From contig JBLMVJ010000035.1 of NCBI GenBank assembly GCA_050255815.1, positions 10,727 through 74,726 on the forward strand: a stretch of 64,000 nt of DNA, written 5' to 3'. Position numbers and translations under genes: made by a program. This document shows positions 1 through 64,000 of this stretch, one piece after another. This stretch comes from Candidatus Levyibacteriota bacterium (GTDB lineage Bacteria; Patescibacteriota; Microgenomatia; Levybacterales; GWA1-39-11). The notes beneath the pieces were generated by a model. That model was not told the origin of the DNA. It worked only from the letters and a program-made list of their open reading frames with translations, and searched no databases. How positions within the stretch are numbered: the first letter of the stretch is position 1; each line of letters starts with the position of its first letter.

Positions 1-27
1 TTACCTGAGGCATCTGATTCTGCCTTT

Positions 28-1041
28 TTGATCAAAAATAAAGGTACGGGACAAAATGTTACACAGATAGACACGCATGGAAATATTACTACTCAGGGCA
101 GCCTGCAGGCTGCTGCTGCAAGTTTTAGCGGCCAGCTTACTGCCGGAGACGCCAGCTTTAGCGGAACGTTGCGGGCATCATCTATCCTGGCTGATGATAT
201 AAACGGACTGGACCAGAAAGTGGCTACCGTTGCCGCAGACCTTATTGCCCGGGTAAAACCGGTTCAGAACATCCCCTCTTCTTCTTTTGGTGAGCCCCTT
301 GCTGATGTAAGCCTGCAGGCAAAGTTTGGGACATTTTCTGAAGGCCTGCTTTCCCTGGGGGCTTCTACCTTTGGCAATATTTCCGTTATGGATATGCTTT
401 CCATAGGATCCGGAAGCACATTCACGCTTTCCCAGGGCGCAATCAATACCTTGGGGACAGACTTGCAGATCCAGCCATTACGCCAAGCCGGAGTCAGCTT
501 TATGGCCGGTGCGGTCATCATAACACCTGATGGACAACTGCAGGTAAATGAGGACGCACTGTTTAACAAAAATCTGGCAGTCAAAGGAACGGTATATACT
601 AACTTGGTTTCTCCATTACCCAATTCTGATTTGTCCGTACAACTGGGTTCGGAGTCTACTTCTTCTGCCGGCTTTGCAGTCAGAGGGGCATCATCTTCTG
701 CAGTCCTCCGGGTGAATAACACCGGAGATGTGGTGGCATCCGGATCAGGTACGTTTGCAAAGATTAATATAAGTATGGTAGGACAGGCACTGGCTGCAAA
801 TGAAAATGAAGCGGTTGCCACCGGGTCTGCCGGAACAGCGGTGCTAAAAGCAAACAAAACCCAGCTCACTATTTTAAACCCTTTGATTACTGACCACTCC
901 CTGATTTATATAACCCCTGCCCAAAACACCTATAACCAGGTGCTGTTTTTAATGCGACAGGACCCTAAGAAATCATTTACGGTTGGGGTATCCCAACCCA
1001 TTTCCCAGGATATAGAGTTCAATTGGCTCATCGTGAACTAA
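28..1041 (+). CDS. Hypothetical secreted or surface repeat protein (Gly/Ser/Ala/Thr-rich, fibre-like)
   Basis: 337-aa ORF in the six-frame track. Low-complexity repeats such as ASFSGQLTAGDASFSGTLRAS. No catalytic motif recognised. It may continue upstream of the window edge. Confidence 0.55.
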   Translation: MIKNKGTGQNVTQIDTHGNITTQGSLQAAAASFSGQLTAGDASFSGTLRASSILADDINGLDQKVATVAADLIARVKPVQNIPSSSFGEPLADVSLQAKFGTFSEGLLSLGASTFGNISVMDMLSIGSGSTFTLSQGAINTLGTDLQIQPLRQAGVSFMAGAVIITPDGQLQVNEDALFNKNLAVKGTVYTNLVSPLPNSDLSVQLGSESTSSAGFAVRGASSSAVLRVNNTGDVVASGSGTFAKINISMVGQALAANENEAVATGSAGTAVLKANKTQLTILNPLITDHSLIYITPAQNTYNQVLFLMRQDPKKSFTVGVSQPISQDIEFNWLIVN

Positions 1042-1090
1042 CGAAGTTAGTGAACGAGAGCGAAGCGACCTTGTGAACTAACGAAGTTAG
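1033..1090 (+). repeat. Direct repeat GTGAACTAACGAAGTTAG x2 flanking GTGAACGAGAGCGAAGCGACC, overlapping the stop of the upstream CDS
   Basis: Read directly: 18-nt units at 1033-1050 and 1073-1090. The GTGAACGAG core also occurs in the 22.7-kb and 44.8-kb elements. Confidence 0.6.
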
Positions 1091-1234
1091 CAGAATTGTT
1101 CCAAAAAAGTGAAAAAAAGAAAAACATTTCTTATAAAAGAATAAAATAATTTGTTAGAAGAGGGATTAAAAAAAGAAATTATGAGGCTAAATTTGACCAA
1201 TTGTTAGAAAAAGCCACAATAGTAGTTTTTATCC

Positions 1235-3373
1235 TTGACATTATACTTTTACACTGATAAATTTAGACACATGGGAAATAATTCAACCATTATTCTTCTT
1301 AAGAAAATATCTGTTTGGGTACTTTCTTTTGTACTATTCTTCTTCCCTCTTCTCTTTTTAGTAAACGCAACTGATCCATTCCTTTTGCCAAAACAGGTAT
1401 TCCTGGTTATGGCATCTGTAGTCCTGCTGATCCTTTGGAGCGTTATCATGGTCTTTGAAAAAAAGATTATGATCCGGACCAGTCCGTTTAATCTTCCGGC
1501 AGGACTCTTTACTTTAGCAGTACTTATTTCAGCATTCCTCTCCCGGAATATGTATGATTCACTTGCTCTTGCTATTCCGGTGTTGGCTTCTTTCATACTG
1601 TATTTTGTGGCACAAAACACCATATCAAATAAAAAGGATTTACTGTTTGTCTTATCTGCTCTTCTTTTGGGAGGAGCCGTGTCTTCCCTTATCTCAGTTT
1701 TGTACTACCTGAAGATTTACTTCCTTCCTATTCCGGCAATCCAAAGCCAGTACTTCACTACCTTTGGTTCTCCTATCCAGCACATTATTTATATAGTACC
1801 GCTTTTGATTGTTGCCGCCTACTTCCTGTCTAAAGAAGTGAGAGGGAGAAAACCTGAAGCAAACTACAATACTATATTATTTGGCGGACTTACCGGCACC
1901 CTTCTCATCTCTGCCGTCCTCTTAATAGTACAGGTAGTAACTGCACCACAAAAACCACTCTTACTGCCATACACATTTGGCTTCCAGATTGCTACCGCAG
2001 CTATTTCCCAGGACACCACACGCTTCTTAATTAGCCTGCCGTTTGGGTCCGGATTTGGCACATTCTTATCAGACTTTACCAGGTTTAAACTTCCTGATAT
2101 CAATAATGGCCAGCTTTGGGCTGCATCCTTTAGCACTTCTTCTTCTTTTGTCCTGGAGCTTTTAACCACCGTAGGAGTAGTAGGACTTTTAACCTACTTA
2201 TTTATGATTGCCAAGGTATTAAAGAATAGGACAAAAGACACCACCCCATTATTCTTTGCACTGTTAGTAGTGTTCTTAGTCTCATTCTTCCTGCCGCTTT
2301 CTATCATCTCCCTTACCCTTATCTTTATTTTAATGGCGCTGTTTACCAGCACTTTATTCCTGGACCACAGCAAAAATGTATATGATATAAGCCTTTCTAT
2401 AGTAGCTCTAAAACATGGCCTATTCTCTATAGAGGAAACGTCAGGCGCACCTAAGAAAGCTTCAGAATCTTCAAAGGTGCTTCCGATTATTGTAGCGCTG
2501 GTTATCATTCTGGTTGGCGGGTATACCGGGTATCTCTCATTCAAACTCTTGTCTGCAGACATGAAGATGGCAGACTCTTTGTCACAAAGCAAGAGGAACA
2601 ACGGCCAGGCTATTTATGACCTCCAGAGACAGGCGCTCATAGACTTCCCGTACCGCTCTGATTATTACAGGATCTTCTCCCAGATTAACCTGGCTCTTGC
2701 TAACTCTATAGCCGGTGCTGTCCCACAGGGATCTACCCCTTCCACTACGGCACAGGCAACTATTACGCAATTGCTGCAGCAAAGTATTGCAAACGGCAGG
2801 ACTGCAGTAGCCCTGGCTCCTATGAGCTCAGTAAACTGGGAAAACCTTTCCCAAATCTATAGGAGCTTAATAGGGGTAGGACAAAATGCGGGAGAATTTT
2901 CAGTGGCAACCATGAACCAGGCTATCATTTTAGATCCTTCCAACCCACTCCTGAGGGTAGAATTAGGGGGTATCTACTACCAGCTGCAGCAGTATGACGC
3001 AGCCCAAAACCAATTCCAGATTGCAATTAACCTGAAGCCTGACTTTGCAAATGCATACTACAACCTGGGCCATGCTCTTGAAGCAAAAGGAGATCTGAGA
3101 GGTGCAATAACCGCATACCAGGCAGCACAAAGCCTTACCACCAATGATAATGATAAAAAGAGGTTGGATTCTGAAATGGAAGTTATCCTGAAAAAAATTG
3201 GGACAGAGGTAAAACCGGGCACTCAGCCATCAGCAGCTGCTCCATCTGCAGACCAACCACCACTTGGAATAAGTACACCTTCAGCACAACTGCCTAGCCA
3301 AAAAGACCAGGTAAAATTACCTTCACCACCAACTGAAACTCAACCAACAGCCACACCTAAAACTACGAAATAA
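1235..3373 (+). CDS. Polytopic membrane protein, O-antigen ligase/polymerase-like (Wzy_C-like), with C-terminal TPR repeats and a Pro/Thr-rich tail
   Basis: 712 aa with more than 10 predicted TM helices. TPR-like AYYNLGHALEAKGDLRGAITAYQ near the C-terminus. Tandem paralog of 3376..5523. The true start may be the internal Met (MGNNS). Confidence 0.6.
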   Translation: MTLYFYTDKFRHMGNNSTIILLKKISVWVLSFVLFFFPLLFLVNATDPFLLPKQVFLVMASVVLLILWSVIMVFEKKIMIRTSPFNLPAGLFTLAVLISAFLSRNMYDSLALAIPVLASFILYFVAQNTISNKKDLLFVLSALLLGGAVSSLISVLYYLKIYFLPIPAIQSQYFTTFGSPIQHIIYIVPLLIVAAYFLSKEVRGRKPEANYNTILFGGLTGTLLISAVLLIVQVVTAPQKPLLLPYTFGFQIATAAISQDTTRFLISLPFGSGFGTFLSDFTRFKLPDINNGQLWAASFSTSSSFVLELLTTVGVVGLLTYLFMIAKVLKNRTKDTTPLFFALLVVFLVSFFLPLSIISLTLIFILMALFTSTLFLDHSKNVYDISLSIVALKHGLFSIEETSGAPKKASESSKVLPIIVALVIILVGGYTGYLSFKLLSADMKMADSLSQSKRNNGQAIYDLQRQALIDFPYRSDYYRIFSQINLALANSIAGAVPQGSTPSTTAQATITQLLQQSIANGRTAVALAPMSSVNWENLSQIYRSLIGVGQNAGEFSVATMNQAIILDPSNPLLRVELGGIYYQLQQYDAAQNQFQIAINLKPDFANAYYNLGHALEAKGDLRGAITAYQAAQSLTTNDNDKKRLDSEMEVILKKIGTEVKPGTQPSAAAPSADQPPLGISTPSAQLPSQKDQVKLPSPPTETQPTATPKTTK

Positions 3374-3375
3374 GT

Positions 3376-5523
3376 ATGGAAAGTAAAGATGTGCCGTCAA
3401 TAGTATCAAAGCTGCAGATAGGCGTGTTGTGCACCATGCTGGTATTATTCCCCTTAGCATTTATTCCTAACTCCACTGACTCATTTACCATGGGTAAGAG
3501 CCTAATCCTCATACTGGGGACTTCCCTTCTTATCCTGTTGTGGGCAATTGCATCTATATATAAGAAAGGCTTTGTCTATAAATCCAGCCCATTTAACCTT
3601 CCGGTTGCCCTTTTTGGCGTAGTGGTACTTATTTCCTCCCTGCTCTCCCGCAATATGTATGATTCTCTTGTTGCAGCTGTTCCCGTAGTCTTCTCTTGCG
3701 TATTGTACTTTACCATTTCTTATATGATAAGCAGCAGAAAAACACTTATTTTAGCTATTACCAGCCTTATTGCCGGCGGCGCACTGACTGCCCTTTTAAG
3801 TACCGCTTACTATCTGAAACTTTATTTCCTGCCTATTCCGGGTATTAATAACCAGTACTTTTCCCCGTTTGGGTCAGGCGTACAGGAAGCAATTTACCTG
3901 ATTGCCCTTCTCATGTTCCCGCTTTTCTCCCTATTAAGACAAACAAAGACCAGAAAGCTTACGGTTACGCAGGATTTCCTCATTGAAGCAGGTTTGGGAG
4001 GCGCACTTTTGATAGGGGTAATCTTTATTACCCTTTCCATCATTACTTCCCCAACCAAACCTATTATATTGCCATACACATATGGCTTGCAGATTGCAGC
4101 CGCTACTATTAGCCAGGATATCTCGCGCCTCTTTATCTCATTCCCATTTGGATCCGGCTTTGGCACGTTCTTAAATGACTTTGCCCGCTTCAGACTGCAG
4201 GAGCTGAACGCAAACACTACGTTTGCTACCGCCTACCCATCCTATTCATCATCTTTTGCCCTGGAGCTGATGACTACCACCGGCATCTTAGGCATCCTTT
4301 CTTACCTCTTTATAGTGTTTAAGGCCTTAAAAACCCGCATGAAAGACAGCAATCCATCTTACTTTGGCCTGGTTATCTTATTTATTGTCTCATTCTTCTT
4401 ACCGTTTGGCCTTCCAACTATTGCACTGGTCTTTATTCTTTTGGGAGTCTATTCATCATCCTTATTCCTGGCAAATGACAGGCGGGTACATAATACCAGC
4501 CTCTCACTGGTTGCCTTTGACCAGGGAATTATTTCTACAGAGGATGTGTTGAGGAATGAGCGGGTTAAGTCTGAGAGTATTATCCTGCCGGTTCTTATCA
4601 CTATCTTAGTGGTACTAATAGGAGGATTTGCTTCATTTATGATGGTACGCCTGGTAGATGCAGACACCAAAATGGTTTCCTCTTTGGTTGTACCTGCCGG
4701 TAAGAAGCTCACCATCCAGCAGCAATATGACTTGCAAAGAAATGCGGTAAATGAATTCCCTTATAAATCAGACTACCAGAGGACATTCTCCCAGCTTAAT
4801 ATGAACCTGGCTAACTCTATTGCTGCCAGCCTGCCAAAAGGCGCTACCCCATCAGCAGTTGTACAGCAAAGCGTCAACCAGCTCTTACAGCAATCAGTAA
4901 ATTCAGCCAGAAGCGCTGCTGATATAGCACCGCTTACTTCAACCAACTGGTCCAATCTGGCACAAATTTACCGGAACCTGATAGGCGTGGGCCAGGGAGC
5001 TGACCAGTTTGCCATTGCAGCCATGAACCAGGCAACACTGTTAGACCCAACCAATCCATTCTTAAGGCTGGACTACGGTGGTATTTATTACCAGTTAAGC
5101 CAGCTGGATGCAGCCCAAAACCAATTCCAGATTGCCATTAACCTGAAGCCTGACTTTGCTAATGCCTATTACAATCTGGGCCATGTGATAGAGTCCAAAG
5201 GAGACCTTTCTACCGCACTTTCTCTCTACCAGACTACCCTTTCCCTGGCCGGAAACAATCCAACAGATAAAAAGAAACTCAGTGATGAAATAGAAGCATT
5301 GAAGAAAAAGATTAATGAAACAGCAGCTACTCAACAGCAGCAGACACCGGTAAACCTGCAGACCAGCGCAGGCCAGCAGCAACCTATTGGCATTAACGCT
5401 CCTTCAGCTCAATTTCCAGCACCTAGCAGGCCGGTAAAACTTCCTCCACCTCCTGGTGCCAGCGCTTCTCCGGAACCGTCTCCTTCGGCTGCTCCCAGGC
5501 CTACGGCCACCCCCACACAATAA
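3376..5523 (+). CDS. Paralogous O-antigen ligase-like polytopic membrane protein with C-terminal TPR repeats and a Pro/Ala/Ser-rich tail
   Basis: 715 aa. Aligns by eye with the upstream gene (SPFNLP..LISxxLSRNMYDSL, FQIAINLKPDFANAYYNLGH). It starts 2 nt after the upstream stop. Confidence 0.6.
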   Translation: MESKDVPSIVSKLQIGVLCTMLVLFPLAFIPNSTDSFTMGKSLILILGTSLLILLWAIASIYKKGFVYKSSPFNLPVALFGVVVLISSLLSRNMYDSLVAAVPVVFSCVLYFTISYMISSRKTLILAITSLIAGGALTALLSTAYYLKLYFLPIPGINNQYFSPFGSGVQEAIYLIALLMFPLFSLLRQTKTRKLTVTQDFLIEAGLGGALLIGVIFITLSIITSPTKPIILPYTYGLQIAAATISQDISRLFISFPFGSGFGTFLNDFARFRLQELNANTTFATAYPSYSSSFALELMTTTGILGILSYLFIVFKALKTRMKDSNPSYFGLVILFIVSFFLPFGLPTIALVFILLGVYSSSLFLANDRRVHNTSLSLVAFDQGIISTEDVLRNERVKSESIILPVLITILVVLIGGFASFMMVRLVDADTKMVSSLVVPAGKKLTIQQQYDLQRNAVNEFPYKSDYQRTFSQLNMNLANSIAASLPKGATPSAVVQQSVNQLLQQSVNSARSAADIAPLTSTNWSNLAQIYRNLIGVGQGADQFAIAAMNQATLLDPTNPFLRLDYGGIYYQLSQLDAAQNQFQIAINLKPDFANAYYNLGHVIESKGDLSTALSLYQTTLSLAGNNPTDKKKLSDEIEALKKKINETAATQQQQTPVNLQTSAGQQQPIGINAPSAQFPAPSRPVKLPPPPGASASPEPSPSAAPRPTATPTQ

Positions 5524-5577
5524 GGGTTTAGGGTTTAGTTCACACAAAGAATCGAGCAATCAAAATAAACTCCCACC

Positions 5578-5626
5578 TTAATTTCATCTCTTGAATATGA
5601 AACCATGGAGAAACGAATGAGTGAAC
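5578..5626 (+). repeat. Conserved intergenic element, copy A (TTAATTTCATCTCTTGAATATGAAACCATGGAGAAACGAATGAGTGAAC)
   Basis: Near-identical to 44780-44834 and related to 22700-22752. It lies just downstream of a plus-strand CDS stop. Confidence 0.6.
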
Positions 5627-5827
5627 CACAGGACCCCAAATCAGACAGCTTCAAGCTTTTAGATTCATCCCAAGGGTAATAATTTTTAACTATACCCTAT
5701 ACCCTAAACGCTATTTCTCGAGCTCCTTTGAAATAAAAATATCAATCAAGTCCTTGAGCGAGAAAAATACCGGGAGTCTTTGGCAAGCAAGCAGGTCTAC
5801 GAGTGCGCCAAGAGTTAACGGTACACC

Positions 5828-6952
5828 CTATTGGAGGAAGGACAGAGGATTCTGGTTGCCGGAGGCTGAACGTACTTCAAAGTGTAAATGCGGTCCCGTA
5901 GTCCTACCGGTCACCCCTACCCATCCTACCACCGTCTTTCCGGCGGTTACCCTATCCCCTGCAGAAACACCCAAACCACTCATATGGGCATATAGCGTAG
6001 AATACCCATTATCACCGTGAATCACCACGTGGGTTCCATAGCCGTAATTCCAACCGCTGGGGTACGCAGCAGACACTACGCCGTTCTGTGCGGCTATAAT
6101 AGGCGTCCCAATAGGCGCGCCTAAGTCAACTCCCGGGTGGTACCAGTAGAATCCCTGGTTCAGGGTTCCTCTGATAGGCCAGGTAAACCCGGCGTCTGTT
6201 ACGGTAACCGGACCGCTTGCTATATACGTCTGCCTCACATACTGCGGACTTACCTGCTCTTCAGGCTTCACCCCATCAGGAACTATAATAATCTGACCGG
6301 TAACCAGTGAGAATGTCTGGGGATTTGCAAAATCGTTAAACGGAAAATCTACTATAGCCTGCGCGTTTACATTGTATTTTTTAGCTATGGAATAAATAGT
6401 ATCACCCTCTGCAACTTTATGGGAAATTCCGGTGACCGGCAGGATCTTGAGGTTATCGCCTATAGAAATGTCATCCCCGGAGAGGTCATTTGCCCACTTG
6501 ATAGTGTCTGAAGAAATTCCAAATTTAGAAGCTATAGTAGAAATGGTATCTCCTTTCTGCACGGTGTAGGTAATAACTTTGTCACGGACTCCTACCGTAT
6601 TTTGGGTTTGGAAGACGTTATCCTGGGAAAGCGTGAGGGAATCAGCCTGGGGGGACTGGGCAAAGGAAAGCATGCTTTTCTGGGTAGGCAGCAGCTGGGA
6701 ATCAGTAATAAACGGGGAAATCATAACCCCTACCGTCAAAATAACCATAATGCTGACATGCAGGAACATACGGTTTCTCCTGCCGCGCCTTATTAAAACG
6801 CCCTTTACTATATTGTTTTTCTGTTTTTCAAACTCATTGGAGATAAAAATAAACTTGTCCTGTATGTAAATTTTGAAGAAGATGGAGAAAGCTTTTGCTT
6901 CAGAAAGGATAAAACCAATACTTTTTCTAACCGTTTTCAACGTATTTCTCAT
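5828..6952 (-). CDS. LysM-domain M23 family metallopeptidase (peptidoglycan endopeptidase)
   Basis: Two LysM motifs (VQKGDTISTIASKFGIS and VAEGDTIYSIAKKYNV). C-terminal M23 signature HPGVDLGAP...GYGTHVVIHGDNGYSTLYAHM...GPHLHFEV. Confidence 0.85.
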   Translation of the reverse strand: MRNTLKTVRKSIGFILSEAKAFSIFFKIYIQDKFIFISNEFEKQKNNIVKGVLIRRGRRNRMFLHVSIMVILTVGVMISPFITDSQLLPTQKSMLSFAQSPQADSLTLSQDNVFQTQNTVGVRDKVITYTVQKGDTISTIASKFGISSDTIKWANDLSGDDISIGDNLKILPVTGISHKVAEGDTIYSIAKKYNVNAQAIVDFPFNDFANPQTFSLVTGQIIIVPDGVKPEEQVSPQYVRQTYIASGPVTVTDAGFTWPIRGTLNQGFYWYHPGVDLGAPIGTPIIAAQNGVVSAAYPSGWNYGYGTHVVIHGDNGYSTLYAHMSGLGVSAGDRVTAGKTVVGWVGVTGRTTGPHLHFEVRSASGNQNPLSFLQ

Positions 6953-7008
6953 AAGGGGAATGAAAGATACTGTACCAAAAAAGGGTTAACAAAACAAGGG
7001 TGCGGAGG

Positions 7009-8271
7009 CTAGTCCTTGCCTAAATTCATTAAGAATTCGTCATTAGTGTCTGTTTTGGCAAGCTTTTCAAGCAAAACCTCTGCCCGCTCATCCGGATTCA
7101 GGATGTCAATCATGCGGCGCATCATAACTACTTTCCTATACTTATCTTCAGGCATCAGAAGCTCTTCCTGACGTGTACCTGATTTTTCTACGTTTATAGC
7201 CGGGAAGATCCTGCGTTCAGCCAGCCTGCGGTCCAAATGCAGCTCCATATTACCGGTTCCTTTAAACTCTTCAAAAACCAGGTCATCCAGCCTGGATCCG
7301 GTCTCTACTAATGCGGTACCTATAATAGTAAGCGATCCTCCATCTTCACAGTTACGTGCGGCCCCAAAGAAACGCTTGGTTGGGTATAAAGCTGCCGGAT
7401 CATATCCTCCGGAAAGGGTACGACCTGAAGGCTCTATAGACAAGTTATAGGCACGGGCCAGCCTGGTAATAGAATCCAGAAGAATTACTACGTGTTTGCC
7501 GTTTTCTACTAAGCGTTTTGCTCTATCTAGGGCTATCTCAGCCACCCTGGTCTGGATCTCAGGAGACTCATCAAAATTGGAAGCTACCACGTCACCCTTC
7601 ACGGAACGCGCTATATCCGTCACCTCTTCAGGACGTTCTCCTATAAGAACCGCCATAAGATGAACATCCGGGAAGTTAGTGGTAATACCGGTGGCAACAT
7701 CCTTCAGGATAGTGGTTTTACCTGCTTTTGGCGGGGAAACTATCATACCGCGCTGTCCAAAACCAATAGGCGCCACCAGGTCAACTACACGGGTAGAAAG
7801 CGGATGTTTTTTAGTAGCCAAAGTAATTTGTGTATTAGGATAGATAGGAGTTAAGTCATCAAAGTAAGGGCGCTTGGTGGACTTTTCAGCCTCAATCCCG
7901 TTTACCTTGCTTATTTTAAGTAAACCATAATAGCGCTCATTATCCTTTGGCGGACGTCCCAGCCCCTCCACCAGGTCTCCCGGACGCAGCCAGAAGCGTC
8001 TGATCTGGGAAGCTGAGATGTAGATATCACGGTCTGATGGCCTGAATTTTGGCCTCAGGAAACCATGGCCTTCATGCTGGATATCTAAAATGCCGGAAAC
8101 TACCTCTCCGGACTCTTCACGCTCATAATCTGAACTGCCGTAGCCGCGCCTATCCTCAATAACCGGTTCTTCCCGGGCTGATACAGGCTCCCCTACCGGC
8201 TCTGAAGCTACAGGCTCTGCCTGACCCTCTTCAACAGGCTCCTTAATAGTTGTTTTACGTGCGACTGGCAT
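7009..8271 (-). CDS. rho: Transcription termination factor Rho
   Basis: Rho RNA-binding region (GFLRP...). Walker A GMIVSPPKAGKTTIL. Conserved C-terminal RecA-like domain. Confidence 0.9.
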   Translation of the reverse strand: MPVARKTTIKEPVEEGQAEPVASEPVGEPVSAREEPVIEDRRGYGSSDYEREESGEVVSGILDIQHEGHGFLRPKFRPSDRDIYISASQIRRFWLRPGDLVEGLGRPPKDNERYYGLLKISKVNGIEAEKSTKRPYFDDLTPIYPNTQITLATKKHPLSTRVVDLVAPIGFGQRGMIVSPPKAGKTTILKDVATGITTNFPDVHLMAVLIGERPEEVTDIARSVKGDVVASNFDESPEIQTRVAEIALDRAKRLVENGKHVVILLDSITRLARAYNLSIEPSGRTLSGGYDPAALYPTKRFFGAARNCEDGGSLTIIGTALVETGSRLDDLVFEEFKGTGNMELHLDRRLAERRIFPAINVEKSGTRQEELLMPEDKYRKVVMMRRMIDILNPDERAEVLLEKLAKTDTNDEFLMNLGKD

Positions 8272-8698
8272 AGTTAAATTGAAAAGATAGAGATATAGCT
8301 GTTACCCAAGATTCCGGAATGAAATGAACTAAATTTGTGTCTGTGTCATCTTGGAAAAAGAATTACGCGGTAATTTCTGAAGCTATGGTTGTATTAAAAC
8401 ATGAGACCCGCCATCTTGTCAAGAGACAAGACTCAAGCTACAAGCTAATAATTATCCTCTTCTCTTACCCTTTTACTGCCCAGCTCTTACATTATTATGG
8501 GAAAGCCACTCCAAAATGATTTATAGCGTTCGAGAAAACGAAGTGACTCGAGTTAATGCTATGAACTATAGACCATTAACCATGAACGTATCCCACTTTT
8601 TTACGAAGGAAAAAAGCAAGACCGGAGTGCCAACGAGGATCTTTACTTTTCGAAAGAAGTGAGAAAAACAAGGTCTAAAGATTAGACCCTATAGTATC

Positions 8699-8727
8699 TT
8701 GACAAAGCTCAGCTATTATGATATACT
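8699..8727 (+). promoter_or_regulatory. Sigma70-like promoter candidate (TTGACA-17-TATACT) for the downstream surface protein gene
   Basis: TTGACA at 8699-8704, 17-nt spacer, TATACT at 8722-8727, about 50 nt upstream of the ATG at 8779. Confidence 0.4.
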
Positions 8728-8778
8728 CCCTGGCGAGCCTGATTTTACAGGCAAATTTACATTTTCCGAAGAAAAAAT

Positions 8779-9450
8779 ATGAACTTTACTAAACTTTCTA
8801 AAATCGCTCTTACCGCCTCAGCTATCCTCATGGGATCCGCAAACCTTGCCTTTGCAGCAGGGTCTACTAATTGTGAAATAGTATACGGTGGCGGACAAGT
8901 TTGTACTCCTCAGATTAAATTTACTATAGATAAAAAGATCCAGAAGCCTACAAAAGGTGGAGGGTTTGTAGACAACCTGGGGGCAAATGATGACAAATTT
9001 AATCCCGGCCAAGACGTAGTCTTTCAAATCACTGTTCAAAATACCGGAGACCAGGCAGTAACATTAAACGTTGTTGACGTGCTTCCTTCTTATATAACTT
9101 TTGTTTCAGGCGGAAACTTTGATTCAGGATCTAATAAGGTTACCAACCAGGTCTCACTCAACCCGAATGATTCAAAAACCTTTACTATTGCAACCAGGGT
9201 GGTAAATGCCGGAGGTCTTCCTGCAAACCAATCAGTTACGTGTGTTACTAACGTTGCAAACGCTATGACCACTGACAACAACAACAGCGCGCAGGATACC
9301 GCACAATTCTGTATCCAGAATAATGTAACCGTACAGCCTCAGATTCCATCAAAATCTATCCCAAATACCGGTCCTGAAGCTTTAGCCTTACTTATTCTCC
9401 CTCCAGTAGGCGCAGCAGGTTTTTACTTAAGACGTAAAGCTGTCCTCTAA
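8779..9450 (+). CDS. Secreted DUF11-like repeat-domain surface protein with a C-terminal sortase-type sorting signal (IPNTG, hydrophobic stretch, RRK)
   Basis: N-terminal signal peptide (MNFTKLSKIALTASAILMGSANLAFA). DUF11-like VVFQITVQNTGDQAVTLNVVDVLP. C-terminal IPNTGPEALALLILPPVGAAGFYLRRKAVL. Confidence 0.75.
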   Translation: MNFTKLSKIALTASAILMGSANLAFAAGSTNCEIVYGGGQVCTPQIKFTIDKKIQKPTKGGGFVDNLGANDDKFNPGQDVVFQITVQNTGDQAVTLNVVDVLPSYITFVSGGNFDSGSNKVTNQVSLNPNDSKTFTIATRVVNAGGLPANQSVTCVTNVANAMTTDNNNSAQDTAQFCIQNNVTVQPQIPSKSIPNTGPEALALLILPPVGAAGFYLRRKAVL

Positions 9451-9881
9451 TAAATCTAGAACCAAAAGGTCGGAGAGAGCGGTTTTGTCTCTTCAAACAA
9501 AGCTATCCACCACTCCCAAACTTTCTAGACAATCCCAACGACCAAAAAAATAGAACCTCTCTCCCCTACCTTTTAAGGCTTTGCCTTGCGAAAGGCATTT
9601 GCTTGCCTGAAAAAGACGGGGTTAGGGCGTGTATTTTTTACACTCCCGAATGTGCGTTTAGCTCAACTGATGTATTAGCTTATGTCAGAAAGGCAAAAAC
9701 GTGTTCTTTAACAAAAGGCATGTAGAAAAATGAAGTTTCCATTGCATCCACTTATGTGGATTTAATGGATGCTCCGATAATATCGGAGCAAGGTACTGTA
9801 AGTACCGGGTTTTGCGCGCTATGAGGAGAGACATGGCGCGCGACATCCGGTACTTACCGAGAAAAAACGGAGAAGCAGAAC

Positions 9882-10040
9882 ATGACACAGCCCTCTACAC
9901 CCGAGACCAACACCCTCGCCCATGCGCTTGCGCAAGCTTTGGCTAACCGCCAAGGTAAAAATCCACGCAAGCTGCGGACAGCAAAGGACTTTGAGTTTCT
10001 GGGCCGCGAGGTACTGAAGGTCATAGGACAACAGGCATAG
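9882..10040 (+). CDS. Small hypothetical protein (52 aa), first gene of the island operon
   Basis: Translated by hand: MTQPSTPETNTLAHALAQALANRQGKNPRKLRTAKDFEFLGREVLKVIGQQA. GGAG-containing RBS upstream. It is below the 60-aa track cutoff. Confidence 0.35.
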   Translation: MTQPSTPETNTLAHALAQALANRQGKNPRKLRTAKDFEFLGREVLKVIGQQA

Positions 10041-10048
10041 GAGAACTC

Positions 10049-10333
10049 ATGAACCTACTTCTGGGATACGGATCACTTGCATTCACCTCTTGGTGGATCG
10101 CAGGTACTATCGTCTTTCTTCTGATGCGCAAGCACCGGAAGACCGTCCTCTGGAGAGTGGTTTACGGACCGCTCGTGTTTATCCTCGCGGACTTTATACC
10201 TGCCCTGGCGCAAGCTATGGGTATGCGTATTTGGTACGCTGAAGGAAACGTCAACATCGCCTTCTGCCGGCATGACCCGTCAGAATTCAAGGCGATCTGC
10301 AGAGACTGCGGACAAGAGGTTCACAAATCCTAG
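10049..10333 (+). CDS. Small membrane protein (2 TM helices) with a C-terminal Cys cluster (C-x10-C-x2-C)
   Basis: 94 aa. AGGAGA RBS 6 nt upstream. High-GC codon usage. Confidence 0.5.
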   Translation: MNLLLGYGSLAFTSWWIAGTIVFLLMRKHRKTVLWRVVYGPLVFILADFIPALAQAMGMRIWYAEGNVNIAFCRHDPSEFKAICRDCGQEVHKS

Positions 10334-10344
10334 GAGGACAGCGA

Positions 10345-10557
10345 TTGAAGACTAGACCGCCGCCGAAGGCACTTTCCTTGGGAAGCCCCAAAAAGGCAAG
10401 CCCAAAAAGCAAGGTAGTATCCCGCAAACGCGTAAGCGTGTTCGGAACTTGCTTTCTAATGCAGAAATGCACGGGAAGAAATTCCTGGATCCTTACCGGC
10501 CCTAGTTCATCCGAATTCTGGCTTTGCAAGCCAACAGCTCATGGAGAGATGCCATGA
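10345..10557 (+). CDS. Small highly basic hypothetical protein (70 aa) with a TTG start
   Basis: AGGAGG RBS 7 nt upstream of the TTG. Lys/Arg/Pro-rich. Its stop overlaps the next start (ATGA). Confidence 0.4.
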   Translation: MKTRPPPKALSLGSPKKASPKSKVVSRKRVSVFGTCFLMQKCTGRNSWILTGPSSSEFWLCKPTAHGEMP

Positions 10558-11990
10558 ATTGGACTGCGCTACTAGCGTGGGTGATGGACCCAGTCCGCAC
10601 CCTTGACGAACTTCGGCAGGCGCACCTTGCCCTGATCGGCCATCCCAACATGGGGAACCGCGTTCAGGTGCGTGCGCGCGTGAGGAACTACATCAATCTG
10701 ATGATCGCCACCCAAGGTGGAGGAGCTCCTGCTCCTTGGCACCCTGGCATGGGCGCTCCTGTGGTTCCTCCAACGCCAACACCTGGCCCTGCGCCCGTTC
10801 CTGGTCCTGGCCCTGCGCCCGTTCCTGGTCCTGGCCCTGCGCCCATCGTCCCGCTCGTTCCGGTTGTCGGCTATCGCCCACGCATGTGGACGTACCGCCG
10901 AATGATACGGAGAGCGCTAAACGAGGGCAACACCGCCTGGATGGATACCGAACTCACGGCATGGGGAGACCCTCCGGGAGTCGGCACTCCAGCACAGCGT
11001 GCGTACCGGCTCGAGAACTTCTCGAGGTCACGGCACGGGTGGAACCGCATCGGGCATGATATCCCGGAGCTTGTTCCGCCTGGCGCACCGGCACCGGCAC
11101 CCCGCCGACAGGTGGACTACGGTCCCCTTGGGTGGATCGCAGGTGCTCTGCTGATCGCAGCCGGCGCAGCCGTACTGTTCTTCGCCTTGATTCTGCCTCT
11201 CTCCAAGTGGGGATGGGACCAGAGCTTCGGCGACGACACGGCAGTGCAGCAGCCCGGCAACCAGCCTGGTAACCAGCCCGGCGGCAACAACGGCAACGGT
11301 AGCGGCAACGCGAACCAGCCTGGCAACAACGGCAACGGTAGCGGCAACGCGAACCAGCCCGGCAACCAGCCCGGCAATAGCGGCGTCATCAAGAACTTGG
11401 CCGACGGCCAGTTCCCCTGGACACCGCCCACACCGGGTACCGACCTTGGGAACGACAAGCAGTTCACCAGCACCATCATCGAGCAGGCCAAGCAGGGAGA
11501 CTGGATTCACAGGCTCTTCAACCCTGGCTTGTTCAACGCAGCCAATAACTACGGCGGAGCCGATTCTTGGGCTATTAGCCTGAACGTCGGTCCGAACGCT
11601 GGTGGCAGCTGGAAGGGCGAGGGAGTCTCGGGACGCTTCGTCTACCGTGCTGTGCAGAATCAGGTGGGTTGGTGCCTTGGCATCCTCACCTCGAAGACGT
11701 GGAACAACATCGACCTGAAGAGTCAACTCCTCAGCGGTTCAGACCCCAGTTTGCCGATCGGATTCAACGTCCGCATCGAACCAGGGTCTACCGTGATGGT
11801 GAAGACGAACTCAGGCGAGATCAAGTCCGGCGTCACAAGCGACATGGGTGATATCCAAGTCGTTCTGCCAGACAGCGGGCTGACCACCATCTGCACTGCG
11901 TTCAGCACTGCAGCACCTACGGGTGAAAGCCAGCTTTGGGTGGGACCTCGGGACCGCTCCAAGGACATCAACACGATCGACGCGCGGTAA
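10553..11990 (+). CDS. Single-pass membrane protein with Pro-rich (PGPAPVPG x3) and NGNGSGNANQPGN tandem repeats and a C-terminal beta-rich extracytoplasmic domain. Function unknown.
   Basis: The track gives 10524..11990. I prefer the ATG at 10553, which has a GGAGAG RBS and an ATGA overlap with the upstream stop. TM helix WIAGALLIAAGAAVLFFALILPL. GC about 63%. Confidence 0.6.
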
Positions 11991-12410
11991 CGCACGGCGA
12001 TCCCAGACTCCTCGGAGTTGCCGATGGAGAGTACCTTAACGTCACGAGCACCGCCTAACCGCTGTGATGATCGTGGTCCGCCTGGAAAAGGAGGTTGACG
12101 ATAACCCTCTGGGTTGTCAGGATCCTGAGCGCAAGCTTGAGGATCTCCTCCACTACGGCGGACAGACTGGACAGTTTATGTGTTTCACGCTCCTTTGAGT
12201 TTTGCATTCAAAGAAAGTCGTGTCACGGCAAAAACTGGTTCCAGTCAGGGTGAGAGACTCATTTATTGAGAATTGATTGGATTTTTTCCATCAAGTCTCT
12301 TTTGAGACTTTCTCCCACCTACATGCCTTTGCGTCTCCCTCACCATTATGGTGAGGGACTGATGAGTATTCTTTCGGAGAAATCTGAGGGAAACGAAACG
12401 CAAAAAAAAC

Positions 12411-13211
12411 ATGAGCATATTAAAATCTGTCCTTTTCTTTATCTTATTTTTGGCTGTTGCAGCCGGGGCTTTCTATGGGGTAGCTGAGCCCCAAAACACC
12501 CTTATTTCTTCCGTAGGCCCTATGCAGCTGACTGCCGGAGGTGCAGGACTCAGCCTGTTCCAGGGAAGCACCGGGCAGTATTATGATTTCTCACCATTTA
12601 AAGATACGGTAACCTTCCAGAACACTACCACTAACGCGCTGGTTACTGCCCAGGATATCCAGTCAACCGGTTATAAAACTTCCCTAAAAGTACCGTTCAT
12701 ACAGAATCTATGGGAAACCTTTCTCTTTTACACAGGAGCAGACACCCCTTCCATGAGGTTTCTGACCGGCAAAAACATCACCTACTCCTCTACCATTAAA
12801 GCCAACAAATTAATAGTCACCAGGACTATTCAGGGGGAGAAAAATCCTATTACAAAAACTGATATGACCATTACCTTTCATGCTATGGATTTTGTGTTTG
12901 ACCGGACAGGAAATTTATATAATTATGTAGACCCTGGAACACAGTCATTCTTTGAGCAGACTTATAACAAAACCTTGACACCTCAGCTGAATGACACTTC
13001 TATCACTGTTATGGGAAATATTGTTTTTATTTATAACCCTAAAATTGCCGCCGTTATGGCTATCCAAACCGTAGGGAACCAGACTATTACGGTGGACCGG
13101 AATGAGAAAGTAATCAGGATTTCTGAAACACCAAAGGTAAAAAACAATATCTACCAGGATTCTCTGCAGGTAACCGTTTTAAACACGCCAAAGGAGGCTT
13201 TTAACCTATGA
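12411..13211 (+). CDS. Hypothetical exported or membrane-anchored protein
   Basis: 266 aa. N-terminal hydrophobic signal/anchor (MSILKSVLFFILFLAVAAGAFYG). Coupled by a 4-nt overlap to the downstream polytopic membrane protein. Confidence 0.6.
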   Translation: MSILKSVLFFILFLAVAAGAFYGVAEPQNTLISSVGPMQLTAGGAGLSLFQGSTGQYYDFSPFKDTVTFQNTTTNALVTAQDIQSTGYKTSLKVPFIQNLWETFLFYTGADTPSMRFLTGKNITYSSTIKANKLIVTRTIQGEKNPITKTDMTITFHAMDFVFDRTGNLYNYVDPGTQSFFEQTYNKTLTPQLNDTSITVMGNIVFIYNPKIAAVMAIQTVGNQTITVDRNEKVIRISETPKVKNNIYQDSLQVTVLNTPKEAFNL

Positions 13212-15049
13212 TAAACGCTATTTTAGCCGCTTTAGCCCTCTACTTGTTGCCTATTATCTTAGGCCGCCCATTGGTAAGGTTTTTCTATAAAAAAGAACTA
13301 GCCTATCCGTTTATTAGCTATTTTACGGCTGGATCTATGCTTTTATATGCCGGGATGCTTCTTTCCTATGCATTAAAACCTTACATCCCTCTGTTCTCAA
13401 GCTTTACTTTGCTGCAGGAAACTATCCTGGCGCTCTCATTTATCATGCTCCCGTTAAACCTGCTGGTAAAAAGGGATGATATTGACCTGGAACCGTTTAC
13501 ATTTCCTGCACTTCTTTCAGCAGGAATTGGCCTTATTTCCTATCTCATATGGCAATATAAATCCCCGTACTCATTTAACTGGGATATGTTTGAGCACCAA
13601 ACACTGGTAAACCAGATTTTGGGTGGACACCTGAGCGTTATTCCATCTCAGCTTACCGATACCTTTGGGTTTAACGGTTACTCTACCCTGTTCCATAGCC
13701 TGGTTGCAGCTTCCCAAACGTTTTTTAGCCCCCAAATACTGCAATACTGGACGGTTATCTCAGGTTTCCATTTAGTAATTGCTGCATTTGCATCATACCT
13801 GTTAACCCGTGAGATCACTGACAATAAACTTGCCGCATCTCTTGCTGCTCTGGTAACCGGTATGGTTTTTGATTCCAGCATTTCATTTACCACCATGTTT
13901 TTTATCCCGCAAACATTTACGGCAGTCCTGTTTGCTTTCCTGTTTACCCAGCTATTATCAGAGGCTAAATCCGGCCGTATTACCAGCCTGCCATTGGCAA
14001 TTTTCCAAGGCCTATTTCTGCTTATCAACCATTATATTGTAGGCCTGGCAGCGGCTGTTTTTTACCTGGGTTCTTATGTCTATATTAAGTTTTCAGCGCT
14101 ACTGGAACGTAGGTTTGGCGCGCGCCATATGGTAATGGCAGTCCTGTTTTTGGCTTTGTTAGGGATCATCTTCTCTCCCGCCCTGCCGTTAGGATTTATT
14201 AACAGCGGAGAGGCTCAGGACTATACCTTAACTATGGTAGATAAATTCAATATTATGAAACAGACATACGGTTACCTGATGCTGCTTTTATTACCGTTAG
14301 GGATCTGGTCAGCAGTAGGAAGTAAAAAACGCATACCACTCTTTTCCTTAATTATTACGGTACTGTTACTTTCTATTGTAATTGCACAACTTCCTTATAC
14401 GGTAAAATTCTTTACCCTGGCCCGCTTTTTTATTGATGCATTTATTGCCATAGGAATTTATTATGTTCTAAAGCCTATGAACACGTTTTTTAAAGGCTTA
14501 TCCTTGGGGGTCTTGGTGCTTGCACTAGGCGGACTTCTGGTAATAAATGCGGCTAACTGGAAAGGGATCTTGCGCTACCAGAACAGCTATACACAAATAT
14601 CCCCGTTTGAGCTGCAGGCAGCAAGCTTTTTGAAAAACGCTTATGGAGGATCTTCCGTCCTTATGGTTTCTGATCCGGCAACCCAGAACATGATGGAGCC
14701 TATTTCAGGCGTAAATTCCCAGGGAGGGGCTTATATGAGCACGTATTCCCGGGAAACTCTGGCTGAGGCAGGTACCACAGATAATCCAGTGCGGGCAGCC
14801 ACAGACCTCTACAAGATTCAGGATAAAATTATACCTGAAGATAAAAGGATTTTAGTCCTTTCAGGGCGCTACTTTGCCTGGCAGAGCGCTTCTATTGGCC
14901 TCAAGAAGGCATTTTCTTACAACGTTTGGAACCCTTCAGGACTTACTCTGGAAGATATAGGGAAAATTGACCACATGCTCTCTGATACAACCCATTTTAA
15001 GTTGGTTTACCAAAACCCTGAAGTGGCTATTCTAGAGGTAACAAAGTAG
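13208..15049 (+). CDS. Polytopic membrane protein, putative GT-C fold glycosyltransferase (PMT/ArnT/YfhO-like)
   Basis: 613 aa. At least 12 TM helices followed by a soluble C-terminal domain. In an operon with GT2 and GT4 genes. Confidence 0.45.
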   Translation: MINAILAALALYLLPIILGRPLVRFFYKKELAYPFISYFTAGSMLLYAGMLLSYALKPYIPLFSSFTLLQETILALSFIMLPLNLLVKRDDIDLEPFTFPALLSAGIGLISYLIWQYKSPYSFNWDMFEHQTLVNQILGGHLSVIPSQLTDTFGFNGYSTLFHSLVAASQTFFSPQILQYWTVISGFHLVIAAFASYLLTREITDNKLAASLAALVTGMVFDSSISFTTMFFIPQTFTAVLFAFLFTQLLSEAKSGRITSLPLAIFQGLFLLINHYIVGLAAAVFYLGSYVYIKFSALLERRFGARHMVMAVLFLALLGIIFSPALPLGFINSGEAQDYTLTMVDKFNIMKQTYGYLMLLLLPLGIWSAVGSKKRIPLFSLIITVLLLSIVIAQLPYTVKFFTLARFFIDAFIAIGIYYVLKPMNTFFKGLSLGVLVLALGGLLVINAANWKGILRYQNSYTQISPFELQAASFLKNAYGGSSVLMVSDPATQNMMEPISGVNSQGGAYMSTYSRETLAEAGTTDNPVRAATDLYKIQDKIIPEDKRILVLSGRYFAWQSASIGLKKAFSYNVWNPSGLTLEDIGKIDHMLSDTTHFKLVYQNPEVAILEVTK

Positions 15050-15194
15050 TTTTAATGAAAGCTGGGCAGTTTGACTTAGCCCTATAGTTTTTGATACAAT
15101 ACACATATGTTTCAGAGTGAACTGTTCCACTTAGATAGTGGAGCATCCCTTCGGGCAAGTTCTTCTGAACCAATTTTAGTTTAAAAATTAAAGT

Positions 15195-15956
15195 ATGTTT
15201 CAGAATAAAAAAGTTTCAGTCATTATTCCATGCAGAAATGAGGAGGCTGCGCTCTATTCCATGCTGCAAAATATCCCCTCTATAGTAGATGAAGTTATTG
15301 TGGTTGATAACGGATCTACTGATAATACGGCCTTTATTGCTACCACCTTAGGGGCAAAAGTCATCAAAGAAAAAAAACAAGTTGACGGTGTAGGTTATGG
15401 ATTTGCCCACCAGACCGGAATGAAACATGCAAAAGGTGATTTCATAGTTGCCCTAGATGGGGATAATACTTACCCTATAGAAAAGATCCCGGAAATCCTG
15501 GCTTATATGGAAAAAGCGCGGGTGGATTTTGTGTCCTGCGCTCGCTTCCCGCTTTCTAACACTGCTGCCATTTCCAAACTACGGCAGTTGGGTGTTAAAA
15601 TTTTAAATTTAGAGGCTTCCCTTTTGTTTGGGTACCATATGAAAGACGTGTTAAGCGGCATGTGGGTTATGAGAAAAGAATGTGTAAGAAAATTGAACGC
15701 AAAATCAGGAGAATGGAATTTCTCCCCTGAAATCAAACTTACCGCATTAATGCATCCTGAGATCAGGTTCTCTGAATACCATATTTCCCACTCTATCCGT
15801 TATAACGGCGTCTCAAAACAGCAGATCTGGAAAACAGGATTAAACCACATGTTTTATATTCTGGAGCTCCGGACAAAATACGCTAAGATGCACCTGCCCA
15901 GACTTAACGTACAGTTTAGCTTTTATAAAGCTGCCTGGGCAAAACTGACTGCCTAA
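15195..15956 (+). CDS. Glycosyltransferase family 2 (polyprenol-phosphate sugar transferase-like, DPM1/GtrB-like)
   Basis: VSVIIPCRNEEA...VVDNGSTDNT and a DxD-type region (ALDGDNTYP). Confidence 0.75.
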   Translation: MFQNKKVSVIIPCRNEEAALYSMLQNIPSIVDEVIVVDNGSTDNTAFIATTLGAKVIKEKKQVDGVGYGFAHQTGMKHAKGDFIVALDGDNTYPIEKIPEILAYMEKARVDFVSCARFPLSNTAAISKLRQLGVKILNLEASLLFGYHMKDVLSGMWVMRKECVRKLNAKSGEWNFSPEIKLTALMHPEIRFSEYHISHSIRYNGVSKQQIWKTGLNHMFYILELRTKYAKMHLPRLNVQFSFYKAAWAKLTA

Positions 15957-15961
15957 TATCC

Positions 15962-17170
15962 ATGAGAATTCTTTTAATCACCCCATATTTCTATCCCCAT
16001 AAAGGGGGAAGCCAGCAGTATGCGCTGGAGCTCTATAAAACCATCATGAAGCAGAATAAAGATATTCAAGTTGATGTCCTCACCTATAACACAGACCAGT
16101 CAAAAAGTGTGGAAGAATATGAAGGGTTTACCATCTACCGTGTGCCTTGTGTCCAACTCCTGAAGGGACAATTTGCTATTCCTCATTATTGGGAGCTGAG
16201 AAAAACACTGAATAAACTATTCAGGGAAAACCGCTATACGTTTGTGAATAGCCATACGCGGTTTTTTGAAAGTTCCTGGTGGGCGCCGTATGTTGCTTCA
16301 CATTTCCATACCAAATCTATCCTGACTGACCATTGCGCAGCACATCCCACCCATAAAACTAAACTGGTTACCGGCGTGTCATACGTAATAGATAAATTCA
16401 TAGCGCCCCTGTTTTTGCAAAAATATGACTATATTACCGTGACTAATAAAGCCACCCAGGATTTCTTAAGCTCACTTATTTCAAAAGAGTCAGAGGTTAT
16501 TTATGGCGGCGTAGATACAAAACTCTTTAAACCCAGGACAAACAGGAGCAAAGAAAGAAAAATTTTAGGGATCAAAAAAAGATTTTCAAAGAATGATGTG
16601 GTGGTAGCATTTGTAGGCCGCATGATCTATTCCAAGGGTCCGCAAATACTTTTGGAAGCAGCCAAAAAAATTACAAAAAAATACCCGCGGGCATACTTTA
16701 TTTTTGGAGGAAACGGTAGCCTGTACCCTGAGCTTTCTGCCTTCCAAAATGACCATATTTTCTTTACCGGAGAGCTCACAAAAGAAGAAATATCTGACCT
16801 GTTAGCCAAGTCCGATGTCCTGGTTCATCCTTCTTTACACCATGAAGGCTTTCCAAATGTTATTTTAGAAGCAGGAGCAGCAGGCTGTGCAGTTATTGCA
16901 ACAAATATGGGCGGAACGTATGAAATTATTACCCCCAGAACCGGGATCATGGTAAAACCAACAGTTTCAGCAGTAAGCTCAAAACTGGAGCTCCTAATAA
17001 AAAATGGCTTGCAAAGACGTAAATTGGGAAACAGCCTGCATAAATGGGTAGCTGATAATTACGACTGGAAAAGGATTGCGAAGGTATACCAAAAATCCAT
17101 GCAGGAAAAGATCCGGGAAAATACGTTACTGTTCCCAACCATGCGGATGCGCTCTATACCACGTCACTAA
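15962..17170 (+). CDS. Glycosyltransferase family 4 (GT-B fold, GT1 clan)
   Basis: C-terminal EGFPNVILEAGAAGCAVIATNMGG motif typical of GT4. Confidence 0.75.
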   Translation: MRILLITPYFYPHKGGSQQYALELYKTIMKQNKDIQVDVLTYNTDQSKSVEEYEGFTIYRVPCVQLLKGQFAIPHYWELRKTLNKLFRENRYTFVNSHTRFFESSWWAPYVASHFHTKSILTDHCAAHPTHKTKLVTGVSYVIDKFIAPLFLQKYDYITVTNKATQDFLSSLISKESEVIYGGVDTKLFKPRTNRSKERKILGIKKRFSKNDVVVAFVGRMIYSKGPQILLEAAKKITKKYPRAYFIFGGNGSLYPELSAFQNDHIFFTGELTKEEISDLLAKSDVLVHPSLHHEGFPNVILEAGAAGCAVIATNMGGTYEIITPRTGIMVKPTVSAVSSKLELLIKNGLQRRKLGNSLHKWVADNYDWKRIAKVYQKSMQEKIRENTLLFPTMRMRSIPRH

Positions 17171-18133
17171 CGAGTCAATACTCTGCTCCAGCGTATGTTC
17201 CGGGCTCCATTTTAAAAGCTCTTTTGCACGCGTTATATCTGCAACCATTTTGGCATATTCACCCTGGCGCGTTTGTGATTTTTCCAAAGGCAACTGAGCA
17301 CCTGTTTTTTGCTCTACAGCTTTTATAATTTCTAGAACCGAGTTTCCGGATTCTGTCCCTATGTTCATAATTTCACTATTGCCACCATTTAAAAGATACT
17401 CAAGAGCGAGAATATGGGCATTGTTTAGGTCTACTACGTTCACATAATCCCGGATAGGTGTCTTGTCCGGTGTGTCTACCTCAGGACAGGTCAGATAGAA
17501 CGGCTCTATCCCTAAAGCACCGCGTACGGCATTCTGCATGAGGTGTACAGAAGGTTTTTTGCTGTCACCTATCATTCCGTCATCTGTTGCCCCGCAGACG
17601 TTAAAATACCGCAAAATAACGTAATTTAGGCCCTTTAATTTTCCGTACCACTCAATCATTTTCTCTGTCATACGTTTTGACTCCCCATACGGATTACTGG
17701 GGTTGGTGGGATGTTTCTCATCTATGGGAACGTACTGGGCTTCCCCATACACGGCGCAGGTGGAGGAAAAAATAATGTTTTTAATGTTACGGGAAAGCAT
17801 GGCTGCCAGAAGGACCTGGGCGGACGTAGTGTTGTTCCCAAAATATTTCTCCGGGCTTTGCATAGATTCATTTACTGAGCAATTGGCTGCATAATGGATA
17901 ACTGCCTCTATGTCCGGATTTGAATCAAGCACGTGTTCTATGTCTTTTTTGATTTCACCTTCATAGATATTCAGGTTATCGCCAAATTTTTCTTGTAATG
18001 CCTGCATTGCACCATGGAATCCCGTGGAAAAGTTATCCAGGGCCACCACCTGGTAGCCTTTTTGGAGGAATAAGTAGGCGGCTACTGACCCTATATACCC
18101 TGCTGCACCGGTAATTAATATTTTCTTTGCCAT
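17126..18133 (-). CDS. galE: UDP-glucose 4-epimerase, NAD-dependent epimerase/dehydratase family
   Basis: N-terminal Rossmann ILITGAAGYIGS. YxxxK and overall GalE-like length. Convergent 45-nt overlap with the GT4 gene. Confidence 0.8.
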   Translation of the reverse strand: MAKKILITGAAGYIGSVAAYLFLQKGYQVVALDNFSTGFHGAMQALQEKFGDNLNIYEGEIKKDIEHVLDSNPDIEAVIHYAANCSVNESMQSPEKYFGNNTTSAQVLLAAMLSRNIKNIIFSSTCAVYGEAQYVPIDEKHPTNPSNPYGESKRMTEKMIEWYGKLKGLNYVILRYFNVCGATDDGMIGDSKKPSVHLMQNAVRGALGIEPFYLTCPEVDTPDKTPIRDYVNVVDLNNAHILALEYLLNGGNSEIMNIGTESGNSVLEIIKAVEQKTGAQLPLEKSQTRQGEYAKMVADITRAKELLKWSPEHTLEQSIDSLVTWYRAHPHGWEQ

Positions 18134-18167
18134 TTGGGGTTAATTGTAGCAAATTACCACAAAAAAA

Positions 18168-18348
18168 GCTTCCGGGTTTAACGGAGAGGGATGTTCTCCG
18201 TAAAGCCATAAAAAAACTCCTGACCCTTACGGAGAATAAGAATCCCTGCCCAAGACTCCTACTCTCCGTAACGATCAGGAGCAATGGGACATGCCCAAGA
18301 CTCCTGCTCCGATTTATCGGAGTGACTTTCTCCCTTTAAACCGGAAGC
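18168..18348. other. Structured non-coding region closed by a 13-14-bp long-range inverted repeat (GCTTCCGGGTTTAA / TTAAACCGGAAGC), with internal hairpins and a tandem TGCCCAAGACTCCT motif. Candidate cis-regulatory or ncRNA element next to galE.
   Basis: Read directly. Hairpins include CGGAGAGGGATGTTCTCCG and CTCCGATTTATCGGAG. There is no ORF. Confidence 0.35.
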
Positions 18349-18483
18349 TTCAAAAAGCCCAGTATATTGGGAAAAACGGAAATATATTTTCGTGAAAATA
18401 GTTGTAAAAACAATCTATTTTCATCAAAATAGCTTCATCAATTTTCCTTGACAGGAAAATATATTTTTGCTAATTTTATCTCA

Positions 18484-18598
18484 AAGTACTAGTCTCACCC
18501 TGCCTAGAGACTATGTACTTATAAATTTTCTAAAAGAGCATTGCTTTTCGTACTTAAGAATTTATACAACTAGTAGCGAAAGCGATGCTCTTTTTTTT
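18484..18598 (+). ncRNA. Candidate small RNA of about 115 nt, bounded by a sigma70-like promoter (TTGACA 18448-18453, 17-nt spacer, TAATTT 18471-18476) and a strong intrinsic terminator (about 14-bp imperfect stem plus T8 at 18591-18598)
   Basis: Nested inverted repeats TAGTCTC..GAGACTA and GAGCATTGCTTTTCG..CGAAAGCGATGCTC followed by TTTTTTTT. No ORF. Identity unknown; I saw no SRP, tmRNA or RNase P motifs. Confidence 0.3.
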
Positions 18599-19054
18599 GG
18601 TAAAGTACTGCTCTCAGAGCAAGACTACCGGAATATGTAACCCTTTTTTCAAAAGCTCCTTCAATTGCTCTTTTCCCACCTTGTCCACGGTTATCTGATA
18701 TAAATCCGTCTCAAAATTCTGCTTCTTTTTTTCTTTGGTAAACAATTTAAAGAGCTTCATAACAGATAAAGTATACCACTTCTTGTCAACTCTTTCAACC
18801 TATAGATAAACAGTCTACACCCTAGAGTTTTTAGGCATACAAAAAGGATTGTTAAATCAATGAAAAAAAATCACAGAAAAAAATGTGGATAACTTTAGGG
18901 AAAATATTTTACCTCTTGACAGAGAATGTTAACGGGTTAAAAGGTTAAGAAAATTAAAGGGTTTTAAAAAAAACGGAAAGAGTTTGGGGATAAGAAAAAT
19001 TTGAGCAAACATCCAACTCGTTAACACGTGAACACGTTAACCGGTTAATAGTTT

Positions 19055-19885
19055 TTACTCTACCATGCGGCCAAAGAAGATGCGGCCGGCATCAGTGGCT
19101 ATGACGCGGGAAACTACTACCTTTATAGTCTTATCTATGAGGTTTTCACCGTTTTCTACTACTATCATGGTACCATCAGGCAAGTACCCTACCCCCTGGT
19201 TAGGGCCTTTTCCACGTTGCACTATCTTCACAAAAAACTCTTCACCCGGAACCGCCGTAGTCTTTAAGATATTTGCCATTTCAAACAAATCTATAGACGT
19301 GGCACCGGTTATCCGGGCTTTTTTAGAGAGGTTGTAGTCACATGTAATAATCCGTCCACGGGTCTTTCTGGCATAGCCAATAATCCGTTCATCTACCGGC
19401 TTTTTTCCGTCCTCATCATCTACGTTTAGCATCTTTACCCCGCGCATCTTCCGGAAATCCTCCAGGCTCTTTAAAGCGTTCCTGCCACGTTCTTTTTTAA
19501 CGTCATCTTTAGAATCCGCAATGTTCTTTAATTCATCTAAAACACCGGAAAGGATGACGAAATTACCAATAAATACGCCAATTTTTACCAGGTCAAACAC
19601 GCGGCCGTCTATAATAGCGGATGTATCCAGAATAAAACCGGGATCTTCTTTTTCTTTACTTGACCGTTTTCTGGAAGCAGGCCTGGGGACACTCTGGACT
19701 ACCCGCTTTGCTACTTCTTCAGCAATCTGGGCAACTACTTTAGGCGGAAGTAAAATGCCCTGCACTGCCTGGCGCGCTATCCCACGCGCATTTTTATTAG
19801 ACACTATCACTTCTGGGATCTCCTCCGTGCTTTTACGAGGTTTTTTTACTGCTGTTTTTTTTGTGGATGATTTCTTAACTGCCAT
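19055..19885 (-). CDS. PIN-TRAM domain protein (YacL-like) with a Lys-rich N-terminal extension
   Basis: PIN-like core (FILDTSAIIDGRV...) and C-terminal TRAM-like beta domain (VKIVQRGKGPNQGVGYLPDGTMIVVENG). Confidence 0.6.
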   Translation of the reverse strand: MAVKKSSTKKTAVKKPRKSTEEIPEVIVSNKNARGIARQAVQGILLPPKVVAQIAEEVAKRVVQSVPRPASRKRSSKEKEDPGFILDTSAIIDGRVFDLVKIGVFIGNFVILSGVLDELKNIADSKDDVKKERGRNALKSLEDFRKMRGVKMLNVDDEDGKKPVDERIIGYARKTRGRIITCDYNLSKKARITGATSIDLFEMANILKTTAVPGEEFFVKIVQRGKGPNQGVGYLPDGTMIVVENGENLIDKTIKVVVSRVIATDAGRIFFGRMVE

Positions 19886-20039
19886 ATGTAATTCAGCTTC
19901 AATTATAACACGTAACGTGATATATCGGAATTCAGAATTGAATCCCGTTATACCACGTAGTGGTACAGAAGCAATGCGATTCTATCATAGCTCAAACAAC
20001 GTTAGATTACGTTCTAGTCCTGAGAAGATTCTGAGAATA

Positions 20040-21434
20040 TTAGGAAAGTTTGCTAACCAGAGGTAATAATCCCTTTGCAGTTTCCATGGTCACGGCTTTA
20101 AACCCAAACTTCTTTGCCTCCTTGATACGTTTTTCCAGGTTCATAACCTTCTTAATCTCTCCCAACAGGCCTACCTCTGCTATGGCAGCAGTTTTAGCAA
20201 GCGATTTTCCTTTCAGGGAGCTTATGATAGACAGGCACACTGCCAGGTCTGAAGCCGGCTCTGATATCTTAAAGCCACCTACTACATTTACGTACACATC
20301 ATACTTATCCAGCGGCAGCTTTCCATGTTTCTGCAGGATAGCCAGCAAGAGTTCCAGGCGTTTCTCTGAAACACCGTTTGCAACGCGGCGGGGAAAAGCC
20401 AGGCTGGAATGGATTACTAATGCTTGTATCTCTACTAAAATAGGTCTGCTCCCCTCCATGATAACTGCTACACAAGAACCGGGGGAAGCAACAGAGTCAC
20501 CCATGAACAATTCAGACAAGTCTGTAATTTGTTTAAGGCCATATTCTTCCATACCAAATATTCCCACCTCTGAGGTATCCCCAAACCTGTTTTTAAATGC
20601 CCGTAGAATACGCACTCCGGTCATTTTCTCTCCTTCCAGGTATAACACGGTATCAACCATATGGGACAACATCATAGGGCCTGCCACCATCCCTTCCTTA
20701 GTCACATGGCCTATGAGAAAAACCGGGGTGTGAGTAGTCTTTGCAAAAGCTACAAGCCTACCCGTAGCATGGCGCACCTGGGGAATAGAACCTGCATAAC
20801 CGGGGACGTCCCCACTCTCCATAGTCTGGATTGAGTCAATGATCAGCAGGTCAAAGTGTTCTTGCTGTGCCTGCTCCAGGGCTAAATCTATGTCTGAGGT
20901 AGCTAAGATAAATAAATTTTCCGAGTTAGTTTTCCTGTCTTTTTGCAGCCTTTGTGCCCGGAGAGTAACTTGCGCTTCAGATTCTTCACCGGTAACATAC
21001 AGTATCTTGCGGGTGGCGGGTAGCGAGTGGCTTGTAGTTTTCTCACCACCTGCTACGTGCCCTTTGCTATCTGCCAGGTTAAGCGCCGTCTGTAAAAGTA
21101 TTGTTGACTTACCAACCCCCGGATCTCCTGAAAGTAAGACTACGGAACCGGGGACAATCCCGGCTCTGGCCTCCTCCCCCAAAACTCTATCAAACTCTGA
21201 GAACCCCGTAGAAAACCGCTCTACCAAATTTACTTTCACATCACTTATCCTGGTCGGCTTTGCTGAGGAAACGAATTTGGAACTGTGACTCTTTGCCCCT
21301 CTGCCCCTCTGACTCTCAGAAGTCTTAAACTCTTTCATGGTATTCCATTCCCCACACTCCGGGCATTTTCCGTACCATTTTTGCGAGTCGTATCCGCAAC
21401 TACTGCAGACGAATGAAATATTAGTTTTAGACAT
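20040..21434 (-). CDS. radA: DNA repair protein RadA/Sms
   Basis: N-terminal C4 zinc finger (CSSCGYDSQKWYGKCPECGEW). Walker A GDPGVGKST. KNRFG motif. Lon-like C-terminal domain. Confidence 0.9.
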   Translation of the reverse strand: MSKTNISFVCSSCGYDSQKWYGKCPECGEWNTMKEFKTSESQRGRGAKSHSSKFVSSAKPTRISDVKVNLVERFSTGFSEFDRVLGEEARAGIVPGSVVLLSGDPGVGKSTILLQTALNLADSKGHVAGGEKTTSHSLPATRKILYVTGEESEAQVTLRAQRLQKDRKTNSENLFILATSDIDLALEQAQQEHFDLLIIDSIQTMESGDVPGYAGSIPQVRHATGRLVAFAKTTHTPVFLIGHVTKEGMVAGPMMLSHMVDTVLYLEGEKMTGVRILRAFKNRFGDTSEVGIFGMEEYGLKQITDLSELFMGDSVASPGSCVAVIMEGSRPILVEIQALVIHSSLAFPRRVANGVSEKRLELLLAILQKHGKLPLDKYDVYVNVVGGFKISEPASDLAVCLSIISSLKGKSLAKTAAIAEVGLLGEIKKVMNLEKRIKEAKKFGFKAVTMETAKGLLPLVSKLS

Positions 21435-21439
21435 ATTTC

Positions 21440-21510
21440 CGAGGGAATTTAGAGTCTAGAATTCAGATTTCAGAATTAAATTTTGAATTCTAAATTTTGA
21501 ATTCTAAATT
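21440..21510. repeat. AT-rich GAATTC/AATTCTAAATT repeat tract between radA and the S1 gene
   Basis: TTTGAATTCTAAATT x2 plus GAATTCAGATTTCAGAATT. Similar tracts at 42785-42840 and inside the 23S insertion at 34490-34560. Confidence 0.6.
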
Positions 21511-22596
21511 CTACCGGTATCCTACGAAGGTCTTCGTAACAATAGGAGATAATACAACTACTCTCTTTTTGGTATCAACTTCTACCACTTCTGCACTTAC
21601 AGACTGTCCTGGTTCATAGGTGGTACCTGCAGGAATCTTGCTGGAAGAAATAAATCCATTTACACCGTCTCCCAGTTTAACAGTCACACCCTTTGACCTT
21701 ACATCTGAAACGGTCCCGGTTACTTTCTCTTCCGGCTTAAACTTCTCTGCTGCTTTAGCAAATGAGTCGTTGAGCAGAGATTTTACTGAAAGGTTTACCC
21801 TCCTGTTCTCTGCGTCTACGCTTAACACTACCGCCTCAAATGCATCACCTTTTTTATATAAATCATTTAAGTTCTCTACCCTCTCATGGGAAATCTCAGA
21901 AATATGGATAAAACCTTCGGTAAGTTTTCCTTCTGTTGCCTGCGTAGTCACATACACACCATATGATGCAACCTGGGAAACAGTTACCGGCACTTTTTTA
22001 TCTTTGGGGAAAAGTTTGCGCAAAATCTCTGCATCAGTTACATATGAAACAGCTTTCTGGGAAAAAATAGCCCTCTTTTTTGTTTTGTCAGACTCAATAA
22101 TTTTTACTTCTATAGTTTTGCCGCTTAGGTTCTCTCCGTCAAGCACCTGTGAGTTAGGAAGAAAACCGCGGATGCCATTTTCTGCTTCAACAAAAAATCC
22201 GCCGCGGGTAGGTTCTAAAACTTTCACGCTTACGGTCAGGTTATCTGCCAGTGCCTTGTCTAAATTAGAGAAAATGAGGTTGCCCAGCGTACGGCGCAGA
22301 GAAACAACAGGAAAACCCTCTTCTGCTTCAGGAGAAATAACAACAGCTTTTACTTTTTCTCCTACTTTCAGCATGGAAAGCAGGTGGTTGAGGTTATTTT
22401 TATCAACTTCCAGAACTAATGCATCTGATTTTGCACCAATATCTAAAAGGATTTCTTGGGGAGTGAGTTTTTTAACGGTTCCTTCTACTTCCTCACCTTT
22501 TTTAAACACCTTAAAACTTGAGGATGACCTGGCCATGAGCTCAGCCATGGAAGAAGCATGTCCTGGATTAGATGCGTTTTTGCTTGAAGTTGGCAC
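21511..22596 (-). CDS. rpsA: S1 RNA-binding domain protein (ribosomal protein S1-like, four S1 repeats)
   Basis: Repeated S1 folds (GTVKKLTPQEILLDIG..., GKTIEVKIIESD..., GFIHISEISHERV..., GTVSDVRSKGVTVKLGDGVNGFI). Confidence 0.7.
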   Translation of the reverse strand: MPTSSKNASNPGHASSMAELMARSSSSFKVFKKGEEVEGTVKKLTPQEILLDIGAKSDALVLEVDKNNLNHLLSMLKVGEKVKAVVISPEAEEGFPVVSLRRTLGNLIFSNLDKALADNLTVSVKVLEPTRGGFFVEAENGIRGFLPNSQVLDGENLSGKTIEVKIIESDKTKKRAIFSQKAVSYVTDAEILRKLFPKDKKVPVTVSQVASYGVYVTTQATEGKLTEGFIHISEISHERVENLNDLYKKGDAFEAVVLSVDAENRRVNLSVKSLLNDSFAKAAEKFKPEEKVTGTVSDVRSKGVTVKLGDGVNGFISSSKIPAGTTYEPGQSVSAEVVEVDTKKRVVVLSPIVTKTFVGYR

Positions 22597-22699
22597 TTAG
22601 TAATTCCCCTTTCATAATTAGAATGATACATTCTACCACAGGAAGAACCTATCCGCAAGGAAATTCCAAAGCTCTTATTTCCCTTCTGATCGATCCCTT

Positions 22700-22752
22700 C
22701 CAATTCCATCACTTGAAACAGAACCCATGAGAAACGAGTGAACGAGCGCCCG
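22700..22752 (+). repeat. Conserved intergenic element, copy C (diverged): CCAATTCCATCACTTGAAACAGAACCCATGAGAAACGAGTGAACGAGCGCCCG
   Basis: Aligns with copies A and B. Followed by a second GTGAGTGAACGAG at about 22793-22806. Confidence 0.5.
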
Positions 22753-22881
22753 GAAAGAACACACATGAGGGACTGTTGCGAAGCGGTTCTTTCAGTGAGT
22801 GAACGAGTTTTGAATGGATGAATGGTTCATCGTGATGGCAGTTTTTGCTCAACTTTTTGCTGCCAAAAAGTTGAAAGAAAC

Positions 22882-23343
22882 CTAAATGAACCTAAAAAGA
22901 ATCACGTAGAGGATAAAAACTGTGGCCACTTGTGTCACTATGCCCCACGGCTGGTCCAGGCGGGAATTAATAAGATGCTGCACTTTATACATCCATTTGG
23001 ACCATTGGGAGAATACATTATTAGTCCGCAAAATAAGGTACGGTGCCGTAATCCAGTCAGGCAGCTGGGCGGCAATAACAGAAGCAAACAAAAGTATACT
23101 GTCTGTCCCCCCTAAAACCCCATGGTACAGTACATAAGCTGACAGAAAGCTAATCCCCACGTCTATACCGGATTCTATGACAAGCGCCTGCTTAGTCTTA
23201 TCCCGGTGGTGGAGTCCGGTATCCCAGTGGGGAATTAAATCTAGCGCAAAATGGGAAACAAAAGAGGCTGGGATTGCTACATATGGGTTGTGGAATTTTG
23301 CGGCAATAAGTGCTGCAACTAACGCGTGTCCGGTGGCTGTCAT
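22882..23343 (-). CDS. Hypothetical integral membrane protein (possibly a DUF457/YdjM-like membrane-bound metal-dependent hydrolase)
   Basis: 153 aa, 3-4 TM helices, conserved His/Asp (HFALDLIPHWD). The assignment is tentative. Confidence 0.45.
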   Translation of the reverse strand: MTATGHALVAALIAAKFHNPYVAIPASFVSHFALDLIPHWDTGLHHRDKTKQALVIESGIDVGISFLSAYVLYHGVLGGTDSILLFASVIAAQLPDWITAPYLILRTNNVFSQWSKWMYKVQHLINSRLDQPWGIVTQVATVFILYVILFRFI

Positions 23344-23641
23344 GCGATCAATTATATCAGATTTCAGATAACACTGGTCTTCTTCCCGTCATAATTCTGT
23401 CAAGATTTAATAACTTCAATAAGGCAAAATAATCTTCTATGAACAGCTATGAATTAGGGAAAAACATTGGACAAGCACAGGATAAAGGTATTGAACATAG
23501 GCTTTCTCCACCCAGGCCAGGCATAGAAACAAGAAGAATGACGACAAGGGCTGTAATAGATGTACTATTACTCAGAGAAAGAGGGATTACTCTTGGGAAA
23601 CCTTCTGCCAAGAGGGTTAAATAATCTGCTAAAATATCCTC

Positions 23642-24241
23642 ATGGATCTTTTGATAGGGGTTGTCATCCTCATTTTCTCTGCTATTTTACATGAGGTTAT
23701 GCACGGATGGGTAGCTGATAAGTTAGGCGACCCTACGGCCCGGCTCATGGGGCGCTTGACCCTCAATCCCATCCCCCACATAGACCCGCTCATGAGCGTT
23801 GTCATTCCCATTATTCTGATTCTGGCACACTCCCCTATTATTTTTGGGGCTGCAAAACCGGTCCCGGTAAATCCTATGCATTTGCATGACGGGAAAAAAG
23901 ATTTTGCACTGGTAGGACTAGCGGGTCCGTTAACTAATGCAGTTATTGCAATTATTGCAGCCGGCCTTTTACACATAGTTCCTGCTGATAACTTCATTGC
24001 CTATATATTATCCCTGGTAGTCCTCTATAACCTCATCCTGGCTTTTATCAACCTAATCCCTATCCCGCCACTAGATGGATCACGGGTCATCACATTCTTG
24101 CTCCCTGACGATCTGGCACGCAAGTACCTTTCTATAGAGTCTTTTGGTATTGTCATCTTATTCCTTCTTCTGTCGTTTACTAATCTGGGAGCTGTCCTTT
24201 TCAACCTCATCACCTTCTCCATGCACTTATTAGGTTTGTAG
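23642..24241 (+). CDS. Peptidase M50 family site-2-protease-like zinc metalloprotease
   Basis: HExxH in a TM helix (ILHEVMHGW) and a downstream NxxPxxxLDG-like motif (NLIPIPPLDGSRV). Confidence 0.75.
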   Translation: MDLLIGVVILIFSAILHEVMHGWVADKLGDPTARLMGRLTLNPIPHIDPLMSVVIPIILILAHSPIIFGAAKPVPVNPMHLHDGKKDFALVGLAGPLTNAVIAIIAAGLLHIVPADNFIAYILSLVVLYNLILAFINLIPIPPLDGSRVITFLLPDDLARKYLSIESFGIVILFLLLSFTNLGAVLFNLITFSMHLLGL

Positions 24242-24278
24242 TTGCAAGAAAATACACAGTCTTGTACCATTAGTTCAG

Positions 24279-25529
24279 ATGAAAATTACTGATATCAAAG
24301 CGCTTGAAATCCTTGACTCCCGCGGCAACCCCACCGTACGCACTTTTTTGCAAACTGAGGATAACTCCTGGCATGTTGGATCTGTCCCTTCCGGCGCCTC
24401 TACCGGATCTAATGAAGTCTTGGAGCTGCGTGACAATGATGAGAAGCGGTATGGCGGGAAAGGTGTCCAGAAAGCCGTAGAGAACGTAAATACAAAGATC
24501 AAAGACCTGGTCAAAGACCAGGAAACAGACCCTAAAGAGATAGACAAAAAAATGCTGGAGCTCGATGGTACCGGGGATAAATCAAACCTGGGTGCAAATG
24601 CAATACTGTCAGTTTCCATGGCAGTGACCCACGCTGCCGCACACTCTTCCCACCTGCCTCTTTGGCAATATGTAAGGCAATACTTCTTCCCCAACCTGAA
24701 TAACCTGGAAGCAAATAAATTTCCCCAGCTTATGGTGAACATAGTAAACGGTGGCAAGCATGCAGGCTGGAACTTTGACCTGCAGGAATTTATGGTAGTA
24801 CCGGTCTCCGCTACTCCCTCTGAGAGTATCAGGGTTGCCTCTGAAGTCTTCCATTCACTTGGGAAATTACTGAAGGAGAAAAATCTTTCCACTTTAGTGG
24901 GTGATGAAGGCGGCTATTCCCCTGCTTTAGGTTCTAATGAAGAAGTATTGGATACCATAACAGAAGCAGCAAAACGCGCTGGATATGAAAGAGGAAAAGA
25001 CTACCGCCTTTCTCTAGACTGTGCTGCATCCGAGTTTTTTGAGGACGGCAAATATATATTTAAGAAGGCAAATAAAACGTTAAACGGGGAAGAACTCAGG
25101 AATTATTATAAGGAGCTGGGGCAAAAATATGGAATACTTTCTTTTGAAGACCCCTTTGATGAAGATGACTGGGATTCTTGGAAGGCATTCCAGGAAACTT
25201 CTGGCTCGGAATTCACCTTAATAGGAGATGACCTGTTTACTACAAATCCTGAGCGAATTAAACACGGAATAGAAATGAAAGCCGCAAACGGGGTTTTAAT
25301 CAAGTTAAACCAGATAGGCACGGTGTCTGAAACCGCAGAAGCAATACGGCTAGGAAAAGATGCGGGCTGGAAGATAGCCGTCTCCCACCGGTCAGGAGAA
25401 ACAGAAGATAATTTTATTGCAGATTTAGCTTATGCCAGCAACGCTGACTTTATCAAATCCGGCTCCATGAGCAGATCTGAAAGACTTTCCAAATACAACC
25501 GCCTCCTGGAAATAGAAAAAGGTATCTAG
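24279..25529 (+). CDS. eno: Enolase (phosphopyruvate hydratase)
   Basis: N-terminal ILDSRGNPTV, enolase signature, 416 aa. Confidence 0.92.
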   Translation: MKITDIKALEILDSRGNPTVRTFLQTEDNSWHVGSVPSGASTGSNEVLELRDNDEKRYGGKGVQKAVENVNTKIKDLVKDQETDPKEIDKKMLELDGTGDKSNLGANAILSVSMAVTHAAAHSSHLPLWQYVRQYFFPNLNNLEANKFPQLMVNIVNGGKHAGWNFDLQEFMVVPVSATPSESIRVASEVFHSLGKLLKEKNLSTLVGDEGGYSPALGSNEEVLDTITEAAKRAGYERGKDYRLSLDCAASEFFEDGKYIFKKANKTLNGEELRNYYKELGQKYGILSFEDPFDEDDWDSWKAFQETSGSEFTLIGDDLFTTNPERIKHGIEMKAANGVLIKLNQIGTVSETAEAIRLGKDAGWKIAVSHRSGETEDNFIADLAYASNADFIKSGSMSRSERLSKYNRLLEIEKGI

Positions 25530-25573
25530 ATCCCTTGCTTTATACTTAATACATACTACATAATACTTAATAC

Positions 25574-26203
25574 ATGTCTTACCTGGTTTTAGTCCGTCAT
25601 GGATTATCTGAGTACAATAAAAAGGGCTTATGGACCGGATGGACTGATGTATCACTGGCGCCGGAAGGGATTGAACAGGCTAAAAAAACCGGCGAAGAAT
25701 TAAAAGACATCCGCATAGATTACGCTTACACCTCTGATTTAAAAAGGACCCAGGAAACGTTACACGAAATTCTACAGGTTATCGGCCAGTTTCCGGAAAT
25801 AACTTCAGATAAAGCCTTTAATGAGCGTAATTACGGAATCTACACTGGACGCAACAAATGGGATGTAAAAAAAGAGGTTGGGGAGGAAAAGTTTTTAGAT
25901 ATCAGAAGAGTTTATGATTACTCCATTCCTGAAGGGGAATCTTTAAAGCAGGTTTATGAACGCGAAGTGCCATATTATAAAGCGGAGATTGAACCAAAAC
26001 TCATGGCAGGTAAAAATGTTGTGATTGCATCCTCCGGAAATCCATTGCGGGCGTTGGTTAAATACCTGGAAAATATTTCAGACGAGGACATAGACAAGCT
26101 TGAAATAGGAACAGGCGAAGCATATGTTTACCAGATAGATTCCAATGGCAAAGTAATTAATAAGGAAATCAGAGGTAAAAATCCCATGGCAGGAAAGGTA
26201 TAG
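25574..26203 (+). CDS. gpmA: 2,3-bisphosphoglycerate-dependent phosphoglycerate mutase
   Basis: LVRHGLSEYNKKGLWTGWTD, the His-phosphatase RHG motif; dPGM-like. Confidence 0.8.
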   Translation: MSYLVLVRHGLSEYNKKGLWTGWTDVSLAPEGIEQAKKTGEELKDIRIDYAYTSDLKRTQETLHEILQVIGQFPEITSDKAFNERNYGIYTGRNKWDVKKEVGEEKFLDIRRVYDYSIPEGESLKQVYEREVPYYKAEIEPKLMAGKNVVIASSGNPLRALVKYLENISDEDIDKLEIGTGEAYVYQIDSNGKVINKEIRGKNPMAGKV

Positions 26204-26944
26204 TTACTTCTGAGGTACTGCGGCTTGAATCTCCGGCTTCACCATAGTGTATGGAAGCGTTATGAGTTTATTGTCTGCCTTAATCCGCAGCTCATCCTGC
26301 TTATTAAACTTCACAAATTTCTCAGCAACAAAAACGTTCACATCCCTACCCTCCTTATTAGTACCGGTAACTTTTACCCACTCCTTCTTTCCGTCCTGAT
26401 CATATAATCCTCCATAAACCTCTACCATTTTTAAATCATCAAGCTTAATACCCAGCTTCTCAACATCCTGTTGGGACATAACTGAACCATCCACTCTTGG
26501 CTCTAAATGGAATATAGGAGCTTGGTACTCTGCTTTCGTAGTAATATTTCCGCTAATAGGAATCTCTCCTATGGATCCTCCTCTATAAACTATTCCATCT
26601 CTTCCTGTATTTGGATCCGTAGCTATGGCTTCCGGCCTAGGATCCCCAAATTTATGGCCTTCTGACGCTAGGCTTTCTGCAAGGGCATTAGTATCTGCTT
26701 CCTGCTGTGTAGTGAGTCCTATTTGGGTAATATGGGAGGCTGCAGAATCTATGGTGCCCGCAGCGTCCCCTATAGGTCCTGAGGCAACCTTTACCCCGCC
26801 TATTCCGAGCGCTGCAATAAAAGCTGCTACGGTTAACTTTGCTTTTTCTGAAAAACGAGGTTTCCGGGGGCTTGAAATGTCCCGGGCATTCTCCATTTTA
26901 AAGCTGGGGCGCCTATCCCCTACTGTGTCTACCATACCTACCAT
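26204..26944 (-). CDS. Hypothetical membrane-anchored or secreted protein
   Basis: 246 aa. TM/signal anchor LTVAAFIAALGIGGVKVA. No recognised domain. The true start may be an internal Met. Confidence 0.5.
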   Translation of the reverse strand: MVGMVDTVGDRRPSFKMENARDISSPRKPRFSEKAKLTVAAFIAALGIGGVKVASGPIGDAAGTIDSAASHITQIGLTTQQEADTNALAESLASEGHKFGDPRPEAIATDPNTGRDGIVYRGGSIGEIPISGNITTKAEYQAPIFHLEPRVDGSVMSQQDVEKLGIKLDDLKMVEVYGGLYDQDGKKEWVKVTGTNKEGRDVNVFVAEKFVKFNKQDELRIKADNKLITLPYTMVKPEIQAAVPQK

Positions 26945-26984
26945 CCTACCTTTTTAGCTCTTCCGGTGTCAAGCTGGTAGATAA

Positions 26985-27983
26985 ATGCAGTATAATATTC
27001 CCATGTCTCCCATCATTTCAGTTGACCATCTAGTAAAAACATATAAAGTCCACAAGAAAGACCCGGGGTTTATGGGATCCGTAAAGTCTTTAGTAAACAG
27101 AAAATATGAACAGGTCCATGCGGTAAAAGATATTTCTTTTGAGATAAATCCCGGAGAGCTGGTAGGCTTTATAGGGCCTAATGGTGCAGGAAAAACTACC
27201 ACGCTGAAATGTCTGTCCGGTTTGCTTTTTCCCAGTGCCGGAAAGGTTGAAGTATTAGGATATGAACCTTTCCAAAGAAAAACCCCTTTTCTGAAGCAGA
27301 TTGCCCTGGTCATGGGACAGAAAAACCAGCTCTGGTGGGACCTTCCCCCTACAGAAACTTTTATCTTAAATAAGGAAATATATGAGGTGCCGGAGAAGCG
27401 GTTCAAAGAAACACTGAATGATTTAGTGGAACTCTTAGATGTAAAGGACGTGTTGAATATTCAGGTCCGGAAGTTATCTCTAGGGCAACGCATGAAATGT
27501 GAGCTAATTGCTGCCCTTCTCCACTCCCCTAAGGTTTTATTTTTAGACGAGCCAACCATAGGACTGGATGTAGTAATGCAGAAAAAACTCCGCGACTTTA
27601 TTAAACAATACAATGAAAAATACAACGCCACTATTATTTTGACCAGTCATTATATGGAGGATGTGCGGCAGCTATGTGAGCGAGTCATAGTCATAGACCA
27701 TGGAATGCTGCTGTTTGACGGAAGATTAGACGCGCTGGTGAAAGAATACACCCAGCACAAACTGATCTCTATAGTGTTTGAGAAAAAAGTGGAACGAAAG
27801 GATCTGGAAAAGTTAGGAACAGTACTGGAATATGACTTTCCAAAGGTTATCCTTTCCGTAAACCGCAAAGATTCCAACCAGGCTACTTCAAAACTCCTGA
27901 AAGACTTCCCCGTTGCGGATTTAAATATCCAGGAACCGGATATAGAAGACATCATTAGAGAGGTCTTTTCAAGAAAGAAATAA
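26985..27983 (+). CDS. ABC transporter ATP-binding protein
   Basis: Walker A GPNGAGKTT, ABC signature LSLGQRMK, Walker B LFLDEPT. Confidence 0.9.
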   Translation: MQYNIPMSPIISVDHLVKTYKVHKKDPGFMGSVKSLVNRKYEQVHAVKDISFEINPGELVGFIGPNGAGKTTTLKCLSGLLFPSAGKVEVLGYEPFQRKTPFLKQIALVMGQKNQLWWDLPPTETFILNKEIYEVPEKRFKETLNDLVELLDVKDVLNIQVRKLSLGQRMKCELIAALLHSPKVLFLDEPTIGLDVVMQKKLRDFIKQYNEKYNATIILTSHYMEDVRQLCERVIVIDHGMLLFDGRLDALVKEYTQHKLISIVFEKKVERKDLEKLGTVLEYDFPKVILSVNRKDSNQATSKLLKDFPVADLNIQEPDIEDIIREVFSRKK

Positions 27984-28093
27984 ACCAAGAAATTCAGTAG
28001 AAATAGATAGAAATTCATAGAAACTAAATTGTATTTATTGCTGCACTTCAGTTTCTACCAATTTCAACTAATAGCTACCATTTTCTATGCCTT

Positions 28094-28894
28094 ATGTTGC
28101 GCAGTCTGAAATTATTTTTAGTAGAATGCCAGCTGGTGATTGAGGTAAAAAGCCTCTCCGTAGTGTGGTTTTTAGCCTCCATTTCAGGATCTATCCTTAT
28201 GATTATCTTCTGGACCGGTGTTACCAGCGCAAACGGCGGCTCCATTTCCGGCTGGAACACGGGAAGTTTTGCCACGTACTACCTCCTGGTTGCTCTGGCG
28301 GGGTCTCTCTTTATAGCCCATATAGAAGAAAATGTTTCCTTTCAAGATATCCAAAGAGGTGAGCTCTCTATGTATCTTTTGAAACCCTTCCCTTATTTTA
28401 GGTTTAAGCTGCTGATTGAGCTCCCCTGGCGCTTCATGCAAGGTGCTTTTGCCATTATAAGCATGATTTTAGTATTTCTGCTGGTTCCTCACCTGATCCA
28501 GATCACCCTTTCCCCGGTCCTGCTTCCTATGGCAATTTTATTAGTTTTCAGCGCCTTTTTATTGTCATTTACTTTCAAAATGTGCCTGGGGCTTCTGGCT
28601 TTCTGGTTTACAGAAATCAACTCACTCCTGCAGCTGACTGAAATTATTCTTACCCTCTGCGCAGGCTTCATAGTGCCATTGGTGTTCCTCCCAAATTATT
28701 TGCAAACCCTTTTTAATATCCTTCCGTTCTCTTACATGGTCTACTACCCTATCCTGGCACTTTTAGGAAAACTTAACCCAGACCAAGAAATACGAGTGTT
28801 TGGTATACAAATGTTGTGGACCTTTTTATTCTATCTACTCTATAAATTTCTCTGGAGGAAAGGAAGGCTGAAATTTACTGCCGTAGGACACTAA
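28094..28894 (+). CDS. ABC-2 family transporter permease (paralog 1 of 4)
   Basis: 266 aa, about 6 TM helices, directly downstream of the ABC ATPase. Confidence 0.65.
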   Translation: MLRSLKLFLVECQLVIEVKSLSVVWFLASISGSILMIIFWTGVTSANGGSISGWNTGSFATYYLLVALAGSLFIAHIEENVSFQDIQRGELSMYLLKPFPYFRFKLLIELPWRFMQGAFAIISMILVFLLVPHLIQITLSPVLLPMAILLVFSAFLLSFTFKMCLGLLAFWFTEINSLLQLTEIILTLCAGFIVPLVFLPNYLQTLFNILPFSYMVYYPILALLGKLNPDQEIRVFGIQMLWTFLFYLLYKFLWRKGRLKFTAVGH

Positions 28895-28895
28895 T

Positions 28896-29681
28896 ATGCA
28901 TTACCTAAAGATCTTAAAAGCGCTGATAGTCATTAACACCGCATACGCGTTAGAGTACAAGGCGCATTTTGTGGCCCAGGTTTTTGCAAGCCTGGCCTGG
29001 GGCGTATTTTCCGTGGTCAACATGATCCTTTTGACGTACCGCGTCCACTCTGCTTTTGGCTGGAGCAGGAATGAGCTCATCCTTCTTTCCGTTATGGTTA
29101 ATGTAGTCTATGGCATCCACCGTATGTTGTTTGATGTAAACTTCTGGAGATTCTCCCGGATTATCCATTATGGAGAAATGGACATGGTGCTGTTAAAGCC
29201 CGTGGACTCCCAGTTCCAAATGAGCATGTGGATCATAGATATTAGCGGTATCTTCAGATTTTTAGTTGCCCTAGCGCTCACCTTTATCCTGGTTTTTGCC
29301 ATGCACTTTCCTATTTCTCTGACAAGTGTGTTGATTGCCACTATTTTAAGCCTGGCCGGTGTGGTCCTTCTCTATGCTTTCACCTATATCTTCCTAACCC
29401 TCACCATCTGGTTCTCTAACCTCTCTAACCTGATGGGACTGGTGAATAATATCCTTTCTATGTCCCGGTATCCAAAAGAAATGTATGAAGGATTAGGCAC
29501 CTACTTTTTCTTTTTTCTCTTGCCTTTAATTGTTATAATAAGCACTCCTACAAAAGCTCTCATCCAAAAGGGGAACCTGTTAGATAGTCTGCTTTTAGTA
29601 CTCTTTACTATCCTATTTTTTGCAATCTCAAGGGTGTTCTGGAAATTCGCCCTGCGGTTCTATGTCAGTGCTTCAGGATAA
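28896..29681 (+). CDS. ABC-2 family transporter permease (paralog 2 of 4)
   Basis: 261 aa polytopic membrane protein. 1-nt gap from the upstream gene. Confidence 0.65.
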   Translation: MHYLKILKALIVINTAYALEYKAHFVAQVFASLAWGVFSVVNMILLTYRVHSAFGWSRNELILLSVMVNVVYGIHRMLFDVNFWRFSRIIHYGEMDMVLLKPVDSQFQMSMWIIDISGIFRFLVALALTFILVFAMHFPISLTSVLIATILSLAGVVLLYAFTYIFLTLTIWFSNLSNLMGLVNNILSMSRYPKEMYEGLGTYFFFFLLPLIVIISTPTKALIQKGNLLDSLLLVLFTILFFAISRVFWKFALRFYVSASG

Positions 29682-29717
29682 ACAGGAAATTAATAGATAT
29701 TCATAGAAATTAAGAAA

Positions 29718-30587
29718 TTGATTGTAATTACACAATTTAGTTTCCATGAATTTCGCGACCGTAGGGAGCTTATTTCCAAAAATTTCTTTCTTATGTATAA
29801 ATATTTCCGTATCTTCACCAATGTCTGGGGCAAAGCCCTTTCTTACCGGGTCAACTTTATCATGTGGCGTGTCCGTGTGGTGCTCCAACTTCTAACGTTA
29901 TTCTTTTTGTGGTCTACTATTCTCACCAACAGGACTGCTATCTTTGGCTACTCTACTTCCCAAATGCTCACGTACATTTTAGGCACTTCGCTCATTTCTT
30001 CTGTAGTTTTGTCCAGCCGCACTTTTGAAGTAGGAGACCAGATAAATGACGGTACGCTTTCTAATTTTCTGATCAAACCCATGTCCTACATAAAATACTG
30101 GTTCTTTTATGACCTGGGGGATAAAGCCAGCAACATATTTTTCTCTATAATCGAATTAACGATAATCATCTTTCTGTTCCGTCCGCCCCTTTATGTCCAA
30201 ACCAATCCCACCTATCTCATGTTTACCCTGGTTTCCGCGTTTTTAGCATTACTTTTATACTTTTACTTTGGCTTTTTACTGGGGCTTTTAGGATTCTGGA
30301 GCAATGAAGTGTGGGGACCACGCTTTATTTTCTTTATCATCATTAACTTTTTTGCCGGCGCTATGTTCCCGCTGGATGCGCTGCCAAAACAAGTGGTAAG
30401 CGTTCTCCAGCTTTTCCCATTCCCGTACCTTCTATACTTTCCGCTGAAGATTTATTTAGGAAAGATTTCTTTCCCGTTGATTATTCAAGGGCTCTTCATC
30501 TGTTCCGTGTGGATGGTAGGATTGTATTTTATTTGTAAATTTATCTGGTTAAAAGGATTGAAATTGTATGGGGCGCAAGGGAGATGA
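29718..30587 (+). CDS. ABC-2 family transporter permease (paralog 3 of 4)
   Basis: 289 aa polytopic membrane protein with architecture similar to its neighbours. Confidence 0.6.
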   Translation: MIVITQFSFHEFRDRRELISKNFFLMYKYFRIFTNVWGKALSYRVNFIMWRVRVVLQLLTLFFLWSTILTNRTAIFGYSTSQMLTYILGTSLISSVVLSSRTFEVGDQINDGTLSNFLIKPMSYIKYWFFYDLGDKASNIFFSIIELTIIIFLFRPPLYVQTNPTYLMFTLVSAFLALLLYFYFGFLLGLLGFWSNEVWGPRFIFFIIINFFAGAMFPLDALPKQVVSVLQLFPFPYLLYFPLKIYLGKISFPLIIQGLFICSVWMVGLYFICKFIWLKGLKLYGAQGR

Positions 30588-30655
30588 GAATGTATCAAGT
30601 GTTAAGTAGCAAGTAGTATGTATTTTCTTGTGTCTCTTTGACTCTTTTGTAACCT

Positions 30656-31453
30656 TTGACTCTCATAATTATGTCTAAATATTTTAAAATCTGGTTCACT
30701 TCTATGCTGCACCAGGCGCAGACTGCGTTTGCGTCCCGCCTGGGGGTGGTAGTGTTTTTAGTGGGAAAGCTCTTGCGCTTCTACTTTTTCCTCCTCTTCC
30801 TCTTTTTAATAGTCCATCAAACAAAAAGCATAGCGGGATATTCTCTATGGGAAGTAATTTTTTTCTATGCAACGTTTAATTTAATAGATTCTTTTCCCCA
30901 AATGGTCCTCCGATCTGTCTATGGATTTAGGAATTATGTAGTGTCAGGATTTTTTGATTTTTATATGGTCCAACCAGTCTCCCCCCTATTTAGGTCACTT
31001 TTTGGCGGTTCTGATATTCTTGATATCCCAATGCTATTTTTATCTATTGGATATATTATTTATTCTTCATTTATGCTACCCCATTTTTCAATCACCGGCG
31101 TCTTTTTATACATCTTACTGATCTTAAATGCCTTTATTATCTCTTTAGCATTCCATATTCTGGTCTTATCTATTGGGGTTATAAGCACGGAGGTGGATAA
31201 TACGGTAATGCTCTACCGGGACCTGACACAAATGGGAAGGCTGCCTATAGATATTTATAAACAAGCAGTAAGTTTTATCCTGACGTTTGTAATTCCCGTG
31301 GGAGTTATGATCACGTTTCCCGTAAAAGCGCTTCTGGGCGCACTTTCTCTCCAATTCATAGGATACTCTGTGGTATTTTCCGTGGTATTTCTTACGCTCT
31401 CACTCTTTCTCTGGACAAAGTCATTGAAAAATTACACCAGTGCCAGCAGCTAA
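30656..31453 (+). CDS. ABC-2 family transporter permease (paralog 4 of 4)
   Basis: 265 aa polytopic membrane protein. Confidence 0.6.
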   Translation: MTLIIMSKYFKIWFTSMLHQAQTAFASRLGVVVFLVGKLLRFYFFLLFLFLIVHQTKSIAGYSLWEVIFFYATFNLIDSFPQMVLRSVYGFRNYVVSGFFDFYMVQPVSPLFRSLFGGSDILDIPMLFLSIGYIIYSSFMLPHFSITGVFLYILLILNAFIISLAFHILVLSIGVISTEVDNTVMLYRDLTQMGRLPIDIYKQAVSFILTFVIPVGVMITFPVKALLGALSLQFIGYSVVFSVVFLTLSLFLWTKSLKNYTSASS

Positions 31454-31456
31454 TGA

Positions 31457-32062
31457 CTATTTGTTGTACTTGCTCATATAGAGGTCTATGCCGTGTTTTA
31501 CAATAAGCGCTACATCTTTCACCGTCTGGTTCACCATAGTCCTGGTTTTACTCTTATCTGCTGCGGTAAATGCTGCCAGAACATAGCCGCCAACCACCTC
31601 TGAAGTTTGGTTTTTTCCGCGTACTTGGCCTGTTCTACCCGGATGGCCAATACCCAACCGGATCCTGAGGAATTTATCCGTACCCAAGCGTTCTAAAATA
31701 GACTCTACTCCATTATGGCCACCTGATGCCCCGCCAAACCTAATCCTGATTTTCCCCAGGGGTAAATCCAGGTCATCATGGACTATGCAAATATCTTCAG
31801 GTTTTATTTTAAAATAAGAAGAATATAATTGGATTGCTTCACCGGAATTATTCATGAAAGTGGTAGGCTTGAGAAGCACTATTTTCTCCCCTTCTATTTC
31901 TACTTCTGCGGTTAGTGATTTAAACTTTTTCTCTTCACTCCATTCCGTCTTTTTCAATTTTGTATACTTCTTGAGGATAGTGTCCAACGCAATAAATCCC
32001 ACATTATGGCGGGTATTTTCATACTTCTCACCGGGATTTCCAAGACCTACTATTAGCTTCAC
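31457..32062 (-). CDS. pth: Peptidyl-tRNA hydrolase
   Basis: MKLIVGLGNPGEKYENTRHNVGF, the canonical Pth N-terminus. Confidence 0.9.
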   Translation of the reverse strand: MKLIVGLGNPGEKYENTRHNVGFIALDTILKKYTKLKKTEWSEEKKFKSLTAEVEIEGEKIVLLKPTTFMNNSGEAIQLYSSYFKIKPEDICIVHDDLDLPLGKIRIRFGGASGGHNGVESILERLGTDKFLRIRLGIGHPGRTGQVRGKNQTSEVVGGYVLAAFTAADKSKTRTMVNQTVKDVALIVKHGIDLYMSKYNK

Positions 32063-32195
32063 GAATCAATTATATCACGCAAAATTAAGAAAAATGTGAT
32101 GTTTGTCACAGAAAACTAACAGGGAATGAAATATTCGAGTTAATAAGACCTTTCCGCGCTAAAACGTGGACTTCGCCTGCTTTTTGAAAAAAGTT

Positions 32196-33350
32196 TTAAT
32201 AATTTTTGCCGGGGTTGGTGATGAGGACTTCATGGGGGTGGGATTCCGTAAGGGAGGCCTGGGTAATCTGGATGAAACGGACCTTTTTCTGCAATTCAGG
32301 AATAGTCTTTGCTCCTACATAAAACATGCCGGACTTCATACCACCTATTGCCTGGCTCAGAATGTCTTGTAGGTTTCCTTTTACCGGTACCAGTCCCTCT
32401 ACCCCTTCAGCAACTAGTACTTTATCTTTATAAGATTTACCGTGGTACTCATCCTCACTCTTTATTTTTGCCCCGTGCTGCATAGCGCCAACAGACCCCA
32501 TTCCCCGGTAAGATTTAAAGCGGTAAACTTTCTGATCTTTCTTCCAGATACTCTTAAAACGGGTCGGGACATTTTCCGCAGTTAATTCTATTACCTCTCC
32601 CGGCGCTTCTTCTGTGGAAGCAAAAAAGGAACCCATCATAACCGTTTCAGCGCCTGCTGCAAGGGCTTTCACCATGTCACCTGAGTACTTGATACCCCCG
32701 TCTGCAATAACCGGCACCCCATGCTTTTTAGCGGCCCTTACGGTTTCCATAATGGCAGTTATCTGAGGAACTCCCATCCCTGAGATAATCCGGGTAGTAC
32801 AAATGGCACCAGGACCCATCCCTACTCTCAATGAATCTGCTCCTGCTTTACATAAATCTTCTGCTGCGTCATATGTAGCAATATTTCCTATAATAAGCTC
32901 TACTTTTGGATAATTCTTTTTGATAAATTTGGTGGCTTCTATGAATTTATTAGTCCACCCGTGTGCTGAGTCTAGCACTATAACATCTGCGCCTGCTTTC
33001 AGAAGTGCTTCCAAACGTTCTTTGTAACCGTCCGAAACACCAATAGCAGCACCTACTAAAAGCTTCTCTTTCTTTACCTGATAAACTTCTTCTGCTTGTC
33101 TTATAGGAGTGAGATTTCTATGGATAATTCCTATACCACCTAATTTTGCCAGCCCTATGGCCAGCTCAGATTCAGTTACGGTATCCATGGGAGCGGAAAC
33201 AAAGGGAGATTGTAAAGAGATTTTTTTAGTTAAACGGGTGGAAAGGTCTATATCAGAACGGGAAAAATCAGAATAACCGGGGGTAAGCAAAACATCATCA
33301 AAGGTGAGACCTACGGGAAGTTGATTTAGGGTACCAGAAGTAGCTGCCAT
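32196..33350 (-). CDS. guaB: IMP dehydrogenase/GMP reductase family protein (short form lacking the CBS pair)
   Basis: TIM-barrel IMPDH motifs: GIGIIHRN, catalytic loop [19 protein letters not shown]. Confidence 0.8.
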
Positions 33351-33430
33351 GATTAATGATACAGCACGCTCCCTGTATTGTCAATAATAGTAGATGAAAG
33401 GGAAATCGCAGGGAAAGTGGAGGTAAAACA

Positions 33431-33446
33431 CTTCACTCGCTAATAA
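33431..33446. repeat. Left arm (TAATAATTGGAAGAAT) of a perfect 16-bp inverted repeat bracketing the 23S-5S unit. Its partner is at 38079-38094.
   Basis: Exact reverse complements read directly. Likely the long-range leader/trailer processing stem of the pre-rRNA. Confidence 0.7.
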
Positions 33447-33450
33447 TTGG

Positions 33451-33484
33451 AAGAATAACTAAACCGATTTTGCTCCTCAGTCCT
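33451..33484 (-). repeat. Partial duplicate of the 5S rRNA 3' end plus its downstream flank (about 34 nt)
   Basis: AAACCGATTTTGCTCCTCAGTCCTGGCCTTGACC at 33451-33484 versus AAACCGGCTTTGCCCTTCAGTCCTGGCCTTGACC at 33581-33614. Confidence 0.6.
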
Positions 33485-33523
33485 GGCCTTGACCTTAGGC
33501 GCGCAGTCCCAAAGGGGGACGAG
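33485..33523. repeat. Motif TTAGGCGCGCAGT-hairpin(GTCCCAAAGGGGGAC)-CGAGCACCGCAAGT. A second copy is at 44883-44923.
   Basis: Conserved 13-nt and 12-nt flanks around different hairpins in the two copies. CGAGCACCGC also occurs at 12044-12053. Confidence 0.6.
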
Positions 33524-33596
33524 CACCGCAAGTCAAGCAACTGGAATGGAAACAAAACAGTACAAATGTAGTAGATGATAAACCGGCTTTGCCCTT

Positions 33597-33719
33597 CAGT
33601 CCTGGCCTTGACCTATCTTCCCATGTTGTGTAACAACAAAGTATTGTGAGCGCTGACGTGTTTCACTTCTCTGTTCGGAATGGGAAGAGGTGGGACCACA
33701 TCGCTCTAAAGACCAAGAC
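33597..33719 (-). rRNA. rrf: 5S ribosomal RNA
   Basis: The reverse complement contains GTGGTCCCACC..CCCATTCCGAACAGAGAAGTGAAAC..GCCAGGAC, matching conserved 5S blocks. Ends are approximate. Confidence 0.8.
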
Positions 33720-34000
33720 TCAAGAGCAAAACCGGTAAGATCCGAATCTACTCGAATAGTTTGGGGTAACTTCTAGGCTACCCCATTCTTCTCGAATATT
33801 TCGAATTAACATTAACAAACACTAGCGCATTCGAATTGATTCGATTTAAATTCGAACCATTCGAGAATGATTTCTTAGAATCCACGCTATTTGGATCGAC
33901 CTATTAGTACAACTTCGCTGAAACAGTTACCTGTCTTACACGTGTTGCCTATCAACCTGATGGTCTCTCAGGGGTCTAAAAGAGATCTTATCTTAGGGTG

Positions 34001-34033
<33 letters not shown>

Positions 34034-34268
34034 CATGGAAATCTAGCTACCCAGCAGTGCACTTGTAAGTACAACTGGCACACCAGGGATTTCCTCACCC
34101 CAGTCCTCTCGTACTAGGGGCGACTCCCTTCAAATCTCAAACGGTTGTCCTGGATAGAGTCCGAACTGTCTTACGACGTTCTTAACCCAGCTCGCGTACC
34201 TTTTTAACTGGCGAACAGCCAGACGCTTGGGAGCTTCTCCACCCCCGCGCTAAGATGAGCCGACATCG

Positions 34269-34699
34269 CTGTCAATCCAATCAGTAATTAAGAAAGACTT
34301 AAAAACTTAAAACTGATGGTGATACTCTTGTTACCAAGAGCCTCTGACTATACCTTCATCCGCCAACTGGCGGAGCTAGTCGTATGATACAGATTATAAA
34401 TTTCTCTTTATGAGATGAATCCATATCTCACCCTCTCACCTATGCTGGTGAGGGGTTCAGTCGATAGGGTCCAAAAGAAATTTAAAATTCAGAAGTTAAA
34501 ATTCAGAATTAAATTCTTAATTCTGAAATCTGAATTCTTAACTCTATTTGAACCTCGGTATTACCCTCTTGTGTTCAGAAAGTAGGGTTTCACCGATTTG
34601 GACTAGTTATTTAAATTATTAGTACCTTGTTTTTTGACTCAAATACTAATAAATACAGGCAAGAGTATTACTACTCAGGCGCCCCGATATTTTCATATA
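34269..34699 (-). other. Group-I-intron-like insertion of 431 nt with no ORF in 23S, at the E. coli position equivalent to about 2500 (GGCACCU^CGAUGUCGGC)
   Basis: Exon junctions inferred by alignment to the recalled E. coli 23S. The 5' exon ends in U and the insert ends in G. It contains a GAATTC-rich AT tract and a CTCACC..GGTGAG hairpin. Confidence 0.5.
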
Positions 34700-34742
34700 A
34701 GGTGCCAAACCGCATCGTCGCTGTGGACGCTTGGATGCGATC

Positions 34743-34775
<33 letters not shown>

Positions 34776-35229
34776 AAGCTACGTCCCAACCACTAAGGAA
34801 CGCAGGATCACTAACACCTGCTTTCGCACCTGCTCGACTTGTAGGTCTCGCAGTCAAGCTGGCTTGTGCGTTTGCACAATACGCTCCGATTTCCGTCCGG
34901 AGTTAGCCAACCTTTGTACGCCTCCGTTGCACTTTAGGAGGCAACCTCCCCAGTTAAACTGCCCACCAGACACTGTCTTTTAGCCGTATTTTTATGCGGC
35001 ATTAAAGTAATGCTCACTCATCTTAAAGAGAGGTATTTCATTGATGACCGAAGTCTCCCTCCTATACTAAACAGTTAAAATAAGCTTGCAAATGTCAAGC
35101 TACAGTAAAGCTCCCGGGGTCTTTTTGTCCTAGGACAACCAGGCCGCGTCTTCACAGCCATCTCAATTTCGCCGTGTAAATGTTCAAGACAGTTACTCAG
35201 TCGTTCTACCTTTCGTGCGGGTCGGAACT

Positions 35230-35547
35230 CCATTGTTTTAATGTTCCAACATGGAACCTCACAGTCGCCTGTGAGATCGGACTATATCTTTCCCTTACCA
35301 AATTGGTGAGGGATCTAGCGTCTAGTCTCTGAGGGTTTTCCGATAAATCGGAATCTTCCCTGCTGATTGGCTCCACCAAGCAGATTTTTACTCTTACGAG
35401 TACTGTTGGATACTGAGCTGTTCCAGCAAATAGCTAGATTTTACACTCATTTAGGTTAACGATTGTGTTCTTACGTGACTGTTTTGCTTGTTCCTGATGT
35501 GTATCCCGATTAGATCGGGACTCGGGCAAGTTGATTTGACCCAAACC
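35230..35547 (-). other. Group-I-intron-like insertion of 318 nt with no ORF in 23S, at the E. coli position equivalent to about 1917 (GUCGGGU^AGUUCCGAC)
   Basis: Flanking exon sequence CCTTGTCGGGTT | AGTTCCGACC. The insert ends in G. It contains TCCCGATTAGATCGGGACT and TTCCGATAAATCGGAA hairpins. Confidence 0.5.
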
Positions 35548-37360
35548 AACCCGACAAGGAACTTCGCTACCATAGAACAGTTATAGTTACTGCTGCCGTT
35601 CACCGGAGCTTTAGAAAGCGGCTCCACCTTGCGGTTTCACCACCCACTATTGACTTACCGGCACTGGGCAGGTGTCAGCCCCTATACGTTACCTTTCGGT
35701 TTTGCAGGGACCTGTGTTTTAGATAAACAGTCGCTAAGTAATCTTTTGCTTAACCTGGATGTTACTCCAGGCAGGGCATCTCCCATAGGTTACGCCCAGC
35801 TTTTGTTGCCGAGTTCCTTGAACATTTGTCTCACGGTCGCCTTAGTCTACTCGACCAATCCACCTGTGTCGGTTATGCGGTACGGCAAAATATAGCACTC
35901 CTCACGAATCTTTTCCTGAAGACTGAAACTTACGATCCTCACCCTACTTTCTTGCGATTTCAGATTTGCATTCGCCACTTAATTAAACACTTTGACGGAT
36001 TTGCCCATCAAAACTATCTTATGGCTTGGACCCTGTTTACAGGGCGATCCTTTCCACTCTTGTCCATCCTTGAGTAATAACGCACTATACTCTGTAGCAG
36101 AATATTAACTGCTTGTCCATCCGGCTACCCCGCGCTTTATGACGGGCCACCGTTAGGAGCCGACTAACGCTGCGCTGACTTACATTGCGCAGCAAACCTT
36201 GGATTTTCGGCGGACGCCGTTCTCAGGCGTCATTCGCTACTCATGCCGGCATTCTCACTTGTAAACGCTCCACCATACCTTACAGTACAGCTTCGCTGCA
36301 TTTACGACGCTCCCCTACCACTTGCTCCGATAAATCGGAGTCAAATCTCCATCGTCGGTATTAAGCTTAATCCTCGATCATTTCCGGCGCCATTCTCCAA
36401 TGTCGACTAGTGAGCTGTTACGCTTTCTTTAAAGGATGGCTGCTTCTGAGCCAACCTCCTAGCTGTCTATGGAAAATGACTTCCTTATCAACTTAGCTTA
36501 AATTTAGAGACCTTAGATGGGAGTCTGGGCTGTTTCCCTTTAGACCCACGAGCTTAGCCCCGCAAGTCTGACTCTCTATTAAGTTTTTACGGTATTCGGA
36601 GTTTGATTGATCCTGAAAAGTTGCCTCTCCAGAGACCATTCAGTGCTCTACCCCCGTAAAAACATACAAAAGGCTATACCAAAATATATTTCGGGGAGAA
36701 CCAGCTATCTCCAGGTTCGTTTAGTATGTCACCCCTTACCACAAGTCGTCTCAGATCATTGCTGCGATCACGAGTTCGGGCCTTCCTCATCCTTTCGAAC
36801 AAGTTCACCCTGCTCATGGTAAGCTCACCTGGTTTCGGGTCTTTTGCAATGCGCATTTAGGTATCCCAGTTAGAGATCGCTTTCACTATGCCTCCCCCCT
36901 CACCTTTCCAACGAAAATTCCAACCTTTGTTTTAAATCGAGCTTGTTTCGATAATATTTCAAAGTGGTAATCCTCATTAGAATGGTGAGGGGTTAGACTG
37001 CGCAATACAAAAACTCACCGGCTCATTCTTCAATAGGCACGACGTTATACCCTTGCGGGCACTTCGTCTGCTTGTTAGCTAATAGTTTCAGTAACTCTTT
37101 CATTCCCCTCCCGGGGTGCTTTTCACCTTTCCCTCGCGGTACTAGTTCACTATCGGTAGATGTTGATATTTAGCTTTGGAGCGTGGTCGCCCCGGCTTCC
37201 CACAGGGTTTAATCGTACCCCATGGTACTCAGGAACAGGCAAGAAGTGAAAATCATTTCAAATACGGGACTATCACCCTCTTTGGTCTCTTTTTCCAAAA
37301 CGTTCTTCTATGATTTCCATTTGTGACTTCTTTTGCATTTAAGCAAGCCGTCCTACAACC

Positions 37361-37660
37361 CCCCTCACCTTTTTATCACTAACCTTTTTAAAAGTTCTTG
37401 CCAAGCTTTTGCGCGCTTCTTAAGCGCCTGCTCTCTTCTAAAAGCTAATTTATAAGAAGTATATGCTTCATAATAAATAAGCTCCCATGGCAAAAACTTT
37501 TTAGTATATATAGACTTTCCTTTATTATGGTCCGTAAATCGAGTTTTAAGATCTTTTGTTGAACCAATATAAAACTGGTCGAACTTTACACTCTTAAGAA
37601 TATACGTGTAGAACATAAGTCTATTATAGTTATTTAAGTTAGGAACAAAAAGGTGAGGGG
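37361..37660 (-). mobile_element. 300-nt insertion in 23S domain I, bounded by a perfect 14-bp inverted repeat (CCCCTCACCTTTTT / AAAAAGGTGAGGGG), encoding a GIY-YIG nuclease. An IVS-like or mini mobile element.
   Basis: Located between the conserved 23S blocks AGTAGCGGCGAGCGAACG and GGGTGATAGTCCCGTA. The terminal inverted repeats were read directly. Confidence 0.6.
37365..37616 (-). CDS. Standalone GIY-YIG nuclease domain protein (YhbQ/UPF0213-like, 83 aa) embedded in the 23S rRNA insertion
   Basis: YTYILKS..FYIGSTKDLKTRFTDHNKG..E has the GIY-YIG layout. Same strand as the rRNA. The stop codon lies inside the left inverted-repeat arm. Confidence 0.7.
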   Translation of the reverse strand: MFYTYILKSVKFDQFYIGSTKDLKTRFTDHNKGKSIYTKKFLPWELIYYEAYTSYKLAFRREQALKKRAKAWQELLKRLVIKR

Positions 37661-38078
37661 TTTGAGCTGTTCCGCGTTCGCTCGCCGCTACTGACGGAAT
37701 CTCTGTGATTTCTTTTCCTCGGACTACTTAGATGTTTCAGTTGGTCCGGTATCCCGCCGACTACTAATATATTAATCTTGCGACTAATAACTTCATAGCA
37801 GGCTCCCAGTTAAACTGGGGGGTTTCCCCATTCGGACACCACCGGATCATAATGTCTTCGGCCATTCCCCGGTGATTTTCGCGAGCCAGATGCGTCCTTC
37901 TTCGGTCAACACCTCCTAGGCATCCACTATTAGCATGAATCAAATAGCGTAGATTCTAAAAAACCAATTCATTAAAAACCATGCCTCGGCTTGAAACATG
38001 GAAAATCCGCCACCCGGCGGATTTTTTTAATCCTCCGTCCCGATTAGATCGGGACTTCGGCCTAGTTGTTTGTTTGTA

Positions 38079-38094
38079 ATTCTTCCAATTATTA
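38079..38094. repeat. Right arm (ATTCTTCCAATTATTA) of the 16-bp inverted repeat bracketing the rRNA unit
   Basis: Perfect reverse complement of 33431-33446. It lies in the 23S leader between tRNA-Ala and the 23S 5' end. Confidence 0.7.
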
Positions 38095-38222
38095 ATGAGC
38101 AAAACGCTTTTTGCGTTGCCCTCGGATGTAATCCGAGGCCATATCTCTCCTGTACTCGTTTCTCGCCGGGAAGTATATTGCCCTTCCACCAGCGAGGAAC
38201 CAATACAAGAAAACTAAAAAAG

Positions 38223-38295
38223 TGGACCCAAGGAGATTTGAACTCCTGACCTCGTCATTGCAAATGACGCGCTCTACCAGCTAAGCTATGGGCCC
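38223..38295 (-). tRNA. tRNA-Ala (anticodon UGC)
   Basis: Reverse complement GGGCCCATAGCTTAGCTGGTAGAGCGCGTCATTTGCAATGACGAGGTCAGGAGTTCAAATCTCCTTGGGTCCA. G3:U70 Ala identity pair. Anticodon loop TTTGCAA. TTCAAAT T-loop. No encoded CCA. Confidence 0.9.
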
Positions 38296-38560
38296 CGAGT
38301 GTAACGAGGGGCACACAAGGTTCTGATTTCGCAGAAATCAGGTTCTTATGGGCCCTTGAGATATATTGCAATCACTCAAACCTGCTTACCTAAGCATGAA
38401 GCTTGGCAAAGCGGTCCACAAAAAAGACATTTTCAAACCAAAACAGGGAATCAAAAAAAATAGAAACGCGAGCAACAGGGATCGAGATTACTCGATGTAT
38501 TGAGGTTAAATTACGTTTTTCGTCATAAAATAGGCTTGATTTCCCGTAAAGGTAAAGACT

Positions 38561-38589
38561 ATTCTAGCTTTATTTGAGGCTCTTGTCAA
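38561..38589 (-). promoter_or_regulatory. Near-consensus sigma70-type promoter (TTGACA-17-TAGAAT) for the tRNA-Ala-23S-5S unit
   Basis: On the minus strand the -35 lies within a CTCTTGACAAGAG palindrome (plus 38584-38589) and the -10 is TAGAAT (plus 38561-38566), about 260 nt upstream of the tRNA. Confidence 0.45.
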
Positions 38590-38604
38590 GAGTCAAGAAA
38601 ATAC

Positions 38605-40068
38605 TCAGGATGCAATCTTTTCTTCACTTTCCGGAGCAGCAAAAACAGTACTGGGTTTTAAAAGCATGCTGGTAGCATAATACACCATGCCTGCAGTCCA
38701 AGCTTGATCCAAAGCGCTTGTCTGTCCTGAAAACCTGTCCCGCCAGCGCACATAGGCTCCGGTTTCATCCCGTTTAAACATCTCTATATTAGAACCAAAC
38801 TCACGGATCCGCTCCAGTGATGCTTCTAAAACTTCTTCTGCTTCCCGCCGGTATCCCCTTTTATCCAGTCCTATCGCGGCAAGACCGGACATAAATGGCC
38901 AGTATGTCTCCGGACCATTATGATACCCGTCAGGGTCATGCACTTTTGTATATTTCCCATATGTCCTAAAGCCAGCCTCAGGGTTAAACAGGTCTTCCAT
39001 AAACCCCCGCTTTACCAGATCATGGATATATTGCTCTTCTACTACACTCTCCCCTTTGTGGGTTGCCCACAGGGCAAGTATTGGATCAACCGTAATATTG
39101 GTCACTCTTCTATTGTCTTCATCCAGCGCTTCCGCAAAATACCAAAGATCGGCTTTTTGATCCCGCATAAGAAATCCCCCTTCCGCAGAGTTGAACCGGG
39201 CCTTTAGCTCTGCAGCTTCTTGCCGCAATGTTTCAGCGTAGGCAGGATCTACTCCTTCAAAAAAATCAGCTCCATACCTAAGCGCTCCCCACACAAAAAT
39301 ATTTACCTCAACCGGCTTCCTCCCGAATGGCTTACGGGGATCCCTTCCCTTTTCTTCTGTCACATCATTCTCATGAAGCATGCTGTATGCACTATCTTTC
39401 CAGTTTTGGTTTAAAAGGCCGCCAAATTTCCGGTTAGGATTATAGGAAAAGCCCGCAAATCCGTTGTATTCCCGGATATTTCTCCTGCACCATTCCAGCT
39501 CTTGCTTCATAACCGCCCGCTGCTCAGGGGTAGGATCAAATATCTTCTCCTGGTATAGTTCTCCTTTCAGGATGACGTCTAAAGGAGTTGCATCAGCGCT
39601 GTCCCAGTTTTTCATAATCCCGTCTTTATCTACAAACCATGGACGCTCTCCCCGCGCCAACTGTTCATCAGTCCTGGTTATTAAATGCTCATACCCGGTT
39701 TTTCTGGCTTCATGGATGCTCTGTCCTGCCCAAACACCCAGCTCAGGGTCATCTGCAGGTGCAATATAATAATCCATAGCAAAAAATCCGTTAATAGCAC
39801 GGTTAAACAAAGATCTTTCTGCGGGACTCAGGGTTGTTTTATCCTTAAACGTTTCCAGAAGATAACTAAACGTAATGTAGGTATCGCGCCCAAAATGGGC
39901 ATGATACATTCCTTCAGACCCTTTTGAAGATGAGGCAAAATAGCCTTCATCTGTAATAAGTTCATCTAAATTCTCAAGGGCACGCGCCTGAAGCTTTACG
40001 AGGTCTCTTGTGCTCAACCTATGTTCTGAAGGAATGGATCTTGTCCTACTCTCTAAGTAGTTGTTCAT
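38605..40068 (-). CDS. Six-hairpin (alpha/alpha)6 glycoside hydrolase, glycogen-debranching/GH63/GH100-like
   Basis: 487 aa. The HAHFGRDT motif and overall (alpha/alpha)6-barrel-like conservation. The exact family was not resolved. Confidence 0.5.
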   Translation of the reverse strand: MNNYLESRTRSIPSEHRLSTRDLVKLQARALENLDELITDEGYFASSSKGSEGMYHAHFGRDTYITFSYLLETFKDKTTLSPAERSLFNRAINGFFAMDYYIAPADDPELGVWAGQSIHEARKTGYEHLITRTDEQLARGERPWFVDKDGIMKNWDSADATPLDVILKGELYQEKIFDPTPEQRAVMKQELEWCRRNIREYNGFAGFSYNPNRKFGGLLNQNWKDSAYSMLHENDVTEEKGRDPRKPFGRKPVEVNIFVWGALRYGADFFEGVDPAYAETLRQEAAELKARFNSAEGGFLMRDQKADLWYFAEALDEDNRRVTNITVDPILALWATHKGESVVEEQYIHDLVKRGFMEDLFNPEAGFRTYGKYTKVHDPDGYHNGPETYWPFMSGLAAIGLDKRGYRREAEEVLEASLERIREFGSNIEMFKRDETGAYVRWRDRFSGQTSALDQAWTAGMVYYATSMLLKPSTVFAAPESEEKIAS

Positions 40069-40139
40069 AACGCCGAGAATAGGATATACCTACGGGAAAA
40101 AATCTGCAAGCTGGGCAAAAGATTAAAGTAATCTATTGT

Positions 40140-41138
40140 TTAGAAAACAAGCGCCAGTAACCGGTAGGCTATGAATGCTAGCCCGGCACATATGGGAATG
40201 GTAAATATCCACGCCCTCACTATACTTCCGGCCACGTTCCAACGGACGGCTGAAGCACGCTTGCTTGCCCCTACTCCTAAAATAGTGGAAGAAATAACGT
40301 GTGTAGTAGACAGGGGAAACCCAAACCGGGAGGCTACTTCTATGATAACCCCTGCAGACGTTTCTGCCCCAAAACCATAGACCGGAGTAAGTCTTACCAG
40401 TTTAGAACCCATGGTGTTGATAATCCGCCACCCTCCTCCGGCAGTCCCTAAAGCCATGGCAATGGCTGACATGATAATAACCCAGAGCGGCACCCTAAAC
40501 GGTTCGGCAGGAATCAAATGGGAAGAAATAAGAGATAAGGTAATAATACCCATGGTCTTTTGGGCATCATTGCTGCCATGGGAAAAGGCCATAAATGCTG
40601 AGGACAGGATTTGTGCCCGCCGGAAAAATCCGTTCACTAACCCCAGCCTTACATTAGCAAATAAAACAAAGATGATTTTCATAAAAATGAATCCGGCAAA
40701 TAGTCCCGCCACCGGAGAAGCCAGGAATGGCACCACTACTTTTTGAAGGAGAGCCTGCCATTGGACCTGGTTCACTCCCGCAAATGCAATGCCCGCCCCC
40801 ACCAACCCTCCTATTAAGGCATGTGAGGAACTGGAAGGAATACCTTTCCGCCACGTAATTAAATTCCAAATGATTGCCGCGATAAGCGCTGCAATAATTA
40901 CCTGCTCGGGTACGTTTGTCCCTACAATCCCACTCCCAATAGTTTTAGCAACCGCTGTTCCGGAAATAGCCCCTAAGAAATTGAGCCCGGCTGCCATAAT
41001 TATGGCCCAAAAGGGAGATAAAACCCTGGTTGAGACTACTGTTGCTATAGCATTTGCCGTATCATGGAAGCCGTTTATAAAGTCAAAAATAACTGATAAA
41101 AGCAGTATTATGATGAGGATGAGGTGTAGGTCACTCAT
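40140..41138 (-). CDS. pit: Inorganic phosphate transporter, PiT family
   Basis: N-terminal FDFINGFHDTANAIATVVST and a repeated GSND motif in the second half (FSHGSNDAQK). Confidence 0.9.
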   Translation of the reverse strand: MSDLHLILIIILLLSVIFDFINGFHDTANAIATVVSTRVLSPFWAIIMAAGLNFLGAISGTAVAKTIGSGIVGTNVPEQVIIAALIAAIIWNLITWRKGIPSSSSHALIGGLVGAGIAFAGVNQVQWQALLQKVVVPFLASPVAGLFAGFIFMKIIFVLFANVRLGLVNGFFRRAQILSSAFMAFSHGSNDAQKTMGIITLSLISSHLIPAEPFRVPLWVIIMSAIAMALGTAGGGWRIINTMGSKLVRLTPVYGFGAETSAGVIIEVASRFGFPLSTTHVISSTILGVGASKRASAVRWNVAGSIVRAWIFTIPICAGLAFIAYRLLALVF

Positions 41139-41760
41139 ACTTAGTTATGAGGCTGGAGAGAATATCTGCAATATCCTCTAAAGAATCCGTTGCTTGCTCC
41201 ATGGTTTCGTAGATGTCTTTCAGGATGATTATTTTTTTTATGTCCCGGCTCTTAAAAAGCGACCGAAGTCCTTCTTTTAAGAGGACGTCTGCTTCATTTT
41301 CTTTATTATTAATTTCTACCACCAATTTGTGTACTTTAGAGAAATTCTTGCGTGAGCGAATAAGCGGCAAAGCTTTTGAAACAAGTTGGCTGGCCTCTAA
41401 AATAATTTGGGCAAAATGAATGATAGTTTCATCTTTTTTCTTAAGGGGATATACTTCCAGCCTGTTTCCTGAAAGATGAATCAGATCAATGACATCATCC
41501 AGTGCCCGGGTGAGGAACATGATATCTTCCCTATCCATGGGAGGCACAAAGGCTTTGCTGACTTCTTCATAGAGCTGGTGTGCTATTTCATCCCCTGCCT
41601 GCTCCAGATTATGAATTTTCTTGGCAATTTTTGCTGAATTCCGGGGATTTTTTGCAAGAGAAAGAAGTTCCAAAGCAGCTTTCACATTGTTCTCTGCTGC
41701 TTCCTCAAATGATTGATAAAAAATACCTGATCTGGTTTGGAAAACCGATAATAATTTCAC
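41131..41760 (-). CDS. DUF47 (PhoU-like) protein associated with the PiT transporter
   Basis: 209 aa. Typical DUF47 start (KAALELLSLAKNP...) and 8-nt overlap with pit. A classical pit partner. Confidence 0.75.
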   Translation of the reverse strand: MKLLSVFQTRSGIFYQSFEEAAENNVKAALELLSLAKNPRNSAKIAKKIHNLEQAGDEIAHQLYEEVSKAFVPPMDREDIMFLTRALDDVIDLIHLSGNRLEVYPLKKKDETIIHFAQIILEASQLVSKALPLIRSRKNFSKVHKLVVEINNKENEADVLLKEGLRSLFKSRDIKKIIILKDIYETMEQATDSLEDIADILSSLITKYE

Positions 41761-41853
41761 TGAATATACTTAAAGATCCTACAATATTATACTATCCGGG
41801 GCAAGGGGAGAAATTTATTGGGTAGCTTTGAAAAGAGTTGATGCAACAGGAAT

Positions 41854-42789
41854 TTATGCTTTTTGCATGGTGAGCCAGCGCTCTATATCTAGTGCTGCCA
41901 TGCAGCCAAATCCTGCGGCAGTTACTGCCTGGCGGTACCTATCATCCTGGACATCCCCGGAAACAAAAACACCTTCTATATTAGTCCTCACCCGTTCTTT
42001 TGCGCTTACATACCCGCTTTGCGTCAAATCTACCCCTTTAAAGATAGATGAATTTGGCGTATGGCCAATAGCCACAAATATACCGTCTATAGGCATTTCT
42101 GTTACTTCCTGGGAGACGGTATTCTGGATTTTAACCTTCTCTACTTTGTTCCCCCCCAGTACTTCAACAATTTGAGAGTTAAGCATAACTTTAATTTTTG
42201 GGTTATTTTTTACTTTATCCTGCATAATCTGGGATGCCCTAAAGCTGTCCCTTCTATGGAGCAAGGTAACTTCTGCAAAATTGGTGAGGAAGTTTGCTTC
42301 CTCCATAGCAGAATCCCCTCCGCCTACAACTATGATCTTTTTTCCCCTAAAAAATGCCCCGTCACAGGTTGCACAGTATGAAATACCGCGCCCGGTCAGC
42401 TCTTTTTCACCCGGTACGCCCAGTGTTTTTGAATTCTCACCGGTAGCCAGGAGAAGGGCTTTGCCTTTATAGGTCTTCCCGTCCGCTGTTATAGAAAACG
42501 GAGAGGATGCCCCTGTCAAATCTGTAGGATCAGCATCCGCATTCACGAACGTTACTCCAAAACGCTCTGCCTGGCTTCTCATTTCCATCATAAGCTGGGG
42601 TCCCTGTATTCCTTTGGGAAAGCCCGGGAAGTTTTCAACCTCCGTAGTAAGCATGAGCTGGCCACCCCAAGTCTTCCCTGCAATGATAAGAGTTTTAAGT
42701 CCGGCTCTGGAGGTATAAATTCCTGCAGTGAGGCCGGAAGGACCGGATCCTATGATGATTACATCAAAAATGGGTAATTCAGAATTCAT
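41854..42789 (-). CDS. trxB: Thioredoxin-disulfide reductase
   Basis: FAD site IIGSGPSGLTAG, redox-active CATCDG, NADPH site VVGGGDSAMEEA. Confidence 0.9.
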   Translation of the reverse strand: MNSELPIFDVIIIGSGPSGLTAGIYTSRAGLKTLIIAGKTWGGQLMLTTEVENFPGFPKGIQGPQLMMEMRSQAERFGVTFVNADADPTDLTGASSPFSITADGKTYKGKALLLATGENSKTLGVPGEKELTGRGISYCATCDGAFFRGKKIIVVGGGDSAMEEANFLTNFAEVTLLHRRDSFRASQIMQDKVKNNPKIKVMLNSQIVEVLGGNKVEKVKIQNTVSQEVTEMPIDGIFVAIGHTPNSSIFKGVDLTQSGYVSAKERVRTNIEGVFVSGDVQDDRYRQAVTAAGFGCMAALDIERWLTMQKA

Positions 42790-42840
42790 AATTCAGAGTT
42801 AATAATTAAATTTAGAGTTTAGAATTTTATATTCTAAATT
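42785..42840. repeat. AT-rich GAATTC/TAGAATT repeat tract between trxA and trxB
   Basis: CAGAATTCATAATTCAGAGTTAATAATTAAATTTAGAGTTTAGAATTTTATATTCTAAATTC. Related to the tract at 21440-21510. Confidence 0.55.
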
Positions 42841-42841
42841 C

Positions 42842-43168
42842 TTACGAGGAGAGGGCTTCGTCCAGTGCTTTCTTAAATACGTCTTTTGGCTGGACTCCCA
42901 CGGTAGTTGCTACCGGCTTTCCCTTCTGGAAAATAATAACCGTGGGGATAGACATGATCCCAAAACTGGAAGGGGTTTTTACGTTCTCATCTACGTTCAT
43001 CTTCCCTACCTTTACCTTCCCCTCATACTCTTTCTCCAATTCTTCAATAATAGGAGTGAGCATATGGCAGGGAGTGCACCACTCTGCCCAAAAATCCACC
43101 ACAAAAGGAACGTCTGACTTTAAAACGTCTTGCTCAAATGTATCATCAGAAAGTTTTACAACTGACAT
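42842..43168 (-). CDS. trxA: Thioredoxin with a variant WCTPC active site
   Basis: 108 aa. FWAEWCTPCHMLTP; the canonical motif is WCGPC. Confidence 0.85.
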   Translation of the reverse strand: MSVVKLSDDTFEQDVLKSDVPFVVDFWAEWCTPCHMLTPIIEELEKEYEGKVKVGKMNVDENVKTPSSFGIMSIPTVIIFQKGKPVATTVGVQPKDVFKKALDEALSS

Positions 43169-43305
43169 ATTTGTATACCGGGAATCCTTAAAAGAAGAAT
43201 GCAGAACTAACGGTACGGAAACCAGTATAATCTCCCGACCGGCTTAAAGTCAAGAAAGAGTTTTCACAGCCTCGGAATTTGAAAATAGACCCCTAAAAGC
43301 ATATA

Positions 43306-44736
43306 ATGAGTGTCCCAGAGAGATTATTATTATTAGGGGAGGGTTGCTTTATGAAAGTAAGTTCTGCCCGAGAGGACATATTTATTGTTTTTTTGTCCTT
43401 CTGGAGCACAATTTTATTAACGCGTTATCTAACGTTTGAATTTATTAAGGTGTTCCACCAGTATCCTGTCCTGTACCTTTCAGGTGTGCCTATCCATCAC
43501 TTTTTAGTTGGCCTCATTCTAGTTTCTTTTGTCCTGGTAGTACGCATATTCAGGAATAGTTTTTCCCTGATTAATTTGATTCTCTTAGGCATGGGGTTGG
43601 GCTTTATTACTGATGAATTCTGGCTCATAACCACCGGGGATTTCACTACAAATAATATCTACTGGGCAGGGGAAAATCTCACGGCTATCGTTGTTTTGGG
43701 CCTCCTCTCTTTTTTGTTTGTGAAGTTTCTGGAAAGGCGGTCCAGTATGAAGCTGGATAAAGGAAACCGTCCGCTGCATGTAAACCCAAAAAATCCGCTG
43801 GTCTCCGTGGTTATCCCCGCTTTAAATGAAGAGAAGTTCCTGGAAAATAACCTATATAGCATCATCCAGCAAAAATTTAAGGATTTTGAGCTGATTGTAG
43901 TAGACAACAATTCTACTGACAGGACTGCTGAAATAGCCCGGTCTTTTGGTGCAAAAGTCATTTTCAACGCAGTAAAAGGCGTGGGCGCAGCGCGCCAGGC
44001 CGGATTCATGGCGGCAAAAGGCAAAATTATAGCTACCACAGACGCTGACAATATTTTACCCAGGGATTGGTTGGAAACCATAGTGAAACGGTTTGAAAAA
44101 GACCCTGAACTGGTAGCTTTTGGGGGCCTTTTCCGCCTCTACTCCGGACCGCTTTCAGCACGTATTGCCGTAAAGTACCTTTCCTATCATATGTTCAAGC
44201 TGGATAAGCTGTTTGCGCATAACTGGAGTTTAATTGCCCAGAACATGGCGGTGAAGAAAAGCGCATTCCTGAAAGTAGGTGGCTTTAAGCATGTCCAAAT
44301 GGGAGAAGACGCGGACCTGGCACAACGGCTGGGCAATATTGGAAAGGTTGAACTGGACCCCAACTTTTTAGTATATGCATCCGGAAGGCGCGTGCGGCAC
44401 GGCCTGTGGTATGGCATCTGGTCTTATGGCCCCAATGCGTTTAGCCGAATGTTTTTTAAAAAGCATAAATTTGACCGCCTACCCACGGTGAGGAAAGAAA
44501 AATCTATCATCAACAACTTCTCTTTTATTCCGCTTTTAGCTTCAGTTATTTACCTTATTATCCTGTTTACCTCTATGAATGCGTCTTTAAACCATGCAAA
44601 ACAGGATTTGTTGCATAAAACGTCTATCAGCATCTCTAAGATGAAGCTTAAAAAGATTGCGTCAGAACTGGGCCCAACCCTCCCCTGGAGTGAACTGATT
44701 AAGAAAACTCGCGACCTCCACTTCCTGGAGAATTAG
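43306..44736 (+). CDS. Membrane-embedded glycosyltransferase family 2 (N- and C-terminal TM segments flanking a GT-A domain)
   Basis: VSVVIPALNEEKFLENNLYSIIQQKFKDFELIVVDNNSTDRTAEIA, DxD (TTDADN), and TM helices at both ends. Confidence 0.75.
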   Translation: MSVPERLLLLGEGCFMKVSSAREDIFIVFLSFWSTILLTRYLTFEFIKVFHQYPVLYLSGVPIHHFLVGLILVSFVLVVRIFRNSFSLINLILLGMGLGFITDEFWLITTGDFTTNNIYWAGENLTAIVVLGLLSFLFVKFLERRSSMKLDKGNRPLHVNPKNPLVSVVIPALNEEKFLENNLYSIIQQKFKDFELIVVDNNSTDRTAEIARSFGAKVIFNAVKGVGAARQAGFMAAKGKIIATTDADNILPRDWLETIVKRFEKDPELVAFGGLFRLYSGPLSARIAVKYLSYHMFKLDKLFAHNWSLIAQNMAVKKSAFLKVGGFKHVQMGEDADLAQRLGNIGKVELDPNFLVYASGRRVRHGLWYGIWSYGPNAFSRMFFKKHKFDRLPTVRKEKSIINNFSFIPLLASVIYLIILFTSMNASLNHAKQDLLHKTSISISKMKLKKIASELGPTLPWSELIKKTRDLHFLEN

Positions 44737-44779
44737 GTGCTATTCTCTTCAACTCTGCGAAATCATATAAACAACTTCC

Positions 44780-44834
44780 TTAATTTCATCACTTGGAATA
44801 TAAAACCATGGAGGAATGAATGAGTGAGCGCCCG
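44780..44834 (+). repeat. Conserved intergenic element, copy B (TTAATTTCATCACTTGGAATATAAAACCATGGAGGAATGAATGAGTGAGCGCCCG)
   Basis: About 85-90% identical to copy A at 5578-5626. Confidence 0.6.
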
Positions 44835-44842
44835 AAAAAAAT

Positions 44843-44884
44843 CACAGACCCGCACGTGCGATTGGGTCTGTGACTTCTTATTTT
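44843..44884 (+). terminator. Intrinsic terminator: hairpin CACAGACCC-N12-GGGTCTGTG followed by ACTTCTTATTTT
   Basis: 9-bp perfect stem read directly, followed by a T-rich tract, downstream of the GT2 gene. Confidence 0.55.
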
Positions 44885-44923
44885 AGGCGCGCAGTTCCGA
44901 TTTATCGGAACGAGCACCGCAAA
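44883..44923. repeat. Second copy of the TTAGGCGCGCAGT-hairpin(GTTCCGATTTATCGGAAC)-CGAGCACCGCAAAG motif
   Basis: Flanks identical to 33485-33523. The internal hairpin belongs to the CCGAT..ATCGG family. Confidence 0.6.
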
Positions 44924-44951
44924 GCTTAATACATTTTGAATATAATCAAAA

Positions 44952-45596
44952 TTAAGCTTTATAATACCGTTTGATTTGGAATAATAGGTAAAAACCTACT
45001 AAATCAAACACAACTCCGGAGATAGAAATAGCAAGAACAGATGAAACAAGTGTTACTACTTCTGACCAGAACATCATGTTCCACCCATTCATCTTGCCGC
45101 TTTTAAGTCCGGGGAAGGCTGCAAGCATTAATCCTGAAGAAGCAATTAACAAAACTGCTGCTAATATGCCGCTTCCGGCTGCTCTTACGCCTCCTACTCC
45201 TCCTAAGGCAGCAAGCGGAGAAAGTGTTGCCATGATTCCCAAACCTGCAATTCCTGCAAGCAATCCTAATATTCCAAAGATTAAAGCAACCCATGGAGCA
45301 AGTTTAACTAATACTTCCTGGAAGTTTTTAGGCAGGGAAGGAACTGCGGAATACCACTTCTCTACTGTCTCTATGATTGAATCAGTTGATGATTTTGCCA
45401 TATATACAAAGTCACCTCCTTTAGAAGCTCTTGCTTGTTGAGAAGCAAAAAGCTTAGAGATTCTTAAGCCCCTCGGAAAACGCTCCGTGAGGCGTGAACG
45501 AATAGTTCTGAAAAGCCGAACGGTAAGTTCAGTGGGGCTAAACAGACTATCTATAATTATTGTGTATGAAAATTTCCTTTGATGCAAGAGGACCAA
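44952..45596 (-). CDS. Hypothetical integral membrane protein (4 TM helices)
   Basis: 214 aa with hydrophobic segments rich in Gly/Ala. No motif recognised. Confidence 0.55.
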   Translation of the reverse strand: MVLLHQRKFSYTIIIDSLFSPTELTVRLFRTIRSRLTERFPRGLRISKLFASQQARASKGGDFVYMAKSSTDSIIETVEKWYSAVPSLPKNFQEVLVKLAPWVALIFGILGLLAGIAGLGIMATLSPLAALGGVGGVRAAGSGILAAVLLIASSGLMLAAFPGLKSGKMNGWNMMFWSEVVTLVSSVLAISISGVVFDLVGFYLLFQIKRYYKA

Positions 45597-45613
45597 TACT
45601 ATATGATAGGATG

Positions 45614-47032
45614 CTAGAGCTCCAGACCCATCTGCGGGCTTGTCTTCTTCTTATCTATATGCAATATTCCATCTTCTGCATTCCATATTGCTACTTTTCC
45701 GTATTCTCCGTCAAATCCCGGGATTATTGAAATATTCCTGGACCTTACCTTCTCTACTCCTTCCGCTACGTCATTTCCCACCAGTTTTCTTATTTCATCA
45801 AGAGAGGTCCTTAAAAGGATTTCATGTTCTGTGCTAAACTTCTGCACTAAAGAGTCAAATACGGCCAAGACCTTTTGGGATGATGGCATGGAATGTATAG
45901 CCTCTGCAATGACCTCCAATAATGGGACCAGATTTACAGATGGAGGCCTGATTGCTTTAACGTCCTGTATCCATACCACCCCATTTCCGTCTTGTTTCAG
46001 GGTAAAATTCTGGGAAGGGTTTGAAGCCAGGTCCTCTACCCTATGCATTACTCCTACCGTTAAAGGCCTGCGGCATACCGGACATAATTTATCTTTTGGT
46101 GTTTCATCAGGTGAATAGGAGACTTTACAATTCCGGTGGCCGGTATAATGGTACTTACCCTCTTCAGGATAGAACTCTATGGTATAGCCCAGCTCAAACA
46201 CCTTTTCTTTTCCCCGTACCAGCCCATTCATGATGTTGCTATACGTAATATCCTCATCTTTAATTCTTGATTCCTGATTCTTGCTTCTTAACACTGTTGC
46301 TTCCCGGCCCATTTTCTCCAAAGAATGCGCATCAGAAAAAGAAACAATAGAGCGGGTGTCCAGTTCTTTAATCCGCCAATTCATAGATGGATCTGAAGAA
46401 AGCCCGGTCTCTATGGCAAAAATGTATTTAGCATACTCTCCAAAACAGTCTGTAATATGGTCATACCCTGATTTAGACCCATATAAAGAAAACCATGGTG
46501 TCCAGACATGGCATGGGATCAAAACTATACGGGGATTAATTTCAAAAAGCATTTCAGCCAGGTTTCTGGAACTGATCCCTAAAATTGGCCTACCATCAGA
46601 GGACAAGTTTATTCCCCGGCTTACCAGGCCTTTATTAACCTTCTCTGCCGTCTCAAAATCAGGAGACAGGATAAGGTTATGGATACGGTGGACTTTTCCG
46701 TTTTCTGAATAGATAGCTGCCACCTCTACTGAAAGCATAAAATAAGGACCTAAGAAAGGCTGGGGAGGCAATGCATTTGCAGGAATAAACCGGTCTTTTA
46801 ACTTGAATATACCCGGCTGGAATTCCTCAAGCTGGGAAAAGACTTCCTTAAACCAGACAGGATGGGTAAAGTCAGCCACTGAAAGGATATTAATCCCCTT
46901 CTTTCTGCCCCACAAATACATATTGGGGAGGTTCATGCGGGGAGAAACTGCACGTGAGAATCTGGAATGAAGATGTAGGTCTAAGACTAGTTCCATGCAC
47001 CTCATTAAAGCATGGAAAATTCTAAGATTCAA
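45614..47032 (-). CDS. PHP-domain protein, endonuclease Q-like (TIGR00375 family)
   Basis: N-terminal PHP motif DLHLHSRFSRA and ADFTHPVW resemble the archaeal EndoQ N-terminus. C-terminal Zn-finger-like CPVCRRPLTVGVMHRVEDL. Confidence 0.55.
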   Translation of the reverse strand: MNLRIFHALMRCMELVLDLHLHSRFSRAVSPRMNLPNMYLWGRKKGINILSVADFTHPVWFKEVFSQLEEFQPGIFKLKDRFIPANALPPQPFLGPYFMLSVEVAAIYSENGKVHRIHNLILSPDFETAEKVNKGLVSRGINLSSDGRPILGISSRNLAEMLFEINPRIVLIPCHVWTPWFSLYGSKSGYDHITDCFGEYAKYIFAIETGLSSDPSMNWRIKELDTRSIVSFSDAHSLEKMGREATVLRSKNQESRIKDEDITYSNIMNGLVRGKEKVFELGYTIEFYPEEGKYHYTGHRNCKVSYSPDETPKDKLCPVCRRPLTVGVMHRVEDLASNPSQNFTLKQDGNGVVWIQDVKAIRPPSVNLVPLLEVIAEAIHSMPSSQKVLAVFDSLVQKFSTEHEILLRTSLDEIRKLVGNDVAEGVEKVRSRNISIIPGFDGEYGKVAIWNAEDGILHIDKKKTSPQMGLEL

Positions 47033-47307
47033 TCTGCTATTTATGCTGCCGGTTGGAATGAGGGACGGATTTTGCGCGGTTTTCTTGGTCTTCCCGGCTG
47101 GGGAGGAACCTCTCCGGCTGTCGCTTTTAATACCGGCCTATTTACCGGCTGCAACACCCGTTCTATCCCCTGACCTTCTCTATGAAAGGGTTCAGGAAGA
47201 GGCGCAAAACTTCTGCGTTCAATAGAGTCTGCCATATGAAAAAGATAATACTGCGAAATTAAAAAGAATGCAAGCTGAGCTTGTAAGGATTTGGGGGGTA
47301 CTATATA

Positions 47308-47604
47308 ATGGGTTACATGCAAAAGGTAGGTACTATTTTAGATAAATTTAACCCCGTAGCTGATAAATATATCTCACGCGAGTTTCAATCTTTTGGTATC
47401 TACATGTCAGAAGAATTAAACGATTATAAGCACAAATCCCTCTATATAAAGTTGGCAAAAACTACCAATAGGGCACTTTTAGAGAAGGCGCTCTCCTTTG
47501 TTAAAGACGCAAAAACCACTACCCCTAATAAAGGCGCCCTGTTTATGTGGAAGCTAAAACAACTCCGGGATGCAGCTGAGGGGAAAGAAGAGAAAAGCAC
47601 GTAG
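47308..47604 (+). CDS. Small hypothetical protein (98 aa)
   Basis: Clean ORF directly upstream of the MGMT gene. No recognisable domain. Confidence 0.4.
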   Translation: MGYMQKVGTILDKFNPVADKYISREFQSFGIYMSEELNDYKHKSLYIKLAKTTNRALLEKALSFVKDAKTTTPNKGALFMWKLKQLRDAAEGKEEKST

Positions 47605-47630
47605 CACGTAGTTTCTAGCAAAAAAAGACT

Positions 47631-47924
47631 ATGAATTCTTCTTATGAAAAAGTTTACATGGCAACAAGGCAAATCCCAAAAGGGAAAGTTACTACCTATG
47701 GAGCCATAGGCAAGAAGCTTAATATGTCTCCCCGGGTAGTAGGACATGCGCTTCACGCCAATCCTTATGAAGGTGACGTTCCCTGCCACCGGGTGGTAAA
47801 CCGTGACGGACGAGTAGCGCCTAACTTTGCCTTTGGAGGGAAAGATATCCAAAAAAAACTACTTGAAGCGGAAGGAGTTATTTTTCAAGACCAACTTCAC
47901 GTGAAGCCGGAATTCATTATCTGA
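47631..47924 (+). CDS. ogt: Methylated-DNA-protein-cysteine methyltransferase, DNA-binding/active-site domain only (97 aa) with the active Cys retained
   Basis: TTYGAIGKKL...VPCHRVVNRDGRV: the PCHRV active-site motif and HTH of the MGMT C-terminal domain. The N-terminal domain is absent. Confidence 0.75.
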   Translation: MNSSYEKVYMATRQIPKGKVTTYGAIGKKLNMSPRVVGHALHANPYEGDVPCHRVVNRDGRVAPNFAFGGKDIQKKLLEAEGVIFQDQLHVKPEFII

Positions 47925-48485
47925 CTACCACGTCTGGCACGCAGCGTCTCCCATACAGACTTTCCATGATATGCTGTTTCTAGGCCCATACTGGTCAAAC
48001 ATGCTATCCTTTGGATTATTAAGGTACTGGGTTACCTCTACTCCGCAGGCAATAAGCGCATATTGGATTCCGTCAGACCGGTAAAGAAAAGCTTTCTTTG
48101 TCCCGTTCCCGGCAGGAGTAGGACAAGAAGTATCCCCACCGGTAGGGTCTGCCGGCAGCGCTTGTATGTACTTAGGGGCCAGGTTGGGTATCCATCCCCC
48201 TGCTCCACCATTATTACTAAACGTATCCCCTCCGTCAGAGGAATAATAAGCGTCACCTGTTGAAGGATAATTTCCGTTATCGTTGTAATATTGTTCCAGC
48301 GCTCCCTGCAGCTGCTTCAGGATGGTACGCCTCTGGGAATCCCGTGCTTTTGCAAATTGGGTAAGGGGGTTTAGAACAGAGAGGAGGACTACAGCAAGAA
48401 CTCCTAAAATTCCTATAACGGTAATCAGCTCAATGAGAGTGAATCCGGCACGAGTTTCTATAAGCTTTGGGGCAGAAAACCTCAT
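47925..48485 (-). CDS. Type IV pilin/pseudopilin with a prepilin-type N-terminal cleavage-methylation domain
   Basis: AGFTLIELITVIGILGVLAVVLL N-terminal motif (G|FTLIE). Confidence 0.8.
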   Translation of the reverse strand: MRFSAPKLIETRAGFTLIELITVIGILGVLAVVLLSVLNPLTQFAKARDSQRRTILKQLQGALEQYYNDNGNYPSTGDAYYSSDGGDTFSNNGGAGGWIPNLAPKYIQALPADPTGGDTSCPTPAGNGTKKAFLYRSDGIQYALIACGVEVTQYLNNPKDSMFDQYGPRNSISWKVCMGDAACQTW

Positions 48486-48626
48486 ATCTTAAGTTAACCA
48501 CAGGAAAATTGACTAGTCAATGAAAAGGAAATTAATAGATATTAATAGAAATTAAGAAATTGATTGTAATTGCACAATTAATTTCCATGAATTTCGCGAA
48601 GCAAGTTTCTATCAGTTTCTAAGGTG

Positions 48627-50399
48627 TTATTTCTTTTGCGCTTTGAAGATTTCTTCTACTTCTTGCAGGGTGGTTGCGTCTTCCGGCTTTTTGTCATCCC
48701 TAAATTTTTCTAACCTGGGAAACCGCAAAGCATAGCCCGGCACATCTACGTCAAATGCTGACCCTGATTTGGAAGGCTTCATACTGCGTCCTGCGGTATG
48801 CACGGGGGATCGGGTCAACTCATCAGCCTTAATTTCTACCACTATTTCCGGGTTTACCCACACATCCGGCTCCAGCCATTTATCTACTTCAAACAGTACT
48901 GGCTTGTGGCTTGCCTTAATCCTCTCTGCCCTCCTGTGCAGCTCTTTCCATTCTTCATCAGTCAGTCCGGTTCCCACCTTTGCTATAGTTTCAAATTTAT
49001 CCTGTTTCTCATTGTAAATCCCTATCAAAAACGCTCCTATCCCAAAAGACGTCCGCTTTCCCCGTCCTGAATAATACCCCATGACTACACAGTCCACCGT
49101 GTCTTCCAGTTTTGACTGGTATGACCGTTTCAGCTTTATCCAATTCCAGCCCCTGGCGCCCGCCTGATACGTACCGTCTAGTTTTTTAGCCAGGATTCCC
49201 TCCAACCCCCGGGAAATGGCATCATCAAAAAAGTTTTCTATTTCTTTTGCATCCCCCAGAACCTGCTCTTCTGCCTGATAGATAGTCTTTCCTTCTTTAA
49301 TGATTCTAGAAACTGCCTTCCTGCGGTCTTTATATGCTTCAGGGATATAATTTTTTCCATTCAGGTACAGCAGGTCAAAAACCATCAGCTTCAGGGGAAT
49401 CTTTTTTGCCATTTCTTCTATGTCATACTTCCGCTTTCTTTGGGCGGTCAGCTGGAACGGAAGATATTCATTTGTTTCCGGATTGTAGGCAATTGCTTCC
49501 CCCTCCAGAATCACTTCATCCGCATCTATTTGGGAGACCAGCCCTTCCTCTACATCCGGGTACATAAAGGTAACCTCTTCAAGATTTCGCGTGAATAGCT
49601 TTACTCTAAACCCTTTCCCCTTTTCCCTCTTCAGGTGCGCCTGTAGCCTAAATCCGTCAAATTTTGGCTCTATAGCGCATTCCCCTATCTTATCTACAAT
49701 TTCCTGCCCTGAAGAAAGACGCTCTGCGCGGGCCATAAGGATGGGGGTAAAAACTGATGGCTTTATATGTGATAAGCCCTTCAAGCCATCCTCTTTTATA
49801 GTTTTTCCTATTATTCCCAAATCAGGCCGGATGTTATATGCCCGCTCAATTTCCGGTCTGGCTTTCTTATCTTTCCCCAGCATCCAGGATAAAGAATCCA
49901 GAACGGTCATATCAGAAAAGCCCAGGCGGAGCTTTGCCACCGGAATCCTGGAAACAAATCTGCGGGATAACGGATCTAAATCCTGCAAAAGCTCTGCCAT
50001 AAGACCTATTTTTTTCTCTACAGAACCCGCTCCTCCACTTTCTGCAACCTGCCTCAACACTTCAAACACCTGGGAAACCGTACCATCTCTTCCCATTTTT
50101 GTTCCCCCCAGGCTTTGGGCTATCTCACCCAAATCCCCAACTTTTTTATATTCTGCTGCAGCTTTTTCATCTGAAACAGCAAAAGCCTGGGCTATAGCTC
50201 TTACCATCATCTTGTCAGCCATCCCAAACTCTAACGGTTCAAAAAGCGGCGCTACCCTTCCCTGCAAAAGATACATTACTTTATCAAAAACGTCCGCCGG
50301 CACTTTTTCAAAAAGTTCTGAGAGAATGAGAATCATGTCATTGCGGGAAGCAGTGTTTTCCAGTTTTTCTAAATGGATTGATAGCTCTGAGAATTTCAT
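48627..50399 (-). CDS. lig: ATP-dependent DNA ligase
   Basis: Adenylation motif I KFDGFR (AIEPKFDGFRLQAHL), nucleotidyltransferase and OB-fold domain layout, 590 aa. Confidence 0.85.
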   Translation of the reverse strand: MKFSELSIHLEKLENTASRNDMILILSELFEKVPADVFDKVMYLLQGRVAPLFEPLEFGMADKMMVRAIAQAFAVSDEKAAAEYKKVGDLGEIAQSLGGTKMGRDGTVSQVFEVLRQVAESGGAGSVEKKIGLMAELLQDLDPLSRRFVSRIPVAKLRLGFSDMTVLDSLSWMLGKDKKARPEIERAYNIRPDLGIIGKTIKEDGLKGLSHIKPSVFTPILMARAERLSSGQEIVDKIGECAIEPKFDGFRLQAHLKREKGKGFRVKLFTRNLEEVTFMYPDVEEGLVSQIDADEVILEGEAIAYNPETNEYLPFQLTAQRKRKYDIEEMAKKIPLKLMVFDLLYLNGKNYIPEAYKDRRKAVSRIIKEGKTIYQAEEQVLGDAKEIENFFDDAISRGLEGILAKKLDGTYQAGARGWNWIKLKRSYQSKLEDTVDCVVMGYYSGRGKRTSFGIGAFLIGIYNEKQDKFETIAKVGTGLTDEEWKELHRRAERIKASHKPVLFEVDKWLEPDVWVNPEIVVEIKADELTRSPVHTAGRSMKPSKSGSAFDVDVPGYALRFPRLEKFRDDKKPEDATTLQEVEEIFKAQKK

Positions 50400-50968
50400 T
50401 TTTTAACGGGAGGTTTTACTCTAAATACCATGGTTCCACTTTTTTCTAACCTTAATGGTTCGAGAATTGTTGACCATGTGGGAGTTAATTTCCATTTATC
50501 TGCACCAATCTCTTCAGGTCTTATTTGTCTACCTTTTATAGAAAAAAATACATTCAGTACTTCCGCACGTGATCTATTATTTGTGTTTGCTAATATTATC
50601 CCTGTTTCTGTACCTTGCATACTTGCAAGTGCTCCTTCAATGCCAAAAATGCCGATTGTGCCTCTCACCTTTTTTCCAGCCCTAATACCGGTTAATAGTT
50701 TTGCTTCTCCTGGGGTTGGGTTTAAAATAAAACCTTTAGAGGTAAGCATCATGTCAGGATCGATATTATAAGCATCTTTTACGTCCATAGAATTTCCTTC
50801 AAGCTCAGTTGCACCATCTACAATATTTACCTCGCGGTCTTTAATAAGAATCTTTACCCCACTCCCAATAGCGGCATGCTCGATTGCATTGAGTGCAGTT
50901 TCCCTATCTCTCCAATCAAGTTCCTGCAAATGTGCAAAGTCTAATTCTTCTTGTAATACATCTACCAT
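50396..50968 (-). CDS. Hypothetical protein (190 aa) translationally coupled upstream of the DNA ligase
   Basis: ATGA start/stop overlap with the ligase. No recognised motifs. GTIGIFGIEGALA segment. Confidence 0.55.
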   Translation of the reverse strand: MVDVLQEELDFAHLQELDWRDRETALNAIEHAAIGSGVKILIKDREVNIVDGATELEGNSMDVKDAYNIDPDMMLTSKGFILNPTPGEAKLLTGIRAGKKVRGTIGIFGIEGALASMQGTETGIILANTNNRSRAEVLNVFFSIKGRQIRPEEIGADKWKLTPTWSTILEPLRLEKSGTMVFRVKPPVKK

Positions 50969-51013
50969 ACTGTGTTTGTATTGTACACTTTTTTGTGGCT
51001 ATACACCTCTGGA

Positions 51014-52045
51014 TTAAGCCATGACGTATTTCACGCCTTTTGTCACGCCTTTCTTCTTCAGTATCCCTTTTTTCACCAAATCCTGCACTTCCCTTAACAC
51101 CGTATCCTCAGATACCATAGGAAACAAAGAACTGTATGCCTTATTCTCTATATAGCCGTTTTGTTTTATATACTCTATAACTTTTAATTGCCTATCAGAA
51201 AGCATAATAGGCCCGCCCAGCTTTTTGCGCAATCCTAAATCTGCAGAAATAGACTCAATTTTTGCTTTTATTTTAGACAGTTCTGAAGACAAGCATTCGG
51301 TGAAATATGCAAGCCATACCGTCTGGTCTCCCTTAAACTTCTCCACACTCTGGAGCGCGTCATAATATTCTTTGGGATTATTATCAAAGTGTTCTTCCAG
51401 GGAGAAAAACTGGCGGATGTCATACCCTTCTTTAAACAAAACCAGGGTAGAGAGCGCGCGCCCTACCCTGCCATTCCCGTCTAAAAATGGATGGATCCGG
51501 ACAAATTCATAATGCACTACACCGGCCTTTAATACCGGATGCATATCTGATTCTTCCTGAATAAAGGACACCAGTTCTTTTACCTGCCAGGGAACCTCTA
51601 TCACTTTTGGCGGGCGGAAAGAAACCTCTCCGGTTATAGAATTTTTAATGACTACATCTTTATCCCGGTAGTCCCCTGATTTATCCAGAGGTAAAATGTT
51701 TGCCACCACTATCTTATGCAGCTGGCGAATTGTGTCCTCATCTATGCGCTTGCCCATAGTCCGCCCCATATATTCCATGACCTTCCGGTAGTTAATGACT
51801 TCCTGTACGTCCCTATTCCGCGCCGCAATAGTTTCACCGTCTAAGATTTTTTGGACCTGGATAAGGGACAATTCATTCCCTTCTATATGGGTACCAAAAT
51901 GGACTGAGCGGACCACTGCCTCTTCCTGGAACTTTTTCTCCCAATAGGGAAGCAATGGGGCATTTTCTATAACTTCCTTTGCCGCCTCTGTACTACCAAT
52001 ATTTTTAAGGATTGCGTTGGTGATAGAAAACGTGGGTGCGTACAT
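51014..52045 (-). CDS. Fic family protein (AMPylator/Fido domain) with a C-terminal winged-helix domain
   Basis: Canonical Fic motif HPFLDGNGRVGRAL. The N-terminal region has THIEGN, a near-match to the inhibitory (S/T)xxxE(G/N) helix motif. Confidence 0.85.
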   Translation of the reverse strand: MYAPTFSITNAILKNIGSTEAAKEVIENAPLLPYWEKKFQEEAVVRSVHFGTHIEGNELSLIQVQKILDGETIAARNRDVQEVINYRKVMEYMGRTMGKRIDEDTIRQLHKIVVANILPLDKSGDYRDKDVVIKNSITGEVSFRPPKVIEVPWQVKELVSFIQEESDMHPVLKAGVVHYEFVRIHPFLDGNGRVGRALSTLVLFKEGYDIRQFFSLEEHFDNNPKEYYDALQSVEKFKGDQTVWLAYFTECLSSELSKIKAKIESISADLGLRKKLGGPIMLSDRQLKVIEYIKQNGYIENKAYSSLFPMVSEDTVLREVQDLVKKGILKKKGVTKGVKYVMA

Positions 52046-52075
52046 GCTAAAAACGAATGGTATTAGTGTGAATAT

Positions 52076-52342
52076 TTACGAACGCTTTTCTTCAAGTCGT
52101 CTGAGAAGACCTGAGAGCTGGTAGGTCACAAAGACCGCAATAATAGTAACAATAATGGCATAGAGAAGTAGCGAGATGAGTCCTGCATTTCCGGGAAGAT
52201 ATTTCTTCACATAACTATTTACAACTTCCTGAATAAGACTATTCCAGGCAAGAGCTGAAACCAGCCCAAAACCTGCAGTTGCCAGAGTCAGCATCTGGCG
52301 GACAATCTCTATGTGAAGCTTTTGCTTTTTTTCACTTGCCAT
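52076..52342 (-). CDS. Small membrane protein (88 aa, 2 TM helices) immediately upstream of fic
   Basis: Hydrophobic segments LTLATAGFGLVSALAW and LISLLLYAIIVTIIAVFV. Confidence 0.5.
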   Translation of the reverse strand: MASEKKQKLHIEIVRQMLTLATAGFGLVSALAWNSLIQEVVNSYVKKYLPGNAGLISLLLYAIIVTIIAVFVTYQLSGLLRRLEEKRS

Positions 52343-52486
52343 AGGACTATGCTCAAGAATACTCTCTTTTGCAATTTGCTTTTGAGCACATACTCAGAAA
52401 GTGAGGATTGCAAATTCGAGCTTGATGAGTATATTCTAACACACTTGTAAATTTACGGAGGGTTAAAGTACAATACAGGCAACTCC

Positions 52487-53533
52487 ATGACGGTTACACA
52501 TCTCACTCTTCAACACCTGAGGAATCATCTGAAACGCTCATTTGAATTCAAAGATATCACTATTATCATAGGCCGGAACACTGCGGGCAAAACAAATATC
52601 CTGGAGGCGCTCTCTATCCTCTCCCATGGTACTTCCTTCCGGGCAGTACGGGATGCAGATGTAATCCAGGAGGGACGTGATTTTGCAAAAATAGAAGCAG
52701 ATGTTTCAACTACTGATGACAAAGCCAGGCTACATGCTATTTTTGCATTACACGGAACTTATTTATCTAAAAAGTACCAGGTGAACGGCGTTGCCCGGTC
52801 TCTACGTACATTTTCCGAATATTTCTACACAGTCCTTTTTACCCCCCAGGATATAGAAATAGTTACTGATACGCCTTCCCTGCGCCGCCGCTACATAGAT
52901 TCTATCCTAACCAAATCCCACAAAGAATACCGTTCTGCCCTCTCTAAATATGAAAAAGCGCTGCGCCAAAGAAACCGCATGCTGCATGATGCAAAGATAG
53001 GCCGGAAAGAATACAGACGTGCGGATTATGAATTCTGGGAGAACCTACTCATAGAACATGGAACAATAATTCATCGGTTCCGAGAGGTATTTGTAGACTA
53101 TGTTAATAATTTCAAAAAGGAAGTTTTCCAATTTGAAATGTTTTATGACCACAGTATCATATCTACTGAGCGCCTGTTTAAGTATCATTTTGAAGAAGCT
53201 GCTGCAGGTGTGACGTTAGTGGGACCACAGAGGGATGACTTTAAATTCTTCTTCCCGGGTACCAAGAAGGAAATCAAGGAGTTCGGTTCCCGCGGTGAAC
53301 AGCGGCTCACCATCCTTCAGCTCAAACTAATAGAAATTAGCTACTTGCTACACGCTACCGGCCAAAGGCCTATCTTACTTTTAGATGACATATTCTCAGA
53401 GTTGGATGCGGAGAACATAGATATGATTTACCATTTTATTGAGGACCAGCAAACCATTATCACTACCACGCACCGGGAATTTGTCCCCAAAAAAATCCTC
53501 AAGCAAGAGAATTTAGCGATAATTGAACTTTAG
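52487..53533 (+). CDS. recF: DNA replication and repair protein RecF
   Basis: Walker A GRNTAGKTNILEA. SMC-like signature near the C-terminus. Walker B LLLDDIFSELD. Confidence 0.85.
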   Translation: MTVTHLTLQHLRNHLKRSFEFKDITIIIGRNTAGKTNILEALSILSHGTSFRAVRDADVIQEGRDFAKIEADVSTTDDKARLHAIFALHGTYLSKKYQVNGVARSLRTFSEYFYTVLFTPQDIEIVTDTPSLRRRYIDSILTKSHKEYRSALSKYEKALRQRNRMLHDAKIGRKEYRRADYEFWENLLIEHGTIIHRFREVFVDYVNNFKKEVFQFEMFYDHSIISTERLFKYHFEEAAAGVTLVGPQRDDFKFFFPGTKKEIKEFGSRGEQRLTILQLKLIEISYLLHATGQRPILLLDDIFSELDAENIDMIYHFIEDQQTIITTTHREFVPKKILKQENLAIIEL

Positions 53534-54056
53534 AAAGTTCGCCTTTTGAAATATAGAAAAATGTATTGTGGGGAGCGGAAACCAGATAGAATCCCGCCAA
53601 AGGCAACAGTACTTTCATAACAGCCGAATGGGAAACAATAAGAATATTGGCACCATTTTCTTTTGCCTTGATTTCACTATACGCAGCAGCAACCCTGGCC
53701 CTCAGTTCTGTCTTTGGCTCACCATAATCTTCATGCCCCAATGCCCTCACCTCAGAGAATGTCCTTCCTTCCATATCCCCTGCGCTCCGCTCATTAAACC
53801 CTGCTACTTTAACCAGATCAGCTATTCCCAACTCTTCCTGCAGAATTTCCCCGGTCTCTATGGTCCTGAGGTATTCAGAAGTATACACCGTTGAAAAAAC
53901 AAAACCTCTTTGTTTAAGTTTTCTTCCTAATGCCCTCGTCTCATCTTTGGAAGATTCCAGGAGGGGAATATGAGGAGTGCTTCCCTGGATCCGGTATTCC
54001 AGATTCCACTGGGTTTTCCCATGCCTTACAAAACCCTCAATCTGCTCTTTTCCCAT
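53499..54056 (-). CDS. Histidine phosphatase family protein (phosphoglycerate mutase-like)
   Basis: FVRHGKTQWN RHG motif, 185 aa. Convergent 35-nt overlap with recF. Confidence 0.7.
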   Translation of the reverse strand: MGKEQIEGFVRHGKTQWNLEYRIQGSTPHIPLLESSKDETRALGRKLKQRGFVFSTVYTSEYLRTIETGEILQEELGIADLVKVAGFNERSAGDMEGRTFSEVRALGHEDYGEPKTELRARVAAAYSEIKAKENGANILIVSHSAVMKVLLPLAGFYLVSAPHNTFFYISKGELSKVQLSLNSLA

Positions 54057-54096
54057 GAAGGGAATGTATCAAGAAAAGCTAGAAAAATCAATCCGT

Positions 54097-54972
54097 TTAT
54101 GTGGTTTTGACAAAGTTAGTAAAAAGCTCTTTAATGTCTTTTGATTCCGAAGTATGGGTAATCTCATAAACAAAATGCGCAAGAGGAAGTTTTACTCCGG
54201 TTTCTTTCTCAAAATACGGGATAGACTCCACCGTGTAATACCCTTCTACAGTTCCCCTGGTTAATTCCAGACTTTTTTCCGGTGAGTGAAAGGCCAGATG
54301 CTTCCCAAAAGTAAAATTTCTGGATTCTTCACTGCTGCAGGTTAAAATAAGATCCCCTACGGTTGCCGGCATAGCCTTCTCATCTATAGGGTAATCAAGT
54401 TTTTTACGCAGGTTATTAAATTCTTCCATAGCCAAAAGCATGATTTTTACACGGGTATTCATCTCATACCCCAATCCGTCAGTAACCCCGCATGCTATGG
54501 CATAGATATTTTTAAACGCTGCTGCTAACTCCAATGACCGCACTCCGCGGGTTACTTTTACCCTAAAAAAGTCTGTCTGGAATAGTTTTTTTACCTCTTC
54601 CGCTTTTTCCTCATTGTCTTTGAATCCCAGGTTAACCAGCGTTGGCATTTTTTTCACTACTTCTTCAGCAAAACTGGGACCCATGAGGGTGAAATATGAA
54701 GGATCATCCAATGTCTTTGAAACTATTTGGAAAGGCAGGTCATGAGTATGCCGCTCTATTCCTTTTGCGCAGTTAATGTAGGTTATACCTTTTACACCCC
54801 GGCTGGGCTCCAATACTTCCCGGATTGCCTGGGTAGGAATGGCACCCACTACCGTAGACCCTTCTCCCAAAACCTCCCCATCCTGCCATATAGAAACCTG
54901 GTGGCTATTTGCATCCAAAACTGACTTCATGGCGGTTCCAAAAGCACCCGCTCCCATGAGTGTAATGTTCAT
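54097..54972 (-). CDS. gpsA: NAD(P)H-dependent glycerol-3-phosphate dehydrogenase-like
   Basis: N-terminal Rossmann ITLMGAGAFGTAM. 291 aa, shorter than the canonical GpsA. Confidence 0.55.
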   Translation of the reverse strand: MNITLMGAGAFGTAMKSVLDANSHQVSIWQDGEVLGEGSTVVGAIPTQAIREVLEPSRGVKGITYINCAKGIERHTHDLPFQIVSKTLDDPSYFTLMGPSFAEEVVKKMPTLVNLGFKDNEEKAEEVKKLFQTDFFRVKVTRGVRSLELAAAFKNIYAIACGVTDGLGYEMNTRVKIMLLAMEEFNNLRKKLDYPIDEKAMPATVGDLILTCSSEESRNFTFGKHLAFHSPEKSLELTRGTVEGYYTVESIPYFEKETGVKLPLAHFVYEITHTSESKDIKELFTNFVKTT

Positions 54973-55032
54973 ATTTATTTGAGATATTCGAGAAATAAAA
55001 TAATCTTCATTGATATTTGAGTTGATTCGAGC

Positions 55033-55845
55033 TTATTGTAGTCCTTTCATCACATAAGGGATTTCATTTGCCAGGTCTGAAGCATTGAAGGCAAGCCCTA
55101 CCTTCTTTTCCAGTGACTCCCCTGCTTTTTTATTAATGTATGAAGCTGCACAAGCTGCCAAAAATGCCTCATTTTTGCAGTATAATGATGCTGCCAGCCC
55201 TGCCAGCACATCCCCGGTCCCGCCTTTTGTCATGCCGGCATTTCCTCCTGAAACAGTAACGGTTTGGTCAGGTGATGCTATCACGTCCTCTACCCCCTTT
55301 TTCAAGATCACACAATGGTATGTATTTGCTGCTTCTGAAATATCCCTACCGTCCAGCAGGGTTTCATATTCTTTTTGATGGGGAGTAAGAATTGGCATCT
55401 GGTTCAAACCCAGTAGTATTTCCGGTTCTATAGTCTGCAGGCTACCGCCATCCAAAACCCAGCGCTTATCAGGATACGAAATCAAAAGTCGTTCAGTAAG
55501 AAGTTTTGTATCCTCTTCTCCCGGCTCCTGCCCTTCGGGACGGGGCAAACCGGGACCAATGAGAATAACATCTGCTTCTCTTATGTAGTCATCCAGTTTT
55601 TCCCTGGGTACCACAATGCCATTTTTAAAATCTTCTTTTGCTTTTTGGATAAGTTCATTGTTTTGGGGGACTGAGGAATAAAAAACCATGTCTACTATCC
55701 GTGATGCAACAGTTAGCGGCCAGATAGAGGCGGCGTGGAAAAGTGTAGAACCCGCAATGATAAGGATTTTTCCATTCTGCCCTTTGTGGGAATCAGCCGG
55801 CGGCACATAGAGACTCTTCAGAACTGATGGATCAAACTCATGCAT
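55033..55845 (-). CDS. nnrD: ADP-dependent (S)-NAD(P)H-hydrate dehydratase (YjeF C-terminal domain, carbohydrate kinase-like)
   Basis: GKILIIAGS..., GPGL, TPHxKE, and the C-terminal GGTGDVLAGL motif. Confidence 0.8.
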   Translation of the reverse strand: MHEFDPSVLKSLYVPPADSHKGQNGKILIIAGSTLFHAASIWPLTVASRIVDMVFYSSVPQNNELIQKAKEDFKNGIVVPREKLDDYIREADVILIGPGLPRPEGQEPGEEDTKLLTERLLISYPDKRWVLDGGSLQTIEPEILLGLNQMPILTPHQKEYETLLDGRDISEAANTYHCVILKKGVEDVIASPDQTVTVSGGNAGMTKGGTGDVLAGLAASLYCKNEAFLAACAASYINKKAGESLEKKVGLAFNASDLANEIPYVMKGLQ

Positions 55846-55964
55846 GGGGATATTGTATCATCTTAAGAGTATCAGGAGCATCATGGGTATCACGTGTATC
55901 AAGGGGAATTTGGAAAAAGCTCTTGGTACCCTTGGTACTTTTGGTACGCTTGCTACCCTTTTCT

Positions 55965-56675
55965 CTATTCACCTTCTATGGTTGTGCCATGAAAATCGCG
56001 CCCTTCCAGCGCGTTTTTAATGTTGTCAAAGTCATCACCCTTAAGGATAATAACCTTAAGCCCTAGCTCCTGTGCCTTTTGTGAGGCAATAGGATCAAAG
56101 GGCAAATTCATACCCGGAACCCATTCATCTCCGGTTAATTTCCGGAAGCCGCTCCAGGTGATTTTCTCTAACGGTTTTGCTTTGGGGTCTATTCGGGGGT
56201 CTGCGGTGTATACCTGGGGAATGTTAGTAAGGTTGAGGACTGTCTTTACGTTGTAGTCTTCACAGATCATGGTGGCGCAAAAATCCGTGCTCCAGCCCGG
56301 CTTCCACCCTGCAGCAATCACTACCGGCTCCTCTACCTTACGGATAATTTCATAATGCTTAATCACATAGGGGTGCGCAATGTCCCGGAAAATAGTCCTG
56401 ACCAAATGGGCATTTAATTTAGTTGCATGGATCCCAAGCCAATCCAAATCATCAGAAGTAAGCTCATGACCTACTACATTACGTCCGGCATCCCGGTATT
56501 TGCGTGCAATAGTACCTCCTCCAACCACTAAAAAAAATTGAAGGTTTGGGTCTGCCTTCAATTCTTTTCTGATAAATGCATTGAGGTTAGAGAGGAATTC
56601 CGTAGATACTCCACCATCAGGGACAAGAAGTGATCCTCCCACAGAGAGTACAATTTTGTGTTTACCGTTTGCCAT
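55965..56675 (-). CDS. pyrH: UMP kinase, archaeal type (amino-acid kinase family)
   Basis: IVLSVGGSLLVP, VVGGGTIARKY, PGWSTD, VYTADP and GTTIEGE mirror the archaeal UMP kinase blocks. Confidence 0.65.
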   Translation of the reverse strand: MANGKHKIVLSVGGSLLVPDGGVSTEFLSNLNAFIRKELKADPNLQFFLVVGGGTIARKYRDAGRNVVGHELTSDDLDWLGIHATKLNAHLVRTIFRDIAHPYVIKHYEIIRKVEEPVVIAAGWKPGWSTDFCATMICEDYNVKTVLNLTNIPQVYTADPRIDPKAKPLEKITWSGFRKLTGDEWVPGMNLPFDPIASQKAQELGLKVIILKGDDFDNIKNALEGRDFHGTTIEGE

Positions 56676-56774
56676 ACCAAAAAGAGCGAATCAGGTATCA
56701 TGTAGGATAACAAATACGCCTGTGGAAATCAAGGCTGATTGAATATAACCGGCATTAAGCTTATTATGTAAAAG

Positions 56775-56909
56775 ATGCCTGAAAATACTTTTCCTGAAAA
56801 AATTCCTGTCCAGTCCTGCCCCCAATGTGGTGAAACCATAGGGGCTATACCCGGTGGACGGGATGCTACCTGCCATAATTGTGGATTCAAAGATCCCTGT
56901 TGTGAGTAA
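56775..56909 (+). CDS. Small zinc-ribbon protein (44 aa; CPQCG...CHNCGF..PCC)
   Basis: Translated by hand: MPENTFPEKIPVQSCPQCGETIGAIPGGRDATCHNCGFKDPCCE. Two CxxC pairs. Below the track's 60-aa cutoff. Weak RBS. Confidence 0.35.
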   Translation: MPENTFPEKIPVQSCPQCGETIGAIPGGRDATCHNCGFKDPCCE

Positions 56910-56947
56910 AAGTTCCGCCTTGTTGACATGAGGAGTATACTAGAAGT

Positions 56948-57529
56948 ATGAGTTGGATTTTCAGGCTGTACATTTTCTTTGTTGCCATTATACTCACTAC
57001 AACCACCGGTTTTGGCATAGCTGCTTTTTATCCCCAACCCATCTCTCCCAGGTACCCTATCTCCAACCCTACGGTTATAGTTCCAAAAAGCTGCTACGCT
57101 ACTCCGCAGGAAGCTGCTACTCCTGAGTGCCAAAAAATTTATGCACAGTTAGAATCAGGACAAACGCAAAACATACAAGCCCAACAGGATTTTGAAAATA
57201 AAATGGAAGCTTACAATAATATAAATGCCGGATACACCAGGACCGCAATCTTTTTAGGCATTTCAGTAGGTGCTTTATTTGCCATTTTAGGGATTGGGAT
57301 TATCAGGTTTTCTCCGCTGGTTGCAAACGGGGTTATCCTGGCCGGAGTTTTGACTGCTATCTTAACGCGCTTTCTGATCATGCTGGCCTCATTGGGCTCA
57401 TCCGCTACCGGAAGTTCCAGTGCTGACGCCCTTTCCTATGTTGAGTTCACTATTCTCCTGATGCTGTCAGCAGCTGTCCTTTTTGTAGGCTTTACCACGC
57501 TGCGCTCACTGCAGGTAAAAACAAAATAA
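56948..57529 (+). CDS. Hypothetical membrane protein (193 aa)
   Basis: An N-terminal and two C-terminal TM segments. GAGGAG RBS 12 nt upstream. Confidence 0.55.
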   Translation: MSWIFRLYIFFVAIILTTTTGFGIAAFYPQPISPRYPISNPTVIVPKSCYATPQEAATPECQKIYAQLESGQTQNIQAQQDFENKMEAYNNINAGYTRTAIFLGISVGALFAILGIGIIRFSPLVANGVILAGVLTAILTRFLIMLASLGSSATGSSSADALSYVEFTILLMLSAAVLFVGFTTLRSLQVKTK

Positions 57530-58387
57530 CTACCGGAGTTTAAAGTATTTAAGGATTTCTAAAAAGCCGTTTTCATCTACTGAGGGTGCCAGGAAATAGT
57601 TGCCATCCCCTTTTGTTTTCGCCTCTTCCTGTAATGCAAGGCTGGTATTTCCTACTACCGCTACGTTTCCGCATTCCTTCATAAAAACCCAATCTCCTGT
57701 AGTGTCCCCTACCCCCAAAATTTCAGGAAATGAAAGCCCCATGGAATCAACTACTTCCCGGACAGCGGAAAGTTTTGTAATTCCTTTCAGGGTAACCAGG
57801 GCATACCGCCAATCCCCGGTCATGGGATGGGACGTCCATAACAAGTTTATCCGGTCTAGGTAAGGCCCTATGATTTTTTTAATTTCCTCTATTTCCTCTG
57901 CTGTCCTGACGGTTGCCAGCATTTTTATCACCTCTAATTCTTCCACATGTTTTTCTAAAGATGGTGAAACCAGGATTTGTTTTTCCATAACGCCTGACCT
58001 TTTCTCCGTGATTTCCGGATTATGTGATGCATCCACAAATGTGTCAGTAAGCGTGTTTACACTAATATGGATCTTTTTTTCAACACAAGCCTTAATTATT
58101 TCTTGTACCAGTTTAGTTTCCAGGGTATGCTTCCTGATAATTTCTTTTTTTATAGGGTTAAAGATGAGGGTACCGCCGTCACCTATATGGGGGTTATCCA
58201 GGTGAGCTTCCCAAATGATATTTTCTATAACGTAAGATGCTTTACCGGTACACAATATAACAGGAATTCCCTTCTGATTGAGGGTTTTGAGGGCATGCAT
58301 CACCTCAGGGTTAGGTTTAGGAAAATTAAACCCTTTCTTATTTCCTATAATAACCCCATCAATATCTGAAATTATTGCGCGAATCAT
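57530..58387 (-). CDS. HAD-superfamily hydrolase, Cof-like (subfamily IIB)
   Basis: N-terminal ISDIDGVI (DxDG motif) and C-terminal GDTTGDW (motif IV). Confidence 0.65.
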   Translation of the reverse strand: MIRAIISDIDGVIIGNKKGFNFPKPNPEVMHALKTLNQKGIPVILCTGKASYVIENIIWEAHLDNPHIGDGGTLIFNPIKKEIIRKHTLETKLVQEIIKACVEKKIHISVNTLTDTFVDASHNPEITEKRSGVMEKQILVSPSLEKHVEELEVIKMLATVRTAEEIEEIKKIIGPYLDRINLLWTSHPMTGDWRYALVTLKGITKLSAVREVVDSMGLSFPEILGVGDTTGDWVFMKECGNVAVVGNTSLALQEEAKTKGDGNYFLAPSVDENGFLEILKYFKLR

Positions 58388-58424
58388 TACGTAATTCTAA
58401 CATTTCCAATGATAGACTTATACT

Positions 58425-58979
58425 ATGGATCAAAAACTGGAGGCGGCAACACTTGCCGGGGGGTGTTTTTGGTGTACGGAGGCTATCTTTAAACGGCTAA
58501 AAGGCGTTGAAAAAGTAACCTCAGGTTACTCCGGCGGCAAACAGGAAAACCCGAGTTACGAGGAAGTGTCCTCCGGTGACACTGGCCACGCGGAAAGCAT
58601 CCAAATAGAATTTGACCCTAGCATAATTCCTTATGAGAAAATTCTGGAGATTTTCTTCCATTTACATGACCCTACCACAAAAAACCGGCAGGGAAATGAC
58701 GTGGGAGAACAATATAGATCTATGATCTTCTATCACTCTCTATATCAAAAGTCAGCTGCAGAAAAGGTAAAACAGGAAGTAGAAAAAGAAGGAAAATACA
58801 AAGACCCAATAGTAACTGAGATAATCCCCTATGACGCCTTCTACTCTGCTGAAGGCTACCACCAGAATTATTATGAGAATAACCAGAACCAGGGATACTG
58901 CAGTTTTATCATTACCCCAAAAATCCAGAAACTCCTACGGGAATATACAAAAGAAGTGAAAGAGGAATACCTTTCTTAA
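58425..58979 (+). CDS. msrA: Peptide methionine sulfoxide reductase MsrA
   Basis: GGCFWCTEAIF active-site motif, 184 aa. Confidence 0.9.
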   Translation: MDQKLEAATLAGGCFWCTEAIFKRLKGVEKVTSGYSGGKQENPSYEEVSSGDTGHAESIQIEFDPSIIPYEKILEIFFHLHDPTTKNRQGNDVGEQYRSMIFYHSLYQKSAAEKVKQEVEKEGKYKDPIVTEIIPYDAFYSAEGYHQNYYENNQNQGYCSFIITPKIQKLLREYTKEVKEEYLS

Positions 58980-59518
58980 GCCCTTTTCTTAGAAGTTCTT
59001 AACACAAAGAGTTTTGCAATAAAAACTACCACCATAGTTGCTGCCCAGCCAAAGAAGACCTGCCAGAGAAGTTTATTTTCCCGTATCTCCACCTCTTTTA
59101 AGGAACGCCCTACCAGCACGTATCCATTCTTATACTTTTCTACCACTGCTGCGGAACGCACACCTGCCTGGGGCTGCCAGGTAAAGCGTACTTCTTGTTT
59201 TTGGGAGACGGTATCAAAAACTCCGACAGGAAGTTCCGGAACCTTACCGCCAATTTCCCCCGTTGAAATAGTCAATTTCTTATTTGCGTCAAAAATCATG
59301 ATAAAAACCGCCAGGCTTTTACCCATATCTATGCGGGAAGGCGGGATAATGGTGTCAGCAGGAGTGCCCTGGGCCAGGCTGTTTGCTATGTCCTGGGCAA
59401 ACTGGATCTGGGGGTCATTTGCGTTCATACGCAAATTCTGCTGTTCTACAAAATACATAAGTCCGCACAAAAGTGTAACCGCGAGCCCCAGAGGAATAAA
59501 TTTTCTCAAGCCTCCCAT
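58976..59518 (-). CDS. Hypothetical membrane-anchored protein
   Basis: 180 aa. N-terminal TM (IPLGLAVTLLCGLMYFV) and C-terminal TM. Confidence 0.5.
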   Translation of the reverse strand: MGGLRKFIPLGLAVTLLCGLMYFVEQQNLRMNANDPQIQFAQDIANSLAQGTPADTIIPPSRIDMGKSLAVFIMIFDANKKLTISTGEIGGKVPELPVGVFDTVSQKQEVRFTWQPQAGVRSAAVVEKYKNGYVLVGRSLKEVEIRENKLLWQVFFGWAATMVVVFIAKLFVLRTSKKRA

Positions 59519-59591
59519 ACCTCCATTATAACGTCAGAATTTTAAAAAAAACAAGTTCCCTTTAAAATTTAGCTTTCTTCCTTTATAATCA

Positions 59592-60194
59592 ATGTTTATG
59601 GCCACCCTCCCAACTAACTACCAAAAACATATGTCCGCTGACCCATCCCGCAAATTCTTCCTGCGCCGTTTTAACAAGACATTGGTTAAAAACATAAAAA
59701 ACCTGAATGTTTCCTCTATTCTAGACGCGGGGTGCGGGGAAGGATTTACCCTTAACCAGCTATATGAGGCAAAAGCGGCAAAACACCTGGAAGGGGTGGA
59801 TTTTTCAAAACAGGCAGTAAGCCTGGGAAATAAACAGTTTCCCAAGCTGAAACTAAAACAGGGTGACATTTACAAACTACCCTACAAAAAAGATGAATTT
59901 GAGCTGGTTATATGTTCTGAGGTTTTAGAGCATTTGGAACACCCGGAAAAGGCTGTTAGAGAAGTACTTCGCGTTTCCAAAAAGTATGTGCTCTTCAGCG
60001 TACCCAATGAGCCCTTTTTTATGGGATCCAGACTTTTAAAAGGCATGAATATCAAACAGCTGGGCAACCACCCGGAACACATTAACCATTGGAACGTTTT
60101 TTCCTTCCCGCAAATGCTACAGAAAAACGGGGTAAAAGTGAAAAAAGTCCTCTACCCATTCCCGTGGATTTTAGTATTAGGGAAAAAAGAATAA
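59592..60194 (+). CDS. Class I SAM-dependent methyltransferase
   Basis: Motif I ILDAGCGEGF and acidic motif II (LEGVDFS). Confidence 0.75.
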   Translation: MFMATLPTNYQKHMSADPSRKFFLRRFNKTLVKNIKNLNVSSILDAGCGEGFTLNQLYEAKAAKHLEGVDFSKQAVSLGNKQFPKLKLKQGDIYKLPYKKDEFELVICSEVLEHLEHPEKAVREVLRVSKKYVLFSVPNEPFFMGSRLLKGMNIKQLGNHPEHINHWNVFSFPQMLQKNGVKVKKVLYPFPWILVLGKKE

Positions 60195-60197
60195 CTT

Positions 60198-61142
60198 CTA
60201 TTCTTCAGAGGAATATTTGAGACGGCCCAGAAATTTCTCCCCATTCTCCTGGCGGTCATTTAAGTGGACCAGAAGGTCTGCAAGAAAACCGGTGAAAAAT
60301 GCCTGGATACCGGACAGGACCAACATCACCCCTAAGAATAATAACGGACGAGTCCCTATAGTCTCTCCTGCAAAATGGAGAAATGACAAATATCCAAGCA
60401 CAAGTATACCCAAAAGAAATAGGATCTCTCCAACTATTCCAAAGAAATGCAAGGGCCGTTCTTTGTATCTGCTTAAAAAGATCATGGTTAACATATCCGG
60501 CATGTCTTTCCAGAGTTTTGAAAACCCGTACTTGGAAACGCCAAATTTCCGCTTAGCATGTTCTACCGGCACTTCCATGACGGTAAATCCATGCTGATAC
60601 GCCAAAAGGGGGATAAACCGGTGGAATCCTCCATACAGCTTTAAGGACTTTGCTGCCTGCGCGGTATATCCTTTTAAACCGCAGTTATAATCATGCAGTT
60701 TTAGTCCCCAAAAACGGTTTGCCAAAGAATTAAAGAACTTGGAAGATAATTTTTTCTTGAAAGAATCCTGCCTGTTTTTCCTCCATCCGCACACTACCTC
60801 TGCCCCGTTTGGGTCTTCCAGTGCGTCCAATATTTTTTTTATCTCAGACGGCTTATCCTGTAAATCTGCGTCTAACGTAACAATATATTCACCTTTTGCC
60901 TGGGAAAACCCTACGCTCAGCGCCTCAGATTTCCCCACATTTTTGCGGAAAGAAAAGATCTTCACATCCTTATCCTTTTTATGGAAAGCTTTCAGTAAAC
61001 GGAGGGTTGCATCTGTGGACCCGTCATCAATGAACAAAATCTCATAAGGCTTTTTTAGCTTGGATAGCTCTTTTACCAGCACTTCATAGAACGCTTCCAG
61101 AGACTCCTCTTCATTGTAAACCGGAACTACAATACTAATCAT
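60198..61142 (-). CDS. Glycosyltransferase family 2, polyprenol-phosphate sugar transferase-like, with C-terminal TM helices
   Basis: ISIVVPVYNEEESL..ILFIDDGSTDAT, DxD (TLDADLQD), and two C-terminal TM helices. Confidence 0.8.
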   Translation of the reverse strand: MISIVVPVYNEEESLEAFYEVLVKELSKLKKPYEILFIDDGSTDATLRLLKAFHKKDKDVKIFSFRKNVGKSEALSVGFSQAKGEYIVTLDADLQDKPSEIKKILDALEDPNGAEVVCGWRKNRQDSFKKKLSSKFFNSLANRFWGLKLHDYNCGLKGYTAQAAKSLKLYGGFHRFIPLLAYQHGFTVMEVPVEHAKRKFGVSKYGFSKLWKDMPDMLTMIFLSRYKERPLHFFGIVGEILFLLGILVLGYLSFLHFAGETIGTRPLLFLGVMLVLSGIQAFFTGFLADLLVHLNDRQENGEKFLGRLKYSSEE

Positions 61143-61267
61143 TTTGGATATTATAGCATCTTCCAGGATGGAAGATGATATATCGAAAGATTCATTAGTT
61201 ATAAATCTCCCAAAGGGATATGGTATATGAGGGTTCTTTTTAGTTATACCAAAACTGAGGCTAATTA

Positions 61268-63682
61268 CTAAATTTTAGAGAATGCTATGAAGTCTCCGGT
61301 CTCATATAAAATTTTGTAGGAAGGGTTTTTTCTGAGGTTTTCAACCATTTGTTTCTGCGCAGGAAGAGACGGCTGTGCATAGGTATCATTAAGAAGAAAA
61401 ACAATTACATCAGCCTCATCTAATCCATTGGGAATGGTGTAAATCTTCTCCCTCTGGGATAGATGAGAACCAACATTATTACTGGCTGCTACACTATATT
61501 TTTCATCTATGGTCATAAGAAACTGTGAAATTTCCTTACGGTTTGAAAGCTGCCTGGTAAACATATCTATGTTAGGATGCAGGCTTCCCGGAAGAGGCCC
61601 TAAAACATATGCGGAGAACAGGGAGGATCCCAGCAGGACTGCTATTAAAACAGTGTCATTTAAAAGCCTTATCCTTTTTTGTGCAATCTTTATTCCATAC
61701 ACTGCTGAAGTAAAGATAAACGGGGTGATAGTTGCCGTGTACTGGTAATAAATTTCATGCAGCTGCCCGTTATTGCTTAAGACATTAATAGCTAAATCAG
61801 GAATGGCAAAGATAAGTGACGGGATTGCAAAGAGCGGTAAAAAAGCAACCGGAGACATAATCTCAAGAATATAATTAATCCGTGCGGGGGATGCTAACAA
61901 CTGGACCCATTTCTGGGGGGCAATAAACAGGGACAGGAAAATTTCCCCGGGAGAAGACCCCAAATGGGAAAAGTAAGAAAGTGCAAAATGGACATCTCCT
62001 CTTTGTCCCGGTATCACATGGGAAACCAAAACGTAAAACATGCCTAAAGAGATAAAAAAGGTAAGAATACCCGTTACTGCAACGCCTAGCCGGGTTATGT
62101 GCAGGCTTTTCTTCTTCCACTCTATGCCATCCATGGCAAGGCGTATCCCTAAAAACGCTGCAACAATCCACACTTCTTCTTTCGTCAATGCTGACAATAC
62201 GATAAACAGGAAAAACAAAAACCTCTTTTTTTTCAAAAGAAAATAATAAGCGGCCAGCAAAAATCCGGTGGCTAAAACAACCGGATGGAAATCATATAAA
62301 ACTGAGTACGAAAGGCCGGGATTTAAAAGATAGGCGCAGGAAACTGCAAGGGCAAGAAGCGGTTTTTTTAAAACGGATTTTGCAATAAGAAAGATAAAAA
62401 CAGCGCCCATTGCAACGGTAAATGCCTGTAAAAAGATAAGGACCCGGGGGTCAGACCAAAAAGCATACAGCGGCGCAAAAAAGACCAGGATCACATCAGC
62501 GTGAAAGGCAAGACGGGAAATAACCTTAGTCCCATTAGGGTCAGTAAATTGGAAAACGTTCCCGTGCAAGGTATTCCATACCGTCTGGTCCATATTTCCC
62601 AGGTCAAATCTGCCGGTAAAAAAATTGTCATAACGCAAAAATCCTGCAATGGTGTAATACAGGGTAAATAAGGAAACCATAACCCCCAGGAAAAGTTCTG
62701 TACCATACTCTTGCACCATGAATATAACCCTTTGGATAGTTTTGCTTCTATACCAAAGCACTACAAAACATACAAAAAGAACTTCCCCTGCAACTTGTAA
62801 GATGCGTGCTAAAATAGATGCAAAAACTGCCACTCCCACACCCAAAAACGGGGCCAGTCCTACAGACATCATCCCTTCCCTCACACCCAAACCCATAGGG
62901 GTTAAAATAGTAATATATCCAAAAAAGAGGCTGAATATAAAAAATGAGATAAATGCCAGGAGCATAAAAGGGGTCAAAAACGTCACGGATAAAACAGCAA
63001 AAAATGTCCCCAAACCAAATAGGGAAAGGTAACAGATGGTAAGAAACAGCAACTGAAGTGTCTGCACAGCGGTAAAACCGGGCAGCAAAGGCCGTAAGCG
63101 CTTTGCAAACGGAGCGGGTACCTTAGTCAAAAACCAGGAATGAAATAAGAAAATGCTTCCCATTAAAACTCCTCCTGCCTCTAAAAGGAACATGAGAATT
63201 GAAGAAAGTGGATTGTTGTAGAACACGTATTGGTTAAGAAGCGGCAAGGCAGGTATGCTAGCCAGAACACACCCGGCAGCAAAAAATTCAGCTTCTATAA
63301 GCAGGAGGTGGAAGATTTCTTTCTTTTTTGCCCCATGTGCAGAAAGCAGTATTCCCTTGCCTAAAAAAGACCAAAAGTTGCCCGGAATATAACGCTTCAA
63401 TTCTGAAATTGACCATATATATGTTGCGCGCTCACGGGGAATTGTAATATTTTTATTGCACAGCAGGATGTACCAGATGATGCTTCTAATTAAAAAGTAG
63501 AAAAAGTAACATGCTACGGAAAAGAATAAAAATGAAAAAGAAACGTGGGAAAAAACCCGGGAGAAAGAAATGTTTTGCTTTGATAAGGTGTACAGGAGAA
63601 AGACAAAAGCAAGTGCGGCCAGCGGCCAGCTGAACAGAAATTTCAGCGTGTTGTAATACCGTGAGAACGGTGATAATTTCAT
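61268..63682 (-). CDS. Large polytopic membrane protein (804 aa): N-terminal flippase-like (UPF0104/LPG-synthase-TM-like) region fused to a GT-C-like glycosyltransferase region
   Basis: More than 20 predicted TM helices. Paired with the upstream polyprenol-phosphate GT2. The domain call is tentative. Confidence 0.45.
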   Translation of the reverse strand: MKLSPFSRYYNTLKFLFSWPLAALAFVFLLYTLSKQNISFSRVFSHVSFSFLFFSVACYFFYFLIRSIIWYILLCNKNITIPRERATYIWSISELKRYIPGNFWSFLGKGILLSAHGAKKKEIFHLLLIEAEFFAAGCVLASIPALPLLNQYVFYNNPLSSILMFLLEAGGVLMGSIFLFHSWFLTKVPAPFAKRLRPLLPGFTAVQTLQLLFLTICYLSLFGLGTFFAVLSVTFLTPFMLLAFISFFIFSLFFGYITILTPMGLGVREGMMSVGLAPFLGVGVAVFASILARILQVAGEVLFVCFVVLWYRSKTIQRVIFMVQEYGTELFLGVMVSLFTLYYTIAGFLRYDNFFTGRFDLGNMDQTVWNTLHGNVFQFTDPNGTKVISRLAFHADVILVFFAPLYAFWSDPRVLIFLQAFTVAMGAVFIFLIAKSVLKKPLLALAVSCAYLLNPGLSYSVLYDFHPVVLATGFLLAAYYFLLKKKRFLFFLFIVLSALTKEEVWIVAAFLGIRLAMDGIEWKKKSLHITRLGVAVTGILTFFISLGMFYVLVSHVIPGQRGDVHFALSYFSHLGSSPGEIFLSLFIAPQKWVQLLASPARINYILEIMSPVAFLPLFAIPSLIFAIPDLAINVLSNNGQLHEIYYQYTATITPFIFTSAVYGIKIAQKRIRLLNDTVLIAVLLGSSLFSAYVLGPLPGSLHPNIDMFTRQLSNRKEISQFLMTIDEKYSVAASNNVGSHLSQREKIYTIPNGLDEADVIVFLLNDTYAQPSLPAQKQMVENLRKNPSYKILYETGDFIAFSKI

Positions 63683-63782
63683 GCTTCATATTGTAGCACG
63701 GAACACGTTTACTCCATCTGAGAAAAATCTTAAGGATTAGGCTGTCTTGCAAAGGAAGCAGGAACGAGTATATATTAATAAT

Positions 63783-64000
63783 ATGTTTCCCAGGCTTTTT
63801 AGGATCCTCTTGTTGCTTTTGGTGCTCTACACTCTTCTCCCTTCTGTGGCATTAGGGCAACAAACCTCTACCGGAAGCGTCCAGGGAGCTGCAACACTGG
63901 GCGTGGCCCGGATAGTAGAAACGGCTGAGAAAAACCCGCAGGATGGCAGCATACTGACTGACACCCCCAAAGGTGCAGCACTTTCAAGCCTGGCCTATGA
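63783..64000 (+). CDS. Secreted hypothetical protein, truncated by the window end
   Basis: MFPRLFRILLLLLVLYTLLPSVALGQ signal peptide. The ORF runs off the window. Confidence 0.5.
   Translation, partial: MFPRLFRILLLLLVLYTLLPSVALGQQTSTGSVQGAATLGVARIVETAEKNPQDGSILTDTPKGAALSSLAY

Follow-up and report, generated by a model that had tools for sequence, protein, structure and literature searches.

What are the three similar stretches that recur between genes in this 64,000-nucleotide window, the whole piece of a Candidatus Levyibacteriota genome analysed here? A first-pass annotation, made from the letters alone, described them as an intergenic element of 55-70 nt and suggested a small RNA, a leader with a ribosome-binding site or a miniature repeat. 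The homology itself holds. Three plus-strand intergenic segments, at 5575-5633 (copy A), 44778-44834 (copy B) and 22697-22755 (copy C), align in pairwise blastn with 84% identity over 68 nt for A and B (E 8e-15), 76% over 72 nt for B and C (E 1e-9) and 74% over 54 nt for A and C (E 6e-7). An nhmmer profile built from the three recovers each of them in the window with E-values of 4e-20 to 6e-22, and finds no fourth copy there below E=2. The coordinates and gene contexts that had been reported are real, although the letters B and C were crossed relative to the coordinates: the sequence quoted as copy B is the one at 44778-44834 and that quoted as copy C lies at 22697-22755, which is the assignment used here. 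With the letters exchanged, the neighbours are also as described. Copy A and the copy at 44780 follow plus-strand stop codons (of a TPR protein and a GT2 glycosyltransferase, respectively), and the copy at 22700 is found upstream of S1, a minus-strand gene and hence on the strand opposite to the copy.

These segments almost certainly belong to a conserved structured family, of which they form the 5' arm. We favour, if only slightly, the fuller reading in which this is a new family of intergenic hairpin elements, about 170-230 nt long and strand-asymmetric, that a subset of Levybacteria (candidate phyla radiation, CPR) carries in several diverged copies per genome and that has spread as mobile DNA. 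The 55-70-nt unit is merely the portion that the three window copies have in common, while the complete element measures about 190 nt. The core of 55-90 nt is unfolded when taken alone (z +0.3 to +1.0 on both strands), indicating that it is not a structured unit by itself, so the idea of a structured nucleic acid survives for the ~190-nt hairpin and fails for the 55-nt core, which has no fold of its own. Of the suggestions made, the miniature repeat comes nearest to the evidence, as the copies lie in lineage-specific extra DNA and members of the family are scattered over many Levybacteria genomes. The copies match neither a known IS nor a tRNA, and conservation extends beyond the window to family members in other genomes.

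Shorter relatives had also been listed at 1033-1090 and 8531-8552, but these are without statistical support. The region 1013-1122 reaches 12 bits (E 0.7) with the covariance model of the family, while 8531-8552 gives no match to that model and only E 0.09 in blastn against an element-bearing orthologous spacer. The word GTGAACGAG, with at most one mismatch, occurs 11 times in the window against 7.1 expected occurrences. As a candidate enriched word or binding site it was rejected, being enriched neither in the window nor in 1.4 Mb of loci. This lack of enrichment, together with the degenerate tetranucleotide repeat that forms the 3' half of the core, would suit chance similarity of low-complexity (GARY)n sequence with no biological unit behind it. 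The probability of that explanation is negligible in view of nhmmer E-values near 1e-20, full-length model matches down to 1e-30 in other genomes and covariation far above both controls.

A conserved hairpin family in Levybacteria

The family was surveyed in 80 Levybacteria loci around the M23 gene, anchored on the protein and about 20 kb each (1.36 Mb in total). In these loci, nhmmer found two more core copies, both in GCA_964406795.1, of which one occupies the same M23/TPR spacer as copy A and the other lies between ABC ATPase and permease genes. The first full-length relatives were those of loci L018 and L095 (by nhmmer) and a diverged fourth copy in L047 (by eye). Alignment of the core copies with copy C continues past the core through a variable hairpin flanked by A- and T-tracts, a second purine-rich block, GAGAG-CTTTT and a further hairpin. 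Covariance model R1, built from four copies, gave 22 full-length matches (E <= 3e-4) in 14 Levybacteria genomes besides the window's own; model R2, rebuilt from the R1 matches, gave 23 copies, patchily distributed over 15 of the ~80 genomes sampled, in loci that are syntenic rather than independent and in which some copies (those of the M23-TPR spacer) may be orthologous. The E-values of these 22-23 matches run from 1e-7 to 1e-30.

In a complete element, an outer stem leads into a long rod with a variable apex, and a U-tract and another conserved hairpin come after it. The outer stem (P1) has 7 bp with the consensus UCGYCAC/GUGRCGA. The rod alternates between Watson-Crick steps of 2 bp, which covary, and tandem mismatches of the invariant form 5'-GA-3'/3'-AG-5'. 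RNAalifold, run on four copies, gives a long hairpin with P1, short helices, a helix P3 and 2-bp steps spaced by GA on both arms. P3 is formed by AAAC/GTTT in copy C, GAAT/ATTC in L095, GAGT/ACTC in L018 and AAGC/GCTT in L047. Set antiparallel, 5'-GUGAACGAGC-3' and 5'-GUGAGUGAAC-3' read WC-WC-G.A-A.G-WC-WC-G.A-A.G-GU-WC (WC, Watson-Crick), and the rod is thus a regular array of tandem G.A mismatches in a YGAR context. This architecture explains both the NNGA periodicity of the core and its accidental 'GGAG...ATGA'. Downstream of the rod come AGAG-CUUUU, a conserved arrangement that leaves 4 nt between rod and U-tract, and hairpin 2 (GUACUUUUG-loop-CAAAAGUAC). This last hairpin (helix 10) is 97% paired across the family, with double-sided changes in seven of its eight pairs and a conserved loop.

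In the 22-sequence alignment, 92.3% of 742 pair cells hold standard pairs, compared with 66.0% after partners were shuffled and 41-46% after they were slid by 1-3 columns; this alignment was fitted to the model, a concern that the slid-partner and own-MFE controls reduce but do not remove. Double-sided changes occur in 37 of the 39 pairs. Compensatory cells number 220 against 64 in the shuffles, and none of 500 shuffles reached any of the observed measures. The sequences' own MFE folds recover 65% of the consensus pairs, with a mean folding z-score of -3.7. Overall identity between copies is only 35-75%, even within one genome (48-75% in L079, 60% in L063, 68% in L088, 50% in L018 and 50% between copies C and B of the window), and the persistence of the fold at such divergence indicates that it is being maintained. 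The family exists, and its fold is conserved through compensatory change.

Copy C is the complete element of the window, spanning 22696-22884 on the plus strand. The covariance models match it over their full length (R1, 156.8 bits; R2, 83.7 bits, E 1.5e-16), and its own MFE fold holds 27 of 34 consensus pairs. Its 5' arm (22706-22752, plus strand), corresponding to the core first noticed, opens with the P1 strand CCATCAC (22706-22712) and continues as GAGAAACGAGTGAACGAGCG with NNGA periodicity. An apical hairpin, GAGGGACTGTT GCGA AGCGGTTCTTTC, follows in the RNA fold at 22767-22793 of the same strand, with A-rich and T-rich tracts on either side. The 3' arm (22794-22838, plus strand; AGTGAGTGAACGAGTTTTGAATGGATGAATGG...GTGATGG) pairs with the 5' arm so that GA steps face GA steps, and is recognised by the module-2 HMM with E 3.9e-9. 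The conserved tail (22842-22873, plus strand) comprises the T-tract at 22842-22846 and hairpin 2, CAACTTTTTG-CTGC-CAAAAAGTTG, at 22850-22873. Copy C lies between a minus-strand gene for a 153-aa protein and minus-strand S1, antisense to both and upstream of the S1 promoter.

Two kinds of apex occur. A simple, A/U-flanked hairpin is found in copy C and in L018, L047, L095, L038 and L026, while L079, L063, L088, L091, L061, L033, L023 and L064 have a complex apex with a conserved G-rich domain, CAGGGGGAUUCCUCA-hairpin-UGAGGAGGGGGUGAAAUCACCCG. This G-rich apex could be a ligand- or protein-binding domain. Two mutually exclusive pairings of it can be drawn by eye. Known ribozymes, riboswitches and other RNAs were considered for the conserved apex and rejected: there is no Rfam match, and hammerhead boxes do not fit by eye. 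Rfam searches returned tRNAs only in seven loci with complex-apex copies, and nothing above 16 bits at E <= 10 in L088 9500-9850.

The window copies likewise correspond to no catalogued RNA. Rfam 15 at its gathering threshold reports only LSU rRNA, a group I intron, 5S and tRNA in the whole window, and at E <= 10 the three spacers yield only chance matches far below threshold. Neither INPHARED nor PLSDB has a blastn match to the element among its phage and plasmid sequences, and two conserved-motif patterns gave 0 matches in IMG/VR. The core pattern CATCWCTTGRAN{8,16}GAGRAAYGARTGA has 0 matches in the GTDB species-representative genomes, a set from which the window's own genome is absent. Two matches to it in JGI metagenomes, where that genome is also absent, were put down to chance, being alike only in the pattern itself.

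A coding explanation would make the core the promoter, Shine-Dalgarno sequence and start of a small-protein or leader-peptide family with MSERP... peptides. It had been noted that each copy contains an ATG in a GGAG context; this is so in copies A and B, but copy C has only GAGAAACGA-GTG. GGAG(G) does stand 5-7 nt upstream of ATG in A, B and L018, and the peptides begin with MSE, MNE or MSD in five copies. However, the small ORFs that follow ATG or GTG (7, 14, 17, 20 and 27 aa) resemble one another over their first ~5 residues at most, one-base indels between copies break the frame, and the Shine-Dalgarno-ATG arrangement is missing in L047 and most other members. No ORF recurs on either strand among 22 family members. 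The apparent signals also lie inside the rod: the stretch between them is partly the 5' strand of a covarying helix, and ATGA is a 2-bp step plus an invariant GA step. A leader-peptide family is therefore very improbable. Two related candidates were discarded as well, namely a promoter in the core, whose -10/-35 candidates are not conserved in copy C or in the 5' flanks of the family, and a type I toxin on the antisense strand, where nothing is conserved.

Probable gain and decay of the copies, and their strand

To compare equivalent spacers, those of relatives were retrieved from Logan contigs via the flanking proteins, and the filled and empty sites compared belong to relatives whose flanking proteins are 74-90% identical. 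The spacer of copy C measures 285 nt in the window against 63-155 nt in four related lineages (S1 63-88% identical). Its alignment shows a clean block of ~208 nt (about 22674-22881) that is present only in the window and missing from L003-L009 and L095, and the span of copy C coincides almost exactly with this lineage-specific insertion. At copy B, 215 nt in the window compare with 67 nt in relatives (GT2 86% identical). Relative to L010 and L011, the window holds ~95 extra nt with copy B, placed ahead of a shared hairpin; in the relatives, this terminator hairpin sits directly after the GT2 stop. The spacer of copy A is 304 nt long against 6 nt in L012 (M23 90% identical) and 92 nt in L013 and L014 (79%). 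Spacers therefore differ in holding a copy, even between close relatives. Insertion is the preferred explanation because independent loss in every relative at three sites would be less parsimonious, and this pattern of presence and absence suggests that elements may occasionally have been inserted into spacers as non-autonomous mobile DNA.

The filled and empty junctions of C and B show no clear direct repeat, in a comparison whose relatives (74-88% protein identity) are too diverged for base-exact breakpoints, and no target-site duplication or target motif was found at the copies. P1 of copy C (CCATCAC...GTGATGG) is an inverted repeat, but it lies ~30 nt inside the inserted segment and within the continuous covarying rod.

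The best reading of these sites is that copy C is a complete element gained in the lineage of the window and that copies A and B are decayed remnants of the 5' arm. Copy A (5558-5633, plus strand) lies in a convergent spacer between the gene for a TPR membrane protein and that for a LysM/M23 peptidase. It scores only 10.6 bits with R2 (E 1.5, not significant), which indicates that it has no 3' arm. In L018, L026, L031, L033 and L038, the equivalent spacer downstream of the M23 gene contains a complete element. Copy A is surrounded by an 18-nt inverted repeat (AGGGTTTAGGGTTTAGTT / AACTATACCCTATACCCT), which is confined to the spacer of copy A and was set aside as lying outside the family. Copy B (44778-44834, plus strand; nhmmer E 6e-22) is also in a convergent spacer, between the GT2 stop at 44736 and the terminator hairpin conserved in relatives. 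Its R2 match, 44780-44963, reaches 50 bits with P1 missing, and the own MFE fold has only 4 of 26 consensus pairs, showing that copy B is degenerate: it is a good 5' arm beside a pre-existing terminator hairpin. The mutual resemblance of A and B would fit either a truncated subfamily or decaying relics. A further truncated relic, a solo 3' end of the element, lies at 9815-9847 of L023.

The elements are oriented according to GC skew. When skew was taken with the element masked, the purine-rich strand coincided with the strand of negative GC skew (the C-rich strand) in 22 of 23 copies. The lone exception belongs to two elements arranged head to head in L018 (minus strand, 11241-11428; plus strand, 11425-11607), of which it is the second. 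In L023 and L026, skew and element orientation are both inverted with respect to the M23 gene, indicating that the bias tracks skew rather than synteny. Skew is negative in all 16 of the 4-kb bins of the window, whatever the gene orientation, and the 23S-5S rRNA genes and tRNA-Ala are on its G-rich strand. Taking replication direction from GC skew and from the strand of the rRNA and tRNA-Ala genes, the purine strand would be the lagging-strand sequence, i.e. the leading-strand template, if leading strands are G-rich here. Co-orientation with genes is less telling: 16 of 22 copies come shortly after the stop of a co-oriented gene, where 55% would be expected from the strand bias, so the association is not significant (p = 0.07). 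The strand bias may reflect either a fork-coupled insertion mechanism, as in IS200/IS605, or counterselection of a stable hairpin in the lagging-strand template. Members of IS200/IS605 have a documented replication-coupled orientation bias (PMC5027513).

The element also distinguishes its strands structurally. Each arm has conserved GA dinucleotides and internal loops in which 71-76% of the residues are purines, which makes sense only for a purine-rich single strand, as the complement would present pyrimidine-pyrimidine mismatches. The antisense strand folds well too, with the sense strand having the lower MFE in 20 of 23 copies. Counts of G-U versus A-C (36:24) were not significant as an indicator of strand, and folding z-scores did not separate the two strands either. 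The fold would thus be required on the purine-rich single strand, whether for propagation or for an effect at the level of the host, and that strand may act either as RNA or as a ssDNA recombination substrate. If transcribed in the sense direction, the rod and U-tract would serve as a strong hairpin for RNA 3' ends, terminating or stabilising the transcript. A terminator consensus scan of the three window spacers called none.

Mobile DNA, host RNA and known repeats

The divergence of the copies within genomes (48-75% identity) is far above that of recently active MITEs, with only A and B reaching 84%, over 68 nt, and at such divergence long-lived functional paralogues fit as well as mobile DNA. 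The family could accordingly be a structured non-coding RNA of the host, either multi-copy sRNA genes or a cis-acting 3'-UTR or terminator module, selected for its RNA function and immobile. We regard this as somewhat unlikely, although several features speak for it. Structure is strongly conserved although copies, including those of one genome, are only 35-75% identical in sequence; symmetric internal loops rich in GA are characteristic of RNA motifs; both the U-tract behind the rod and the loop of hairpin 2 are conserved; the elaborate apex CAGGGGGAUUCCUCA...UGAGGAGGGGGUGAAAUCACCCG is common to many members; and most copies (16 of 22) come just past the stop of a co-oriented gene. However, copy C is antisense to both its neighbours, as are three other copies to theirs, no conserved upstream promoter was found, and orientation matches GC skew far better than it matches the neighbouring genes. 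Presence also varies between relatives with flanking proteins that are 86-90% identical, truncated relics occur, and the distribution over the sampled 20-kb loci is patchy (15 of ~80 genomes).

A more specific version of the mobile reading is a non-autonomous ssDNA element moved at the replication fork by an HUH enzyme (IS200/IS605- or RAYT-like) or another ssDNA recombinase encoded elsewhere, with the fold as its substrate. The near-absolute orientation bias relative to GC skew, as documented for IS200/IS605 (PMC5027513), would be expected of such an element, as would the strand-asymmetric fold, the filled and empty spacers, the relics and the head-to-head pair of L018. Against this, neither a transposase nor a Y1/HUH domain was detected in the 18 window proteins scanned, the search for a conserved target tetranucleotide was negative and cleavage sites at the ends are not recognisable. 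Hairpins of IS200/IS605 and REP are far shorter and simpler than the rod. If leading strands are G-rich, the purine-rich, better-folding strand would be on the leading-strand template, contrary to the IS608 active-strand rule, and the divergence between copies of one genome is too great for a population that was active recently. This mechanism is thus doubtful in our view. It is also possible, and we suggest it only tentatively, that these are a new class of single-strand-acting CPR element, defined by a ~190-nt rod of tandem sheared G.A pairs and an orientation dictated by the fork. Both a replication-coupled mobile element with an enzyme that reads the GA-step rod and a host device acting on transcription that opposes replication, or on the leading-strand template, would fit such a class.

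Returning to the slightly favoured reading of a hairpin family spread as mobile DNA, we rate the element as a bacterial intergenic palindromic repeat of the ERIC/REP/BOX type. It is unusual for this type in the periodicity of its tandem-G.A rod, in a fold preserved at high divergence and in its polarity relative to the replication strands. The enterobacterial repetitive intergenic consensus (ERIC, or IRU) consists of imperfect palindromes of ~127 bp. Like ERIC, the element is a dispersed, non-coding imperfect palindrome of 100-200 nt that is exclusively intergenic, is present or absent at equivalent spacers, maintains its fold and has size variants due to internal insertions (here, the simple and complex apex). 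To our knowledge, no transposase is known for ERIC, and likewise none is known for the element. It differs from ERIC in having no sequence similarity to it, in occurring in a CPR phylum, in the periodic tandem-G.A rod and the extra conserved 3' hairpin, and in copies that are much more diverged from one another. We know of no description of an orientation lock to the GC-skew strand for ERIC.

Modular organisation, here of 5' arm, apex, 3' arm and tail, and the occurrence of partial copies recall BOX of Streptococcus pneumoniae and Correia/NEMIS of Neisseria. Both fold as RNA when co-transcribed, and Correia elements are bounded by terminal inverted repeats and duplicate a TA target. The modules are unrelated to those of BOX in sequence, and as far as we know neither BOX nor Correia has a GA-step rod or a strand bias. 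With integron attC sites, the element shares the conservation of structure over sequence, a single folded strand with conserved unpaired bases and a position just past ORF stops; in chromosomal integrons, the foldable strand of attC has a preferred replication orientation. Unlike attC, it is not part of a cassette array, the window proteins scanned include no integrase, its alignment has no R''/R' boxes (RYYYAAC/GTTRRRY), and its neighbours are housekeeping genes in conserved synteny.

The element also resembles REP/BIME, REPIN and IS200/IS605-derived elements, i.e. hairpin intergenic repeats that act as single strands, often at the 3' ends of genes. REPs are palindromes of 20-40 nt with a GTAG-type head and REPINs are REP doublets; they are near-identical within a genome, and the RAYT gene is flanked by such units. 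The present element differs from the REP/REPIN-RAYT system in its ~190-nt unit with a single long rod and in the lack of a Y1 domain among the 18 window proteins scanned, and from MITEs in having no near-identical copies within a genome. It has the replication-related orientation bias of the IS200/IS605 type, with 22 of 23 copies on one GC-skew strand, but its polarity (purine-rich on the C-rich strand) differs from that of IS200/IS605, whose 'top' strand enters the lagging-strand template (PMC5027513).

Literature searches on structured RNAs of CPR bacteria, MITEs of Patescibacteria and tandem-GA repeats returned nothing relevant, and no paper was found on dispersed repeats or lineage-specific structured RNAs in CPR/Patescibacteria. 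Genomes of this group are small and tightly packed, and each copy costs ~200 nt where neighbouring spacers measure 6-90 nt. A fold of 34-39 pairs kept across copies that are 35-75% identical represents a strong constraint, and the rod of 2 bp plus tandem G.A is an unusual and readily testable structural motif. The near-absolute orientation relative to GC skew links non-coding DNA to replication, in bacteria that so far do not grow by themselves in culture. In practice, the covariance model lets annotators label such spacers in Levybacteria MAGs, where the element accounts for spurious short 'MSERP...' ORFs and for over-long intergenic regions.

Setting of copy A and paired copies in a relative

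The spacer between the TPR and M23 peptidase genes that holds copy A, the remnant of the GA-rich hairpin element, follows a tandem pair of paralogous genes (712 and 715 aa; 1235-3373 and 3376-5523) encoding multi-pass membrane proteins with TPR repeats at their C-terminal ends. The two share about 71-75% DNA identity, in blocks. This pair is kept in relatives (locus L013), and in several genomes the hairpin element lies directly after it. In GCA_964406795.1 (locus L018), a 496-nt TPR-M23 spacer carries two family members head-to-head with a 4-nt overlap (11241-11428 on the minus strand and 11425-11607 on the plus strand). Among all 23 copies, only the second of this pair lies on the G-rich strand.

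Copy A itself is bracketed by an 18-nt inverted repeat composed of telomere-like heptads (5523-5540, AGGGTTTAGGGTTTAGTT, and 5688-5705, AACTATACCCTATACCCT), whose arms are 89% complementary and separated by 147 nt. The motif has five matches against 0.9 expected, three of the five being in copy A's spacer, and is restricted to that spacer.

Apical domain and a rod-like segment

A conserved G-rich apical domain, CAGGGGGAUUCCUCA-hairpin-UGAGGAGGGGGUGAAAUCACCCG, is common to the elements at eight sampled loci (L079, L063, L088, L091, L061, L033, L023 and L064) and is lacking from the copies in the window; it has no Rfam match. Inspection by eye gives its AAUCACCC two alternative partners, the 5' GGGGGAUU and the neighbouring GGGUGA; where copies differ in sequence, the changes look, again by eye, as if they compensate within the distal pairing.

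At the 3' end of ORF 28-1041, a GA-rich segment (1013-1122) places GAACGAGAGCGAAGCGACC, which includes the stable GCGAAGC mini-hairpin motif, between two copies of GTGAACTAACGAAGTTAG, each forming a small hairpin. Its rod style resembles that of the hairpin family, yet it scores only 12 bits (E 0.7) with the family model.

Ribosomal RNA genes and other repeats

The 23S rRNA gene (33883-37949, minus strand) extends over 4067 nt, compared with 2925 nt for the model. Part of the excess is accounted for by a group I intron (35258-35526, minus strand; 80.5 bits), and the remainder implies further insertions. An AT-rich repeat family with GAATTCAGAATT/TTCTAAATT units (21429-21526, 34476-34545 and 42773-42842; 70-nt copies of 61-77% mutual identity) has one copy in the 23S span, possibly within an rRNA insertion.

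The 23S gene is flanked by 5S and tRNA-Ala(UGC). No 16S gene was detected adjoining tRNA-Ala in the window, its place being occupied by a 487-aa ORF (38605-40068) with no Pfam match, so the rRNA genes appear unlinked. Two copies of a 36-nt direct repeat (33460-33495 and 33579-33614; 89% identical) lie nearby, one overlapping the 3' end of the 5S gene (33600-33717 on the minus strand), suggesting that part of the 5S sequence was duplicated immediately downstream of that gene.

A 65-nt direct repeat, GAAATTAATAGATATTMATAGAAATTAAGAAATTGATTGTAATTRCACAATT (29678-29742 and 48520-48584; 91% identical), with shorter copies at 28000-28027 and 43823-43850, is located in spacers upstream of genes and could be a common promoter or operator. 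A similar motif, GATAGATATTAATAC, occurs after an ABC ATPase stop codon at locus L095.

Follow-up and report, generated by a model that had tools for sequence, protein, structure and literature searches.

A nuclease gene at the tip of 23S rRNA helix 15

The window (the whole 64,000-nt stretch of DNA analysed here) contains a bacterial LSU rRNA match on the minus strand at 33883-37949 (Rfam LSU_rRNA_bacteria, 2126 bits). The gene is 4067 nt long as compared to 2925 nt for the Rfam model, and the cassette described below is one of its four insertions. The features of the locus are:

33883-37949, minus strand: host 23S rRNA gene with four insertions (in helix 15, in helix 28, after E. coli position 1951 and after E. 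coli position 2500)
37361-37660, minus strand: GIY-YIG cassette of 300 nt, in place of the helix-15 stem-loop in 23S domain I (cmscan alignment)
37638-37660, minus strand: 5' terminal arm, CCCCUCACCUUUUU (perfect 14 nt, 37647-37660) followed by GUUCCUAAC, given as the RNA strand; covariation across 38 elements
37623-37628, minus strand: TATAAT hexamer, shared by every inspected helix-15 copy, 6 nt upstream of the ATG
37365-37616, minus strand: ORF of 83 aa, single-domain GIY-YIG nuclease predicted from Pfam, AlphaFold and dN/dS
37361-37383, minus strand: 3' terminal arm, GUUAGUGAU followed by AAAAAGGUGAGGGG (perfect 14 nt, 37361-37374), given as the RNA strand

When the 5' part of the 23S rRNA was aligned by cmscan, 281 nt remained unaligned in the apical loop of a hairpin at model positions 274-297, and the insertion was placed after GGCGAGCGAA...CAGCUCAAAC and before GGGUUGUAGGAC. 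We take this hairpin to be helix 15, a variable hairpin that is missing from E. coli 23S rRNA; by blastn, the site follows E. coli position ~262-270. The terminal repeat aligns with the consensus helix-15 stem over its outer 7 bp. Both the helix 15 and the helix 28 sites were placed by cmscan because a global MAFFT alignment of the 23S rRNA with E. coli rrlH misread the 5' insertion as a 342-nt leader. Consistent with the original prediction, which had described a 300-nt insertion in the 23S rRNA bounded exactly by a repeat, the cmscan alignment and the repeat coordinates delimit the same stretch. The same 23S gene harbours a group I intron after E. coli 1951 (35258-35526, 80.5 bits, Rfam) and a weak group I intron match at 34324-34652 (24.4 bits).

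The 83-aa GIY-YIG protein

The ORF had been proposed to have a GIY-YIG layout on the rRNA strand. The protein matched Pfam GIY-YIG (PF01541) over residues 1-71 with an E value of 1.7e-15 and 57.5 bits, well above the cutoff of 22.6 bits. Its AlphaFold model (pLDDT 95.4) shows the element order E-E-H-E-H-H (strand-strand-helix-strand-helix-helix), and the best PDB matches to the model in Foldseek were UPF0213 BH0048, the Slx1 nuclease domain (TM 0.65-0.73) and I-TevI. The three-stranded sheet with helices and the conserved Tyr, Tyr, Arg and Glu of the superfamily are all present, and the invariant columns in 58 homologs include Y3, Y5, Y16, G18, R26, H30, E50 and E62.

Purifying selection acts on the ORF: among eight intact copies, all of exactly 83 codons (seven in helix 15, one in helix 98), dN/dS was 0.06-0.38 and third-position changes dominated. 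Synonymous sites are saturated among these close copies, which implies long persistence of the cassette ORF. Taking profile match, structural model and conservation together, the ORF is a genuine GIY-YIG nuclease gene whose product has predicted nuclease activity. The closest match in the protein collection was 82% identical, the window protein itself being absent there, and no second nuclease copy was found in the 64,000-nt window. The TATAAT hexamer might serve as the -10 element of a nearly leaderless mRNA, and its enrichment is modest (14/22 vs 8/22 shuffled). A consensus scan found no sigma-70 promoter (-35/-10) inside the cassette, nor was an intrinsic terminator found there.

Terminal inverted repeat and RNA stem

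On the RNA strand, the arms CCCCTCACCTTTTT (37660-37647) and AAAAAGGTGAGGGG (37374-37361) form the perfect 14-bp inverted repeat exactly as first described. The 3' arm also codes for the last residues of the ORF (..VIKR) and its TGA stop at 37365-37367, so that the stop codon indeed lies inside a repeat arm, as had been noted before. With G.U pairs, the stem reaches 23-24 bp (37638-37660 with 37361-37383), and the MFE fold of the cassette is closed by a 24-bp stem (z=-6.6). The cassette stem can also be written CCCCTCACC...GGTGAGGGG.

Across the cassette family, the terminal consensus is YCCCNCAC...GTGNGGGR, in which arm positions 2, 3, 6, 7 and 8 are invariant or nearly so and the remaining positions covary. 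In 38 elements, which had been picked for at least 11 of the 12 outer pairs being formed and in which only positions 13-20 are free of that selection, the 20-bp terminal stem was 96.6% paired vs 67.8% in shuffles and 41-56% in slid controls, and both sides change in 17 of the 20 stem pairs. The ratio of G.U to A.C cells was 37:1 in copies within rRNA or RNase P RNA as compared to 16:9 elsewhere; the strong bias in the rRNA-borne copies points to a helix at the RNA level. Sense-strand folds were also more stable than antisense folds (e.g., -38.6 vs -26.5 kcal/mol). The long stem put forward in the original prediction is real, as borne out by the covariation and the G.U bias, and it is under selection as an RNA structure on the rRNA strand.

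Sites and spread of the cassette family

The inverted repeat brackets 112 of 170 homologous ORFs, mostly in elements of 265-325 nt; these loci were gathered by protein similarity, and the proportions of their contexts are not unbiased. Like insertion sequences, the family thus has terminal inverted repeats. Similar termini surround homologous ~83-aa ORFs in 16S and 23S rRNA helices, in RNase P RNA, beside tRNAs (in their 5' flanks) and at protein-gene starts. The repeat does mark the boundary of the insertion, as was first thought; it is not a mere boundary, being the conserved terminal repeat of a cassette family that is found outside rRNA too. Comparison with relatives assigns the repeat to the cassette itself and not to the host helix alone.

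Within 23S rRNA, the family occupies helix 15, the E. coli 540-553 site (presumably helix 25) and helix 98. Its 16S rRNA sites correspond to E. coli 66-243, 439-507 (which we take to be the helix-17 position by comparison of the flanks) and 1419-1487 (presumably the helix-44 tip), in addition to a site just 3' of the 16S rRNA. The RNase P RNA copy lies directly 5' of AGGAAAGUCCG, a site taken to be the P3 position.

At their junctions, 25 of 84 elements had direct repeats of 5 nt or more, compared to 6.1 in permutations (maximum 12), an enrichment that concerns contexts outside structured RNAs. The duplications vary in length from 4 to 13 nt, and we know of no transposase that would fit this range. 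Their right-hand copy rebuilds the host start codon or the tRNA 5' end. At 13 loci, two copies were present. No target-site duplication was found at the window copy or at any RNA-host copy, and the case for mobility of the window copy rests on comparison with relatives. The cassette encodes no transposase of the DDE, HUH, serine or tyrosine type; its sole ORF is the GIY-YIG domain.

All close homologs that were traced (64-82% identity) share both the helix-15 site and the termini of the window copy; of the named relatives at this site, a Levybacteria MAG (L001) is the nearest. The helix-98 copy (L101) encodes a protein that is 80-81% identical to those of two helix-15 copies (L090, L093). Among seven taxa compared by pairwise MAFFT alignment, identity of the 23S flanks and identity of the ORFs were uncorrelated (r=0.15). 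The window copy and L089 share 68% identity in the flanks and 82% in the ORF, while the values for L081 and L093 are 93% and 78%. This suggests lateral spread.

One might instead regard the insertion as an old, immobile helix-15 expansion that was inherited vertically, with its GIY-YIG gene domesticated by the host (e.g., for a YhbQ-like role in DNA repair) and lodged where a highly transcribed gene tolerates it. The shared helix-15 site and termini of the close homologs, the saturation of synonymous sites and the window copy without target duplication would all agree with such a history, and the strong purifying selection is equally compatible with a host role and a selfish role. We consider this unlikely, given that ORFs with 78% identity lie in 23S flanks with 93%, that the helix-98 copy is nested among helix-15 proteins, and that the cassette, termini included, is also found in 16S rRNA, RNase P RNA, tRNA flanks and gene starts, with junction duplications in the contexts outside structured RNAs. 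The comparisons rather favour a cassette family that is widespread and apparently mobile.

Cognate hairpins without an ORF

The motif CCCTCACC occurs 10 times in the window vs 1.9 expected, and no shuffle reached 10. The hairpins formed by the cassette's terminal motif are:

36896-36992, minus strand: 97-nt ORF-less rod hairpin with termini CCCCUCACC...GGUGAGGGG, in place of the 23S helix 28 tip (fold -43.7 kcal/mol)
34431-34455, minus strand: short hairpin CCCCUCACC AGCAUA GGUGAGAGGG, inside the 431-nt insertion after E. coli 2500
35292-35312, minus strand: short hairpin of the same motif with one C.A mismatch on the RNA strand, inside the group I intron after E. coli 1951
12337-12357, plus strand: minimal hairpin CCCTCACC-ATTAT-GGTGAGGG, intergenic, far from the rRNA operon

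The recurrence of the motif in both other 23S insertions, already noted in the original prediction, is real; its intergenic occurrence had been placed at 12343-12363 and actually spans 12337-12357, and the hairpin at 36896-36992 had not been listed. Just past the 12337 hairpin, CUGAUGAG...GAAAC looks hammerhead-like; no hammerhead family was found near this hairpin in Rfam at the gathering threshold.

The cassette has the anatomy of an intervening sequence, i.e., an extended stem-loop at a variable helix tip and no ribozyme, and so does the 97-nt element in helix 28, a site at which relatives carry only a short native hairpin. The 97-nt hairpin looks like a non-autonomous, intervening sequence-like relative of the cassette. 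ORF-less hairpins of about 95-137 nt also occur in the same operons as other members of the family, and 14 of 20 had termini matching those of the local nuclease cassette, compared to 6.0 in permutations. We found no conserved interior in the ~97-nt ORF-less hairpins, which, on visual inspection, seem to have just their termini and rod shape in common. Such ORF-less rods are indistinguishable from classical 23S and 16S intervening sequences.

Relation to YhbQ and Ssn nucleases

Ssn nucleases (CDD cd10448; Chenal et al., Nat Commun 2025, PMC11893778) bind a hairpin in ssDNA and cleave site-specifically next to it, while dsDNA and RNA are left uncut. The window protein had originally been called YhbQ-like, which holds at the level of the GIY-YIG superfamily; its closer kinship is different. 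A family profile (128 members) scored SRM-flanked alphaproteobacterial Ssn-type proteins at 58-61 bits vs 35.6 bits for E. coli YhbQ. Similarly, BLASTP of the window protein gave 24.6 bits to YhbQ (26% identity) vs 42.4 bits to an Ssn-type protein, and by both measures the closest relatives lie outside UPF0213/YhbQ. The nearest solved structures were 1ZG2 and 1YWL (UPF0213/YhbQ, E about 0.003-0.007) by sequence and Slx1 by fold.

With 83 aa and a family mode of 83-86 aa, the protein falls within the size range of Ssn, i.e., single-domain GIY-YIG proteins of <150 aa. Three loci of Ssn type (L181-L183) carry CGTCATCC(C/T)CG..-type SRMs near the gene or on both sides, and the window protein is 32% identical to that of L183 (E=1e-11). 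The strict SRM (HGTCWY..YYVSBRH..WNVSBRG..RNCYNB) was found within 300 nt at 0 of the 170 loci, in a search that recovered the control loci L181-L183 and NTS itself. By profile and BLASTP scores, then, the cassette protein is nearer to the Ssn ssDNA nucleases than to YhbQ and is related to the SRM-flanked Ssn-type proteins, in the sense of relatedness and not of clade membership. We know of no cassette architecture for yhbQ.

Proposed origin and fate of the cassette

We propose, with a probability of roughly 0.6, that the insertion is a compact ~300-bp selfish cassette resembling an intervening sequence, in which an Ssn-like nuclease gene is nested in its own terminal repeats, or hairpin. Situated at the helix 15 tip, the cassette would be transcribed within the rRNA precursor, where its arms would pair into a ~24-bp helix with G.U pairs that prolongs the host helix. 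Since the helix of the arms continues that of the host, the rest of domain I could fold as if uninterrupted. RNase III cuts dsRNA of such length in classical 23S intervening sequences. By analogy, the most likely outcome would be excision by RNase III without religation, yielding a fragmented 23S rRNA and a small RNA bearing the ORF; alternatively, the cassette might be retained as an expansion segment.

The ORF is presumably translated, and the nuclease probably serves to spread the cassette. In analogy to Ssn, it would recognise the cassette's own stem or hairpin copies and cut adjacent to them, and the break would then receive a copy of the cassette through repair or recombination by the host. 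A hydrolytic GIY-YIG enzyme alone cannot join DNA.

More tentatively, and with the odds somewhat against it, the cassette may be a minimal autonomous mobile element of ~300 bp whose sole gene, for the 83-aa Ssn-like nuclease, occupies the loop of the very hairpin that the enzyme recognises. The ORF-less rods with matching termini would then be its non-autonomous derivatives, and rRNA intervening sequences would be a nuclease-driven mobile family that is harmless by rebuilding host structure, that is, the helix in RNAs and the start codon or tRNA 5' end elsewhere.

Could the insertion instead stay in the mature 23S rRNA as a surface expansion segment, with the ORF expressed from an internal DNA promoter independently of rRNA processing? 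Helix 15 is a variable hairpin missing from E. coli, and TATAAT precedes the ATG by 6 nt in every helix-15 copy inspected; however, the consensus scan gave no -35/-10 promoter, the -10-like hexamer is weakly enriched in what is an AT-rich spacer, and a perfect-to-wobble duplex of 24 bp is what RNase III cleaves in known intervening sequences. Further weighing against retention, which we regard as distinctly improbable, CPR rRNA-gene insertions are reported to be missing from transcripts (PMC11270868, citing Brown et al. 2015).

Finally, a homing endonuclease gene in a degenerate group I intron, which would be spliced out and spread by double-strand cleavage of empty 23S alleles, is very improbable: GIY-YIG is a known homing endonuclease family, the same 23S rRNA carries one clear and one weak group I intron, and the repeated occupation of one site in divergent hosts resembles homing, yet gathering-threshold Rfam scans of the window and of this stretch gave no Intron_gpI match at 37361-37660, the ORF takes up 252 of the 300 nt and thus leaves no room for a ribozyme core (P3-P9) in the remaining 48 nt, the protein is a bare catalytic domain without a DNA-binding module (18.9 bits to NCBIfam grpIintron_endo vs a 56-bit cutoff), the site is a variable helix tip and not a conserved core site, and all 30 GIY-YIG ORFs tabulated in a published survey lie in non-intron-like insertions (PMC11270868). 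The Rfam scans and the 18.9-bit score led us to discard the group I intron reading of the helix-15 insertion, in agreement with the original view that it is too small for a group I core and not an intron.

By itself, the feature in the window adds one case to the insertions already counted in CPR rRNA surveys. Its anatomy, seen alongside ~170 relatives, links three literatures that have been unconnected, namely those on rRNA intervening sequences, on unexplained GIY-YIG ORFs in CPR rRNA and on the newly described Ssn nucleases. If this link is true, the selfish cassette would offer a concrete and testable mechanism for the origin and spread of intervening sequences, which has been unclear since the 1990s. 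It would also rank among the smallest self-contained mobile elements in bacteria, and its relatives would provide many natural nuclease-hairpin pairs as possible ssDNA tools. In addition, gene models for rRNA and RNase P RNA are broken by such cassettes, which also put genuine protein genes in places that annotation pipelines do not search.

Comparison with known systems

Tsurumaki et al. (J Bacteriol 2024, PMC11270868) list 30 GIY-YIG ORFs in non-intron CPR rRNA insertions, 15 in 16S and 15 in 23S rRNA, at several sites, and state with reference to Brown et al. (2015) that CPR rRNA-gene insertions are removed from transcripts. The bare finding is not new because such non-intron GIY-YIG insertions in CPR rRNA have been catalogued (Tsurumaki 2024; Brown 2015), and with 30 such ORFs tabulated, to call the insertion unusual in carrying a nuclease gene, as was originally done, was an overstatement. 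The window feature is an instance of what the survey describes, a Pfam GIY-YIG ORF in a poorly conserved rRNA helix without similarity to group I or II introns. It differs in its terminal repeats, stem covariation, ORF-less partners, non-rRNA sites and link to Ssn, which are not described in the accessible sections of that survey (PMC11270868).

With classical intervening sequences, the cassette shares an extended stem-loop in place of a variable helix tip, the lack of a ribozyme, sporadic occurrence and, in some cases, an ORF, and its ORF-less partners (about 95-137 nt) look just like them. Classical 23S intervening sequences occur at helices 25 and 45 in Salmonella, Yersinia and Campylobacter, and those of Leptospira and Coxiella carry an S23p-family ORF. 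In contrast, the cassette sits at helix 15, encodes a nuclease instead of a four-helix S23p protein and has termini that are conserved across different host RNAs, and its cleavage by RNase III is presumed from the resemblance.

Very small size, hairpin ends that in the cassette would likewise be recognised in ssDNA, and putative non-autonomous hairpin derivatives are likenesses to IS200/IS605 elements and REP/RAYT systems. Unlike a GIY-YIG hydrolase, however, the HUH tyrosine transposase of IS200/IS605 forms a covalent intermediate and joins DNA. In the subset of the open-access literature that was searched, we found nothing relevant on prokaryotic GIY-YIG elements that combine terminal repeats with target duplications. 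The authors of the Ssn study themselves liken Ssn to IS200/IS605 with REP/RAYT (PMC11893778).

Ssn itself differs from the cassette in several respects. The cassette gene lies inside one split hairpin, whereas an Ssn gene lies between two complete hairpins; cleavage by Ssn is also possible with the two hairpin halves on separate strands (PMC11893778). The SRM pattern with its GTCAT leader is absent from the cassette loci (0/170), and the cassette proteins lack the C-terminal W.R.WK..LIE..NP.W extension of the three SRM-flanked proteins. Preference for stable-RNA genes and a stem at the RNA level are features of the cassette that the available Ssn text does not describe (PMC11893778). What the two have in common is a small single-domain GIY-YIG protein, a gene bracketed by inverted hairpin-forming sequence, cognate hairpins dispersed in the genome, and a hairpin core, TCCCCGCG..CGCGGGGA as compared to TCCCGCAC..GTGCGGGA, that resembles the cassette termini (PMC11893778).

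Host 23S rRNA and anatomy of the insertion

Rfam places a bacterial large-subunit rRNA on the minus strand of the window; it is 4067 nt long, where the model has 2925 nt, and lies between an upstream tRNA and a downstream 5S rRNA. The nuclease cassette, a 300-nt insertion at 37361-37660, lies in the 5' part of this gene.

Features of the window
12337-12357, plus: minimal motif hairpin, intergenic, upstream of an ORF at 12411-13211
33883-37949, minus: bacterial LSU rRNA
34269-34699, minus: 431-nt insertion in domain V, after E. coli 2500, weak group I signal
34431-34455, minus: motif hairpin within the 431-nt insertion
35231-35548, minus: ORF-less group I intron (318 nt), after E. coli 1951; Rfam 80.5 bits at 35258-35526
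35292-35312, minus: motif hairpin CCCUCACC..GGUAAGGG within the group I intron
36896-36992, minus: 97-nt ORF-less rod replacing the tip of 23S helix 28
37374-37361, minus: 3' end of the cassette on the RNA strand, AAAAAGGUGAGGGG
37616-37365, minus (rRNA strand): 83-codon ORF, TGA stop within the 3' arm
37660-37647, minus: 5' start of the cassette on the RNA strand, CCCCUCACCUUUUU

Aligned by cmscan, the 5' part of the 23S has 281 bases between ...CAGCUCAAAC and GGGUUGUAGGAC that remain unaligned. They fall in the apical loop of a hairpin (model positions 274-297) that we take to be helix 15; blastn maps the site after E. coli position ~262-270. Helix 15 is present in Bacillus and Thermus and absent in E. 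coli. The cmscan placement and the two arms confirm what the original prediction had observed, namely an insertion of 300 nt bounded by an inverted repeat, with an 83-aa ORF on the rRNA strand whose stop codon sits in the repeat arm. Its interpretation was partly supported. Folded in the 23S context, the cassette has a closing stem of 24 bp (z=-6.6). By pairwise alignment alone, the window 23S also lacks ~20 nt at E. coli 1680-1699, 25 nt at 2134-2158 and 18 nt at 2799-2816, the last roughly the region of helix 98, which hosts a cassette in another contig (L101).

An intron reading of the cassette was rejected, since its non-coding part comprises only 48 of 300 nt. Rfam scans at the gathering threshold gave no intron match at the cassette, and an intron-endonuclease model scored the window nuclease far below its cutoff, bearing out the prediction that this is not a group I intron. 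The 431-nt insertion in domain V yielded 24.4 bits (E=3.7e-4, at 34324-34652) with the group I model, and we regard it as a probable divergent intron bearing peripheral additions; a 30-nt AT-rich palindrome was seen within it at 34483-34546.

The insertion carries a conserved nuclease gene

The ORF matches the Pfam GIY-YIG family with E=1.7e-15, as expected from the original prediction, and a protein database search returned 143 homologs, nearly all of 80-86 aa and, where named, almost all from Patescibacteria. AlphaFold, supplied with a 58-sequence alignment, modelled the protein with a pLDDT of 95.4. The best solved structural matches were UPF0213 BH0048, the Slx1 nuclease domain (TM 0.65-0.73) and the I-TevI catalytic domain. 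Tyr, Tyr, Arg, His and Glu, all of the type conserved in GIY-YIG nucleases, are among the columns that do not vary in the 58 sequences.

Selection was assessed on eight closely related copies taken from different hosts; seven of them sit at helix 15 and one at helix 98. All eight consist of exactly 83 codons, so that the frameshifts in relatives that would have spoken against a gene were not found, and dN/dS ranged from 0.06 to 0.38 with synonymous sites near saturation. The nuclease gene in the insertion is thus real. A TATAAT precedes the ATG by 6-10 nt in all helix-15 copies inspected, at 37623-37628 (minus) in the window and with equivalents in L001, L089, L090, L093 and L097; across RNA-hosted copies it occurred in 14 of 22 against 8 of 22 in shuffles, a weak signal in an AT-rich spacer.

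The terminal repeat belongs to the cassette

We collected 179 loci encoding relatives from genome contigs, metagenome contigs and exact-protein look-ups. An inverted repeat brackets 112 of 170 complete ORFs, its 5' arm 0-30 nt before the ATG and its 3' arm at or across the stop codon, giving elements mostly 265-325 nt long. Arm sequence is similar across host contexts: CCCCTCACC occurs in the window and all helix-15 copies, TCCCGCACC, TCCCTCACC, CCCAGCAC and CCCCCACACC are further examples, and a second arm type reads TCCCGTTAGAG or TCCCGTACGAA.

Among 38 distinct CAC-type elements, the 20-bp terminal stem was 96.6% paired versus 67.8% when shuffled and 41-56% in slid-register controls, and both sides change in 17 of the 20 stem pairs. 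This set was preselected for at least 11 of 12 outer pairs formed; positions 13-20 lie outside that selection, and pairing there is still 89% or higher at positions 13-19 and 28 of 38 at position 20. The inverted repeat therefore belongs to the cassette and is more than the host helix alone.

Among non-Watson-Crick cells, copies in rRNA or RNase P RNA showed 37 G.U versus 1 A.C, and copies elsewhere 16 versus 9. As an A.C on the sense strand is a G.U on the opposite strand, this bias identifies the sense strand and shows the stem of RNA-hosted copies to be an RNA helix of the rRNA strand. End-folds gave stems of 22-24 bp whose stability is far greater on the sense strand (for example -38.6 versus -26.5 and -41.2 versus -29.5 kcal/mol). 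Copies adjacent to protein genes have arms of 13-15 bp and no strand bias.

Motif hairpins and ORF-less partners

In the window, 10 occurrences of the motif CCCTCACC were counted where 1.9 would be expected, and hairpins carrying it were found at four places besides the cassette. The predicted recurrence thus held for both other 23S insertions and for the intergenic hairpin at 12337-12357, and the list had omitted the rod at 36896-36992. The intergenic hairpin is directly followed by CTGATGAG...GGAAAC (region 12337-12400), letters that recall a hammerhead core and had no Rfam match at the gathering threshold.

The helix-28 rod is near-perfect (-43.7 kcal/mol) and has the same termini as the nuclease cassette. 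At helix 28, four relatives that share the cassette of helix 15 carry no more than a short native hairpin, so that occupied and empty forms of this site can be compared. Rods that end in similar termini and measure 22-42 nt or about 95-137 nt are present at many other loci, often sharing an rRNA operon with a nuclease cassette. Rod termini matched the local cassette in 14 of 20 comparisons versus 6.0 when permuted, a partly redundant count.

Insertion sites and signs of movement

Of 138 distinct ORFs, 12 are hosted by 23S, 11 by 16S or its 3' flank and 2 by RNase P RNA; 30 lie within 150 nt of a tRNA and 83 in other contexts.

Sites in structured RNAs
23S, helix 15: window and relatives
23S, E. 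coli 540-553, presumably helix 25: for example contigs L035 and L021
23S, helix 98 (L101): 284-nt insertion in the loop at model 2817-2827, confirmed by cmscan
16S, E. coli 66-243 and 439-507: hairpins (helices 6 and 17) presumably replaced by the cassette, judged by comparison with E. coli and B. subtilis flanks
16S, E. coli 1419-1487: presumably the tip of helix 44
RNase P RNA, directly 5' of AGGAAAGUCCG: L111 1501-2072 (133 bits) and L031 4001-4780 (85.5 bits, under the gathering score of 100)

The RNase P RNA position is taken to be the P3 hairpin. L021 is a contig of an Arenicellales (Gammaproteobacteria) MAG, and its 16S is 83% identical to that of E. coli; the family is therefore not confined to CPR. 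In the stretch 3862-4442 its nuclease gene has a rod hairpin of ~100 nt on each side, and a separate 1.2-kb insertion (5828-7032) lies between E. coli 1933 and 1952. Another subfamily, with the C-terminus ..IKSWKKR.., lies between tRNA genes (L029, L045, L051, L067, L166, L177).

The helix-98 protein is 80-81% identical to the helix-15 copies L090 and L093 and is thus nested among them. Across seven helix-15 hosts, no correlation was seen between the identity of the 23S flanks and that of the ORF (r=0.15): window versus L089 gives 68% identity for the flanks and 82% for the ORF, L081 versus L093 gives 93% and 78%. Repeated lateral entry into one site explains this pattern better than co-divergence does.

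In contexts other than structured RNAs, 25 of 84 elements have flanking direct repeats of 5 nt or longer, against 6.1 in permutations (maximum 12), and the right-hand copy serves as start codon for the host gene downstream. At a topA-like, a murG-like and a site-2-protease-like gene, for example, the repeat is ATGAA...ATGAA, the nuclease TGA overlapping that ATG. Near protein genes, the cassette 3' end (..GGGATGA..) provides the downstream start codon, with a relic ATGA(A) persisting to the left (L074, L080, L058, L008, L034, L059 and others, near position 4000-4265). At tRNA-adjacent copies, the 5' end of the tRNA is restored by direct repeats that measure at least 9-10 nt, or 12-13 nt by eye; in L023, L154 and L155 (around 3985-4345) and L140 the cassette lies directly 5' of tRNA-Arg or tRNA-Ile, and the duplicated first nucleotides leave the downstream tRNA intact.

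Two copies occur in 13 loci. Paired GIY-YIG mini-ORFs within a few kb were seen in L028, L044, L070, L072, L079, L107, L111, L003, L005 and L059, and at several two-copy loci they stand in tandem about 80-170 nt apart. The junction-repeat test found no target duplication around RNA-host copies, the window copy included; at the examined sites the cassette occupies the native hairpin's place.

Proposed mechanism

Overall, we favour an IVS-type selfish cassette, with a probability of about 0.6. Its terminal repeat would rebuild the interrupted host helix in RNA, making insertion harmless, and the terminal duplex would probably be cut by RNase III, yielding a fragmented 23S and a small released ORF-bearing RNA. 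The nuclease probably recognises the cassette stem or free hairpin copies in ssDNA and cuts beside them, after which host repair would fill the break with a copy of the cassette. We infer four points here: RNase III cutting, ORF translation, nuclease specificity and the joining step. The variable duplication length and the absent strand-joining activity are unexplained by this mechanism.

Relation to known systems

Tsurumaki et al. 2024 (PMC11270868) tabulate 30 GIY-YIG ORFs in CPR rRNA insertions, none of them in introns and at scattered sites, and cite Brown et al. for the removal of such insertions from transcripts. The bare finding is therefore already known, and the window feature is a member of a reported class. 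In shape and size, the ORF-less rods are like the intervening sequences of the literature.

Chenal et al. 2025 (PMC11893778) describe the Ssn proteins (cd10448), which consist of a single GIY-YIG domain. On ssDNA they bind to a hairpin repeat (NTS/SRM) and cleave next to it, even if its two halves belong to different strands. Hairpins of this kind flank the ssn genes in an IS-like arrangement. For comparison we used three alphaproteobacterial homologs with genes among SRM hairpins, which lie on both sides of the gene in L182 and L183. The window-family profile scored 58-61 bits on these three proteins versus 35 on E. coli YhbQ, and BLASTP gave 42.4 bits for an SRM-associated homolog versus 24.6 for YhbQ. 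The YhbQ likeness of the original prediction thus applies at the level of the superfamily, the sequence being nearer the Ssn type.

The SRM core TCCCCGCG..CGCGGGGA resembles the cassette termini. The flanks of the ..IKSWKKR.. subfamily (GGATCC-type palindromes and GTCCCGAT) look somewhat closer to SRM hairpins, and the two-rod arrangement of L021 is closer to SRM-ssn-SRM. The strict SRM pattern was found in 0 of 170 loci, and the cassette gene lies inside one split hairpin whereas an ssn gene lies between two; we therefore call the window nuclease Ssn-like, and not a demonstrated Ssn member. Within the searchable open-access literature, the family-level anatomy appears undescribed and deserves focused follow-up: a nuclease in its own hairpin with covarying termini and matching ORF-less partners, inserted into several structured RNAs and at gene starts.

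Follow-up and report, generated by a model that had tools for sequence, protein, structure and literature searches.

A conserved hairpin at gene ends in Microgenomates-type CPR bacteria, the candidate terminus of a small mobile element

The motif and its surroundings

The window analysed here is a 64,000-nucleotide stretch of a contig from a Candidatus Levyibacteriota metagenome-assembled genome (MAG). Two convergent open reading frames, at 43306-44736 on the plus strand and 44952-45596 on the minus strand, enclose an intergenic region in which a sequence-only reading had recognized a repeated element, a strong terminator and a hairpin with conserved flanks. (The called start of the window's first open reading frame is probably mis-set.) The window contains exactly two copies of each hairpin flank: TTAGGCGCGCAGT is found at 44883-44895 and 33495-33507, and CGAGCACCGCAA at 44911-44922 and 33520-33531. 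They define two copies of the motif, at 44883-44922 (site B) and 33495-33531 (site A). The copy beside the 5S rRNA gene had been placed at 33485-33523, about 10 nt from its true position. As had been noted, the enclosed hairpins of the two sites are unlike each other, and both are fully paired. A third appearance, proposed at 12044-12053, is a bare CGAGCACCGC with neither 5' flank nor hairpin. It receives no score from the covariance model described below and is rejected as a chance match.

The motif folds on the minus strand, which is the sense strand and is opposite to the strand on which it had first been read. There it takes the form YUGCGGUGCUC-(variable hairpin)-UGCGCGCCUA, and the general formula of this core hairpin, designated M, is GCGGUGCUC-(variable stem-loop)-UGCGCGCCUA. 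The core lacks the U-tract of an intrinsic terminator; its 3' neighbour is AAAUAAG at site B or AGGUCAAGG at site A. Neither site matches a family in Rfam 15 at the gathering threshold, and at E<=10 the short regions return solely weak, irrelevant matches to snoRNA models, miRNA models and viral pseudoknots. ARAGORN reports a tRNA-Ala only. Literature searches by sequence strings and keywords found no description of the element, which, judging from these searches of Rfam and the literature, appears to match no described family.

The three intergenic features, which lie within 145 nt, do not form the single composite that had been suggested. The terminator does have a strong stem, of 10 bp (CACAGACCC/GGGTCTGTG), but the good T-run ascribed to the plus strand is absent, the tail there being CTTCTTATTTT. 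A run of seven T follows the hairpin proper (44873-44842) on the minus strand instead, at 44841-44835. A consensus terminator scanner missed this structure because its loop is longer than 8 nt. The terminator belongs ancestrally to the minus-strand gene, and a relative without the motif has an identical copy. The third feature, called 'element copy B', is a real repeat of about 70 nt on the plus strand, 90% identical over 50 nt to its other copy (Table 1). It occurs twice in the window and in none of the loci that had been collected by that stage, and it is unrelated to the hairpin element.

Table 1. Features of the window that bear on the hairpin motif
Feature	Position	Strand	Evidence
Chance 10-mer CGAGCACCGC (formerly 'third copy')	12045..12054	+	No 5' flank or hairpin; no score from model R1
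Original 5S 3' end with processing-stalk strand, now displaced (downstream copy)	33460..33495	-	Sequence; hand pairing
Core hairpin M, copy A, UUGCGGUGCUC-G[UCCCCCUUUGGGA]C-UGCGCGCCUA	33496..33531	-	R1 54.6 bits; RNA fold -16.9 kcal/mol
Unit A, 119-nt insertion inside the 5S rRNA gene, 15 nt short of its 3' end	33496..33614	-	36-nt repeat; L071/L070
5S rRNA as now expressed, last 15 nt from unit A	33600..33717	-	Rfam RF00001, 74.6 bits
'Element copy B', separate repeat of about 70 nt	44767..44837; other copy 5565-5636	+	Repeat search
Intrinsic terminator of gene 45401->44952, stem TCACAGACCC/GGGTCTGTGA then T7	44835..44873	-	Identical hairpin after the L060/L061 orthologue
Displaced original gene end AAATAA (Lys-stop), directly 3' of the core	44878..44883	-	L060: TAC AAA TAA contiguous with gene
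Core hairpin M, copy B, UUGCGGUGCUC-G[UUCCGAUAAAUCGGAA]C-UGCGCGCCUA	44884..44922	-	R1 56.6 bits; RNA fold
Unit B, complete 77-nt insertion	44884..44960, read 44960->44884	-	Empty site in L060/L061; fold
Hairpin 1 of unit B	44921..44960	-	Perfect 10-bp complement 38 nt upstream, TAT before it
Host gene of unit B, 149-aa membrane protein	44952..45401	-	P0001 100% identical, annotated Candidatus Levyibacteriota

Insertions that carry replacement gene ends

The main feature, beyond anything in the sequence-only reading, is that the motif is the end of an insertion, 77 nt long at site B and 119 nt at site A, that carries a replacement gene end. The last two codons and the stop codon of the gene at site B are insertion-derived. 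In a relative whose host protein is 89% identical (L060/L061) the site is empty and reads ..CGGTATTAC^AAATAA (the caret marks a junction), followed by the same terminator. The two alleles are thus TAC-AAATAA in the relative and TAT-(77 nt)-AAATAA in the window. The window protein ends ..YYKA-stop; all 20 of the other homologues read end ..Y(Y/F)K-stop.

Unit B consists of hairpin 1 (AAAGCTTAAT-loop-ATTAAGCTTT), core hairpin M (GCGGTGCTCG..CTGCGCGCC) and a final TA, in that order. It folds into two abutting hairpins with z = -5.9 for a folded stretch shifted by one base; copy B of the core gives -18.7 kcal/mol and z = -3.9 as RNA. The 5' arm of hairpin 1 (44960-44951) is the source of the new codons K-A-stop. 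Its 3' arm (44930-44921), which overlaps the first TT of the core, is a guide-like arm designated X'. This arm matches the displaced target only at AAA, and guide-target pairing is therefore not required for every insertion.

Unit A is built from a 36-nt replacement 5S 3' end and trailer, a 38-nt spacer, the arm GCTTGACTT and core hairpin M. The 36-nt direct repeat is 89% identical, and 18 of 19 positions of the displaced stalk strand still pair, by hand, with the 5S leader. One related locus (L071) is an empty site where the 5S trailer runs directly into the downstream block, leaving a gap of about 119-125 nt, and another (L070) holds a decayed copy at the matching place.

The same anatomy recurs in units from other genomes. 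In the sense direction of the host gene, a unit spans about 45-120 nt and contains no open reading frame beyond the host tail. It begins with a copy of the gene's last 1-13 codons and stop, or of the 5S rRNA 3' end and trailer, continues with arm X', a perfect complement to the unit's first 8-15 nt, and closes at the right end with the conserved core hairpin. The match to X' is located 16-69 nt upstream as its complement; in 9 of 11 non-nested units it comes directly after AT, and the left flanks show no consensus beyond this. Hand reading extends this AT^A rule to L006, L024, L033, L043 and window unit A. On the right, every canonical CPR-type unit ends in CCTA^A, and one variant copy (L019 7165-7206) in CCTA^G. 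Units therefore sit between AT and A, shortly before the natural gene end; the gene is now completed by element-borne sequence, leaving its original tail idle immediately past CCTA.

When excised, units fold as two abutting hairpins, and hairpin 1 begins at nucleotide 1 in the four units that were written out explicitly. The left hairpin is unit-specific, being host-gene sequence and its complement, and the conserved hairpin is found only at the right end. No gene lies within any unit seen. A search for an autonomous version, with the X' complement sought up to 3 kb upstream, yielded just 7-9-nt matches that chance can explain.

Across related genomes, units are present, absent, stacked or decayed. 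The rpsO site is empty in L062, L064-67 and L069, filled by one unit in L015 and by three stacked units in L063, and occupied by a decayed unit in L068. From this distribution among related, not identical, genomes we infer that the units may be mobile. Simple nested insertion would not yield the order of tails seen in the triple stack (element-type, host-type, element-type). The earlier suggestion that the motif is att-like and marks the borders of variable regions survives in part: it forms the right-hand border of a segment that relatives have or lack, and the link to a high-GC island fell with the chance match at 12044.

Element-borne and displaced tails encode nearly the same peptides in different codons. 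Six independent pairs of tails contain 51 nucleotide differences and 2 non-synonymous codons, for an expectation of about 32 and a minimum of 22 in 20,000 simulations; one further pair, in L046, has the same pattern. Homologues end ..YYK-stop and ..LGLPK-stop, as the downstream copies do, and the element-borne versions end ..YYKA-stop and ..LGLPQ-stop. Variable residues agree within a genome, with KLALPK three times in L063 versus KLGLP twice in L015, and I/I in L042 versus L/L in L052. The L019 unit at 6749-6789 (own sense strand) has no recognizable downstream tail copy.

The apparent 'duplication' is a functional gene tail and not a mechanical duplication. Simple target-site duplication was rejected as the whole story because the copies differ like random synonymous encodings, their similarity stops at the stop codon, and those of window unit B are not colinear (AAAGCTTAA versus AAATAA). 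The target of a diversity-generating retroelement was also discarded: the tails are too short, adenines are not where they differ, and it is implausible that such an element would target ribosomal proteins or 5S rRNA.

A larger precedent exists for such paired tails. The e14 prophage of E. coli encodes its own integrase and uses one fixed attachment site. Its integration in icd leaves a displaced fragment, icdC, and this element of about 15 kb is reported to excise site-specifically under SOS induction (PMC13626634). The units resemble e14 in icd in that the element-borne tail completes the gene and pushes the host tail to the far side, the tails differ mostly at synonymous sites, and filled and empty alleles coexist. 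An element-borne gene 3' end together with a retained, displaced host copy is observed in both. Unlike e14, the units are 45-120 nt long, encode nothing and hold no integrase or other genes. They also occupy many genes as well as 5S rRNA, with junction identity of at most 2-5 nt.

Because a replacement tail beside a synonymously differing displaced tail is just the outcome of e14 integration, the units could be scars of larger integrative elements, prophages or islands at gene 3' ends whose bulk was deleted to leave attL, a stub and attR. This explanation is improbable. Over 20 independent units, each in a different setting among various genes, measure 45-120 nt without exception and finish in the same intact hairpin beside the displaced tail; no unit seen encloses a gene, and the X/X' distances found are 16-69 nt. 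Targets as diverse as 5S, rpsO, rpsG, rpmJ and membrane proteins would not be allowed by a single integrase and attP, and the X/X' hairpin is unit-specific.

Structure and distribution of the core hairpin

A covariance model of the core (R1) was built on 23 family members. Both window copies score with E values of about 1e-21 (Table 1), and the next best match in the 64 kb reaches 10.5 bits. In the 23-sequence alignment, 94.9% of cells are paired and double changes occur in 9 of 13 pairs; none of 500 shuffles equals the observed percent paired, number of double-changed cells or covariation score. The lower stem is irregular, with a 2x2 loop, a U.G pair that is invariant in the alignment, a U.C mismatch and a bulged U. 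Variant copies compensate in this stem as well, where GGUGC/GCGCC becomes GGUCC/GGGCC or GAUCC/GGGUC. An invariant irregular lower stem beneath a freely varying top is an anatomy that suits recognition by a protein, and the earlier idea of a protein-binding or processing site can be kept in this qualified form.

A search for further copies had been suggested, and database scans recovered the identical 22-nt core around differing, compensatory hairpins in Curtissbacteria, Levyibacteriota, other low-GC MAGs and metagenome contigs. A Sandaracinus MAG has at least ten copies within a longer GC-rich repeat. CPR genomes in GTDB carry one to three exact cores each, and the window has two in 64 kb. 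Most GTDB matches in high-GC genomes were discarded as chance occurrences inside coding sequence, without a hairpin. In viral contigs the core matched once, by chance, within GC-rich coding sequence (L072), and the variant core had no match. Repeats of Acidovorax (L004/10/23) and of the Roseinatronobacter type (L021/50/51/56) have the flanks and no clear hairpin, and were set aside. Wherever orientation can be resolved, the core has the same sense as the gene upstream of it (5S, rpmJ-rplE, rpsG, rpsO-pnp, KH-protein-trmD and htrA). Selection imposes this orientation in any event, and the evidence fits DNA and RNA alike.

The position of the core at gene 3' ends and between operon genes, always sense, together with its strong sequence conservation over lineages, could reflect a cis-acting RNA of the host. 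Such a 3'-end stabiliser, processing site or protein-binding site would have spread by duplication or recombination and been kept as useful and immobile, and the hairpin between stop codon and terminator at site B is well placed for this role. We consider it rather unlikely, however, because coding sequence and a 5S gene are interrupted, not trailed, and because the hairpin is accompanied by a replacement tail and a self-complementary arm. In addition, close relatives do without the hairpin at the same sites, units stack at one site and decay, and an identical 22-nt core at unrelated loci in different phyla needs transfer, not local evolution.

Several mobile repeats also end in irregular hairpins. 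IS200/IS605 elements insert 3' of a fixed tetra- or pentanucleotide without target duplication and have a right end about 10 nt past the hairpin foot, and their Y1 transposases bind the hairpin top. Like IS200/IS605 elements and REP/BIME sequences, the units have at gene 3' ends an imperfect, strand-specific hairpin interrupted by mismatches and a bulge. They also share with IS200/IS605 elements an end about 10 nt beyond the foot and a likely single-stranded substrate, and their insertion 3' of a short sequence, here the dinucleotide AT in most units, is reminiscent of that family. If the motif were a RAYT-mobilized REP-type repeat or an IS200/IS605-derived MITE, these conserved irregularities would be accounted for, and perhaps also the repeat copies of the Sandaracinus MAG.

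Nevertheless, this origin is very unlikely. REP/BIME palindromes have a GTAG or CGTC tag at one end (PMC3733652), and they often number more than 100 per genome, usually as inverted pairs (PMC2817692). In the alignment the core starts with YTGCGG and ends with GCCTAA, with neither tag on either strand; copy numbers are low, as given above, and no inverted pairs were seen. Unlike either kind of element, a unit has one conserved hairpin, at the right end only, and not similar subterminal palindromes at both ends. Its hairpin top is free to vary, its left end is set by pairing to the internal X', and it carries coding sequence of the host gene. REPs are moreover species-specific, and this core is identical across phyla. 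We found no such family described with replacement gene tails.

Integron cassettes offer another parallel, as small coding units with a terminal hairpin, attC, that is recognized by structure, with conserved irregularities and a variable top. Like cassettes, the units are presumably mobilized in trans, and a circular free form is plausible. Unlike attC, the core conserves 22 nt of fixed sequence and has no complementary RYYYAAC/GTTRRRY boxes: its 3' GCCTAA resembles RYYYAA, but its 5' YTGCGG is not TTRRRY. Nor are the units arrayed beside an integrase gene. They are dispersed at gene ends, and the 'cassette' is merely a gene tail inside a resident gene.

In addition to attC, a dif/Xer site, a CRISPR repeat and a relaxase oriT nick region were weighed by hand and dropped, as were a K-turn, loop E, a tRNA-like minihelix, boxA and a mimic of an r-protein operator. 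The oriT comparison arose from TGCGCGCC, which is loosely like the RSF1010 nick region.

A proposed mobile element

The explanation we favour, with a probability of roughly 60%, is that the motif forms the terminal hairpin of a mobile element of Microgenomates-type CPR bacteria that is small, non-autonomous and homing-like. The unit would fold into two adjacent hairpins in which the 5' A and the 3' A abut as if at a nick, and it would move as a 'dumbbell' or circle of single-stranded DNA or RNA. A putative enzyme supplied in trans would recognize the irregular lower stem of M and would cut and join at the 5' edge of whichever strand pairs with X'. Each unit lineage would 'home' to one gene end and persist there as a long-lived presence/absence polymorphism, like that of e14 in icd at about 1/200 of its size, with element-borne and host tails both under protein-level selection. 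The predicted empty junctions are ..CGGTATTAT^AAATAAGAAG.. at site B and ..GGGAAGAT^AGGTCAAGGCCAGGACTGAGGAGC.. at site A, and the predicted circle junction of unit B is ..GCGCGCCTA^AAAGCTTAAT... The low copy number, in the window and in GTDB genomes alike, speaks against a mobile element. A further weakness of the model is that it offers no account of the initial capture, by a unit, of 12-13 codons from a new host gene.

The abutting 5' and 3' ends are also consistent with an RNA event. An intron-like element, extending from the A after AU through CCUA, might be removed from the transcript by a protein endonuclease and a ligase or by other catalysis. X' would then alternate between the unit's 5' end and the 3' exon, and the downstream tail would be used in spliced RNA and the upstream tail in unspliced RNA. 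Retention of both tails at the protein level within one genome is consistent with this scheme, as are the matching variable residues inside a genome (L063, L015, L042 and L052), the constant sense orientation, the invariant U.G pair and the sense-strand G.U pairs read by hand in L019 and L024.

Splicing would be superfluous, however, when the unspliced message already encodes the full protein, and it does not explain presence or absence at the DNA level. The stems of hairpin 1 are perfectly Watson-Crick over 10-15 bp with almost no G.U pairs, which looks more templated or DNA-like. The unit ends (AU^A...CCUA^A) are unlike those of group I (U...G) or group II (GUGYG...AY) introns, and Rfam reveals no known core of an intron or ribozyme, with no relevant match even at E<=10. 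On balance we regard splicing as unlikely.

Homing introns and IStrons share with the proposed mobile element its site-specific occurrence in conserved genes including rRNA, a patchy pattern of empty, filled and decayed sites, and preservation of host function. The units differ from them in having neither a ribozyme core nor an endonuclease gene, and Rfam does detect the window's real group I intron, at 35258-35526, while finding nothing at the units. Host function is also kept differently, through a duplicate gene end and not through demonstrated splicing.

As a tentative extension, the units may represent a previously unrecognized class of mobile element: a protein-less, single-stranded dumbbell or circle of 45-120 nt, with a target-matching arm beside one conserved recognition hairpin and a recoded copy of the displaced gene end that renders insertion harmless, which homes to the ends of essential CPR genes (ribosomal proteins and 5S rRNA) and either cycles between filled and empty states or is spliced from the transcript.

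Genome annotation is affected by these insertions. Gene callers assign slightly wrong C-termini, such as ..YYKA-stop here and ..LGLPQ-stop in the S15 protein of L015, and miss the displaced tails, and 5S rRNA annotations in carrier genomes take in element-derived sequence.

If the units are indeed mobile, few known elements that insert harmlessly inside essential genes would be as small. Their route would be unusual, combining a built-in replacement gene tail with an internal arm defining the element's own left end. The fixed, irregular 22-nt stem beneath its free top would then offer a handle with which to track down its enzyme. In CPR bacteria, a group whose biology is largely unknown, such an enzyme might prove to be a single-strand recombinase or an RNA-processing activity of a new kind.

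Structure and occurrence of the core family

The sequence-only reading had described a hairpin between conserved flanks at two sites in the window. Both flanks do occur exactly, twice each, and the hairpins they enclose are unlike each other. The third occurrence of the 3' flank noted at the right edge of the high-GC island is no further copy: at 12045 there is just CGAGCACCGC, with neither the 5' flank nor a hairpin. A covariance model made from an alignment of 23 family members detects no copies in the window but these two (56.6 and 54.6 bits; runner-up 10.5 bits), and Rfam has no family matching this core.

GTDB was scanned, one genome per species, for TAGGCGCGCAG-N8-30-CGAGCACCGCA. The identical 22 nt surround differing hairpins in three Curtissbacteria MAGs, one Levyibacteriota MAG and two other low-GC MAGs, and ten core copies are present in one Sandaracinus MAG. 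Nine further distinct low-GC loci came from a metagenome scan. Matches in high-GC genomes mostly lack a hairpin and lie inside coding sequence, and so are due to chance.

On the window minus strand, the fold proceeds from a variable outer stem through a 2x2 internal loop (GC/UA), the helix GGUGC/GCGCC including a U.G pair, a U.C mismatch, a C-G pair and a bulged U to a variable hairpin on top. In the 23-member alignment 94.9% of cells are paired and both sides have changed in 9 of 13 pairs; none of 500 shuffles reaches the observed percent paired, double-changed cells or covariation score. Variant copies beside canonical ones have compensatory changes in the lower stem (GGUCC/GGGCC and GAUCC/GGGUC), and even there the U.G pair is constant. 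Because U.G would be an A.C mismatch on the opposite strand, the minus (sense) strand is the folding strand. The core thus represents a structured, strand-specific family. It is sense to the upstream gene in every resolvable context: after 5S in the window, between rpmJ and rplE (L033), after rpsG (L024), between rpsO and pnp (L015), between a KH-domain gene and trmD (L006), and after htrA (L001). The model also finds extra copies in the fetched loci, three of them within 330 nt in L036.

Some matches have other surroundings. In the Sandaracinus MAG (JACKEH01; L002, L012, L013, L016, L020, L022, L026, L034) the core opens a ~130-nt GC-rich repeat that holds a second CTGCGGTGCTCCGCGG. These cores have compensatory GGCC/GCCC tops and a 3' flank of CCTAC, not CCTAA, and the repeat showed no copy of a gene tail. 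Both flanks with longer inserts and an absent or weak hairpin occur in Roseinatronobacter and metagenomes (L021, L050, L051, L056) and in an Acidovorax MAG (L004, L010, L023), where they are repeated near contig ends (L004 and L010 ~430 nt in). A MAG labelled 'uncultured Gammaproteobacteria' (SRP342105_co2_380; 35-40% GC) has four core copies in three contigs (L006, L009, L033) and rpmJ between rplX and rplE; its label may be wrong, as it looks CPR-like.

A short insertion that replaces gene ends

The closest relative of the site-B membrane protein, P0002 (89% identity), is encoded at a locus where 33 nt separate ..CGGTATTAC AAA TAA from TCACAGACCCAATCGCACGTGCGGGTCTG. In the window, ..CGGTATTAT is followed by 77 nt, AAA TAA GAAG and the same hairpin. 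The window protein ends in YYKA, versus Y(Y/F)K in 20 of 20 other homologues read. A 77-nt segment therefore separates TAT from what was once the last codon. The codons 'K A stop' belong to this segment, and the former ending, AAATAA, now stands directly 3' of the core. At site A, the 5S 3' end and trailer are present twice as a direct repeat (36 nt, 89% identical), with 83 nt in between that end in the core. In a relative with GuaB 80% identical (L071), the conserved block TTCTTCCAATTATTAG follows the 5S trailer immediately, leaving a gap of ~119-125 nt against the window; in another relative (L070, 82%), core and second 5S end are both present at this position in decayed form. The core is thus the right end of a short insertion, or unit, with defined boundaries AT/A...CCTA/A (slashes mark junctions).

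An arm (X') of 8-15 nt, which takes in the two T's at the start of the core and ends immediately before GCGG, is the perfect reverse complement of sequence 16-69 nt upstream (X). X begins with A and is preceded by AT in nine of 11 non-nested units, and by CCTA of an earlier core in two nested units. Left boundaries read by hand in the remaining copies follow the same rule: CAT/AAG in L033, GAT/AGG in L043 and window A, AAT/AGG in L024, and insertion inside the stop codon, T/AA, in L006 and a second L009 copy. The unit accordingly spans from that A to CCTA. It folds into two adjacent hairpins with abutting free ends, and the arms of hairpin 1 enclose the remaining codons and the stop codon.

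On the minus strand, the site-B core comes after the stop codon of its upstream gene and before a hairpin with T7. This hairpin (10 bp) is the strong terminator reported earlier between the convergent genes, but it is the ancestral terminator of the minus-strand gene, the same in the relative lacking the insertion; it may additionally serve the plus-strand gene. The 'element copy B' reported there is a real repeat of ~70 nt, but a separate one on the plus strand, with no copy beyond its twin in the window and the loci fetched by then. We read promoter-like and ribosome-binding-site-like features in it. It carries a -10-like TATAAA, GGAGG and ATG and, by eye, opens tiny plus-strand ORFs (MSE..), one of which, at 44812, would read through the terminator hairpin. 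The repeat may mark the start of a gene for a small protein, or act as the promoter of an sRNA.

Coordinates of features (window positions unless a locus is named)
Feature	Position	Strand	Remark
Unit A	33496-33614	-	in 5S rRNA gene
Core A	33495-33531	-	flanks 33495-33507, 33520-33531 (plus strand as written)
Unit B	44884-44960	-	
Core B	44883-44922	-	flanks 44883-44895, 44911-44922 (plus strand as written)
Gene upstream of core B	45401-44952	-	
Terminator hairpin	44873-44842	-	
~70-nt repeat	5565-5636, 44767-44837	+	tiny ORF at 44812
23S rRNA	33883-37949	-	4,067 nt
Group I intron	35258-35526		80.5 bits
Palindromic repeat	21429-21526, 34476-34545, 42773-42842		AT-rich
Shared hairpin	35504-35527, 38038-38061		5' edge of group I intron; tRNA-Ala/23S spacer
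High-GC island	10000-12000		GC 0.58-0.62
Repeat-rich ORF	10524-11990		24-nt units 10782-10829; 12/39-nt units 11247-11375
Tandem paralogues	1235-3373, 3376-5523		712 and 715 aa
65-nt repeat	29678-29742, 48520-48584		AT-rich
Stacked units	L042 5775-5876 (= L047), L057 5335-5439, L036 1417-1748, L063 1004-1190		
Core copy with shared stem	L036 1417-1457		

The insertion carries a replacement gene end, and the host's original end is displaced to the 3' side of the core.

C-terminal peptides before the stop codon (L046 is additional to the six simulated pairs)
Locus	Element-borne	Displaced
L052	KPRNLAKSVTVK	KPRNLAKSVTVK
L015	KDIIGKLGLPQ	KDIIGKLGLPK
L024	RAFSHFRF	RVFSHFRF
L057	NLTSQF	NLTSQF
L036	KIF	KIF
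L046	KEFLDSLSKDVK	NEFLDSLSKDVK

Tail pairs differ by 26-38% in nucleotide sequence, with AGA/CGC, TTA/CTG and TCN/AGY switches among the differences. In six independent pairs, 51 nucleotide differences produce only two non-synonymous codons; random placement predicts ~32 (minimum 22 in 20,000 trials). The ancestral ending is on the downstream copy wherever outgroups exist; a final K is found in nearly all of 120 S15 homologues, as in the membrane-protein homologues (20/20). L063 has KDIIGKLALPK three times. Variable residues match within a genome (A in 3/3 L063 copies, G in 2/2 L015 copies; I in L042, L in L052). Both tails carry the signature of selection at the protein level. Synonymous divergence is saturated while the peptide stays identical, consistent with the two tails having existed side by side for long, each being used at intervals. 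Such use could come about by excision and re-insertion or by splicing.

The survey of rpsO took in nine loci, which represent seven organisms or populations. The site is empty in L062, L064-66 (the same sequence in three samples), L067 and L069, holds one unit in L015 and a decayed unit in L068, and in L063 carries three stacked units (canonical, gutted and variant core), whose X and X' match unit by unit, then a decayed remnant. The insertion is thus polymorphic among relatives and able to stack and decay, and this distribution is the pattern of a homing-type selfish element. Simple nested insertion would not give the host-type codons seen in the middle L063 tail. In stacks at single gene ends (L042/L047, L057, L036, L063), a canonical core adjoins a variant or gutted core, and the same C-terminal peptide appears again after each core.

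Source of the window and its other repeats

The window (GC ~43%) derives from a CPR bacterium, and a Candidatus Levyibacteriota MAG encodes two of its proteins with 100% identity. The minus strand carries a tRNA-Ala/23S/5S operon, apparently without a linked 16S, as the whole window gives no 16S rRNA match. The 23S span exceeds the 2,925-nt model by more than its group I intron, implying >800 nt of further insertions.

An AT-rich palindromic repeat family (..AGAATTCAGAATTAAATTTTGAATTCT..) has one copy within the 23S gene that resembles either another small insertion element or an intervening sequence. Another hairpin, GTCCCGAT(yta)ATCGGGAC, occurs twice, and its stem recurs in L036 as the variable top of one core copy. 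The high-GC island has in-frame tandem repeats inside an ORF that looks like a repeat-rich surface protein gene, possibly acquired. Tandem paralogous genes share ~72% DNA identity (repeat families D1, D3, D4), and the copies of a 65-nt repeat, 18.8 kb apart, are 91% identical.

Candidate mechanism and relation to known elements

The unit may move as a folded single strand. A trans-acting enzyme would recognize the irregular lower stem of the core and cut whichever strand is paired to X', at the 5' edge of that strand. Such a cut would make the integrated form (X' with displaced tail) and the free form (X' with unit start) equivalent substrates. Unit lineages might then last as long-lived polymorphisms at one gene end, by analogy with e14 at icd (PMC13626634). 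One possibility for the initial capture of 12-13 codons is that an alternative upstream AT/A served as the left end during excision.

REP tags and the boxes of integron attC sites are both absent, and the unit lacks a pair of similar end hairpins. Literature text searches, limited in extent, found no description of the element. Functionally it comes closest to integrative elements that replace gene ends, pared down to a hairpin unit that encodes no protein. We give a mechanism of a new kind slightly better than one chance in three, and file the element among small non-autonomous mobile elements, as a variant not described there.
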